DNA of 63,017 bases, filler included, from Chiloscyllium plagiosum (Eukaryota), in assembly GCF_004010195.1 (NCBI RefSeq). It is 3 parts of 3 records of this genome, joined end to end, with 100 filler letters (N's around TTAATTAATTAA, not from the genome) between each part and the next. Parts side by side here need not be neighbours in the genome. Positions count along the whole stretch, not along the records: positions 1 to 18,394 come from NC_057717.1; 2 more parts are not named here. One strand, written 5' to 3'. Within the stretch, counting starts at the first letter, position 1, and the number at the start of each line of letters is the position of its first letter. Both the position numbers and the translations under genes were made by a program. Below the pieces are notes generated by a model that saw nothing but the letters and a program-made list of their open reading frames with translations, was not told the DNA's origin and did not search any database. Of the stretch, positions 1 through 63,017 are shown piece after piece.

Positions 1-1689
1 AATTGAGCAGATATATCTGCTCAGATCAAAACTGTTGTACAGTGTGTTCCCGTGTTACTCGACCGAGTTGTCAGCTGTTCCTGACCAGTTGTAAATCGAC
101 CCGTTCGGACACCTGAATCTCAGACATTTGAATTACATGCGGCGCTTCAAAACCACTTTTGTCTGCCAGAAATTAGGCATCACAGAATTGAGAGACCTGA
201 CTGAATTCTTACAATCAGAATAAACACTTCAGTAACAAATTGTTAGACCCCTGAAGTCAGGTGTTAGCAATGAAGGATATATCATTCAGTGAGACAGAGG
301 GAAATATGCTGCATATTTTCTTTCCGCCTCTCTTCTCAGTGACGCATTTAGTGGCACAATGTAGAATCAAATTATTAAGAACTTATTGTCAGCATGTAAT
401 GTTACTGGCAAAGGTGATGTTACACTTCAAAAGCTTCTAATCTATTTCAACCTAAGCAGACAATCTGGTGCAGCAACATACATAGGATTAAGGGGAAGGG
501 AGTTCACAGTTGAAATCCAGTGACAGTAAATTTATGGCAGAGCAAATCCTAGTTTTATTCCTCTACAGTTCCCATAGAGCTTGAAAAATTCGGAATTGCT
601 ATCAAACCATTCTTGGATAATCGTTGAAATGCTACTTTCATCGTGTAAGCATTTTGTAACAATCCCTGGTTGCTGAAATCCTTGGTTAATTATTAACAAA
701 TTTGTGCACTCTCAAACCGGTAGTCTGTGTTGTCGGAGATTGTGTTCAGATCTGGTATAATGTAGTGGTAGTGTCTCTGACTCTGAGACATGTGAATTGT
801 GTACATTTACAATGTGTTGGAGAGGAATGTAATACCATGTCTTATCCGGTTAATTGGGGGGGAAAAACATTGAGTTCTTTGAGTTCTGCTGGAAGTCCAC
901 TCACAGAGGCCTGTGAAATCGATTTAATCGCTGTCCAGACTTGGGCCTCAGGTATTAGACGGAGGTTTGGCGATTTGCAGCCTGTTTCAACTCAATATTT
1001 GTTCCCTGGCTTTTGGGAATTGTTAGCTGGGTTAATAGTGTAACTCCTCAAAGAAATCCGGGATCTTGACTTGCTGTTCTATCAATACCATTTATAACTA
1101 ACCCACAATTAATTATTCCCAAAGCATATTTGATGACATTAAGTTGGAGCAGTTTTCGTTTGTATCAAACCATTACTGTTCAGTCCGGTGGGATTTTGGT
1201 TGAATCCAACACTTTGGTGTTAGCTTTTCAACCAGTCTTCAACGGATATCTCAGATCATCCAGTACACCTTCTTATAATGCTTTTCCAACAGAAGTCAGG
1301 TAAACTTAATCACTGTCTAAATCAATAGGTATAATTTCTCGTTCGACAAAATATGAAAACAATTTGCTGAAGGCGGATCACTGCACTTGAAATGATAAGC
1401 TTCCTTTCTCTGCACAGGAGCTGCCAGACCTGCCGCATTTCTTCAGAGAATTCTGTTTTTATTTCGGATTTCAAGCATTCAAAGTTTGTTGTTTCATATA
1501 AAATGTACTTTATATGAAACAAGTTGTTCAGAGAGAAAATATATTTTACCAAATTGTGAATTGTCAGAAATATTTAATACCACGTCATCGTTGAAAGTGA
1601 GTGATCTCATGTAGAGCCATAAATTCAGAAGAAACTGTATGATGAAGTAACAACCTGTTCCAGAGGGCAATGGCTGCTGTATGGAATTA

Positions 1690-1890
1690 TAGAATCTCTA
1701 TAGTGTGGAAACAGGCCATTTGCCCCAACAAGTCCATACCTACCCTTTGAAGAGTAACCCACCCAGACCCATTTCCCTACCCTATAGACCGTACATTTAA
1801 CGCTAACAAATACATCTAACTTAGATATCCCTGAACACCACGTGCAATTTAGCATAGCCAATTCACCTGACCTTCGCATATTTGGAGTGT
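1690..1890 (-). mobile_element. HE1-like SINE 3' fragment
   Basis: gtgtggaaacaggcc...caatttagcatagccaattcacctgacc matches the full copies elsewhere in the window. Confidence 0.75.
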
Positions 1891-2471
1891 ATTTGGGTGG
1901 GAGTTATTCTGACCACTCAAACAGAGAATATCAATGTTCCTGTTCCAAATAATCAACACGAATTTTTAAAGAATGTTTTTAACAATTAATTTGTTGATAT
2001 ATCGTATTGAAAAGTGTCCAGCAACTTTGCTAGCTGAATGAATGACACAATAATAGGAATATATGATCAGGAATAAAGCACTCAGCCCCACTTAAAACAT
2101 GGTACATCTGCGAGCTAACCTTTGACTAAAACTCTTTAACACATCTGATTAACAAGCAATAACTATCCCAGATTTAATGATTCAACTGCACATAACAAAG
2201 AGAAAAACCATTTCTGAAAGATATTTATGGTGGAGTAGGCTGAAAGTTGGAAGCTGGTGATCTCGTGAGGAGGTAGGTTGGTGATGTGGTAGATTTTGAG
2301 CTGATAGGCCGTGAGGTGTTGGGTGGCTGCTGGGTAAGCTTGCATGCACCTAGTCTGGCAGGGTGGCATCAAAGCAAATCATAATGGTCAGAAGGAAATA
2401 ACTTGGTTACATTGTGCTTAGTAGGTGAGGGGTCGTTTAAGCAGCAATGTAGGGTGTCTCCCTGGTGCCAA

Positions 2472-2795
2472 GATGGTTAATTGAGTGGCCAGCAGGCTGC
2501 AGGGCTGGTTAGTTGAGAGCTGAGGAGGGTGCAGGACTGGTTAGTTGGAGGTGGGCAGGGTGCCAGGCCAATTTGTTGAGAGGTCAACAGGGTGCAGGGC
2601 TGGTCAGTTGTGAGGTGGGGAGGGAGTCATGTTGGTTAGTTGAGTGGAAAACAGGGTGTCAGACTGGTTAGTTCAGACATTGGCAAGACGTCAGACTGGT
2701 TAGTTGAGAGGTGGGCAGGCTGCCGGGCTGGTTAGTTGAGAGGTGGGCAGGGTATCGGGAAGTTTAGTTGATCGGCTTAGCAGAGTGCTGGGCTG
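2472..2795 (+). repeat. Degenerate G-rich ~32-bp tandem repeat (~10 units) in the J-Cmu intron
   Basis: Units approximate GCTGGTTAGTTGAGAGGTGGGCAGGGTGCAGG. Confidence 0.85.
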
Positions 2796-3959
2796 TACTG
2801 ATGTGACAAGCGGATATGATGTCAAAATGTAAAAGTCGGAGTGTGGCGAAGGGCAGATGGGAACAGAGCTAGGATGCAATATGCACAGGTTGACTTGGGT
2901 AAAATGAGAGGTCAGTGGTGAAGGTCTGAGGTCATATCTGGTGGAGTGGCATCCTGTCAGGGGTTGTGAAAAGTCTGATTTCAGGACTAGATTCACCAAG
3001 GACCAGGTGCAGTGTAGCAGGAGTGGAATTGAGTGAAAAGAATCGAGATTACATTCTCGTCCAGAATATGGATTGCCTTGAATGTGTGTTATCTCTTGCG
3101 ATGAGGGTCATGTGTTCCGAGGGTGAATGAGCGTGTAACAGTGTAGGGGTTGTCAATGTGAGTGGAAATTGAGGTTGAGAGAGAGAGTCCGAGCGGTGGT
3201 TAGTCTGAGAGATTAGAGTTTTACCATGAACTGCTTGTAAGTTTAATAGTTATTGAAGTAAAAGAGTACTTGTTCATCTCTCGAATCATATTCACATAAA
3301 TGCTCAGTTCAGCTAGCTGTCACACTCCAAAGTCTCTGAACATTAATGGTCCTCTATGTTTCAGAGGCTTCCAGAATTCAGATAATTGTCAAGTCGATCA
3401 TTGAGCTTCCAGATAATTGGCATGATATCAGCTGTGACAGACATTCTCTCAGTCCCAGTGCCCTGCAACTGCCTTCTTCACAGAGAGGAGATTCTGACTG
3501 ACATTGATAAGCGAGGAAGGGATACTGGACTAGAAACGTTCACTCTGGTTTCTCTCCACTGATGCTGCCAGTTGTTGGGTTTCTCCAGCAACTTCGGTTT
3601 TTATTTCCAATTCCAACTTCCACGTTTTCTGGGTTTGCATTTTGTGAGACGACTGTGCTCGTCACCTGCAATCCAATGAAAGTGTTAGTTGGGGAGATTT
3701 TCTAACAGTTACTTTTCGTGGGATCAGGGCGTTCTTATTTCTAAGTTATATAGTAATGGTCAAGGTCGAGGGCATGTTTCTGAAGAGGGAAACAATAGAT
3801 CATGATGAACGACTGATTGGAAACAAAAATAAACTCAAGGTATGCTGAAGATTTTAGCAGGAACACACTGGCATACATTTACAGCTGAGGAAACATTTGG
3901 GTCACCAATAAGGTCGAATTAACCGCAAGTAACTTGATCAATTGTTCATTCTATCCTAG

Positions 3960-4259
3960 AAACTGTATCTACCCCCACACTTTATGGACTTGTCTCCTCC
4001 TGTCAGCAACACAACGCCGACGGTTCAGTGATCTTTGGTTGTTTGGCCATGGACTATTCCCCTGACGTTACCAAGGTGACCTGGAAGAAAGGTGGGCAGC
4101 CAATCACGACTGCATTGAAGACTTATCCATCCGTGAGAAACAAGAAGGGAACTTACACCCTGAGCAGCCAGTTAACCCTGCCTGAGTCGGAAGCGGATTG
4201 CAGCAAAATCTCCTGTGAGGTTCAACACAGCGGGTCAAAGCAGAGCACTGGAATGCCAT
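3960..4259 (+). CDS. IGHM: IgM CH1 exon
   Basis: Acceptor ctatcctag|, donor |gtaagt. Encodes [44 protein letters not shown]...SSQLTL...[17 protein letters not shown], with the C-W-C core and an N-terminal Cys for the L-chain bond. Confidence 0.95.
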
Positions 4260-4336
4260 GTAAGTCTTGTGGGAACTGAGGTGAACAGTACATCTGTGGT
4301 TAACATGAATAGGGCATTAGTTATAATACATTTGAC

Positions 4337-5540
4337 ATAGCCATAGAGATATACAGCACAGGAAAAGATCATTCGGCCCATTCAGTCCAAGCCAATCAAT
4401 AACAGTTCCCTAACTGTTCCAGTTCAATATGTCCGCAATTGATCCATTGCTTTGTGTGACTTGGCATTTCTTATATGCATCTAAATATTTCTCACATATT
4501 ATGCGAGGCTCAGCCTCGACATGACTTACTGGCACTGAGCTACAGATTCACACCCTCTGTGTGATTTTGTTTTCCCCGTTATCCTCCTGTCCTGACCTTA
4601 ACTCTATGCCCTTGAGGCATTGCTCCATCCATTAAGGGAAAATGTTTTGTTCTGTTTACTCTGTGTATGTCTACCATAATTCCAGACATCACAATCATCT
4701 TCTCTCTCAATCTTCTCTGCTCCAAGGAAAACACCAGTTTGGTGAATCACATTTTATAATTAAAAACTTCCAGCCCAGGAAAAATCCTGGAATATCTCAA
4801 CAATGCTGCCTTCTGTCTAATCACATTCCTTCCATAACATGGAGTCCTATACTATGCATGATGCTTCATGTCTGGCTTAACCAGTATTTCATTAATTTCC
4901 AGTATCATCTCCCAACACCTAATGTAAATGTCTTGGCTCATAAAAGCAAATACCCTTCACACATTCTTAGCCTTTTTATCCCCCTGCCACATTACTATAA
5001 GGGATCGATGGGCATGCAATCCTTTTCAGGGTTCCACCATTCAAAACATAATACCTCTTAGTTTCTTCTGACCAAGTGCATCACCTTACAGTTATCCAGA
5101 ATGATTTCAATTTGCCATTTCTCAGCACAAGTGGCCAACCCTTCTGTATCTTGCTGCAATCTAAAGCTATCATGGTCACTACCTGCCAACATGGCAATTT
5201 TCGCTTCATCTGTGAACTTACTAGCCAAATCTCCTGCAGTATATTCTAAATCACTTTTACGTAATAGAGACATCAATAAATCAACACTGAATCCTGCAGA
5301 ACACCGCTAGACATATACTTCCAGCCACACAAACATCCTACGGCCATTATCCTCTGCACTCCGCCACTCAGCTACCTCAGGATTCAATTCGTCAAATTGA
5401 CTTGATCTCACCTGGCTCTGATCTATATGATCATCTGGACATCGACTTATTTCTGCGAAAACACCATCAAATTGGTCAGACATGACTTCCTCACAATAAA
5501 TTCGTGCTGAGAATTGTTGATTACTCTTCCAGATGAAGGT
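4337..5540 (-). mobile_element. Degenerate CR1-clade LINE 3' part in the CH1-CH2 intron
   Basis: Minus-strand ORF 5058-5276 has SKFTDEAKI...LQQD...AEKWQIE...CKVMHL (RT C-terminal motifs). Confidence 0.8.
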
Positions 5541-6334
5541 TAATTCCCCTCTCCATCGTTACAATGTCTTCCCTACTACTGAATCTAGCTTGAGCCGAGC
5601 CTGTGGTTTCATTGTTTTTCCCTTCATCCGTCCTGCATAACAATACCACACTGGCAGTTTTGCCATATCCCCTGTGGCCAGGAATTATAAATTATTGCCA
5701 GCGACCCACTATTTCATCCTTTGCCTGGCATACATTTTATCTGTCCTGGAAATATAACTATTATTCATCCAGCAAGGCAGCACATCACATCATCTATCCT
5801 CATTCCTGAAAAAAAGCATCACAACACTTCACCATGTTTTCGATACCCACATATTCCCTCACACTGATGAACATCAACAATCTTTACCGCCCTTCTACAT
5901 CTTTCCCTGTCTCGCTTGAAGGCATTATATTTGGAATATTGAACTGCTACTCCTGCCCCTCTCTCAACATGTCTCCATGATATCAACACTTTTTCCTTTA
6001 TGCCGTTAACTCATCTGCCTTGTTTATCATACTCCTTTCATTGAAATGAATACCATCCAACCTTACTATCTCACCCTCTGATTTAACTGGCCTATCATTT
6101 CTGTGCCTTCTTGACTTCCTTGCTGTGACCTGTAGTTTTGGCATTACATTGTCATTATCACATCGTCCAGCTAATTGTAATGTGTTGATCTCAGCTTCTA
6201 TAACACTCTGCATAATTATGATACTTGTAATATCAAGGTTAGTATCAATTAGCCATAATAAACTTTGTTATAATAGAAGTGAATGTATTTGTTATCAAAT
6301 TTGTGAGATAATTTATGCAATGTTTTTCATAAAG

Positions 6335-6643
6335 GTCCACTTCTCCAGCCAACTCTTCTTCTCACCGTGAGTCCCAGTGAAGAAATCGCAAGCAGCAAGT
6401 TTGCAACCATCGTGTGTTCAATCATTGATTTCCATCCGAAGGAAATCTCCGTGACATGGTTGAAAAATGGCCAATCCGTGGATTCTGTTGTCTTCACATC
6501 TCCTGTGTGTGAGGTGGATGGGAACATCTCGGTGATGAGTCGGCTGACAGTCCCTTCTGGTGAATGGTTCAACAGCGCAGTGTATACCTGCCAGGTCACT
6601 CATGGAGAGAACACTCAAAGTCAAAACATCACCACACCCCAGG
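6335..6643 (+). CDS. IGHM: IgM CH2 exon
   Basis: Acceptor tttttcataaag|, donor |gtaaga. Encodes [46 protein letters not shown]...[14 protein letters not shown]...NITTPQ. Confidence 0.95.
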
Positions 6644-8504
6644 GTAAGACATACATACGAGAGAACTAGAAATCATTTTGAACTCCGATGTTAATCAGAT
6701 ACACACATTTATCAAATTTAGTGAACAGCACTAAGGTGTACAGCTTCCCATTCACAAACGTGTCATGTATTTCAGTTTGAGTGTTACATTGGCGTTGCTC
6801 ATAATTCAACATTATGTCAAATCAGAAAAGCATGTTTCCCTCTATACTGAAGACATATAGACAGTGAGCTGGATTAACAGTCTTTTTTTAAAGTAGTTTG
6901 TTGGCTGACCACATTTGGAGTGGCAGAGTGCCGAATCCATACCTGGTGACTTGCTTAAGGATAAAGGGGTTGGGGATGGGGGAGGGGTCCGTGTCTTGTG
7001 GGGGCCGGGGAGCAGGGTCAGAGAGGTATTTCTTTGAAACATAGAACATGCTGAGAGGCCGAGATTGGGTGAACGTGGAGTAAATGTTTTTGCCAGTAGG
7101 CTAGAGTAGGACAAGATGGCATATCCTCGGAGTCAAAGGGTGCACCATTTGGCACTGCGATGGGGAAGAATTTCTTCAGCTAGAGGGTGGTGCATGTGTG
7201 GAATTCATTGCTGCAGAGGGTTATGGAGGCCAAGTCAGTGACTGTATTTAAGGTGGCGATAGATCGGTTAGTACATGGAGAAGGCTGGAGAATGGGGTAG
7301 AAGAACATACCAGCCATGATCGAATGGCAGGGCAGACTCGATTGGCCGAACTGCCTCATTCTGCACCTTTATCTTACTATCTTGTGGTCTCAAAATGACA
7401 TGGTAAAAATGTGCAGCGACCCTTTTTTTCAAAGTAGATCAAAATGTGTTCAGTGCTTCATTTCCAGCTCAGGAATGACCTGTTGTCCTTGGGCATTGTA
7501 CGTCATAGATTTTATCTGGTACTGAGCTCTTCAACTTCATTCATGGGACCAGATCGCCGACCAAGTTTGTATCACATTTTATTAATCTGGATAAACATGA
7601 CCTAATTGAGCCTCTTTAAGATACTCTCTGCAATTAGTGGCTGTGGCAGGAGAATACATTTTAGTGGTAAGGCTACAGTAGGGATGAACGATCTAGGAAT
7701 TTGAGTCAGGCTGATTGAGCCCAGGGTGAGGATGGAAATGTTCATGCAGTGAGCAGTGGAAGTCTGAATAATACTCGTGCAAATTTCCATCAAGTTGGTA
7801 GAATAATTTAAGACACTCGTATTTGTTTAGTCTCTGTTCTACTAAGAAATTCACTGTTTTGTTTTTAGATCTACTCCAAATTTGACAGGAGTAATAATAT
7901 CTCGTGGTATGTTTTAGAGAATGATCTCACACCAATAATGTCAATTATTTTCAATAACGTTAAACATATTGAATAGAATTTCTGTGACTGATCACTGCCC
8001 CGTAACACCTTATATCCTCTGCAAATGCATGAGAACAAAGACAATAATTATGATTGATTACAGTTTGCCCAAAATTGGGGATGTAATGTGGCATCCAGAA
8101 TGCCCAGCAGCATTTGCAAGTAAGTTTCATGAACATAGAAATGAAGTCGTTATATTCAGATTACTCTTGTCACAAGTATCAATGGATGGTCGTAAGTGAG
8201 AGAAGAAGTCTGGAAGGAAGATAATTCCATGTGTTACACCATGGTATCTTTGATTTTACTTTTTCACAGGTTTCACTTGTTACAAATCCAGTGTTCTTTA
8301 TGAATGATTACACGGGGCATGTTATAGATAATAACAAATGTTTTCACAAATCAAAATATCTCAACAACAGGAACCATCATTTTAGCAATAGTTGGAAACT
8401 GCCATGTCAAAGGTGGTTTCTTCACTTCATGTGGGAGTAGCCTGAAGGCTCGGTGTTTTGATTCTAAAGAGGCATTTTTCATTGATTTGATTTTTGTTTC
8501 ATAG

Positions 8505-8813
8505 GAGGTAATGAGTGCCACGATTACACAGTTAAAATTCTACCACCGCCAGTAGAACAGGTCTTACTGGAGGCGACGGTGACATTAACATGCGTTGTGT
8601 CCAATCTTCCTTCTGGAGTCAATGTCACCTGGATACAAGAAAAGAAGACTCTGAAATCAGAGATTTCTAACCAGCCTGGAGAAGATCCCGACAGCGTGAT
8701 CAGCAAATTGAGCATTTCTACTCAAACCTGGCTGAGTCACGTTAGTTTTGAATGTGTGGTGAACCATCCATATCTACCGACTCCTCTGAGAGACTCCATC
8801 CACAAGGGAAATG
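8505..8813 (+). CDS. IGHM: IgM CH3 exon
   Basis: Acceptor ttttgtttcatag|, donor |gtgagc. Encodes [43 protein letters not shown]...[22 protein letters not shown]. Confidence 0.95.
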
Positions 8814-9262
8814 GTGAGCGGTGAGATGAAAGAACAAAGTATTCCATGTGTAATCTAGATCCAGTTACATACATGGCATGCTTAGATTGGCTCCAAATAA
8901 CGTTGGGAGCATGAAAGATGTGTCTGATGGCAGGATAGCTAAATATCTGATTGAGAACAGAATGGACCAAAGGTTGATCTTTTATGATCATAAGTCAAAT
9001 AAAGTGGTAAGAAGCCTGGTTTATGTTTTTAACATCAGCAATGACAAATGGACAGGATGTCTTAGTTGTGGGTTAGAAACATGGAGTCGACTTTCGAATT
9101 AAACTCTTTACTCTTAATGAACAGAATGGATATCATTCTGCTGGTTTAGAAAATGAGAGTGTAATTTAAAAACAAAACTGGCATATTTTAATATGTAGTG
9201 AAATTGCAATATTGATTCTGGATTTTTATAATTGATTTATGTTTGTTTCAAATATTCTTCAG

Positions 9263-9654
9263 GAGAAAAGCTACTGGAGCCATCAGTGTCTATCCTACTG
9301 CCACCAACAGAAGACGTTTCCGCTCAGAGGTTTCTCTCCCTCACCTGTTTAGTGAGAGGCTTCTACCCCCGAGAGATCTTCATCAAGTGGACAAACAATG
9401 ACAAGCCAGTGAATCCCAGTAACTACAAGAACACCGAGGTGATGGCGGAGAGCGAGAACACCTCCTTCTTCATGTACAGCCTGTTATCCATTACAGCAGA
9501 GGAGTGGGCCAGCGGTGCTTCTTACTCCTGTGTGGTGGGACATGAAGCGATTCCATTGAAGATCATCAACAGAACAGTCGATAAATCCAGCGGTAAACCG
9601 AGTTTTGTGAACATTTCACTTGCACTGATGGACACTATTAATTCATGTCAATAA
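9263..9654 (+). CDS. IGHM: IgM CH4 exon plus secretory tailpiece (internal donor after 9592 for the membrane form)
   Basis: Acceptor ttcttcag|. Encodes [14 protein letters not shown]...[17 protein letters not shown]...[24 protein letters not shown], then tail [19 protein letters not shown] with N-glycan sequon and penultimate Cys. Internal donor G|gtaaac at 9592/9593. Confidence 0.96.
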
Positions 9655-9695
9655 AATCTCAAAGTTGCTTTTAATAATTCAACAAAAGTAATAAA
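9650..9695 (+). promoter_or_regulatory. Poly(A) signals of the secretory IgM mRNA
   Basis: AATAAA at 9650-9655 (overlapping the TAA stop) and at 9690-9695. Confidence 0.7.
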
Positions 9696-10889
9696 GCTTT
9701 TTCCTCAAATTGTGATTTAAATATACAACCGTTTAATTAATTGTGCTTCCCACTTTTACTTATATTCCACCTGTAAAGTTAAGTTGGATTATTAACAGGT
9801 CTAGGACTCGTGTCTTGTGCAGTTAATGTCCCCTGCTCAGGTAAACTTAGGATCGGAGGCAGAGTAAAGCTCACTCAATGTCAGATTCTGCAAAGTACCT
9901 TAACCATCTTAAATTCCATTAAAACGAAATCTGAAAATGCCCAATTTCTCTCAAGTAAAGACCACGAACTTGAACTTTGTTTTCCTGATTCCCCGATTGC
10001 ACATTCTCACAAAATTCATGTCGGCTTTAAACTGCCACAATGCAACAATTGCGAACGCAATATTAAGAGACATTTGGAATTAGTTTTGATTGGAAAATGC
10101 CAATCGCAAACAGTGCAGCGTAAGTTGAATATAACCCTTGTTTCTGTGGAACGAGGGATCTTGTACCAGTGCAGTGGTTGACAGAATGCATCTTTATTTC
10201 CACACCAAAGAGACCCGAAAGGAAGGTTATTGTTGTTGAGCCGAGGTAGGGGGAGAGGGGAATTATTAATGGTCTGTACTCTTACTCACTCTGCAGAGTT
10301 TTCAAGACAGAAGTCCTCTGTAATGTAACCCAGTTGCTGACAGTAACAGCCAGCTTCTTATTTACTGTCCGAAGATTCCATGTTTCCATATAAAATAATA
10401 CATTTGTGTCTGCCGAATTCGATTGACCCTATTAATCGTTTGTTAACATTGACTCCCCTTAATCCAAAACTGGTATTTACATCATCCCAGTTTGTCGTCC
10501 ATAGTTTTGTCTCAGTTTTCTGGAGCACATGGGGATAAATTCTGGTATTCGAACATCTGACATAATTTTGCTTCACGTACAGAACATTTGTAGATATTTT
10601 GTAATCAGAAATGCAATTCTGCATATCTGGAGTAGTGGGGATTTGAGATCAGGTCTCTGGTCTCAGAGACAGAAATTCTTTCGCTGTAACAAAAGAGTTG
10701 CTCACATCGAGGGCCGAAGGGCCTGTTCTGCGCAGTATTGTTCTATGTTCTAAAGCATTTATCTCTCCACGACGATCAGAAATGTTCCTGACAACATCAG
10801 AGTCAGATATAAATGTTGACAATCCATAAAAACTGGAACAATAATTCAAATTACAGTCTAGTATAAGAGCTGAAACAGTTTCAGAGAAA

Positions 10890-11930
10890 TGCTCACAAAT
10901 ACACACATAAGAACACATACACAGGCTCTCACCTAAAGACACTAGCTTATGCACACACATAAAAGTGCACACAGATGAACTGTCACACACTCTTACATAC
11001 ACAGAGCCACACATGCAAATGGTACTTGAACACATCTAAGCTCCCACAAAAACGCACATACACAGAAAAAATAGCACGTGCACAAGTGAACAAGGATATC
11101 CACACATAATTACGAAAAGCATAGACGCAAATTAATACACAAATGGACATGACTGCATTTCTATTCATGCAGCATAATGCTGACAGACATGCATTCGTAC
11201 GCACACAGATACAACATCTGAAAAATGTCCTCCCACATGTAAACTCACACAGACACATATGAGCACAGAGTTAGACATTAATAGTATTATTTTTTTAATT
11301 TTCATAATCACAAACATATGATTGCAGAGGCAGCTTAATTTATTTTTAAACCACTTTGATCAGCACTTATACATGGTCACACACACACATAAATTCAGAG
11401 TCTCACATGCAGACGCGCAAGTAATGGGGCGTTTATTAAACAAGGAGAATGGCACAAGCGTCAGCAAACATCCACACATAATAACACAAACAAGCACATC
11501 AGACAGTGGTTTAGGATAGATTGCCACACAAACAGAGATCATCACGCAAAGATAAACATCCACCAAACATGACGTTGCATGCTCACATTTATTGAGCACA
11601 AAAATGAAAATAACCTAATGTAGGTAGGACCTGAAATAGACAGATCCTACTGTCTATTGGTAGGATGGCACTAACGAAAACTAAACATGCACAAGGACAT
11701 TAAAAGATTAACAAAGGCGTCAACGAAGTGCCATTTTAGCATGATGATGCTTACACATTGTGAAGGGAACAAGATTTACATACAAAATACACGTGAGCAC
11801 ATCAGCAGTAAAGAATATGAGTATGTTTATTTATGCACACACTCCAAAATGGGCAAGTGCAAAGTAAGAGACACGCCCACAAACACAAGGAAAAATATAC
11901 ACATCAAGCAGTAGAAAAAATAAATTAAGA
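10890..11930. repeat. CA-rich low-complexity tract in the CH4-TM1 intron
   Basis: Degenerate (CA)n/ACAT-rich sequence; explains the spurious Cys/Val-rich minus-strand ORFs. Confidence 0.7.
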
Positions 11931-12449
11931 GAGACATGGACAAAAACTTAATCCTAAATATGCAGATCCTACAAACAAAAATATGAAGCAATGTTTTTAC
12001 TGTGGATGAAATTTATGTTCATGATTTGCCAAGCAATTGGTCACCAATATATCATGAAGATGAGAACCATATTTGAACCTTTATCCAGTGATGGACAAAT
12101 TTTTGAACTAAACTGCGATCACAGCCCATATTTAAAGTATAATGATAATATTAAAATATTTGTTCTCAGTAAGTATTCCTCAAATGATAATATTCTTCAA
12201 TGATAGATTAAAAGGCAAAGTAATTCAAAGTTTTCTGGCACGGACAGTAAGGAAAAATGTACAGTTAGTATTAGTAATTTCTTGCTGCGAGTCAGTAATG
12301 CATTAGTACATGCAGATAGAGTCAAACTTGAGAAACACCTGACTGCCTGAAGAAGATGTAACGGTCTCTAATTACAATACTTAGGTGCAGATAGATCAGT
12401 CAGGATCAATAAACAATCTGAATACGTTCTCTCGGTTTTATATTTATAG

Positions 12450-12577
12450 ATTCAATAGATCGCACTTGGATTGAAGACTATGAGGATGATAATGGCAACA
12501 TCTGGACAACTGATTCCACGTTCATCACCCTGTTCTTCCTGAGTATTTTCTACAGTGCTGCCGTCACTCTGGTGAAG
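12450..12577 (+). CDS. IGHM: IgM TM1 exon
   Basis: Acceptor tttatag|, donor |gtgaga. Encodes DSIDRTWIEDYEDDNGNIWTTDSTFITLFFLSIFYSAAVTLVK: acidic spacer plus CART transmembrane motif with FYS. Confidence 0.95.
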
Positions 12578-12717
12578 GTGAGAGTAATCAAATATTTCAC
12601 ACAGCAAGGAGCCAAAGATGTATTGTGAAATATCAAAGTGTGCCACTGAATACAACTGAGAACCTGAATGCATCTGATCATAAACATCTGCATCATGACT
12701 TTATCTCTCTTTTCCAG

Positions 12718-12726
12718 GTTAAGTGA
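12718..12726 (+). CDS. IGHM: IgM TM2 exon coding part (VK-stop)
   Basis: Acceptor ctctcttttccag| then GTT AAG TGA, completing the KVK cytoplasmic tail. AATAAA at 12851-12856. Confidence 0.93.
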   Translation, partial: VK

Positions 12727-13311
12727 ATGAGTTGTGGACACCGTAGATTTTCCTCATCTATTTATCAAGGCTTCTGAATTCCCAATCTACAATCTGTCCT
12801 GTTGCTGACTCGAACAGTGAGTTCACTTAAGTTTGTCAGTGTGTAACTGTAATAAATATTGATGGCCTTTCGCTTTCACTTTGATATCTTTGAGATTATT
12901 ATAGTTGGAATAATTTATAGCTTCCCAATTCAACTTGTTTTTTTTTTACTTGTTCCTTATTCAGAATGGTTGCCTCCCTTATATGTTGAGCCCTTGTATT
13001 CTCTTTCTGGCGAATGTTACAGATGTACATAAAATTCACGGCTCATAGTGCATGCAATCTCGTCTCAATGTAGCATCCAGTCAATATATTCACTTCTATT
13101 AACTTTAACATAAGCTTTTCGATTAAAATGCTTCTGAAATGGTTAATAAATCTTGAATGAAATGCACTAACTTTGAGTTTGCTTGATTCTTTCTTCAAGT
13201 CCAATAAGTAAAAATATATTTTCCCAAGGATACACGTCCCACTCCCTTCCCAGCAAACACTTTTCACTTGATCTGTCCAGTTGTGTTTCATCCAGTCATA
13301 AGGTTAATGCT

Positions 13312-13325
13312 GCGCCACCAAGTGG
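13312..13325 (-). promoter_or_regulatory. CTCF-like motif 3' of IgM TM2
   Basis: Minus strand reads CCACTTGGTGGCGC, one mismatch to the CCASYAGRKGGCRS core. Confidence 0.55.
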
Positions 13326-14836
13326 ACCACTAATATAAATGCATCTTTCACACTGTCTGTCTTAGAGAATTCTCCAGAGGCAGAATGATGAGACACCGTT
13401 TCCTCTTAAGTACAAATCGTCACACCCACGTGTCATGTGATAAGAAAAATCAGGAATATTGCTCCTCAGAAACGTATAAGAGGCAAGCAATGGAATTAGA
13501 AAGTTGAATCTGTTAAAAAACTAAAACTAAAAGTACTCCCAATGTCAGGACAGCCTGGGTTAGTAATGCATAACTCGACACCCCAAATGTCCAACTAAAC
13601 GTTCATCAGCCAAAAATGTCAACGTTCAGTCACATATGCAGGCACAACACATGAACAAACCAAGGCTGGATTCTCTCAACTGGAGTTTTTCTCACACATA
13701 TGACTCATGGAGCATAAATTCTAGGATATATATGACACACCACACCTCTCAAATCACATTAAGTGAGGCTGTGATATGTTTTATACAGGAATATTACTGA
13801 ACAGAAACCCTCAAAAATTATAAATCACAGCTCGATTTCTGTGACAGAAATTCTTTCGCTCTCTTACCCTAAACCTACACCCTCTCGTTCTGGACTCCCT
13901 GAATCCAGGAAAAAAATCCTGTCTATCCACTATATCTACGCCACTCAAAATGTTATACTCCTCGCCCTCAGATGCTCCAGGGAAAACAAGCAGCTTATTA
14001 AGCCTCTTATTATATTACTGAATGTGGCTGTGAAGATGTAGAAACCGGGAGGGAGTCCTTCATAAATCATGCTGCATTTTACATGAATGATATCATTGTT
14101 TTAATATCAGTTAGTTTGAAATCGAGGATGGGCGCCTTTTCAATTTCTAGAGCTTGCTGTTAATAGAACCTATAAATTATTTCTGTATTTGTAATAACTT
14201 TTATCAACCGGTCATTTTACATTTAGTTGTTACAGTTATCATGTGAATTACTGCACTTCACTGAGTACTTAACCAAAAAAAATCCCCAAAGCACAATAAA
14301 GTATAACTGCAAATTAAATACTGTCTCTAATTATTACAAAATAAAAGTATTTAGCAATTCAATGACATCAAATTGCTGGGAATGTGGTAAACAAGTCAGA
14401 TCTGAGGTCGGCAAAAATTTACAGAATGTCATTAATAAATTTACAGTGTGGTGAAATAATTGGCAAACGAAGTTCGATACAGATTAATGTAACGTGATGT
14501 ATCTTGGTAGGAATAGTGTAGCAGGTCACTTATTCGAATTTGCACGTCTAATTGGAAGAGACAGATAAAGGGGTCTCACACAATTACATCAGTCACTGAA
14601 AAAATTGCAAAAGGAAAACGAAGACCATCAAAACACAAACAAAGCTCTAAGCTTTATGTATAAATGGAGAGATTTGAAAGTAGGGATATCTTGCTAAATA
14701 CCTATTAAAACTGGTTTCGACTATAATTAAAAGTATTGCCTGCAGTTCCTGCTGCCACGTTATAGAATGGACACACAAGCAGTGGAGAGGATGAAGAGAG
14801 ATTTAAAAGAGTGAAACACAAATTCATAGGTGTGTA

Positions 14837-14914
14837 TGTTTTTTGGAGGAGTTGTTGTGCCGTTCACTTCTTTCTTGTTTTTTGGAGGAGTTGTTGTGCC
14901 GTTCACTTCTTTCT
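14837..14914. repeat. Perfect 39-bp tandem duplication
   Basis: TGTTTTTTGGAGGAGTTGTTGTGCCGTTCACTTCTTTCT x2. Confidence 0.9.
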
Positions 14915-15039
14915 TGAAAAGAAAAACAGGCTGAGGGGTCAAAAATTATGAAAGGTTTTGATAAGAGCAGGTGCAGAGAAAACATTTCCTCCATGGAGTG
15001 GAGCAGAAGTAGAGGTTGTCAATAAAAAAAAGGAAGCAC

Positions 15040-16993
15040 ATGTCAGCTATAGACAGGATAGATCGAGTGAATACTTAGAAGAGTATAAAGGCAGTTAGTG
15101 TGTACTTAAGTGAGAAATCAGGCGGGTAAAAAAGGGGACAGGAGATGGCTTTGGCAAACTGAGTTCAGGAGAATCCAAAGGGCTTTGACAAATACGTTAA
15201 GGACAACAGGGTAACTAGAGAGAGTATCGGACCCCTCAAAGATCAGCAAGGCAGCCTTTGTGTGGAAACGCAGAAGATGGGGCAGATACTGAACAAGTAT
15301 TTTGCATCAGTGTTTACTGTGGAAAAGTGCATGGAAGATATAGAATGTAAGGAAATACATGGTGACATCTTGAAAAATGTCCATATTACAGAGGGCGAAG
15401 TGCTAGATGTCTTGAAACGCATAAAAGTTATAAATCCCCAGGAGCTGATCAGGTGTACCCTAGAACTCTGTGGAAAGCTAGGGAAGTGATTGCAGGGCCT
15501 CTTACTGTGATATCTGTAGCATTGATAGTCACAGGTGAGGTGCCCGAAGCCTGGATGTTGGCTAACGTGGTGCCACTGATTAAGAAAGGTGGTAAGGACA
15601 AATCAGGGAGCTACGGACCAGATAGTTTGATGCCAGTAGTGGGCACGTTGTTGGAGGGAATCTTGAGGGGCAGGATGTACATGTAATTGGAAAGGCAAGG
15701 ACTTATTAGGGATAATCAACATGGCTTTATGCGTGGGAAGTCATGTCTCAAAAACTTGATTGAGTTCTTTTGAAGAAGTAACAAAGAGGATTGATGAGGG
15801 CAGAGTGGTAGACCTTATCTATATGGACATCAGTAAGGTGCGCAACAAGGTTCCCCATGAGAAACTGGTGAGCAAGGTTAGATTTCATGGAATACTGTGG
15901 CTACTCACCATTTGGATACAGAACTGACTCAAAGGTAGAAGACAGAGGGTGGGAGTGGAGGGTTGTTTTTCAGACTGGAGGCCTGTGACCAGTGGAGTGC
16001 CAAAAAGATCGTTGCTAGGTCCATTACATTTCATCATTTATGTCAATGATTTGGATGTGAGAATAAGAAGTATAGTTGGTCCGTTTACAGATGACACCAA
16101 AATTGGAGGTGCAGTGGACAGCGAAGGTTACTCCAGATTATAATGGGATCTTTTGCAGATGGGACAATGAGCTGAGAAGTGACAGATGGATTTTAATTTA
16201 GATAAATGTGAGGTGCTGCACTTCGGGAAAGCAAATTTTAGCAGGACTTATGGTAAGGTCCTAGGGAGTGTTACTGAACTAAAAGACCTTGAAGTGCAGG
16301 TTCATAGCTCCTTGAAAGCGGAGTCGCAGGCAGATAGTATAGTGAAGAAGACGTTTTGTATGCTTTCCTTTATTGGTCAGAGTACTGAGTACAGGAGTTG
16401 GGAGATCATGGTGCAGCTGTACGGGACATTGATTAGGCCACTTTTGGAATATTGCGCGCATTCTGGTCTCCTTCCTATCAGAAAAGATGTTGTGAATTTT
16501 GGAAGTGTTCAGAAAACATTTACAAGGATATTGCCAGGATTGAAGGATTTCACCCATCGGGAGAGGTTGAAACGGCTAGGGCTATTTTCCCTGGAGCATC
16601 AGAGACTGAAGGGTGACATGATAGAGGTTTATAAAATCATGAGGGGCTTGGATAGGATAAACAGACAATGCATTTTCCCTGGGATGGGGGAGTCCAGAAC
16701 GAGAGGGCATAGATTTAGGGTGGGAGGGGAAAGATATAAAAGAGACCTAAGAGGCAACATTTTCACTCAGAGGGTGATATATGTATGGAGTGAGCTGCCA
16801 GAGGAAGTGGTGACGGCTAGTACAATTGCAACATTTAAAAGACATTTGGATAGGTATATGAATAGGAAGGGTTGGAGGGATATGGGCCGTGTGCTGGCAG
16901 ATGGGAATAGACTGGGTTGGGATATATGGTCGGAATGGATGAGTTGGACCCAAGGGACTATTTCCGTACTGTACATCTCGATGACTCTATGAG
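15040..16993 (+). mobile_element. CR1-clade (HER1-like) LINE, 5'-truncated RT region to 3' tail, disrupted
   Basis: ORF pieces YFASVFTVE, ANVVPLIKKG, WRPVTSGVP, FTDDTKIGG, CEVLHFG, RPLLEYC, GDMIEVYKIM; tail ...atgactctatga. Confidence 0.93.
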
Positions 16994-17024
16994 TCCCCAC
17001 GAAATCCAAAAGGGAATTAAGATG

Positions 17025-18075
17025 AACCTGCGCTCCAAGGTCTTTTTGTTCAGCAACACTCCCTAGGACCTTCCCATTAACTGCCTAAATCCTGCTAAGA
17101 TTTGCTTGCCCAAAATGCAGCACCTCGCATTTATTTGAATTCAACTCCATCTGCCACTTCTCAGCCCATTGGTCGAACTGGTCAAGATCCTGTTGTAATC
17201 TGAGGTAACCTTCTTCGCTGTCCACTACACCTCCAATTTTGGTGTCATCTGCAAGCTTACTAACTGTAACTCTTAAGCTCGGTTCCAAATCATTTATATA
17301 ATTGACAAAAAGTATAGATCCCAGCACCATTCCTTGTGGCACTCCACTAGTCACAGGCCTCCAGTCTGAAAAACACCATCCACCATCACGTTCTGTCTTC
17401 TGCCTTTGAGCCAGTTCTGTATCCAAATGGTTGGTTCACCCTGTATTTAAGATCTAACCTTGCTGACCAGTCTCCTCTGGGGAGTTTTGCTGAATGTCTT
17501 ACTGAAGTCCATGTAGATCACCGGCACCGCTCTGTCCTCATCAATCCTCTTTATTATTTCTTCAAAAAAGCTCAGTCAGGTTTGTGAGACATGATTTCCC
17601 ACGCACCAAGTCACGTTGACTATCCCTAATAAGTCCTTGCCTTTTGAAATACATGCACATCCTGTCCCTCAGGATTCCCTGCATCTTTATGCGTTTCAAG
17701 ACATCCAGCACTTCCTTCTCTGTAATATGCACATTTTGCAAGGTGTCACCATCTATTTCCCTACAATCTATATCTTCTATATCCTTTTCCACAGTAAATA
17801 CTGATGCAAAATACTCGTTTGGCATCTCCCCATTTTCTGCAGCTCCACACAAAGGCCGCTTTGTCGATCTCTGAGGGGTCCTATTCTCTCCCGACTTCCC
17901 CTTTTGTTCTTAATGTATTTGTAAAAACCTTTTGGATTCTCCTTAATTCTATTTGCGAAAGCTATCTCTTAAATATACTCCTCCTGCCATTATACTCTTT
18001 TTAGGATGCACTCGATCTATCCCGTCTATACCTTACATATGCTTCCTTCGTTTTCTTAACTAAACCCTCAATTTC
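17025..18075 (-). mobile_element. CR1-clade LINE RT fragment
   Basis: Minus ORFs EYFASVFTVEK, GKSCLTNLTE, WRPVTSGVPQG, ADDTKIGG, AEKWQMELN. Confidence 0.92.
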
Positions 18076-18394
18076 TTACCTGGATAGGTGCAACTCTGAC
18101 AATCCTGAACAAGCTAGACACAAAGCTGCCTGCCTGTTTGGCACCACATCCACAAACATTCAGTCCCTCCATCACCAGCACTCAGTGGCAGCAGTTATTA
18201 CACTCTACATGGTGCACTGCGGAAATTAACCAAAGATTCCAAGACAGCATCTTCCAAACACACAGCCACTTCCATCCAGAAAGACAAGGGGAGCAGGTAC
18301 TTGAGAACACCACCATCTGCAAGTCCCCTCCAAGCCACTCACCATCCTGACTTGGAAATATATCGCCATTCCTTCACAGTCGTTGGGTCAAAAC

Positions 18395-18494
18395 NNNNNN
18401 NNNNNNNNNNNNNNNNNNNNNNNNNNNNNNNNNNNNNNTTAATTAATTAANNNNNNNNNNNNNNNNNNNNNNNNNNNNNNNNNNNNNNNNNNNN
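18395..18494. other. Synthetic scaffold-joining spacer
   Basis: Exactly 44 N + TTAATTAATTAA (stops in all six frames) + 44 N = 100 nt. Confidence 0.97.
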
Positions 18495-19069
18495 GTGAGT
18501 GGGATTCCACAATATTGTGATTCTGTGATACAAATGTAAGTTCCTGCTTTCCATTCTAGCCCTGAAGCATGCATGTGGTTCTCTCGCATATCCACTCAAG
18601 AGATGGCAACCCTTTGAAGACAGGAGCAGCCTCTATTCTTTTGGAAAGTACTTCTTCCACTCTGTCCTTCACAGCCTTGTAGACAGCAACACTGAGATCG
18701 GGAAATAACCCAAAGCTATAATCTTCTGGACTCTTCATTAAACTGTGGAACCTGAAAAATACAATTAATGTCCAAGTCAATGAAGATATTTCTCAGCAAT
18801 CCCTAAATGCTGAGTTTTAGTACTCAGCAGGCCCAGGAGTCAAAATAACTGTGTAGATCATTGCTCTGAATTGCTCATAAATTTCACTTTCACATTTCTG
18901 GAGGCTTTGATCAAAAAGGTTGCTTACCCCTCTCCAATATACAGCTTAAAATCAGTTCCAACTCCCAACCATCCAACTGAGAGCGGAGCCCTGTACAAAC
19001 TAGAACCTGGTCAGTGGGAGCACTGTCACCTCTGTCTCAGAAGCTTTGTCTATTTAAACCAGAGAGTTA

Positions 19070-19620
19070 GTCAGAGAGTTATTCGGCACAGAACAGACCC
19101 TTCAGTTCAACTCATCCATGCCAAACAGATATCCTAAATTAATCTCATCCCATTTGCCAGGATTTGGCCTATATCCCTCAAAACCCTTCCTATTCATTTA
19201 CCCATCCAGATGCCTTTTAAATGTTGTAATTGTACTAGCCTCCACCATTTTCTCTGGGAGTTCACGCCATGCATGCACCATCCTCTGCATGAAAACGTTG
19301 CCACTCAGATCCCTTACAAATCCTTCCCCTCACGTTAAACCTATGCCATCGAGTTTTGGACTCACATGCCCCAGGAAAAGACCTTGGCTATCGATGCCCC
19401 TCAAGATTTTATAAACCTCTATTAGGTCACCCCTCAGCCTGCACCGCTCCAGGGAAAATAGTCCCAGTCTATTCAGCCTCTCCCTACAGCTCAAACCCTC
19501 CAACCCCGGCTACATTGTTGCAAATCTTTTTTGCCCCCTTTCAAGTTGAACAACATTGTTCCTGTAGCAGGAAGACCAGAACAGAGCCCTGTATTCTCAA
19601 GGTGTCCTCACCAATGGCCA
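19070..19620 (-). mobile_element. CR1 LINE 3' end
   Basis: Reverse-complement similarity to the CR1 3' region at 16500-16990. Confidence 0.8.
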
Positions 19621-22355
19621 CTTTGGGGGGCAGCCAGAACATGGCAGCCAGAACTCTCTCATTTTGTTGGAACGAAAGAGACTCACGATTGGTGTGTCAC
19701 CTCCCAAGTACCAGGGTACGTGATGTCTCTGATCATGTTTTTGGGATTCTTGAGGGGGAGGTGGTGCAGCCCCAATTCATGGTCCACACAGGCACCAGCG
19801 ACATAGGTAGGAAGAAAGGTGGGGATTTAAGACAGGGATTCAGGGAACTAGGGTGGAAGCTTAGAGCTAGAACAAACAGAGTTGTTATCTCTGGTTTGTT
19901 GCCCGTGCTAAATGCTAGTGAAACAAGGAACAGGGAGAGAGCGGAGCTGAACACGTGGCTGCAGGGATGATGCAGGAGGGAGTGTTTTGGATTCTTGGAT
20001 AATTTGAGCTCTTTCTGGGGAAGGTGGTCCCTCTACAAACAGGATGGTCTACACCTGAACCAGAGGGGTACCAATATCCTGGTGGGGGGAAAGTTTGACA
20101 ATGGTCTTCGCAGGGGAGTTTAAACTAATGCAGCGGGGGATGGTAACCTGAATTATAGTCCCAGTGTACAGGTGATTGAGGGTAGTGAGGTCAGGGATAG
20201 GTTTACAAGGTCGCACGATGGCACCAGAAATCAGAGTTTAGGTTTGAAATGTGTGTACATCAACGCCAGGAGCATCCGGAATAAGGTGGGTGAACTTGCA
20301 GCATGGGTAGGTACCTGAGATTTCGATATTGTGGCCATTTCAGAGACATGGATAGAGGAGGGACAGGATTGGTTGTTGCAGGTTCCAGGATTTTGATGTT
20401 TCAGCAAGAACAGAGAAGATGGTAAAAGAGGGAGGGGTGTGTTAATTAGGGGTAGTATTTCAGCAGCTGAGATAACATGTGAGGACTCATCCACTAAAGT
20501 AGTTTTGGCTGAGGTTAGAAGCAGGAAAGGAAAGGTCACCCTGTTGGGAGTTTTCTATAGGCCTCCAAATTGTTCCAGGGAAAGGATGGCAAAGATGATT
20601 CTCGATAAGAGTGAGTGTAACAGGGTAGTTGTTATGGGGGACTTTAACTTCCCCAATATTGACTGGGAGTACTATAGTTCAAGTAATTTAGATGGGTCAG
20701 TTTTGTTCAATGTGTGGAGGAGGGTTTCCTGACACAGTATGTAGACAGGCTAACAAGCGGGGTGATGCCATATTGGATTTGATACTGGGGAATGAACCTG
20801 GCCTAGTGTGATAGATATGGACGTCAGTGAACATTTCGGCGATAGTGACCACAATTCGGTTATGTTTGCAATAGCAGTGGACAGTGATAGGTATTTCCTG
20901 CAGGGAAAGAGGTATAACTGGGGAAAGGCAATTATGATGCGATTAGGCAAGATTTAGGATGCAGCAGATGGGGAAGGAAACTACAGTGGATGGATACACT
21001 TGAAATGTGGAGCTTATTCAAGGAACAGCTACTGTGGGTCCTTGATAAGTATATACTTATCAGGCAGGGAGGTAGTTGTTGAGAGATGGAGCCGTGGTTT
21101 ACTAAAGCAGTTGAAGCTCTTGTCAAGAGGAAGAAGGCGGTTTATGCAAGGATGAGGCATGAAGGCTCAGTTTGGGGGCTTTAGAGTTATAAATTAGCCA
21201 AAAGAGATCAAAAGAGAGGGCTAAGAAGAGCCAAGAGGGGACATGAGAAATTGTTGGTGGACAGGATCAAGGAAAACCCTAAGGCCTTCTACAGGTATAT
21301 CAGGAATTATAGAATGACTGGAGTAAGATTAGGGCCAATCTAAAGATAGTTGTGGGAAGTTGCATGTGGAATCTGAGGAGATAGGGGAAACGCTTAATGA
21401 ACACTTTTCATCAGCATTTCCACTGGAAAAGGGCAATGTTAGTGAGAATATGGAGATACAGGCTACGAGATTAGACGGGATTGTGGTTGACAACGAGATC
21501 ATTTGAGCAATTTTGGAAGATCTGAAAACAGATAAGACAACTGGGCCGGAGGGGATTGATCCTCAGATTCTCTGGGAAGCCAGGAGGAGATTGCAGAGCC
21601 TTTGGCTTTGATCTTTATGTCATCATTGTCAATAGGAGCAGTGCCAGAGGCTGGGAGAATAGCAAATGGTGTTCCCTTGTTTAAGAAGGGGAGTCGAGAC
21701 GATCCTGGTAATTATAGGCCAGTGAGTCTTACTTCGGTTGTGGGTAAGGTGTTGTAAAAGATTATAAGAGATAGGATTCATAATCATCTGGAAAGGAATA
21801 ATTTGATTAGAGATAGTCAATGGTTTTGTGAAGGGCAGGTCATGCCTAACTAACCTTATTGAGTTCTTCGAGAAGGTGATAAAAAAGGTGGATGAAGTTA
21901 AAGTGGTTGATGCAGTGTATATGGATATATGATAAGGTTCCACACGGTACGCTATTGCACAAAATACAGAGCTTTGTGACTGAAGGTGATTTAATGAATT
22001 CAATCAGAAATTGGTGAGCTGAAAGAAGACAGAGGGTGGTGGTTGATGGAAAATTATCATCCTGGAGCTCAGTTCCAGTGGTGTGCTGCAAGGATCTGTA
22101 TTGAGTTCACTGCTGTTTGTCATGTTTATAAATGATCTGGATGTGGGTGTAGAAGGATGGGTTAGTAAATTTGCGGATGACACTAAGGTAGGCAGAGTTG
22201 GAGACAGTGCTGAAGGATGTTGTGGGTTACTGAGGGACATAGATAAAATGCAGAGCTGGGCTGAGAAGTGGCAAATGGAGTTTAATGCGGAAAAGTGTGA
22301 GGTAGTTCACTTCGGGAGAGATAACAGGAATACAGAGTACTGGGCTAATGATAAA
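19620..22355 (+). mobile_element. Near-full-length degenerate CR1 LINE (ORF1 esterase-like, ORF2 endonuclease and RT)
   Basis: ORF1-like VCHLPSTRVRDV...VHTGTSDIG...VVISGLLPV; APE motifs INARSIRNK, FYRPP, VMGDFNFPNIDW, SDH; RT motifs LQGSVL, FINDL, FADDTK. Confidence 0.92.
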
Positions 22356-23261
22356 GTTAGAAAATCAAGGGGGCTCCAGTGCATTGTGAGCCCTTTAAAA
22401 AAAAACTGGGAATTCCATGAATGAGACGAAGGGAATGGCCGATATGTACAATAATTAGTTGTGTCAGTCTTCACAGTCAAGGAACGGGATAATGCAGCTT
22501 CCATTCCAGGGAGGTGAGTAATGAATTGAAGACTGGAATTCGCAAAACTTGATACATGCCAGAAAACAGCATTGGAAAGCGAGCAGCTCTAAAGGCTGGC
22601 AGATCTCCAGGACCTCAGGGGTTTAAAGGAGGGGGGTGGGGGGAAGTTTCAGAAGCTTTTCCCATCAGGTTCCAAAGCAGCAACCATTCCTTTAGTTTGG
22701 AAAATGTCTTGCTGTAACTCCACAGGTTCAAGAAAGATGAGAGAGGGAACCAAAGAAATTATATCCTGGTCAATCTAACATCTCTTTTGGGGGGTTTCAT
22801 TGGAATCTATAATTAACAGCCGAGAGAATGAACATGTGGAGAATTGGAAATGGCCCTAGATTTGTGATGGGTAGGTTCTGACTGATGAACCAAATGCATG
22901 AACTAAAATAGTCGATAGGACATATAGTCTTATCAACTTTCTGAAGTACTTAATTATTTCCCACAATACAGTCTGATGACCAAAGTTAAAACCCATGGGA
23001 TTGAAGATGAATGTTTGACTTGGTTCGGAGGCTGACAGACGACAGAGAAAGAAAGTGATGAGTTGGTGTTCCACAAGGATTCTGTGGTGAGGCCTTAACT
23101 AATTACTGTATGTATTAATGAGAATCATAGTTCCACATTGACATAAAGACTGATGGAATAGTAAGCAGTGCAGATGGTCTTTTTGTTTTAAACTCACACT
23201 GAGGACATGAGTATTGCTGAGTGGGCCAGCATTTATTACACATTCCTAGTTGCTCTTGAGA

Positions 23262-23595
23262 ATCATAGAATCATTATACAGTGTGGTAGTAGGCCATTCA
23301 ACCCATCAAGTTCACACTAACCCACCAAAGAGCATCCCATCTGGACCAACCCCATCCCTCTAATGTTGCATTTCCCTTGGCTAACCCACCAAGCCTGCAC
23401 ATCCCTAGACACTACATGTAATTTAGCATGGCTAATCTACTTAACCTACACATCTATGGACTGTGTGGACGAAACTCACTCAGACATGGGGAAAATGTGC
23501 AAACACACACAGACAGTTATCCCAGGGTGGAATTGAACCCAAGTGCCTGATGCTGTGATATAGCAGCACTAACCACTGAGCCACAATCCTGCCCT
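23262..23595 (-). mobile_element. HE1-like SINE
   Basis: Degenerate match to the 41346-41678 copy. Confidence 0.75.
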
Positions 23596-24117
23596 TTGCA
23601 AGGTGGTGCTGAGCTGTCTTCTTGAACCACTGCAGTCCATGTGCTGTAGATAAACCCACAATGCCCTAAGGGAGGGAATTCCAGGATCTTGACCCAGCAA
23701 CACTGAAGGAACAGTAATATATTTTCAATCAGGATGCTATGTAGATTGGAGGGGAACCTGTAAGTGATGGTGTTGGTGTTCTGTGTATCTGCTGCTCTTG
23801 TCCTTCTAGATGTAAATGGTCATGGGTTGGGAAGGTGCTGACTCAGGAGACTGCAATGCATCTTGTATATGGTGCACACGGCTGCTACTGAGTATCAGTG
23901 GTGGAGGGAGTGGATGTTTGTGGATGTAGTGCCAATCAAGCAGGCTGCTTTGGACTGGATGGTTTCAAGCTTCTTGACTGTTTTTGGAGCTGCACCCATC
24001 CAGGGAAGTGGGGAGTAACCCATCACACTCCTATCCAAAACTTGACTGATCTTTTCTTAATTAATTTCAAGGATTGGGCATCACTTGGTATGCCAGCATT
24101 TATTGCTCAGAATCAAA

Positions 24118-24390
24118 TGGGGTGGCACAGTGGCTCACGCTGCTACCCCATAGCGCAGGGACCGGGGTTTGATTCCACCCTCCGGCTGTGTGGAGTATGC
24201 ACATTCTCCCTGTGTCTGCCTGGGTTCCGTCCAGGTGATCTGATTTCCTCCCACAGTCCAAATATATGTGAGTTAGATGGATTAACCATGGGAAATGCAA
24301 GGTTATAGGGGATTGGGTTTGGGTGGGATGCTCTTTGGAGAGGCAGTATATGCTGCATGGCCTGTTTACACATTGTTGGGGTTCTATGAA
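24118..24390 (+). mobile_element. HE1-like SINE
   Basis: tRNA-like head ggcacagtggct...gggtttgattcc; V-domain tgtgtggagtatgcacattctccc. Confidence 0.78.
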
Positions 24391-24704
24391 TTTCTTCACT
24401 CAGAGGGTTTTGAGACTTTCCCAGAGAGTTGTTGATACTTAGTCATTTGAATAAATTCAAGATGGAGAGAAGGCAATGGCCTAGTGGTATCATCACGAGA
24501 TTGTTAATCCAGAGAGCCAAGTCATGTTCTGGGGGACCTGGGTTCAAATCCTGGCAAGGCTTTTAAATTCAAAAAAACTCTGAAATTAAGAGTCTATTAA
24601 TGGCCATTGTTAGGGGCAAACCGCATTGGTCCCAACAATGTCCATTAGATTGCTGTCCTTGCCCATACCGACAGACACATGACTGCAGACCCGCAGCAAT
24701 GTTG

Positions 24705-24965
24705 AATCATAGAATTCCTACTGTGTGGAAGAAGACCATTAAGTTCAAGGAGCATTCCCCTCTCCTCTTGCTGCAGCCCTACACTATTCACAGCCAATTC
24801 AGCTAAGCTGCACATCTTTGGACTGAGAATGGAAAACTGGAGCACCTGGAGGAAACCCACACAGACATGGGGACAATAAGCAAACTCCATACAATCACCC
24901 AAGGTTGGACTTGAACTCAGGTCCATAGCACTGTAGGGCAGACATGCTAGCCACTGTGTCACCCA
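24705..24965 (-). mobile_element. HE1-like SINE
   Basis: ggagcacctggaggaaacccacacagac...caaactcca (reverse V-domain). Confidence 0.72.
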
Positions 24966-25653
24966 TTCCTCATCTCTGACCTAAATGTCTTTCCCCTTAT
25001 TCCCAGACTGTGACTCTGCTTTAGAATCCCCAGGTCGAAGCACATCCTTCCAAAATCTACCCTGTCAGGGCCCTGGAGAATTTAAAATGTTTCAGTGAAA
25101 TCTCCTCCCAACCTGCTAAATTCCAGGGAATCCTGACCCAGTCCCTCCCTCGATCATTGGACAATCCCCTCAACCCGTCACATGGACTGTTGGGTTTGAT
25201 CATCTCAGTAAGAGTTTCAAGGCGGGAAGGAGAAAAAAAGACTCTTTCTGCTTTGAATTGCTGCTAAAAATTTAATAAGCAGAAAAATATTGCCACCAAG
25301 TGTTGTTCACATACTCTTTCTTTTCATCAAAGTGCTGGCTGAGATTTCTTATGAATTTCAGGCAGTCACTGGTGGTGTCCTTATATTCTTTATTCCTGCC
25401 TTGCCTCTTGTTCATGTCATTTAGGAGAACGGAGTCAACCGAGAAGGAAATGAACAGCAGAGTTTGTTTTCTCTGTTGATTAAATTCACCTTGCTTGCTC
25501 CTCTAAGAACCTGAAGAAGGGGCAAGGCTCTGAAAGATTATGTTTTCTAATAGACGTGTTGGACTATAACCTGGTGTCGTATGATTGTTGACCTTGTCCT
25601 CTGATCACATTCAGATTATTCCCACGAGCACTGCATGTTCTTGCTTCTCCAGG

Positions 25654-25667
25654 TCAGCAGGGGGCGA
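25654..25667 (+). promoter_or_regulatory. CTCF-like motif 3' of the kappa C exon
   Basis: TCAGCAGGGGGCGA vs consensus CCAGCAGGGGGCGC; a perfect octamer ATGCAAAT lies at 25833-25840. Confidence 0.5.
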
Positions 25668-27029
25668 TCTTGACTATGGCTTTAACAATGGTCTCCATCA
25701 GAGAGGACCCACAAATCAGGGACAGCGACCAGAGATTACAGGCCCCGCTCTTGCTCCTCAGTCCCAGACCCGAACACGATGGGCCCCCTGGGGTCCCAGG
25801 TACCAGTTGTTGTGTCTCGGGCTCTGTACATAATGCAAATGGTGTGACTGATCCTTCTGATTGTTCCCCACCTCACCAGGTCCCCACAGTCACTGAGATT
25901 ATTTAAATGCAGCCTTTGCCATATCGGGACCCTGACTGATGTGAGACAGGCTTAAATGGGTCAATAAGATTGAGGAGTTATAGACACAGATTGCCAAGTG
26001 GAAATCTAATGTTATGGCTCCAACAGAGACTGGGCGGGACTGCGGATTCCAGGTACAAAGTAAAGATAGGGAAGAGGGAAAACTGCGAGAAGTGGTGGGA
26101 TTGTTCTGGAGCCAGACAGTGCTGACCAACCTTAGGCCCTGAGATATGATGCAGATGAAGGGTGAACTGTGCTGGGCTTTAACTCACTGTTACCAGAGTA
26201 AAACAGGGATTACCCATTTCACAAGAGAGTAAATGGAACTAACAAACCAGGTGCATGTGAAACACCGACCCCGTCCCTGAGAGAGGGGGGACAAGAACAG
26301 GGACATTCTCAGACAGAAAGGATGCTAAAAATGGTATCACCCCGAGAGTGAAGGTTGGGGTGGAGACACTGACAGTGACACCCTCCCAGAGAGTGGGGAA
26401 AGTAACACTGACACATTTAAAACTGTATTATCACAAGCGAGAATTCAAATAGACACCCACTCCACCAAACGGTGTTGATGATGCACTGTCTTCATCAAAA
26501 CACATTGGCAAACCTCTTCGTAACACGTCAGGGGAGAGAAACATTGAAAAATGTATTACCATGAGTGAGGGTCCATTAAAACAAGGACCATGATGTTAAA
26601 TTTTCCCAGCCGTAAACAAACTGGTGTATTTACATCTTTGTCTGATTAAACAATATTGAGTTTTGTTTTTTTTTCTTTTTCGTTTTTTTTTCTTCTTTTC
26701 TCTCTTGTTAAATTTTGGCTATTGGAAATTTGAGTTAATTGTATATCAATGTTTATATCTGAGAGTTTTGTTTATGTTTGTAAACTTGTAAAAATGTTAA
26801 ATTTCTAATAAAAATATCTATAAAAAAATATTAAAACCTCGGCCAAACATTTTCCTGCAGACAGTGTATTTAAAATCTCAAGAGTCTTCCCACATTGTTG
26901 GTTTGATCAGTGACGTAGCAAGGAAGCAGCAGCTGCCCCATGAACTTCAACAAAAGAATGAGAACAGGCTCTTCATATGGAGCTGGCTCCCGAGAATCCA
27001 ATTCAACAGCAGGGACCAAAGAACAAGGA

Positions 27030-28760
27030 ACAATACAGCACAGGAACAGGCCCTTTGGCCCAACAAGCCTGTGCTGACACATTTTGCCCTTCCATACAGA
27101 AACTGTCTTCACCTACGGGATTCATATCCCTTTATTCCCTTCCTATTCATGCATTAGTGCAGGTCTTTCTTGAATACTTCTATCGTGTCTGCTTACACCC
27201 CCTCCTCTGGCAGTGTGTTCCAGGTACTCAACTTCCCCCGCCCCACCCTGCACCTTGAACCTCTGTTCCCCAGTAATTGACCCCTCCATCCTGGTGAAAA
27301 GCCTAATATTTTCCACCCTACCTATCTCATTCGCAACTTTATAAACTTCTATCAGGTCACGCCTCATTTTCCCGCATTCCAGTGAAAACAAATGCAGTTG
27401 ATCCAACCTTTCTTCAGAACTACAATCCCCCCCCCATACCAGACAATATCCTGGTAAACATTTTCTGCACCGTCTTCAAAACATCCACATCCTTCTGGTA
27501 GTGTGGTGACCGGAACTGTATGCAATATTCCAAGTGTGGTCGAACTAAAGTTCGATAAAGCTGCAGCATAACGTGTCTATCCTTCTACTCAATGCCCCTT
27601 CCAATGAAGGCTAGCAGGCCATAAGCTTTTTTACTGCCTTACCTCCCTGTGCTGGCATCTGCAGTGATCTGTGAACATGCACACCCAGAATTTTTTTTAT
27701 TTCAAAAATATACTTTATTCATAAAATATTTTGATGATCTGTACAATTGTACAGTCCATAAACATTCCATTTCTTTGCATACAGGGGCAGGGTACAGGTC
27801 TGTACGATTACTATCCACATATTTAGCTGGGGGGGGTCAGCGGAGCCCCCTTACTGCGTCAGCCCCCTGTGCTTAGGCAGGCAGATGTTACATGGTGGTC
27901 TTTCCCCACCGCACCTTGACGGCAGCTGCCCCAAGCTTCAGCGCGTCCCCCAACACGTAGTCCTGGACCTTGGAATGTGCCAGTCTGCAACACTCAGTCG
28001 GAGTCGACTCCTTCAGCTGGAAGATCAACAGGTTTCAGACCACCCAGAGAGCGTCCTTCACCGAGTTGATGATCCTCCAGGCACAGTTGATGTTTGTCAC
28101 GGTGTGCGTCCCGGGGAACGGGAGCACGGAGTCCCGCGTCACGGCGCTGCTTGGGACGAACCTCGACAAACACCACTGCATTCCTCTCCAGACTTCTTCT
28201 GCATAGGCATATTCCAGAAGGAGGTGTGTGACAGTCTCGTCCCCTCCCCGCAGCCGCTTTAAGGGCAGCGTGTGGTGCGACTGAGAGTCCGGGCGTGCAT
28301 AAAGGATCTCACAGGCAGAGCCCTTCTCACCACCAGCCAAGCCATGTCTTGGTGCTTGTTGCACACCCAGATCCCTCTGCATATCAATACTCCAAAGGAT
28401 CCTGCCATTCATTGTATTATTCCCACCTGCACATCACCTTTCAAAATGCATCACCTCACATTTGTCTGGATTAAACGACATCTGCCATTTTTCTGTCCAA
28501 GCATCCAACTGATCTATATCCTGTCATACCGTCTGACAATCCTTCTCTTTACCTGCAACTCTACCAATCTGTGTATCAACTGTAAACTTACTAATTAGAC
28601 CAGCTACGCTTTCCTCCAAATCATTTATGGAGATTATGAACAGCAGAGCTCTCACCACTGATCCCTGTGGAACATCACTATTCACAGCCCTCCATCCTCC
28701 TATCACTGCCCTCTGTCTCCTCTGACTCAGCCAGTTCTGTATCCAGTGCTGGGAACATTT
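27030..28760 (-). mobile_element. CR1 LINE 3' fragment interrupted by an L1/Tx1 insertion
   Basis: Minus ORFs WIQNWLSQRRQR...VPQGSV...INDLE...FTVDTQIG and LFSLE...RRDLIEVYK. Confidence 0.88.
27690..28359 (-). mobile_element. 5'-truncated L1/Tx1-clade LINE (C-terminal zinc-knuckle region and A-rich tail) with 12-bp TSD
   Basis: Minus ORF ...GGDETVTHLLLEYAYAEEVW...FPGTHT...AWRIINSVKDALW; AATAAA and A-tail at the 27690 end; TGCACACCCAGA at 27678-27689 and 28360-28371. Confidence 0.85.
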
Positions 28761-29348
28761 TAGACAAGACACCTTGTTTCCAGCTCATTACTGCACCTTG
28801 ATCCAGTAGGGTCAGAAAGAGAAAAAGGACAATGTGCAGATTGTTGAACAGGCCCCTACACCTGGGCCTGAGGCAGGAGCCCAAGCTCCAACACACCGGC
28901 CTCACTTCACACCAACCTTCACACAGTGTGGGGTCATGAACTCCGGCCATCAATTTCTCTGGCACCGGGATGGAGTGAAGGAGCAGTGACAATTATCGAA
29001 GAGTCAATAAGGAGTAAAGCAAGATGGAGAGGGTGTGTTAGAAAGTGTATAATGGAGGAAACAAACTTTGTGATACCCAATAGTGACATAGTCTCCGTGT
29101 ATCACAGAATGAACAAAATAGCACACTGTGAAAGACAATCAAAAGTCAGACCAAAGTACTTCTTTTTTGATATATCATTGCATGCAGGGCATTTTCATTG
29201 TGGTGCCATAAGCATCCTGGTCCAAGAGCTGTAATGTCTCTTTCTCTCTCCTCGTTTCTACAGATGGAGCCAGTTGGATTCTCTCAGAGCCCCAGTTTAT
29301 TTGTACTGTTCAGTAATGTGGGGATACCGATGGGGGGGCTAGGGTACA

Positions 29349-29434
29349 CCTGATGAAGAAGCAGCCCTTCGAAAGCTTCTGATTTCAAATGAACCTGTTG
29401 GGCTAGAACCTGGTGTTGTGTGACTTCTGACTTT
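29349..29434 (+). mobile_element. Penelope-like element terminal fragment with degenerate hammerhead core
   Basis: cCTGATGAag...cGAAAgctt...aacctgttgg...aacctggtgttgtgtga; same family as 45392-45867 and 46829-47875. Another decayed copy lies at about 25510-25595. Confidence 0.7.
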
Positions 29435-29735
29435 GATTAGATTACTTACAGTGTGGAAACAGGCCCTGCGGCCCAACAAGTCCACACTGACCCGCCGAAG
29501 CGCACCCACCCAGATACATTCCCCTACACCTAACACTACGGGCAATTTAGCATGGCAATTCACCTAACCTGCACATTGTTTGATTGTGGGAGGAAACCGG
29601 AGCACCTGGAGGAAACCCACGCAGACACAGGGAGAATGTGCAAACTCCACACAGTCAGTCGCCTGACGCGGGAATTGAACCCATGTCTCTGGCGCTGTGA
29701 GGCAGCAGTGCTAACCACTGTGCTACTGTGCTGCC
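29435..29735 (-). mobile_element. HE1 SINE, full length
   Basis: High similarity to the 41346-41678 copy, including the AATCT tail. Confidence 0.9.
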
Positions 29736-31030
29736 TTCTAGCAACTATAGAGTACTTGCAATGCAACTGAGGATTATGGGTAATGACTCCATCCATTAGC
29801 CATGAATAAATCTGCAGTCACTCCAGTGGATTTCAGTGGGAATGACCTGTTATTTGCTTCCAGGTAACAGGTTCACCACCGCCCTCTCCAGGACAATTAG
29901 GAAACGACAACAAATAACCGACACTTCAACGCCTGCCCCATCCCAGGAGAAATCAAAATAAATGGCATACAATTCAAATGATCAAACTGGTGAGGCCTGA
30001 ATTCATCTATTTGAAGGACTGGAGCCTTGGCCAGAAACAGAGCTATGACATGGGTGAACCTGGTTTGTCAGACTGAAAGGCGGAGTGCCCTGTGGATTGA
30101 CACTGGGATCAGCAACAAATGAATTATACTCAAAGATCTAGCAAACGACTGTTAAGGTGTGCCCCCAAACTGCAGAGAACAGCCCTCGAGTCTTTGCGTC
30201 CTCATCTCCATCTTTGGCTGTTGCCCTTCCCTAATTGTCCTGGAGAGGGCGGTGGTGAGTCATGAGATTCTCGAAGAGGATCTGACAGAGGGACAAGGTC
30301 ATGTCCTCGGCCTGAGCACAACTGCCTGACCTGCTGTGCTTTTCCAGCGCCTCACTTTTTGACTCCGAGCACAACTATCCTTCAGGAAAATGAACTGTGG
30401 CACAAGAGGAAATGCGGGAGTGTTGGAAAATGGGGATAGATTGAGAAAGGTAGAGAATATGACCTGGTTGGTCGATGGGAGGGATGAATCCGGATTCATT
30501 TTTCCCATTGACCAATCAGGTCGTACCCTCTACCTATCTTCATCCCCCACCCCCTTGATCTGCAGCTCCCTAAACAACACCCCCCACCAACTTCCTCAAG
30601 AAGGGTTGCACCCAAAACGTTGACTTCTCCACCTCCTGATGCTGCCTGGCTTGCTGTGTTCTCCCAGCCTCCTGCTTGTCATCCTTGGATTCCAGCTTTT
30701 TTGTCTCTAGTCTCCTCAGGGGCCAGGATGAGTGTGAGGAGTTTGGGCTTTGATGGAAGTACCCACAGACTGAAGTCAAAAAAAACAAAGCAAGAAAGAC
30801 GAGTGGATCGAACACAAGAGAGCAAATTGCAAAGGAGAGAGCGACAACATTGAATTGCTTCTGGTGTCATCCTCTATGCCCAAACATTTCACAGAGCCAG
30901 CTCCACATCCTTCCATTGGCTTTGACATTGAGAGTCAACAGTTCCCTTCCCACAGCCCATTTTATAATGTCCTGTTCCAGGGAATCTCTGAGACAGAGAA
31001 TATTTCACCTTTTCTGGGAAAGGTGGAGAA

Positions 31031-31304
31031 NNNNNNNNNNNNNNNNNNNNNNNNNNNNNNNNNNNNNNNNNNNNNNNNNNNNNNNNNNNNNNNNNNNNNN
31101 NNNNNNNNNNNNNNNNNNNNNNNNNNNNNNNNNNNNNNNNNNNNNNNNNNNNNNNNNNNNNNNNNNNNNNNNNNNNNNNNNNNNNNNNNNNNNNNNNNNN
31201 NNNNNNNNNNNNNNNNNNNNNNNNNNNNNNNNNNNNNNNNNNNNNNNNNNNNNNNNNNNNNNNNNNNNNNNNNNNNNNNNNNNNNNNNNNNNNNNNNNNN
31301 NNNN
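31031..31304. other. Assembly gap
   Basis: Run of N. Confidence 0.98.
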
Positions 31305-32609
31305 TGTGAGGGTCTGTTTGGATAAGATTTCAGCCCCATGGGTTCCCACTGATACTATAGCCAGGGAGTGAGATTGCTGGAGCTACGTGTGGACTGAGGA
31401 ACACAACAGTCAGGACAATGAGCTGCTCTGGAATCCACCCTGAGCCCTGGATGATCCTCACTGAGATGGCCCAGGGGCTACAGAATGTGACAGCAGAAAG
31501 TGGAGCCAGTTTATCATTGACTGTCCTCCCCAGCCGTGACTCACAGACCTCCACTGGACTGAACATTCTCAATCTGACCCCAGGGACACACGGGACAATT
31601 TCACCTCATTTGAAGAGTAAAGAAAACCCAGGTCTAATTTATGGAATATTTATTTTCCAAACCCTGTGGAATTGTTATTCTGAGTAACAAGATCCTGCTG
31701 GTCATATTCATCAATACATGATTCCCAGTGACACTGGCTCCCAAATGGTTGAGTTCCATTTCTTGACCTGGGATCTTGCTGTGCCTAAAAGATGGGTGAG
31801 TGAATTCCCATCAGATTATTGTGTTCTCCAGTGTCCCCTCCTGCCTTCCTTCTTTTCCCCATTTATTAGGGATGATTTTCTCAGGGCCCTGCATTCCTGC
31901 TGAAAGTGCCCCTTCTGGCCCTAACTGTAGTATTGCCCGCCTGCTCCCGGGACCCCATTGCCCTCTCTATTCTCCCCCTCATTCTCCAGGCCTTGAGGGT
32001 GGAGGTTAACACTTCACACAGCTTTCCCTGAGGCTTCAGCTCGGGCCATTTCCAAAGCACACAGAGACAGAGACTGAATCATCTTCATCTTTATTCCCTT
32101 TTCCAGATTGACACTGACAGAAAACAGACTGCAATTAACAGCCCAGACAGAGGTAGCTGCACAAATTCACAGCCACAATGGAGCTTGAGGAAAACACTTG
32201 TGGAGATTTCCTCAATATCATGAGAATCCTGTCCCTTTAAACAGTGACAAAACCTTAAATTGGAACTGGCGGCTGAGCAGGAAGGAGATCTGTTTTACTG
32301 AAGCAGAGACTTCTGAGGTTCACATTGTTTTGTACAGCTGACAGTCTCCAGCAACTTCGAGAGGTTTTATTTGGCATTACCAGTCATCACTGCCCCAATC
32401 AAACACTCCCAGAATGGGTCAGCATGGAGTTTGATACAGAGTAAAGCTTGTTTTTAGTAATCCCAATGACCTGACTTAACCCTTGAACCGCAGAAGTGTC
32501 GCCAAGAAGGAAGAGAGTTGAAATTCAGTGCTGACAATAAGCTTTACACTGCCAGCTCAGCCCTGTTCTATTTAAACTTGTGTCTCCTCTGGGGACTGTC
32601 TCAAACACT

Positions 32610-32938
32610 CTATACACATTCTGATCTCCTGATGCTCTTGCTGAGGGGAGAGGGGAGGGTCACGTGGGTGAGGGCACAGGAGAAGTGAGCGTTGGACTCC
32701 CAGTCAGACCCAGAGAGGGTCAGCAGGCTGCTGACACTGTAGGTGCTGTCCGAAGCTCGCAGGTAGTTGCTGGTCTGAACCCCATCCGAAATGACCGCAC
32801 CGTCCTTCTTCCACTGCACCTCCAGCTCATCGGGATAGAAGTGATTGGCAAGGCACACCAGGGTGGCAGTGCCCTTGGCATTGACCTGCTCTGGGGAGGG
32901 TGGCAGCAGGGTCAGCTTGGGCTGAGCGTTCTCACGGC
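32610..32938 (-). CDS. IGKC: Ig kappa-type constant exon, intact reading frame
   Basis: Acceptor cttgtttttcag|. Encodes SRENAQPKLTLLPPSPEQVNAKGTATLVCLANHFYPDELEVQWKKDG...YSVSSLLTLSGSDWESNAHFSCALTHVTLPSPLSKSIRRSECV*. Minus-strand AATAAA at 32366-32371 and 32090-32095. Confidence 0.95.
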
Positions 32939-33369
32939 CTGAAAAACAAGAGAAACAATTTCAATCCCTGCCGTTCAAAGGGATTTCAACTCTCTGAACA
33001 TTAACTGGGAAAACAATCCGTTTGAATATTTGTGGCCAACACCAAACAAACCTCATAAAAGGACAGGGATTTTTACACATTCTCCCCGTGTCTACTTGGG
33101 TTTCCTCCCATTGTCACAAGGATGTGTAGGCTAGGAGGATTATCCATGGGAATTATAGGGTGGGTGGGATACTATTTAGAGGGTCAGCCTGGGCTGAATG
33201 GCCTGCTTCCACACTGTAGGGATACTATGATTTCTGACGGAGATAACTATGAGAAGGAGGCAGTCAGTGCATGACTGAGGGTGTTGTACTTTGATGCATC
33301 GAGTATATGAAACAAGGTTAATGAGCCTGTAGTGCAGGGACGTGGCTGCAAGGGGATCAGGGCTGGGAA

Positions 33370-36300
33370 CTAAATATCCAAGGATGTACATCCTATTGAA
33401 AGGAAATGCAAGTGTGAAGGAGGAACTGAAGGTAATCCTTGTTAGTCAGGAAATGGTCTTGGGGAGATTGATGGTATCAAAACTTGGTAAGTCCCCAGGG
33501 CCTGATGCTCTACATCCCAGAGTCCTTAAGAAAGTGGGTGTAGAAATAGTGGACACATTGGTGATCATTTTCCAGCATTCTGTAGACTCTGACAGAGTTC
33601 CAGTGGACTGGACAGTATCCAGTGTAATCGCACTTTTTAATAAAAGGAAGGGGAGTGAAAATGAGGAATTATACAGGAGGAAAACGCTGGAGTCAGTTAT
33701 TAAAGATACAATAACCGAGCATTTGGAAAGCAGTGACAGGATCGGTCCGAGTCAGCATGGATTTACTAAAGGGAAATCAGGCCTGACACATCTTCTGGAA
33801 GGTTTTGAGGATGTGATCAGTAGAGAGTGGACAAGGCTGAATCAGTGGACAACAAAAACAAAAAATTATGAAAAAGTTCAGCCGGTCTGGCAGCATCTGT
33901 GGAGAGAAACTGAAGTTAGCTTTTCGGATTGAGTGACCTTTCCTCAGATCTCAGTGGATGTTGTGCATCTGGACTTTCAAAAGATTTTTGACAAGGTCCC
34001 ATGCGAGAGATTACCCTGTCACTTGGAAATAAAATTAAATCAACAGCAAGAGGAAATTTTGAGTTGGACTGCATAGAATCTGTGTGAGTCAACTTAAGAA
34101 ACTACAAAGGAAGAAAGAGCCTGATGGGAGTTATATACCAGCCTCCTCGCAGTAGGCAGGATGTGGATCAGAAAATAAATCAGGAGATAGAAAAGGTATA
34201 TAAGAAAGGGATTACTACAATAGTCATGGGGACTGCAATATGCAGGTGGACTGGGAAAGTCAGGTTGGGAATGGATGTCAAGGAAAGGAATTCATGGAAT
34301 GTCTGCGAGAGGAGTTTTTTGGATCAGCTTTTGGTAGACCCACTAGGAAACAGGCAATTCCGGATTCGGTGATGTGTAATGAGGCAGCTCTGATTGGGGA
34401 GCTGAAGGTGAGTGAACCCTGAGGGGGCAGTGACCATAATGTGATAGAATTCACCCTGCAGTTCGAGAGGGAGAAGCTGGAATTCGATGTAATAAGAGGA
34501 GCTAATGAGCAAGTTAGACAAAGGAGAGCTAATGGACGTGATCTATTTGGATTTCCAGAAGGCCTTTGACAGGTTGCCACACATGAGGCTGCTAAATAAC
34601 ATAAGAGCCCATGGGGTTTGGGCGCTGGTATTGGCATGGATAGAGAGTGGAAATGAATGGATCTTTTGCAGGATGGCAGCTGGTGCCGAGTGCAGTTCAG
34701 CAGGGGGCAGTGTTGGGACTTCAGCTATTCATGTAACAATTAATTATATATCAACGATCTGGGAAAAGGAACTGAGGGCATTGTTGGTTCAGGGGGACAC
34801 AAGGAAGACTGGAAGAGCAATAGTGAGAGGAGATTCGAGAGGGAGGGCAATCGACAGGTGTTTCTGCAGCTGCAGATGGGAATCCAGGGTGGTGTGTTGT
34901 CTCCCTGGTGCCAGGGTCAAGGATGTCACTGAGCAGCTGCAGAGCACCCTGAGGGGAGAGGGGGAACAGGCAGCAGTCATGATCTACATTGGTCCCAGTG
35001 ACAGAATTTAGGGAGCTCAGGAGGGAATTAGCAACAGGAGCTCAAAAATAGGAATCTCCAGATTACTCCCAATGATCAATGCAAGTAAGGATAGGAACAG
35101 GAGGATAAGGCAGGGTGTACGTGAGGCTGGAAAGATGGTCGAGGAGGGAGGGCTTTAGATAGTTGTGACATTGGGAATGACTTTGTGGGAGATGTGACCT
35201 CTATAGATTGAATGGGTTGCTCCTGATCAGGAACTGACCTCCTTGTGGGATGATTTTCTGGTGCTGTTGGAGTGGGTTGAAGCTAACATGGAAGGGCTGT
35301 GGGAACCAGGATGTAATATCAAGGAGGAACACCAAGGAACACAGAATCCTGAAAAAGACAGATAACACCAGAATAAGGAATAGTAATTTATTAGGCAGAG
35401 TCAGAGAGACAGAGAGAGCAATAAATTCTAAGTCCGGCTGACTGTGCATGTATGGGACTGTACGGAATGTGGAGAATAAGATTGGGGAGTTACAGATGCA
35501 CATTACCAAGTGGAAATCTGATGTTATCACTCTAACGGATAAGGCTCAAATGAGGACAGGACTGGTTGTTAAATATTCCTGGAAACAAGGTGTTCAGGAA
35601 AGATAGGAAAAGGGGGAAAGAGTGAGAGGTGTGGGATTGGTTAAGGAGATCGGTGCAGAGCTGGAGAAAGAGGATGTCCCAGAGGGGTCAAGGACAGCAT
35701 TGATTTAGTTTGAGATAAGGAGCAAAAAAGGTGCAATCAGCTTGTTCAGTGCAGTCTGTCGGTCACCAACTAGAGGGAAGGATGTCGAGGGACAAATCTG
35801 AAAGGAATTCACAGCAAACATTAGGGGGACTTTAATTCTTGGAATATAGACTGGGACAGTAGCAGTGTGAAGGGCAGAGAGGGACCACAGTTGAGAGAGT
35901 ATGCTCAGGCGAATTTTCTCCAGCCGTGTGTCTCCATTCAAATGAGAAAGGAAGCTCTGCGAGACCTGAATCTTGGGAGTGAGGAGGCCCAAGTAGATCA
36001 GGTGTCAGTGAGAGGACATTTAGGGAAGAGTGATCATTGTATCACAAGGTTTAGGGTGAAAGTGGAAAAGGACAAAGGAGAATCCAGAATAAAGACATGA
36101 TCATGGATCAGATCCCATGGATAACCTCCAAATGTCTCACACTTCGAAATTTTCACTTTTTTTTCAAACAGAAATATGGATGAGTTACAAAACTAATATT
36201 TTGCCACAGTATTTATTGTTAAGAAATATATGGAATTTTGGGAAATAAATATTGCTGTCTTGAGAAGAGTCCATATTACAGAAGAAGAAGAGGTGCAGTA

Positions 36301-38262
36301 ATCTGTTCTTATAACTGAGAAGGGTAGCTAAATCCCCAGGACCTGATCAGGTCCATCCCAGTAAGTTGTGGGAAGCTTGGGAAGAGACAGTGATGCCCCT
36401 TGCGAAGATGCTATATCACCAACAGCCAGTGTTGGAAGATCGGAGAGTGGCTGACATTGTGCTGATATTTCAGAAGGTCTGAAAGGAATACCCAGGGAAG
36501 TATAGACCGGTGAGTCTGATATCAGTGGGGAGTAAGTTATTGGAGGAGATTTTGAGATACAGGATCTACATGCATTTGGAAAGACAAGGATTGATTATGG
36601 GTAGTCCACATGGCTTTGTAAGTGGGAAATTGTGTCTCAAAAATTTGATTGAGTATTTTGAAGATGTGACCAAGAAGATAGCTGAAAGCAGAATCATAGA
36701 CATTGTCTACGTGGACTTTAGCAAGCCTTTGACAAGGTACTGCATGGACAACTGGTTAGTAAGGTTAGATCAAATGGAATCCAGGGAGGGCAAGCCAACT
36801 GGTACAAAATTGGCTTGATGGTTGGAGACAGAGAGTGGTGGTAGTAGATGGTTGATCAGAATGGAAGCCTGTGACCAGCGATGTGGCGAAAGGATTGGTT
36901 CTGGATTCATCATTGTTCATCATTTATAGAAACAAATTGAATGAGAATATAGGAGGTAGGGTTCGTGAGTTTGCAGATGACATTAAAATTGGTGGCAAAG
37001 TGGAAAGTGATGAAGGCTATTTGAGAGTACATTTACATTAGGTATTGAGATAATAGCGAGGCTTTGCATTTTGGTACAAAAACCAGACCACGGTTTACAC
37101 AGTTAGTTGTGGGGCCATCGGAAGTTGTCAAAGAGGGAGACTAAGGAATGGAGGCATAGAGTGCCTTGAAACTGGTGCCACATGTAGACAGGGTGGTGAA
37201 GAAAGCATTTGGTACACTTGGCTATGGGAGTTGAGATGACATGTTATGGTTCTCCAAGATATTGGTCAGGCCACATTTCCAATCACCTGCTATTGGAAGG
37301 ATGGCATTAAACTGGAAAGGGTGTAAAAAGAATGACAAGGCCGTCTCTGAGACTGGAAGGCATGAGTTATATGGAGAGGTTGGTTAGGCCTGGGCTACTT
37401 TCTTTGGAAGGTCAGAAGTCGTGGGGTGACATTTTAGAGGTTTATAAAATCATAATGGACAGAGATAAGGTTACTAGCTAAGGTCTTTTCCCCAGGGTAG
37501 GGTCGTCCAAAACTAGAGGGCAGAGGTTTAAAGCAAGAGGGGAAAGATTCAAAAGGGACCTGAGGTACACCTCTTTCACATAGAGGGTGGTGCATGTATT
37601 GAATGAACTGCCAGAGGATGTCATAGAGGTGAGTCTGATTATAACATTTAAAAGACATTTGAACAGGTACATGGAGATGAAAGCTATTGGGGGAAATGAG
37701 CCAAATGCAGGCAAATGGGACTACGGGGAATAGAGAAGGTGAATAATTCGTGAAGGATGTGAATATGTTGCAGATGGGGTAAATAAAATTGCCATGGAAA
37801 GTTCAGAGATGAAGGAATTAAGTTAAGAAAATATTTTGGAGAAGTTGAGACTGTCTTCATTGGAGAAGAGAAGGCTGAGAAAAACTTTGTCTGAGGAATT
37901 CAACATCAAGAGGGGTCTGGACAGAATAATTAGGGAGAAAATGTTTCCACTTATGAAAGGTTTGAGAGGGAGAGGGAGATTTAAAGTAATTAGTAAATGA
38001 ATAAAAAGTAAGATGAGGCAAAACGTTTTCAGCCAGTGGGTGGTTAAGGTGTGGAATGCACTGCCTGAGAGTGTGGTGGAGGCAGCTTCAATTGAAACAT
38101 TCCGAAGGGAATGAGACTGTTATTTGAAAAGGAACAATGTGCAGGGTGACAGGGAGAAGGCAGGAGAATGACACTCAGTGAATTGCTCATTCAGAGAGCC
38201 AGTACAGACAGGATGGACAGAATAGCCTCCTTGTGCACGGGAACAATTCTGTGATTGTGTGA
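33370..38262 (+). mobile_element. Mosaic of nested degenerate CR1 LINE fragments filling the kappa J-C intron
   Basis: KSPGPDALHPRVLK, QHGFTKGKS, IYQPP, DVIYLDFQKAFD, VCCLPGARVKDV (ORF1), SDH, VYVDFSK and two CR1 3' ends. Confidence 0.9.
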
Positions 38263-38309
38263 TTGAGCAGAGTTAAAGCTGGGGGAGGTGGGAGCTCGGT
38301 GTCTCACTG

Positions 38310-38311
<2 letters not shown>

Positions 38312-38341
<30 letters not shown>
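38312..38341. repeat. (CTG)10 microsatellite
   Basis: Ten perfect CTG units. Confidence 0.95.
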
Positions 38342-38365
38342 AGGTCAGTGAGATCAGAGACTGGG

Positions 38366-38570
38366 GCTGGAAATGTGTTGCTGGAAAAGCGCAGCAGGTC
38401 AGGCAGCATCCAGGGAACAGGAGAATCGACGTTTCGGGCATTCCTGAAGAAGGGCTTATGCCCGAAACGTCGATTCTCCTGTTCCCTGGATGCTGCCTGA
38501 CCTGCTGCGCTTTTCCAGCAACACATTTCCAGCTCTGATCTCCAGCATTTGCAGACCTCACTTTCTCCTC
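38366..38570 (+). mobile_element. Penelope-like element terminal fragment with a perfect 76-bp inverted repeat
   Basis: Arms 38366-38441 and 38458-38533 are exact reverse complements; CTGAAGA-GGGC/GCCC-GAAAC core; same family as 62791-63017. Confidence 0.82.
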
Positions 38571-38936
38571 CAGATCAGAGACATGGGACAGGGAGCCAGA
38601 GCTCACATCAAACTCTGCCCGTGTCCGTCACACTGAGACTGGCAGGAGGCTACTCACTGATTTCACTCCATGCTGCAGGAATGGGACCACAGGCTGCAAA
38701 TGGACAGAGCTCCTCCACATGGTGAGTAAAACTGACTGACTTATATCTTACTGCTTAAAGGGAGCAATGGAACTAAAGAAATACAGCTGGACACCCTGTT
38801 AGACACAGTGCTCCTCAATCAACCATTTCATTCACTGCAGCTCCCCACTAATACCTTCAACAATTTAGCATTTGTGTTTTAGAAATTGCGTTTAGAAAAT
38901 AAAAGGTTTATTAACAGAAGATGGAGGTTTACTTAC

Positions 38937-38971
38937 TCAGTCTGAGCTTGGTTCCTTTACCGAACATAAGC
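38937..38971 (-). CDS. IGKJ: Ig kappa J segment
   Basis: LMFGKGTKLRL (FGxG motif) followed by phase-1 donor gtaagt. Confidence 0.93.
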
Positions 38972-39010
38972 CCCAGTGAGAGTTCCCAGTGCAGAGGGTG
39001 TACAAAAACC
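38972..39010 (-). promoter_or_regulatory. J 23-bp-spacer recombination signal sequence, heptamer mutated
   Basis: Plus strand reads CCCAGTG (38972-38978), 23-nt spacer, perfect ACAAAAACC (39002-39010). Confidence 0.9.
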
Positions 39011-39230
39011 TCTGCTCTCTGCTTCCCCATATCACTCTCAACCTCTCCCTATCTCGCAGTCTCTCGGTCACTCTCACCCTCTCCCTGTCTCTCTCTGTCT
39101 TTTACTGACTCTCACCTTCTCTCTGCCTTTCTCTGTCACTCATGCCTTTCTCTCTCTCTGTTTTTCTCATTCTGTTTCTCTCCCCCTCTCTCTCTCATTC
39201 TCTCTCTCTCTCTGTCTCTCTCTCTCTTGC
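39011..39230. repeat. CT-rich polypyrimidine tract between V and J; a similar tract lies at 40260-40835 upstream of the promoter
   Basis: Degenerate (CT)n. Confidence 0.8.
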
Positions 39231-39546
39231 AGTCTCGTTGCATTGTGTCCAGCTGTGCTCGGGCAATTTGTGAAGCTTATTTTTTGATGTTAAATCTTGC
39301 AGGTGCTCTTCCCATGTAGCCATGGAGGGTAAGGGGGAAACCTGAGGCCTTCAGTGAGCGGTGGACACCACAGGGACTGGAGTGTGTAGTGGACAGTGAC
39401 AATTCCAGCATAGGGTAACTTGTTCAGTTTCATTTATATGTAATTGTGGATGTGTCAGTATAGGAGGTGAGACTGTGTGTCCATTATTGCATATTTTAGG
39501 TAGCAGTGGGATGTGTCAGTACAGGCGGTGGGACTGTGTGTATTGA

Positions 39547-39574
39547 GGATTTTGTACAGCTGTATATCACTGTG
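39547..39574 (-). promoter_or_regulatory. V 12-bp-spacer recombination signal sequence
   Basis: Minus strand reads CACAGTG-ATATACAGCTGT-ACAAAATCC. Confidence 0.93.
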
Positions 39575-39872
39575 TAGGGGAGCTGTACTCGCGCTGACTA
39601 ATAATCAGCGACATCCTCATTCTGTATGTTGCTGATTGTCAGGGTGAAGTGTGTGCTGGACACTTCTCTCCCGGTGAATCTGTTGGAGACTCCTGTGTAT
39701 CGTGCTACTGCATTGTAGATCAGGAGAGAGGGTTTCTGTCCTTCTCGCTGCTGGTACCAGGAAGCATCGGTACTAGCGCTCTGACTGGATTTACAAGTGA
39801 TGGTTGCAGTCTGGCCCAGTCCCACTGACAGCACCGGGGGAGACTGGGTCATGATGATGTCCCCACTGATAC
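39575..39872 (-). pseudogene. IGKV: Ig kappa V exon with frameshift/stop at the conserved FR3 Cys
   Basis: Encodes [53 protein letters not shown]...[10 protein letters not shown] then TAG. Restoring CT in TA[CT]GT gives YYCQREYSSP. Confidence 0.93.
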
Positions 39873-40058
39873 CTGAGGGGTCAGAGAGAAACACAGTGAA
39901 GTCAGAACTGTCACAGAAAGAGCCTGTCAAATGAGAGATTGTTGGAGACACTGAGCATTCCTCTGGTTTCAGCATTTTTCCTTCAATCACAAGTCAGTGG
40001 AATTGGAGTGAAATGGAGAGCAGCTAAAGATTCAAGGTGGAAGGAGAGAGATTTGTAC

Positions 40059-40107
40059 CTGCGACACAGAATGCCAGGGGTCAGATCAGCTGGATGTGTG
40101 AAATCAT
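40059..40107 (-). pseudogene. Kappa leader exon with premature stop
   Basis: MISHIQLI*PLAFCVA, then G|gtacaa; TGA at 40083-40081 where TGG (Trp) would restore a signal peptide. Confidence 0.9.
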
Positions 40108-40165
40108 GGTGTGTGCTCCTGTCCCTGTGCCTGGTTCCTGATAAACTCTCCCTTCACTGGGCTCT

Positions 40166-40247
40166 GCTTTATAAAGCTACAGCCTATGAGAGTCTGACTG
40201 GGTGTTCCTCAGTATGTAAATGGCATCAGGCAGAGAGAGCCACGTCA
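40166..40247 (-). promoter_or_regulatory. Kappa V promoter: TATA, variant octamer, CRE-like site
   Basis: TTTATAAA within palindrome GCTTTATAAAGC (40166-40177); minus-strand ATTTACAT at 40214-40221 (consensus ATTTGCAT); TGACGTG at 40241-40247. Confidence 0.7.
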
Positions 40248-40731
40248 GCCCCTCACACTTCCTCTTCTCTCTCGCTCTCTTCCTCATTCTTCCTTTTCGT
40301 ACTTCCTCGCTCCCTATTCCTTTTTTCTCGTTCTCATCTTTCTCTTGTATATATATCCCTATCATTCACTTGCTATTTTCATTTCTGACTCTGTGCATTC
40401 CCAATTATATCAGCACTTATATCTTTCTCTTTTTCCATGTAATTTTGACACCTGTTTATCTCCCTTTCCTTCTGTGTTGATTGGTCTCTCTCTCTCTCTC
40501 TTATCACCCATTCCTCTCCTTCACTTATCTTTCTACCTGTTTTCTCACTTGCTCTCTCCTTGTCCCCTCAATCTCTCATTGCCTCACTCTGTTTTTGTCT
40601 CTGTCCCTCCCTCCAGTCACTCTCTAACTGATCTCTATAGCAGGCGTTATTCCAGGACACTGGAACATTGGGTCCTGGGGCAGCAGTTAAATGCCTCATC
40701 CTTTGCCACCCAATCTTACAATGTGCACTTG

Positions 40732-40768
<37 letters not shown>

Positions 40769-40985
40769 TCACTATCTCTCTCCCTCTCTCTCTCTTTCTT
40801 TCTGTCTCTCGGTCTCCTGTCTCTCTCTTTCTCTCCATCAGAAGCTCAATGCCCTGAACAGCATTTAACACGTCTGTACTCAGGACATCAATGATCTGAC
40901 AACACTAATCTCAGCTTGGCAGTGAGGGAGAGGGTCAGCTATGATCATATTGAATGGCACAGCAGCCTCACAGGGTCAAGGACAA

Positions 40986-41166
40986 ACCGAACCATAACCC
41001 TAACCGCAACCCTTATCCTAACCCTAACCATAACCCTAACCCCAACCCTTCCCTTAACCCTAACCCTAACGGTAACCCTAACGCGAACTCTAGCCCTATC
41101 TCTAACCCTAACCCTTATCCTAACCCTAACCCTTATCCTAACCCTAACCCTAACCCTAACCCTAAC
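40986..41166. repeat. Degenerate interstitial telomere-like repeat (CCCTAA)n
   Basis: About 30 hexamers, many perfect CCCTAA/TAACCC. Confidence 0.9.
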
Positions 41167-41345
41167 ACTACTCCGACTCCCTGTTTCTACCTTTGTATGT
41201 CAGTTATCTTCAATATCTGCCTCTGGGTATTGATTCCTCTGCTCATGGAAAAATTGACTTCCTGTCCACTCTATCTCTGCCCCACATAATCTTATAGCCC
41301 TTTATCAGGTTCCCTCTCAACCTTCACTGCTCCAAGAGAAACAAT

Positions 41346-41678
41346 TGTGGGCGGCACGGTGGTACAGTGGTTAGCACTGCTGCCTCGCAGCGCCAGAGAC
41401 CCGGGTTCAATTCCCGACTCAGGCGACTGACTGTGTGGAGTTTGCACGTTCTCCCCGTGTCTGCGTGGGTTTCCTCCGGGGGCTCCGGTTTCCTCCCACA
41501 GTCCAAAGATGTGCAAGTCAGGTGAATTGGCCATGCTAAATTGCCCGTAGTGTTAGGTAAAGGGGTAAATGTAGGGGTATGGGTGGTTTACGCTTCGGCT
41601 GGTCGGTGTGGACTTGTTGGGCCGAAGGGCCTGTTTCCACACTGTAAGTAATCTAATCTAATCTAATCTAATCTAATC
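41346..41678 (+). mobile_element. HE1 (V-SINE) full-length, young copy
   Basis: Pol III A box TGGTACAGTGG, B box GGTTCAATTCC, V-domain, CR1-like tail and (AATCT)n end; CpGs retained. Confidence 0.93.
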
Positions 41679-42145
41679 CCAGCCTTTCCAATCCTTCCTC
41701 ATAGCTCAGACCCTCCAGGCCAGGCAGCATCCCGGGAAATCTGCTCTGAATCCTCTCGAGTACAGTCATATCCCTCTCATAATGTGGTGACCAGAACCTG
41801 TTTGTCTGTCTGTCTATCTGTCTCTCTCACACTAGATTCCCTCTTTCCCAGAATGTCCCAGGTGACAACAGATAAATACAGGGTAAATCTCCTTCTGCTC
41901 TGCCCCACTAATGGATGATAACTCGACCCCAGAAACATATCTTCTTCTGGATTAAGGCCCCATTTCTCACATTGACCAGGGTTTGGTGTCTCTCAGGAAG
42001 ATGGACAGATTCTTGTTAAATGAAGGGCAGTTCTGTGCTGTTGGCCTATTCTCACTGGGGACTGGTTTGGACACAAACCTCATTCTATGAAGGCCCAGCA
42101 GAGAGAGGAGATCCTCAGGCCATCAGTGTGAGCTGGAGGGACAGG

Positions 42146-42586
42146 NNNNNNNNNNNNNNNNNNNNNNNNNNNNNNNNNNNNNNNNNNNNNNNNNNNNNNN
42201 NNNNNNNNNNNNNNNNNNNNNNNNNNNNNNNNNNNNNNNNNNNNNNNNNNNNNNNNNNNNNNNNNNNNNNNNNNNNNNNNNNNNNNNNNNNNNNNNNNNN
42301 NNNNNNNNNNNNNNNNNNNNNNNNNNNNNNNNNNNNNNNNNNNNNNNNNNNNNNNNNNNNNNNNNNNNNNNNNNNNNNNNNNNNNNNNNNNNNNNNNNNN
42401 NNNNNNNNNNNNNNNNNNNNNNNNNNNNNNNNNNNNNNNNNNNNNNNNNNNNNNNNNNNNNNNNNNNNNNNNNNNNNNNNNNNNNNNNNNNNNNNNNNNN
42501 NNNNNNNNNNNNNNNNNNNNNNNNNNNNNNNNNNNNNNNNNNNNNNNNNNNNNNNNNNNNNNNNNNNNNNNNNNNNNNNNNNNNNN
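42146..42586. other. Assembly gap
   Basis: Run of N. Confidence 0.98.
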
Positions 42587-42679
42587 TTGAATCTGTTGAT
42601 TGATTCTGCCTTCACTGCACTCTGGGGCAGTGGCTTCCACAGATTCTCAACTCTCTGAGAGAAATAGTAAGAATGGAAT

Positions 42680-43390
42680 TGAATCCCTACAGTATGGAAA
42701 CAGGCCATTCAGCCCAACAAGTCCACATTGACCCTTCAAAGAGCATTCGACCTAGACCCATCCCACTACACTTTCCCTGTATCCCTACATTACCCATGAC
42801 TAATGAACCTAACCTACATTTTCCTGGACACTATAGGAGGATTAGCCATGCTAATTTACCAATTGTGTGCACCATTAGATTGTGGGAGAAAAGCAGACCA
42901 CTCAGATGAAACCCACACCGACAGGGGGAGAATGCGCAAACTCCATACAGTTGCCTGAGGGTGGTATCGAACCCAGGTCCCTGGCACTGTGAGTTAGCAG
43001 TACTCACCACTGTGCCACCATGCCACCTATAGTTTCTCCTCATCCAAGTTTTGAAACTACCTCCTCTCACTCTATATCTACGATCTATCATTCGAGACTG
43101 GTCCACAAGAGGGAACATCTGTTCCATGCTTGCCTTATCAATCCCCTTTAGCATCTTATATACTTCACCCAGATTCCCCCTCATGCGACTGAATTCCAGT
43201 GAGTACATGCCCAAGCTATTCAACTGTTCCTGTACGACAGCCCTTTCATCCCGGGAATCAGTCTGGTGAACATGGTCTGAACTGCATCCAGTGCCACCAT
43301 ATCCTTCATCAAGTAAGGAAACCAAAACTGGACACAATACTTCAGATGTGGTCTCACCAATGCCTCACAGAATTGTAACAATATTTCTTT
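42680..43390 (-). mobile_element. HE1-like SINE (42680-43027) adjoining a CR1 3' fragment
   Basis: Reverse SINE head at about 43020; minus ORFs LVRPHLKYCVQFW and LGMYSLEFSRMRGNLGEVYKMLKG. Confidence 0.82.
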
Positions 43391-44224
43391 ATGTCTGTCA
43401 GATCGCAAAGTTGAAACTACATAAATAGAGGAAGTGAAAGAAAGAGTTCGGAGCAGCGGGATGTTTGTTACTGAGAGGGGAGAAACTGAACCATCTGCAC
43501 TCCCTGGAATCTGACAGCACAGATTTTTGGGATTCTGGTTCTGGGATTTTTTTTGCAGAAACAGCACAGTGATGGAAAAAGTCAGTCTTTCACAAACACA
43601 CACGCCTGCACTCGGAGATCAGAAACAGAATCCAGCAGCAGCTCTGTCTCCAAGCCGTGAAACCTGCACAGAATTGTTCCCTCATTCAGTTTGGCAGGAT
43701 AGACCAAGCAGGGGAGGCAACACAGTGGTGTGTACAGTCGGAAGGGAGTTGCCCTGGGAGACCTCACCATTAACTATGGAACCCGTGAAGCCTCATGACA
43801 GCAGGTCAAACATGGGGAAGGAAACCTCCTGCTGATTACCACATAGCACCGCCCTCCCCTCCAATCTCAACTGAGCAGTTAGTCCCCGTCCATGTTGAAC
43901 AACACTTGGAGGGAGCACTGAGGGTGGGAAGGATGCAGGATATACCCTGAGTAAGGAACTTCAAAGTCCACCATCAAGAGCCTCTCAGAAGCATCACTAC
44001 TGAGTAAGTTGGTCAAGTTCCACCTGATTCAGCTGCTAGACTGGACCTGTGGCGGGTGGTGAGTGAACTAACTAGAGGGAAAAACATACTCACTATCACT
44101 CTCCCCAATCTGCCTGCTGCTGGTGTATCTGTCCATGACAGTATCAGTAAGAGTGACCACCGCACAGTCCATGTGGAGACAAAATCCCATCTTCACATTA
44201 AGATTACCTTACATTTTGTTGGGC

Positions 44225-45291
44225 AAGAGATATGGCCAACAAGAGGTGAGGCCATACTGGATTTGGTTCTGGGTAACGAACCAGGCCAGGTGTTAGAATT
44301 AGAGGTAGGTGAGCACTTTGGGGATAGTGACCATAATTCGGTGATTTTTACTCTCGTGATGGAGAGGGATAAGTGTGTACTACAGGGCAAGAGTTATAGC
44401 TGGGGTCAGGGAAATTATGATGCGGTGAGGCATGACTTAGGATGTGTGGCTTGGAAAAGTAGACTCCAAGGCAAGAGTGTAAATGATATGTGGAGCTTGT
44501 TCAAGGAGCAACTATTGAGTGTCCTTGATAATTATGTACCTGTCAGGCAGGGAGGAAAGGGTCGTGCGAGGGAGCCGTGGTTTAATAAGGAATTGGAATC
44601 CCTTGTTAAATGGAAGAGGGCGGCCTATCTCAAGATGAGACGTGAAGGTTCAATTGGGACGATTGAGAGTTATAGGGTAGCCAGGAAGGACCTGAAGAGA
44701 GAGCTAAGAGCAGCAAGGAGGGGACATGAAAGGTCCTTAGTCGATAGGATTAGGGAAAACCCTAAGGCTTTCTATAGGTATGACTTGGGTAGGAATAGGT
44801 CCAGTCAAGGATAGTAGGGGGAAGTTGCGTGTGGAGGCGGAAGAGATTGGGGAGACACTGAATGAATACTTTTCTTCAGTATTCACACAGGAACAGGGCA
44901 TTGTTGTCGATGAGAATACTGAGGCACAAATAAGTAGAATGGATGGCTTTGAGGTATGTACAGAAGAGGTGTTGGAAATCCTGGAAAACGTGAAAATAGA
45001 TAAGTCCCCTGGGCCTGATGGCATTTATCCTAGGATTCTCTGGGAAGCAAGGGAGGAGATTGCAGAGCCATTGGCCTTGATTTTTATGTCCTCTTTGTCT
45101 ACAGGAGTAGTCCCAGAAGACTGGAGGATAGCAAATGTGGTACCCTTGTTCAAAAAGGGGAGTAGGGATAACCCTAGTAACTATAGGCCAGTGAGTCTCA
45201 CTTCTGTTGTGGGCAAAGTCTTAGAGAATTGTAAGGGATAGGATTTATGCACATCTAGATAGGAATAATGTGATCAAGGATAGTCAGCAGG
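44225..45291 (+). mobile_element. CR1 LINE ORF2 fragment (endonuclease end to RT start), cut by the spacer
   Basis: PTRGEAILDLVLGNEPG...SDH...PWFNK...NPKAFYRY; KSPGPDGIYPRIL...ANVVPLFKKG...NYRPVSLTSVVGKVLE. Confidence 0.93.
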
Positions 45292-45391
45292 NNNNNNNNN
45301 NNNNNNNNNNNNNNNNNNNNNNNNNNNNNNNNNNNTTAATTAATTAANNNNNNNNNNNNNNNNNNNNNNNNNNNNNNNNNNNNNNNNNNNN
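45292..45391. other. Synthetic scaffold-joining spacer
   Basis: 44 N + TTAATTAATTAA + 44 N. Confidence 0.97.
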
Positions 45392-45867
45392 CCCATTGCC
45401 ACACGCGTGCACACATACACATTTGTACTTGCAGAATTACATTGTAGTTTGCTCAAAAACTGCATGCATCCGTGTAAGAGTCTGTAAATCCATTTTTTAG
45501 GTTAGACTCAGTCTGACCATTGTGGCACAGACAGTCTCACACAGGGCAGCTTACACCTTAAATGTATGATCTGGGCCGACATGACACCAACTGTTAAAGT
45601 TTACTTGGGAATGTAACTTTTAAATGTTCTGTTATTATGAAAGAACTGAAACTAACCTGTTCATTCTGAAAGATGAGAGACTTAACAAACAGGTCTTTTT
45701 CATCATATAATTTCAGTTGCATCAGACTGTAAACTTTTGCTATAAATTATTGGTCTTACGATCTTATACTCCTGATGAAGGAGCAGTGCTCCGAAAGCTT
45801 GTGCTTCCAAATACAGGGTAAACCTGTTGGACTATAACCTGGTAGTGTGTGATTTTTAACTTTGTCC
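45392..45867 (+). mobile_element. Penelope-like element 3' UTR/terminal repeat
   Basis: Homologous to 46829-47280 (reverse); CTGATGA-A-GGAGC-AGT-GCTCC-GAAA-GCTT at 45772-45800. Confidence 0.8.
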
Positions 45868-46828
45868 ATTCCCCGATTATAGTAACACCTGAACATTTGC
45901 AGCCTTAAACAAGAAATACTTCATTACTTTGCAAGTAATCAATTGCTTTGATTTTAAGTTTTCCTTAAAACTGGTTGCTGGTTATCCTGAATATTCATTG
46001 TTGATGGGTTTTTTTAAACTATCTATTTCTCAGCCTCCATTTCTCCTCCTACCCATTGCAGTTTCCTTCTTCCTCCCATGTGCCTCTCCTTCTCCTACTA
46101 ATTGTAGCCTTCCCCTACTTTTGTTGCCACTTCCACCTCTTTTCCATTCCCCTTCCTGTATCCCTGTCTCCTCCTCCCTTGCAGCATGTATTTTGCCCTC
46201 TTCTAGCTTCCTCGCCCACTTTCAGTCTCCCACCAGTCTCTCGCAGACTCTTTCCTCATCCCTCACCAACACCACTAAAGTGTGATCAAACATTTCTCAC
46301 TTGCTGAGATGAGTCCAACACCAGTAACACTTAAGACTTAACAACTACCTGGAGGATAACCCAATCGATTGACATCTCATTCACTGTTTTAATAGTTAAC
46401 TTCAACTAGCATTGGTGTGCTGTGACTGCATTACGTGCACTCAACAAGATGCACTACAGAAGCTTATCAGAGCTTCTTCAAAAAACTGGAAAAACAAAGG
46501 CAACAAGTACATAGAGACACCATCTGTTCTCTTGAAAATCCTACACCATCGAAATTTGAAATAAATTGGCATTCCCAGGTTGTTTGGTCATAATACTGGC
46601 ACATCCTGCTTAAAACCACTGTTTAGGTACCTATACTGTACTGGCTAAAGAAGATGGCTCACTGCCACCACCTCGAGGACTCTTTGGGATGGGACAGTAT
46701 AACATGAAAGGAATAAAGAAATGATAAAAACCAAGAAAAAAACCTGGGAAGGAACTTTCATTCCATGGGTGCATAGTTCAGTGGACAGGAGAGGGACCTC
46801 GAGCCCAGCTGGTCAACACAACAAGAAA

Positions 46829-47875
46829 TTAAACATCTCACAACACCAGGTTTAGTCCAACAGGTTTAATTGGAAACACACTAGCTTTCGGAACGTCGCT
46901 CCTTCATCAGGTGGTAGTGGAGGGCTCAATCCTAACACGCAATTTATAGCAAAAATGTACAGTGTGATGTAACTGAAATTATACATTGAAAAATTGATTG
47001 TCTGTTAAGCCTTTCATCTGTTAGAATACTGTGATAGTTTCACTTCTTTCATGTGTAAATCACAAAACCTTTTTTTAAAAAGTTGCATTCTCAGGTTAGC
47101 TGTTAACAATAGTGATAGCCAGACAATATGTTGAAGGTGTTGGCCCCCTGTTATCTCTGTCTATGCCATGATGTTTAGATTGATTCTAATCTAAAAAGTG
47201 AGATAACGGAGTTTTACATGAATGGATGCAGTTTTTGAGTAAAGTACAATGTAACTCTGCAAGTACAAATTCACCCCACAAAATATGTGTGCATGTGGGT
47301 CTTTGTCTGTGTGTCTGTCTGGGTTGAGAGTGTGAGGAAGTGTATGTATGTGTGTGTAGTGAGTGCAGAGTGTCTTAAGTCTGTGAGGGGGTGCATGTGT
47401 GAATGTGGGAGTGTGTGTCTGTCTGTAAGGGTCTATGTGGGTGTCTGTGTGCGCGTCTGTGTATATGTGTGTGTGTGTGGATAGTGCAATGGTGGTCACC
47501 AGTAATTTGACATTTACCCAAGGTCCCGGTTGAGGCCCTCCCTATGGTTACCAAACTTAGCTATCAGCCTCTGTTCGGCCACTTTTCGCTGTTGCCTGTC
47601 CCGAAGTCCACCTTGGAGGATGGTCACCCGAAGGTCTGAGGTCGAATGTCCTGGACCACTGAAATGTTCCCCAACTGGGACGGAACACTCCTGTCTGTTG
47701 ATTGTTGTGCGGTGCCCATTCATCTGTTGTCGTAGCCTTTGCTCGGTTTCCCCAATGTACCATGCCTCCGGGCATCCTTGTCTGCAACGTATAAGGTAGA
47801 CAACGTTGGCTGAGTCACATGAGTACCTGTCATATACAAGTTGGGAGGTGTCACCACGTGTAATGGTGGTATCTT
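46829..47875 (-). mobile_element. Penelope-like retroelement 3' fragment with GIY-YIG endonuclease and CA-rich 3' UTR
   Basis: Minus frame YSCDSANVVYLIRCRQGCPEAWYIGETEQRLRQQMNGHR...VGEHF...GH...AEQRLIAKF...GLN is a Penelope-type GIY-YIG domain. Confidence 0.92.
46879..46913 (-). ncRNA. Minimal type I hammerhead ribozyme motif of the Penelope element
   Basis: CAC-CUGAUGA-A-GGAGC-GAC-GUUCC-GAAA-GC-UA-GUG: 3-bp stem I, 5-bp stem II, palindromic AGCU in place of stem III. Confidence 0.7.
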
Positions 47876-50586
47876 ATAGCTGTGGTCCACGACTGAATTT
47901 AACAGCTGCTGGCAGTTTCCCAGGGTATGTGAATTGAAATGAGTGCCTCTGACTGCAGCATTTAAGTGCCCCACTCCATTGTAGTTCCTCAACTAAACTC
48001 TCTCTCCCTTCTTCTGATCACAGCCACTTCTTGTTGTGTTGACCAGCTGGGCTCAAGGTCCCTCTACTGTCCACTAAGCTATGAAGCATGGAATGAAAGT
48101 TCCTTCCCATTTCCTGGATTTAGATGTTTGCTTCTCTCTCTCTCTAACCTTTTTTTCTTGGTTTTTATAATTTCTTTATTCCTTTCGTGTCATGGGGTGT
48201 TTTGTGATGTGGGAAGAAGTATTGATTTGCAGTGATATTTTTGCCTGTACACTTTTAACATTGAAATTGTATTTACTTCTCAGTCACTCTCATAGCTGGA
48301 CCTTACAAATCTAATATCAGTCAAGATTTGAGGAAGGTTTTTTATGTACATAATATTTGCACGTAAAATTTGTTGACAATGAATTTGTGATGTTTCATTA
48401 TTCTAAGTGGGGATGTGTGCTGAAGTGATGTATTGTGCACTTGTTCCTTTTCAATGTGCACATCTGAAAAATGTTTGCTGGTTAAAGGCCCTGCCAATAT
48501 TGGCTTGACTATCTAGTGACCCTCCCAACTAGTCCCAGTGGGATATCTGTTCCTTTTGAGCAGAGTAGGTTTAAAGCAATCTTTTTAATCTTTCTTTTTG
48601 CTCTTTGAATAAGGGAGAGTTGCTTTTTAAAATGTTGTTCACAGTCACTTGTCAAATTCTATTACCGCCAATAAAACAGTTTTGAAATGTGATTGCTGAT
48701 AATGTAGGAAACGTGACAGCCAATTGCCATAGTGATCTGCTGCAAACAGTAATATAATAAGGAACAGCATTTTTTTGTGATGTCATTCATTCAAGGATAC
48801 ATATTAACCAGGGTACTGTAGACAGCTTCCTGTTCTTCATTTAAAATAGCACCAAGTGATCTTTTACACCTACTTGAGAGGGCAGGCAGGATCTTGGTTG
48901 AACATTTTACTGGAAGACAACAGCTGCAAATTTGCAGCCCTCCCTCTGTGTTGCATTGGAGTGTTAACATCAAATCCTAGAGTGCAACTTCCCCACTTAG
49001 GTTGCTGTAGTCCTTTGTGTCTATGTCGACATGACCTAACTCAAGCTCATCATTGAAATGCAATATGGAAGCGTTTAAGGTTGTATTTTTCTGCAGCTGT
49101 TCATCATGTCTCCTTGATGAAATTCCCCTTTACTTTGCTAGTTTGGGGATCACCAACTTTTAGCTGTGGTTTATGACACCGGGAATATGCATGAAAGTTT
49201 TAAAACATAACTGATAATTCAATGACAACATGTGCACTTAGCTTTCTTGAGGAGAGCAACCATTCCACCCTCGGGAAGTGGGTTAGTCACTAATATATCT
49301 TAGTATGACTCAGTTGAAAAAAAAATTACATTTAAATTTCTGCAGGCCAGGTTTCCCAGGCCTTGGAAAATGACAGATGATAAAATGTTACAATGTGTGG
49401 ATCAGAAGGAATATAAGAGTTTCCCTATACTGACCTAATAAGTTTCCCTTTTTAACTCTGTGGGGTTTCCCCCACTCCAAAACAGCTAATCCCAGTACTA
49501 ATCATGTTTGCAGCCCCCATTTGATGTTTATGTTCCCCACTACTCATGTGATATTATCAGTCGTACCTGTCATCCACTCATTGGTTGCCAGTTTGGCTTG
49601 TTTTTGAGTGGCAAACCCTAGTGAGTTAATTTAAAACAGGTCCTGCAACTCAATTTGGCAGGACTTTTGGGAAACCCTTACTGAACCTTGAGGGGCCTGT
49701 AAACGTAAACAAGAAATTTAGGTAAAGTTGTCTGTGTATTTTGCTGGATTTCTGTAAAGAAGTTTAAAATTGTTATATCAAATTAGCTGATTAATCTGCC
49801 TCTCCTATCTTTCTCTGGCTGAGAGTCCTACAAAGCTGGAACATAATTCTACAAAATCAGCACATGGTTATTCACTGCCATCTCTTGAGTATCCGATGTC
49901 AGGTGATTTATGAGTACCTTCAAACCATCCTAGAAGTCAAACCGAAACATCTGCTATCTGCGAGAGGACAACACTTCTCTGCTGAACTGAAATCATTTAG
50001 GGACAGGACAAAGAGCATAGATTTTTATGTGGAACAATAAGTTCTCTTGGGCAACAGAAATAAGGATGTAAAGGCTTATTTGGTGTGTTCCTTTTCTGCC
50101 TATCCCTGGACATTTCTTACTGTGCAGGGTGCTGCTTCATGTCCCAGATGTTTAGTTGTGAGCCATCTTTCAGTGCTTTGTACGGTATGAGAAAATAAAG
50201 TGCATTACCAGTCTAGCCACCCGACTTGTGAAAATTACAGGTATGAAATTTCAGCCTGGTCATTTTGTTGTAAGTATGGCTGTGCCAGTTTTTGAATGTA
50301 GACAAGTTTATTATAGTTGCAATCATGCTTAAAATCTCATAATTTGTTTCTTTAAGGATACTGCACTAAAATTTAATTTTTTGGACGCACATTAATGTTT
50401 ATTTAATTTCTCAGTATAGATTAAGTTAATATTTAAATCAATTTCCTATGTAAAAGTATTGCTTCTATTTTTGATGACCATAACTTATTTTATACAATAA
50501 TAAAGTATGCTCAGTATACTGCAAGTTGTAATCTGATTATAGGCCCTCCAGGCTTAAATCTATAATTAGAATAATTCTTGGCATAC

Positions 50587-50671
50587 ATGATCCGACCTCT
50601 CTCGACAGAGTAGGAATCGACATAATCATTTTCTGTTGCTATGGCAACAGCTAATGTTAGACCACGATTAC
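50587..50671 (-). CDS. Candidate internal coding exon of an unidentified gene
   Basis: Branch-like CTAAT, acceptor ctttgcatcatacag|, donor |gtatgc; only phase 1 is open (GNRGLTLAVAIATENDYVDSYSVERGRI); locally CpG-rich. Confidence 0.4.
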
Positions 50672-53600
50672 CTGTATGATGCAAAGGGCTGCATTAGTGT
50701 TTGAATGATAAATATGTACATAAACAAAAAATATTGCATGTGTCTGATTTTGAGTTGTCATGGTTAAAAGAAATTGGAAGAATTTCAGCATAATAGGTTT
50801 CTCTAATCAGACCAGTACTAGATCATGGGAGACTTGCAAAATTAAAGTATAAAATGCTTTCTTTGCGAATATTCTTTCAAAAAAGTGTCAGCTGTTGCGA
50901 AATAAAATAAATGAGAAGAAATCATTCTGATACAAAACCAAAATTGTTGATGAGAGTTCCAGATTTGTTAACATCTTTGTTGATGTTGATTTTTGAGTCA
51001 TTCAATACTTTTTTTGTCAGTTGCTTTTTTTTGAATACTGATATATTACAATGGGAAAGTATAACAATATGACCTTTAGGTATGATGCCATGCATGTGCA
51101 TTTTTAAGGTTGTACAAAATATTAAAATTACTTAAGAAAAATGCTATTTTTTTCTTTACTATGGGCCTTTGGATTGATTGGCCTATTTGTGTTGTAATTA
51201 TGATGTAATTCTGAAATTCAAAACATTGTTATTTATTATATCTTCATTTATAAGTTTCTTCAGTGGAGTGTGTCCTTTCTGGTAATGTCAGTAACAGTAA
51301 ATTCCCGTATCTTCTCATCATAATGGAACATGTCTTGCTAATAGGTAGGTAGAAGTGTCATTCTGCTCCTTGAACCTGCCCTGTTGTAAATAATTGCTGA
51401 TCATCTGACTCAACTCCATTTTCCCCCACAATCCCATATCCCTTGATGTCATTAGTGTCAAACATTCTATCGATTTCTGGCTTGAACATCGACAATGACT
51501 GAGTTTCTGTAACCCTGTTTTATCTTTTGGTACAATGGGAAAATAAAGGCAGGAAAGCTGACCATGATGGTATGTGCAAGGACAGCAAAGAAATCCTTTA
51601 GATTAAGCTAAATCCTTTAGATTAAACCATAAAAAACACCACACTAAAGTTTGCTTGAAATGTACATTGCCCACATACAGGCCCTTTAAGCTAATATTTA
51701 CAAGATCAGGATTTTAAAAAAAGTCCAATGCTTTTTGAGAGACTCAGAATTATTGTCAATTAGTAGTTGTATTTGCCTGTAATTGTTCTTTCCTCTTTAC
51801 TGCATGCATTTAAAAGATTAATCTCTCTTCACCTCTCCTACATCATTATATAGTATTGTGCAGCAGAGAACAGGCAACCTGGTTCCTGGTTTCTCTTTGG
51901 TAATTCAGATAATTACCCATGATCCACAAAAGACCATAGGCTTCTGTTTCTATTACAGAAAGACAATTGTTTATATAGATTGAGGGGCACCACTCTACAT
52001 CAAGCTTGGGGCAAAATAAGGTGGCAGGCTTCCGTGAATTACCACAACCATTTATTGTGAATAGCTATAAATAGTGACTGAAAGAGGTAGTTGTCTAATT
52101 CATATATTTTTTAAACTCCTTTCTAAAATGATGTTGACAGCTCAGTTGAGGTGAAATATATCCATGTAGAGAATTATAGTGATGCACCTATATCCTGATG
52201 TTGTGCCGCAGAATTTTTAATACAAATATTATATTGTGACAATTAAAAATACACTAAAAGGAATCTGATTTTGCGCTGGACATGGTAAATAAGATGAATG
52301 TACCTAAATAAATGAACTATTTTTGGTTTCATAATCTGAACAATAGTTAATGGTTTATAACTTTTAATATGATTTAGAAAAATATTTGTTCCTGATGTCT
52401 TTTAACTGACAATTTATGTAAGGAAGGTCTACGTTGTTTTGTTCATTGAAGCTCCAGACACATCAATCAAAGAGCCAAAGAAAAGCTCAGTGAGGTGAGG
52501 AAGATGCAACTTAGTAGTTAACATTTTTATTAGAACAGAAATCACCTTTGCTTTGGGTGTTGGATCACAACTTTTGACTTTCAGCAGTGCTTATGAAATA
52601 AGCTATTTCAACAACTAGAGAGGTACTTTTAAATCAAAACAATCTCCATTCACAAATTATTATACAGCAATTCACTTCATTATGCTTCACAATCCATTGC
52701 TAGTGAGTTGAACGGGACCATACTGCTATCGCCGATGGTTGATTGTGCACAGAATAGCCTAATGGTGACAGTACTCATCAGCATAGAGTTCAGCTGGCGG
52801 TCAGCAACGAATAATTCAAGATTGTTTTTAAGTTCGTGGCTGGCAGAATTTGCTTACCCTTAACTGGCGGGACAGCTAACTCTAGTTATTTTGATTATCA
52901 AGGAAATATATTCTCTTAGCAATTGCATTTATACTGTCTCCGAAGGTTTTGCATTGTGAAGACGCAATTGGAATTTATTGTTGATAACAAAAGAGTTCTG
53001 GGTTTTGCAATGGTACCAATCAGTGTGCTTATTTGTCTCACTGACTTTGAATTCTCGTCATATACGTGTGAATTGAATGAAATGAGAATGTACCTGTGTA
53101 TAATTGTCGAGGAAAATAGCTTTAAATTTCCTAAACATAAATCCACAGAAGTGTGTGAATTGTCTTGTTTGCAGTTTAGCATTAAAATTGCCAGCCTGGG
53201 GCCAGCAGACTTTTAAGTAAATGGAAGTATTTACAACTTCAGTAAACAAGGGGTGTGACAGGGCAGAGTTACTTCAGAAGAACTTTATAGCCTTTCGAAA
53301 TCTGGCAGGAAAGGGGGAAGTTTTATTGCTTTATAGCCCTCCTCACTTGGTCTACAGTTGTTAAGGAAAAAACTAAGAAGGATAAAGGGGAAAAGGATGC
53401 TACACAACAGCTTGTTTCAGATGTTGATGAGCTTGTCACCACTTCTTAAAACATTTTAAAAACTGAGGTGGATTGGGATAGTGTTTAGATACATGACATT
53501 GTTTTGTAGTTTGAGGAGCTATTACTTGTCAACTGAAAGACAAAGTTCAGTTTTCCCTTTGAGAACATTGAATCACTCAGTGAAAATTATTTGGGTTAAC

Positions 53601-53714
53601 CAATATTCCATACTGTCTTTAAAAATGCATTGAATAATTTTGCTATTGAAATCTATGTATAGAGGGGAATTAACTTTCTAAAAACTGGTGCATAAAGTAA
53701 TTGACAACTACAAT

Positions 53715-54023
53715 TGTGGGCGGCACAGTGGTTAGCACTGCTGCCTCACAGCACCAGAGACCAGGGTTCAATTCCCGCCTCAGGCAACTGTCTGTGTGGA
53801 GTTTGCACATTCTCCCCGTGTCTGCGTGGGTTTCCTCCTGGTGCTCCAGTTTCCTCCCACAATCCAAAAATGTACAGGTTAGGTGAATTGGCCATGCTAA
53901 ATTGGCCGTAGTGTTAGGTGAAGGGATAAATGTAGGAGAATGGGTCTGGGTGGGTTACGCTTCAGCGGGTCGATGTGGACTTGTTGGGCCGAAGGGCCTG
54001 TTTCCACACTGTAAGTAATCTAA
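53715..54023 (+). mobile_element. HE1 SINE, full length
   Basis: High similarity to the 41346-41678 copy. Confidence 0.92.
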
Positions 54024-54231
54024 ACAATCTACAAAGTTCGTTGAGGATTCTGCTGTCAAAGCTAATTTTTGAAACTGAGCTCCTACCAGTATTTGACGAG
54101 GAACTCTCTTTGGAAGCTATTGGGTTTTAATTGTATTGTTTTAAATGTAATTATAATGCAGATTAACATTTTTCACATTGAAATGTATTGTTCTTGTCAT
54201 GGAGTGCCTCAGGAATAGGAAATACACACAC

Positions 54232-54314
54232 CATCATCTTCCATCGCCGTAAAGACCCGTTTGCCACTGTTATCCGTTAGAATTGAATGCAGACACCCAA
54301 TATCAACTTTTGGT
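54232..54314 (-). CDS. Candidate internal coding exon of an unidentified gene
   Basis: Weak acceptor tcttag|, donor |gtgtgt; PKVDIGCLHSILTDNSGKRVFTAMEDD ends in phase 1, compatible with 50671; locally CpG-rich. Confidence 0.3.
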
Positions 54315-57069
54315 CTAAGATCCAAGTTTAGTTACCTCCTTTCTTAATTGCTGTTATTTTGTTTGTTATTGCAGAAAGCGAATATAACTTACAACGTCCA
54401 ATGTCAAATTCTATTTATTATTTTGTGAGATAGCTGAAGCTTAGACTACTGAATAACAATGAATTTTGATCAACATCTGAAAACTTAAAACAACGTAATG
54501 TTCTATGCCTTAACTCGTTTCAAGTGTCCCATTGCAAACTATGGTTTTGTAAAGTCTTGACTGTAATATTCTCATTCTTGTTTTCAGACTGCTCTAGGGC
54601 CTTTCTCCTTCCTGTCTCTGTCACTTCCTTTAATCCTTTTAGATATCTTCATTGTAACAGTTCTGGCCTCTTCTATGTCCTCTTTTTTAATCATTCCACT
54701 ATTGGCAGCCATTTCCTAACTGCCAAGGCCCTAAGCTCTGGAATTCCCATGTGGTTTGGTAACATTCTGATTGATAATGTTTCGGTAAAATTCATTGAGA
54801 TGCTTTGCTGCCATTAAGGGTCCTATGTAAATACAAATTGTTGCAAAGTCACCAGAGAAGCAATTTTGAAAAACTTACATAATTGTATTGGTCAATGGAA
54901 AATTTTGAAATGATCAATACATTTGATAATACTATCAATAAATTTGAGTGAAAGTATTTGAGAAAAAGTATACTTTTCATAATGGGTACAATTTTTAGTA
55001 CAAGATGAGCTTGTCTCAAGTGTGTAAAAACAGAAACTATAACCCCTCATGTTCTGCAGAAATACATCAAATTTCTTAAATTACTATCCTGTTCCTATTT
55101 CAATTTGTCACATAGTTGAAGCATGTTTTCTACACATGATGACGCAAATGAAAAAATGTAAGCCTTAGCTATAAGCCTTGAGAAAGATGAAATTAAACCA
55201 ACTGCTTTTGTTGAAGCACAAACTCCTCATTGCTATGTATGTTATAACATAAATATGATTTGTGCTTTGATTTGCAAACTTTTATTCCATGACATGTCAT
55301 AGTTTGCCTTAATTTCCTATATTGAAGTTAAACTGCTGTGGTTGATCAGGAGTTTGCTGAGAGCCTTCTATTAAGAAACAGCTGGTGGAATTTAAATTTG
55401 ATTCATAAAAATCTGAACGTGAAATTAATTTCTGTAATAGTAACCTTGAAGCCATTGTTAATTGCTCTTAAAAAAAACTTTTCACAAATGTCCTGTCAGG
55501 AAGGAAATTTACCAGCTTTACCCAGTTTGCTGGTAACTCTAGGCATGCAACAATGTGATTGGCTCTTAACTGCCATCTTAAATGGTGCAGCAAGCCACCC
55601 ATTCAAGGGAGATTAAAAATGGCCAACAAATGGCATTGGCATCCATATCCAAGGAGGAAATGGATTGATAAATGGTGGGTGTTTCATTGGGTATGAAATC
55701 CATATTTCTGCAGAGGCATGGGACAATATTCTTGTGATGTTCACAATGTGTAGGTACTTTGAACTGGCTTCCAGGATATTCAAAATTTCTGTGTGTCGGC
55801 TCAGACATTTATTATCATTCACAGTGCTTTTTTGTGCATCTCTTCTAGGCAGCAGTAATTATGTTGGAAGGTTCATAATACCATGCCACACCATGCCAAG
55901 ATGCCTGGGGCTACCTTCTCCAGTGCTTGCAATCTGATTTGTGGCACAGTCCAATGCAGCTGGTTTTGGCAGTCTTAGTAGAAAAGCTCTTTTGAAATAT
56001 CTGTTCCATACAAAATTTTAAACTGTTCTTATTGTGACTCCAATAAAACAAACTTTAAAAAAAAAAATCTGGTTCAGCCAAGAGGTTTGAGTTCAGAAAT
56101 ATTGTATAGTGATCTTTGTTGAACTTCATTGCAACATGCCTTGTCTTTGTGATGTGTCACCATATTGTGCCTTCTATTTCTATGGAAAAGCTTCACAATT
56201 GGATGGATTTTGAATTTATTGAAGGAAGTGTAACATTTCTTATTGGACATGATGCTTCTTTAGTTCTATACCAACCACTGATCTTTTTGTGAAAGTAGAA
56301 GCTATCACTGTTTACTTGATTTTGTTGTTATGTCTTTTTCATGTACCCATTAATTGCAGGGATGCTGAAAGGATGTATTTGTTTAAATATTCAGGAAACA
56401 GTACTAAACAGTACTAAAATGTCAAGATATTTTGAGTTGCTTGTTTATACAGCTAAATGTACAGTTTTCATAAGCAAGCAACTCTTTAAAAGATCTTGAT
56501 GTTTTCTTGAATTCTTGAGTTGATTTGAGGGCTTGGTGATTTTGATAAGTAAGTCAGTCCATCTGTTAGTTTTCAACATACCTTATTAAAAAAACAAATT
56601 TCTCATGTTCAGTTACATCGTTTTCATTATTTGTTCATAGGATATGCTGCGAAGGCCATTATTCTTTGCCCATCCCTATCTACTCTTATCCACTTTCTTG
56701 AACTGCTGAAGTCCACGTGATGTTAGTTGTCCCACAATGCTGTTGCAAAGTGAGTTCCTGGTTTTAAAGGCAGCAACAGTGAAGGAATGGAAACTTAGTT
56801 CCAACTCTGGTGTATGACTTAGAAATGATGTGACATTCACATGTCTGTATGCCTTTGCTCTTCTAGATGTCAGAGGTTGTAGGTTTGGAAGGTGCTATTA
56901 AGGTGGGTTTGGTGAGTTGGTACAGTGCATCTTCCACTACTACCCCTGTGGGTCAGTGGTGAAGGTAGTGAATGTTGTAGGTGATGGATGAGGGGCTGAT
57001 CAGGTGGGTTGCTTTGTTTTGGAAGGTATGGAGCATCATGTGTTGTTGAAATGGCATTCATCCAAACAC

Positions 57070-58895
57070 AGTATTAAAGGAATTGAAATGGTGCTAAAAA
57101 CCACATGATGACCCACTCAAATATAAGGAATCCAAGTATGACCTTCGTAAAGCTATTAAGATAGCCAAGCACTAATACCAATCCAAACTAGAGACCCATA
57201 CAGACACGTGGCAACTATGACAAGGATTGAATGACATAACAGGTTCTAAAAAGAGTGCAAGATTGCAGATGATGACCTATCCCTCCCAGATCATTTCTAC
57301 GCCTTCTATGTTCGCTTTGAGTGGAATTTCGGCGAGAGGTAACACACATTCCGCCAAGTCCTGTCAAACCTATCCCAACAGTCACTGCATCAGAGGTTAG
57401 ATCAGTTTTCCTTCGTGTGAATCCAAGGAAAGCGCTGGGACCAAACGGAGTACCAGACTCTGCACTCAGAGCATACGGAGATCAATTGGCAGAGGTCTTC
57501 TCAGACATGTTAAACTTCTCCCTGCAGCAGGTCACGGTCTCTGCCTGTTTCAAGAGGGCCAACATCATCCCTGTGCCTAAGAAGGCTCGTGCAGCATGTC
57601 TCAATGGCAACCATCTAGTGGCCCTAACTTTGGTGGTCATGAAGTGCTTTGAAAGACTGGTCATAGCATTAATCAAGTCCAGACTCCCCACTGCTCTCGA
57701 CCCACTCCAATTTGCCTATCTGACTAACAGATCCACGTGAGATGCCATCACTTGGCCTTCACTCCTCCCTAGAACATCTTGACACCAAGAACAGCTACGT
57801 AAGAATCCTACTCATTGACTACAGTTCAGCTTTCAACACTATTATCCCCTCAAGACTGATTACTAAACTTAATGATCTCGGACTAAGCCCCACTCTCTGC
57901 AATTGGATCCTTGGTTTCCTGACCCACAGGCTGCAATCAGTGAAGATTGGGGACAATATTTCATCGTCACTAACACTCAACACTGGAGCCCCCCCCAGGG
58001 GTGCGGACTCAGCCCCCTACTGTATTCACTGTATACTCATGACTGCATTGCCAAGTGCCAGACTAATGCCATTTACAAGTTCGCTGATGACACCACCATA
58101 GTCGGTCGAATCTCAGATGGCAATGAAACCGACTACAGACGGCAGGTGGAAGACCTGGAAAAATTGTGCACAGAGAACAACCTAGCTCCCAATGCCAGCA
58201 AAACCAAGGAACTCATTATTGACTTTTGGTGGAATGTTACTCATGTCCCCTTGCACATTAAAAGCACAGAGGGGAACGAGTAGAGTGTGTCAAGCTCCTG
58301 TGAGTGGTCATCCACAACAAGCTTTCTTGGACTCTTAGTTTGAATATCCTGGTTACAAAGGCCCAACAATGTCTCCTCTTCCTCAGGCAACTGAGGAAAT
58401 TTGGCATGATGGTGAATACCCTTGCCAATTTTTATAGGTATGCCATTGAGAGCATTCTGTCTGGATGTACCACTACCTGGTATGGCACGATCAGAGACGG
58501 TTACAGAGTGGTGAACTCAGCCCAGACAATCGCAAAGGCCAACCTCCCATCGATAGAATCCATCTGCCAGGCCTGTTGTCAAGGAAAGGCCGCCAGCATT
58601 CTCAAAGATCCATCCCACCCTTGCAATGTTTTTCTATAACCCCTACCATCAGCGAGAAGGTACAGAAGTCTGAACACGCACCAGCCGGTTTCGGAACAGT
58701 TTCTACCCTACTGTTGTTAAAATAGTGAATGAACTCTCGAACTTTTAACATTTGCCTGTACCTGTGTTTTGTTTTTGCTGCTGTTTACCTATTATTACCT
58801 ACTTAGCAATGTGATCAGCCTGTATTGCTCGCAAGACAAAGCTTTTCACTGTGCCTCGGTACACGTGACAATAAATTTCAATTCAATTCAATTCA
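57070..58895 (+). mobile_element. Rex1/Babar-clade LINE, 5'-truncated RT region to (ATTCA)n tail
   Basis: [101 protein letters not shown]. Confidence 0.92.
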
Positions 58896-59879
58896 GCGTT
58901 CAGGAGACTTACCTATTTCTGAGATTATGGTGGAAAGGTTAGTGATAGAACAGCTGAAGATTGTTGGGCTGAGGGCACTATCCTGGACAACTCCTGAAGT
59001 GATTTCTTGGATTTGCTAGACTCCAGTGACCTCAACTGTCTTCCTTTGTTTCGGGTCCTGAACAATTCTTTGCTGTTCTGATGTGCATCCAGTAGAAGAT
59101 TGGGGTTTTGTGTATTACTTTGTGTATTACTCATACATAGTTCTAAGAACTATACGGAAGTCCTTGATCTCTCGTAAGGTTATGGTCCTGTCTTAGGTAT
59201 TCCCTTGAGAACTGTGATGTTAATTACTACTTTAATGAGTTTTACCATCTTTGGTTTAGGAGTATTCAGTTCTATATCTAGCTGAATTATACATAACTCA
59301 GATCTGTAGAATTTTCTTGTAATCTGAATTTGATGTGTGTTTCACATGTACTTTTTAAATCTAATGCACAATCGGGAAATACTGGAATAAAAGCAGCTTT
59401 ATGTTGCATGAAGGAATAGTACGGAGCACTGTTTAAGGTTAGACTCACTTAAGCTCAATTAGTACAACTTGGCATTGCCTCACTTTCCTGGGTTGGCTAG
59501 TCATCTTGTTTGATATAAATAAGTGCTGTTTATTTTTTTTGCTTGGGTATGCCCATTACGAGCAAGGCCAACATTTGTTGCCCAACCTGAGTTGCCCTTG
59601 ATCCAAGTGGCAATCAAGAGTCAACCACATTACTGTGACTGTCGAGTTATATGTAGGCCAAGCCAGGTTATTCTTACTAGCAGCGGGAGTGGGCAATATA
59701 GCCCACTGTTTTGCCATTTAATATGCTCATGGCTGACAGCATCCTCAAGTCTACTTTCCTGCAAAGTCTTCCCATAACCCTTAAACCAATTATACTCAAA
59801 AATCTGACTTCCAAAGATCCAGGTCCCTTTTTAGAGAAGCAATTCCTCATCAATGCTTTAAATTTGCCACACCTGAGCC

Positions 59880-62420
59880 TAAAACTGATCTCCCATTCTA
59901 GATTGTCCCATAAGAGAGAACATCCAGTCTAGGTCTACTTTACCAAGCCCTTTTGCCATCTTTTGTACCTCAGTTAGATCTCCCCTCGTCCTTCTAAACT
60001 CTAATCAATGAATTCCTAAACTGTTCAATCTCTCCCCATAAAATGGACCCTTCATCTCTGAAATTACTCTAGTGAACCTTCTCTGCAGCATTCATCAAGT
60101 AAAGGAGTAAAAAACATGTGCAATTGCGCCAGCACTTCCCTATTTTTATGCTCCATTCCTTTAACATTAAATGCAAAAATCTAATTTGCTCTAATTATTA
60201 GCTACTGTACCTGCATGCTAGTTTTCTGCAACTCCTGTATAGTGACACCCAGATCCCTCTGCACTGAAACATTTTGAAATGTGTTTCCAATCTTCCGACC
60301 AAAATGGATAACCTCTCACTTATTCATGTTAAACTCCACGTGGTAAATTGTGGCCTATTCACCTAGCCTATCCATATCTATTTGTGAAGATTTTATTTCT
60401 TCATTGCAATTTACTTACTTATCTATTCTTGTGTCATCTGAAAATTTTGGCTATAGTACATTCTATCCCTGCATCCAAGTTGTTAGTAGAGATTGTAAAT
60501 AGCTGGGATCAAAGCCTGTGGTACTGCACTAGTTACAGATGTCAACCGGAAAAAGACTTATTTATCCCGACTCTTTGCTTTCTGTTCGTTAGCCAATCCT
60601 CTATCTAAACTAATAGATTACTTCTGACTCTGAATGATCTTGCTTTGTGTATTAACCTTTTGTGTGGCACTTTATCAAATACCCTCTGAAATCCAGAAAT
60701 ACTACTTCTACTGGATCCCCATTAACGACTTTGCTTGGTACATCTTCAAAGAACTCTAGTGAATTATTCAAACGTAGTTTTTCCTTCATACTGTGCTGAC
60801 TCTGATGGATTGTGTTTTGATTTTCCTAGTGTCCTGTTGCTATTTCCTTAATAATGGATTCTAACAATTTCTCAACAGATGTGAACCTAACTGGTCCATA
60901 ACTTGCTACATGTTTTTTGAATAAGACCATTGCACAAGCATTTTCCCAATCCACCGGAACCATTCCAGAATCCAGGAAATTTTGGAATACTATAACATAG
61001 TGAACCCACCATCTCTGCTCCCACTTTCCTTAAGGTTCCTAGAATATAAGCCAGCAGGCTCTGGAGACTTCTCTGCCTTGAGTAGTTTGCACAGTACTTA
61101 TTCTGTAGTGATGGTGATTGTTTTAAGCTTATTCTTTTCTATAATGTCTGCACTGCCTGCTAAAATTGGAATGGTTTCACTGTCCTCCACCTCAAGGCAA
61201 AATATTGCTTTTAATATTTGTCATTTGTGTTCCCCTCTATTAATTCTTCAATCTTGTCCTCTTAGAGACCAACTATTTTCTTCCTTCCTGTAGGCTTATA
61301 GAAGTTTTTGCAATCCATTTTTCTATCTTGTGCTATTATTCTTTAATTAATCTTTGTTATTTTTATTACATTTTTAGTTACCTTTCATCTTTAAGTTTCC
61401 CAATCCTCCAGCCTGCTGCTGATTTTTGCAAAATGTTATGCCTGAGTTTTTGCCCTTATGTTATTTTAAATTTTCGTGCTTAGCCATGGATGTTTTTTCA
61501 TCTCCTATTGCAATCTTTCTCCCTCTCTGGAATATATCTTATTTGGGAGGAATTAAATATCTCATTAAATGTCTCCCACTGTTCATCAACTGTCCGAGTC
61601 ATAGAAGTCTTTAGCTATCTTTTAGTCTTTCCAATAGGTCTGCCAAAGCCAAATCTGTTCTCATACCTATCTAATTACCTTGGTTTGATACGAGAACACG
61701 AGTATGGGACTCAAGTTTCTCATTCTCAAACTGAATTTGAAATTTCAGTATGCTATCTTAACTTTTCTGTAGAGCATCCTTTACCATAAAGTCACTAATT
61801 AATCCCATTTCATTACACGGCACTCAAACCAAAACAGCCAGCTGTGTTTCTTGGAGCAATATTTTGGGGAACCAACCATTCTCGAATGCACTCTATGAAA
61901 TGTTCTCTCAAGGCTGCCCTTGCCAATTTGATTAATCCAGTCTATACTGCAACTTTAAAATCACCCTTTTATTTTTACCTTTCTGTTAAGCCCCCAGTAT
62001 TTCCTAGTTGGAACTGTTATGGAGCCAATAGATTACTTTCATCAGGAATTCTTTCCCTTTCTATTTCATGTTTCTACCCAGATTGATTCTACATCTTGAT
62101 CTCCTGTTCTGATATCACTTCTCAGTATAACACTGAACCCTCCTTCACTGATAAAGCTATGCCATCTCCTTGTGCTTTCTGTCCTTCCTAAATACTGAGT
62201 GCCCCTGAATAATCCAACTCCCAGTCCTGGTCTCTTTGTAACCGCATCTCAGTAATTACCACCAAGTCATACCCATCTGTCTTTACTTGTCATGTTAAGT
62301 CTTTAATTTCATACAGAATGCTGTATGCATTCAGATACAGAGCTTATAAGCTTACCATATTATCAATTCTCCGTATTCTTGTATGGTTACTTGGTGCGAT
62401 ATGCCATTGACGTGCTCTTT
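59880..62420 (-). mobile_element. Old, heavily decayed CR1 LINE remnants
   Basis: Reverse-strand remnants of RT motifs (e.g. gtgtcatctgaaaattt, tttatcaaataccctctgaaatccag) without long ORFs. Confidence 0.65.
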
Positions 62421-62790
62421 GCCTTTCATTCTCTGATAACAATTAGCCTCTTTGCCGGCCTGCACTCCAACATTTTCTTAACAGTTTGTTAAAAAAATTG
62501 TCAACTAACTGTTAAAGCACCCCTCCCCCCACTCAACGCCATTTAGTTTGAAGTCCTATCTAAATGGGGAGGTGGGTGGGGGGGGGGGGGGGGAGAAAGG
62601 GGAAGGGAGTTTGGTTTCATGGAAAATTAAAATATCAAACTAAGGAGAAGGACAGCATACTTCCAGAAATGAACGCTAGTGAACTAAGTGGTCATTGTCA
62701 CCTTTATTGGGATTTATTGGAACTCGCCTGTCAGACCTGAACAGCATGGCCCCAGGCTGTAAAGAAAGTCAGCATTTCTAATAGGTAGCA

Positions 62791-63017
62791 GAGGAGAAAG
62801 TGAGGGCTGCAGATGCTGGAGATCAGAGCTGAAAATGTGTTGCTGGAAAAGCGCAGCAGGTCAGGTCGCAACCAAGGAACAGGAGAATCGATGTTTCGGG
62901 CATAAGCCCTTCTTCAGGAATGAGGAAAGTGTGTCCAGCAGGCTAAGATAAAAGGTAGCTGAAAATGTGTTGCTGGAAAAGCGCAGCAGGTCAGGCAGCA
63001 TCCAAGGAACAGGAGAA
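62791..63017 (-). mobile_element. Penelope-like element end with partial tandem terminal repeats, running off the window
   Basis: gctgaaaatgtgttgctggaaaagcgcagcaggtcagg occurs at 62828 and 62958; reverse hammerhead-like core tttcgggcataagcccttcttcag. Confidence 0.8.

Follow-up and report, generated by a model that had tools for sequence, protein, structure and literature searches.

A 32-bp G-rich minisatellite upstream of Cmu1 in shark IgM clusters is probably an unstable passenger repeat rather than a switch region

Introduction

Does the G-rich tandem array that precedes the first constant exon of an IgM cluster in Chiloscyllium plagiosum serve antibody switching, or is it a repeat that merely occupies the S-mu position? 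The DNA analysed (the window; 63,017 nucleotides, filler included) is composed of three parts, and the array is situated in the first (positions 1–18394), which maps to G000:C8 from 69430802. An earlier note on this DNA suggested a proto-switch or R-loop element that focuses AID breaks, and added that sharks are generally described as lacking conventional switch regions. The latter statement agrees with the accessible parts of three papers, according to which shark inter-cluster switching proceeds without such regions (PMC4279169, PMC8201067, PMC4588147); that sharks switch between Ig clusters at all is reported in the accessible parts of these and a fourth (PMC4279169, PMC8201067, PMC4588147, PMC5192425). 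We found no description of the array in the literature searched, although one may appear in the primary shark switching papers or their supplements.

Structure and setting of the array

The array is composed of nine 32-bp units on the plus strand at 2474–2760, each scoring at least 21/32 against the consensus, followed by a decayed tenth unit at 2761–2795; the mean unit identity is 66%. TRF reports a period of 32 with 8.8 copies and 70% matches at 2474–2753, and the lag-32 identity is 0.67, compared with 0.30 ± 0.03 (maximum 0.41) in 5000 shuffles. The top strand, which is the non-template strand, contains 43% G with a skew of +0.56, and AGCT occurs once. Cmu1 starts at 3960, 1.19 kb downstream of the array. 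The earlier note had described about ten degenerate 32-bp units some 1.2 kb upstream of CH1, G-rich on the non-template strand and poor in AGCT, and this description is accurate.

We counted 28 RGYW motifs on the top strand (among them AGTT 9, GGTT 7, GGCT 5 and GGCA 4), a density of 94/kb in the array against 27/kb in window 1–2223 (p=0.01, dinucleotide shuffles). The hotspots recorded in the note are thus present, but since RGYW sits on the non-template strand, their target C belongs to the template strand, and the non-template strand itself has only three WRCY motifs. One unit contains GGAGGTGGGCAGG at 2547–2559 (plus strand), which over 13 nt matches the human hypervariable minisatellite core named in the accessible Table 2 of PMC9069542; the note had recognized this classic core as well. 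At 2707 and 2739 there are copies with one mismatch, identical to the initial 13 nt of the 'minisatellite recombination sequence' in that table, and the chance mean is 0.07.

The host is an apparently intact IgM cluster on the plus strand, in which Cmu1 (3960–4259, AG/GT borders), Cmu2 (6346–6642), Cmu3 (8507–8812), Cmu4 with the secretory tail (9263–9653) and membrane exon TM1 (12451–12577) all have open frames, the borders from Cmu2 onwards being approximate. Upstream of the window lie a V segment with an open frame, D1 and JH, with their signal sequences; JH, at G000:C8:69427102, is separated from the array by about 6.1 kb that includes a 2.35-kb N gap.

The array is embedded in a sharply bounded block (2224–3230) with a G skew of +0.45 to +0.55, compared with approximately 0 elsewhere in the intron; 5 of 468 background 800-bp tiles are equally skewed. 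The 5′ part of the block (2224–2473, plus strand, skew +0.46) is present in IgM paralogues, and its conservation is that of the rest of the intron: its identity to major-family paralogues is 79–82%, against 76–83% for most other intron segments, so that no extra conservation of the array flank was detected relative to the remaining intron. The 3′ part (2796–3230, plus strand, skew +0.45) finds its best genome matches in IgM paralogues. Neither Pfam nor Rfam yielded a match to the block. Across 12 frames, no Pfam match had an E below 0.03, which rules out a coding remnant; a structured RNA was ruled out by the lack of an Rfam match and a DNA folding z of -1.3. As a separate observation, the window intron is without two insertions (∼1.6 kb at 2224/2225 and ∼0.7 kb at 3065–3072) that are found in most IgM paralogues, and both match dispersed LINE-like repeats.

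Distribution in the genome

Our genome searches score the best 35–40 candidates, and among these we obtained 53 matches to the array at 35 places, all 35 of which are IgM J–C introns. The assignment was made by flank alignment for 34 places and, for C94972, by a Cmu1 match 2.4 kb downstream. An exact 14-mer of the array has 31 matches, as many as a control; 17 are in IgM arrays, and since the other 14 are scattered singles, the word is no commoner than the control outside IgM arrays. A profile of the 5′ flank matched only IgM loci in the 1.3 Mb of DNA examined. A dispersed satellite or common transposon is therefore ruled out among the best 35–40 candidates, and likewise by the flank profile.

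The note had proposed to search the unit against the genome, and within the same best candidates the array is indeed confined to IgH J–C introns rather than dispersed. The note's question of whether confinement extends to IgM, IgW and IgNAR is answered positively for IgM only: the array is absent from the six IgNAR regions examined on C44, from the single IgW-like cluster found (on C100836) and from a divergent IgM-like remnant on C45. Since IgNAR and the IgW-like cluster lack it, part of what the note itself had named as speaking against its reading, absence from other IgH clusters, is what we observe. The strongest G skew in one IgNAR intron belongs to a common dispersed repeat.

In a second species, one contig spans window 2224–2709 with 35 differences and 14 gaps; in a third, the 5′ flank of the array is present. 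An IgNAR domain of the genome studied here is 92% identical to a Chiloscyllium punctatum record, in keeping with a bamboo-shark-like animal.

Several loci met during this survey have unusual structures of their own. The IgW-like cluster on C100836 has two tandem CH1-like exons (12547 and 14641) and repeated downstream domains, and carries its own minisatellite (29 bp × 69) in a C–C intron. The IgM-like remnant (G000:C45:9910383-9917638) is degenerate, with no array upstream; its CH1 and CH3 are only 2.4 kb apart with no CH2 match between them, which resembles three-domain shark IgM. At G000:C14:79.72-79.76 Mb, several Ig C1-type exons in both orientations are 29–36% identical to IgM/IgW domains. 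At G000:C11:90745007-90754135, two IgM Cmu1 exons point towards one another across about 9 kb that includes gaps, as a result of either inversion or misassembly.

Comparison with switch regions

We compared the array with the defining features of switch regions as given in the accessible parts of PMC5904731, PMC9921937 and PMC9149575. Like mammalian S-mu and S-gamma, it lies in the intron upstream of CH1, is built of tandem units whose non-template strand is rich in G, has deletions at the repeat and reaches about 1.1 kb in its longest copy. It differs in length: switch regions extend over 1–10 kb (accessible text of PMC5904731 and PMC9921937), whereas the shark array measures 0.06–0.3 kb in most copies (0.3 kb here, one or two units in 32 of 59 copies, 1.1 kb in one). 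It differs in sequence too. Dense AGCT or WGCW motifs were not found, the single AGCT and five WGCW of the window array corresponding, for WGCW, to 17/kb versus 19/kb in the rest of the intron, and in the 34-unit copy both motifs are depleted relative to dinucleotide shuffles, with top-strand RGYW not above them (p=0.6). The window array contains no G3 quadruplex motif and has a mean G4Hunter score of 0.75. By an R-loop rule that we re-implemented, the window locus and a two-unit copy fail, whereas the 19- and 34-unit copies pass, the latter over 1.8 kb.

Further differences concern usage. The array does not precede the C exons of other isotypes (six IgNAR regions and one IgW-like cluster), and it appears dispensable in apparently intact clusters. 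In two sets of contigs from related species, which constitute a weak test, we saw no I exon, no intron-to-Cmu1 joint among the joints listed and no depth peak at the array. Of two raw runs, a single-cell one yielded almost exclusively SINE reads and the other none, too few reads to bear on expression of the array. Among 69 units, the variation carries no AID footprint: hotspot G/C positions show 11 changes at 4 sites, compared with 45 at 15 for other G/C positions.

Under the proto-switch hypothesis, R-loops would form, or polymerase would stall, on the transcribed G-skewed block and its array in B cells, which would focus AID breaks and lead to switching from one IgM cluster to another. The S-mu-like position, the abundance of G on the non-template strand, the retention throughout IgM with long arrays in several lineages and the presence of window 2224–2709 on one contig of a second species are all consistent with such a role; so are the longest copies, which reach the lower end of the S range and pass the R-loop rule, and two deletions that start at the array, one of them joining at AGCT (described below). 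Nevertheless, we consider a proto-switch unlikely. AGCT and WGCW are at or below background, a G3 quadruplex motif is missing, the strand that an R-loop would expose has only three WRCY, G/C sites in hotspots do not vary more than the remaining G/C sites and many intact-looking clusters make do with one or two units. The array is also about 6 kb from JH, whereas shark switch junctions are said to lie in the intron flanking JH (Zhu et al. 2012). Finally, IgNAR and the IgW-like cluster have no array, although switching between IgM and IgW is reported in the accessible part of PMC4279169. Of the earlier note's interpretation, the position, the G-rich strand and the confinement to IgH introns stand; isotype spread, the one- to two-unit copies, hotspot density, quadruplex content and the R-loop rule at this locus speak against it.

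There is accordingly only a slight chance that the array and its surroundings represent a rudimentary shark S-mu, that is, a G-skewed, R-loop-prone block before Cmu1 whose arrays repeatedly reach about 1 kb, attract breaks and bias switching among IgM clusters. If true, this would be the raw material of tetrapod switch regions, which would have evolved from it by gaining AGCT density.

The inter-cluster isotype switching of sharks described by Hsu and colleagues reportedly has its junctions in the J–C intron, where the array is also found. As summarized in the accessible parts of reviews, it involves the same type of locus; however, it works without switch regions and extends to IgW, whose cluster in this genome lacks the array.

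Copy number and unit evolution

We identified 59 copies with the 5′ flank, some of which, on unplaced contigs, may be alleles of placed loci: 32 have one or two units, 6 have three to five, 17 have 9–34, three end at a gap or contig end and one has none in place. The copy at C8:32.80M, scored as three units in this count, is an interrupted 16-unit array. About ten clusters with an open Cmu1 frame carry only one or two units, and the longest array (34 units, ∼1.1 kb) is assembled gap-free on C76956.

Two kinds of multi-unit array can be distinguished. Old mixed arrays, with 63–73% identity between units, are found in the window's group, the C8:32.7-Mb group and the orphans on C4 and C18, and all of these share diagnostic variant units, which suggests descent from one ancestral multi-unit array. 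Copies of the largest subfamily usually pair a divergent first unit with a last unit, and a small number of its members have 23–34 units at 86–90% identity; all long homogeneous arrays are on small unplaced contigs. The flank tree is midpoint-rooted and poorly resolved inside the major subfamily. For the first reason, the direction of copy-number change is deduced rather than observed; for the second, the number of expansions and contractions is not fixed. Separately, within G000:C101125:32300-42299 a segment of about 1.9 kb, carrying the 5′ flank and a two-unit array, is duplicated in tandem.

Short copies could be a product of assembly, with the one- and two-unit copies and both array-edge deletions being false and most IgM clusters really carrying long arrays. 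Most two-unit copies are exactly a first-type and a last-type unit, the long homogeneous arrays are restricted to small contigs, two copies run into N gaps beyond their third unit, and the C4 and C18 junctions are known from the assembly alone. On the other hand, C76956 has a 34-unit array assembled gap-free, there are copies with one, three, four and five units as well as locus-specific variants, the deletion joints are colinear, free of gaps and show microhomology, and in 22 of 28 two-unit copies, counted by eye, a first-unit-specific base lies within 50 nt of the exit base. We therefore regard an artefact of this extent as quite improbable.

Deletions at the array

Two orphan copies, both known from the assembly alone, have lost constant exons by deletions that start at the array. 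In the C18 orphan (G000:C18:58353985-58354280), the end of unit 9 joins the Cmu4–TM intron at a site homologous to window 10345–10365 (plus strand), so that all four C exons are lost while J and TM1 are retained; the junction has a GTCAG(C) overlap and adjoins an AGCT from the downstream side. In the C4 orphan (G000:C4:182001-182350), Cmu1, Cmu2 and most of Cmu3 are missing: a point in the flank, 25 bp beyond the last unit, is fused to the 3′ part of Cmu3 with an overlap of 2–4 nt. Both joints are gap-free and colinear, with microhomology.

A third gap-free multi-kb deletion, on C26 (Cmu4 to TM1), is away from the array. The share at the array edge is thus two of three, for which the naive p is 0.003, both having been found via the array search. 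Six other apparent breaks lie away from the array, and some of them may be long insertions. In human deletions, both minisatellite core motifs are reported to be enriched at the breakpoints (accessible Table 2 of PMC9069542). If real, the C4 and C18 deletions occurred in the germline, and intrinsic fragility of the minisatellite accounts for them no less well than AID targeting does. Fragility is thus suggested by two assembled deletions, both of which came from the array search.

Nature of the array

GC-rich hypervariable minisatellites (VNTRs, GGAGGTGGGCAGGARG core) are among the closest known systems. The array has head-to-tail units of a length (32 bp) within the 10–100 bp range, beyond chance, a 13-nt core match, strong strand asymmetry, interspersed variant units and nearby deletions, and its copy number ranges widely, from 1 to 34 units among paralogues with common flanks. 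It differs in that the length variation seen here is among paralogous gene clusters and not among alleles. In 406 kb of other DNA examined, we found six other arrays (period at least 20, at least five copies), approximately one per 68 kb; at this frequency, one G-rich array in an ancestral 8–10-kb IgM intron needs no special cause.

We conclude that the array is probably not a switch region but an old VNTR specific to IgM and likely to be fragile in the germline. It is likely a break-prone, unstable passenger repeat because it lacks dense break motifs and is absent from other antibody classes. All copies likely descend from one event: the minisatellite probably arose once in an ancestral IgM cluster, and its length would since have shifted by slippage and unequal exchange. 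The deepest-branching lineages would have kept the old mixed array of 9–20 units; the largest subfamily would have shrunk to the divergent first and the last unit, a stable minimum under unequal exchange. Some of its members carry 23–34 near-identical units. Where breaks occurred in or next to the array, repair probably proceeded via microhomology of 2–6 nt. Neither its distribution, nor its length range, nor its deletions need a role in antibody switching.

Several points stand against the VNTR interpretation: the G-skewed block of about 1 kb is kept in IgM paralogues and its origin is unexplained, RGYW in the window copy exceeds shuffles (p=0.01), the 34-unit copy (1.1 kb) passes the R-loop rule and the two-unit state could partly be assembler collapse. 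Mammalian J–C introns hold the enhancer, and the G-rich block or repeated unit, IgM-specific and kept in the paralogues examined, might likewise bind transcription factors and act as an enhancer in the IgM intron, stronger the more copies it has, but this is very unlikely given that there is no excess conservation, that an octamer-like word in the window 5′ flank is not kept in paralogues and that the units decay freely.

A passenger VNTR is a modest finding, a marker that distinguishes IgM clusters and a repeat from which broken IgM copies likely arise. It also provides a natural experiment, in that clusters of one genome carry either 2 or 20–34 units at the S-mu position, and since array length varies naturally between clusters, the proto-switch idea is directly testable. 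Should switch junctions turn out to depend on array length, switch regions would date back to cartilaginous fish, contrary to the reviews.

Other features of the window

Downstream of the IgM gene, we observed a perfect 39-bp duplication (14837–14916) and LINE-like fragments at about 15050–17900. The second stretch of the window contains, on the minus strand at 32625–39800, an Ig light-chain cluster with V at ∼39759, J at ∼38964 and a C exon at ∼32625–32939, which has many paralogues on C11.
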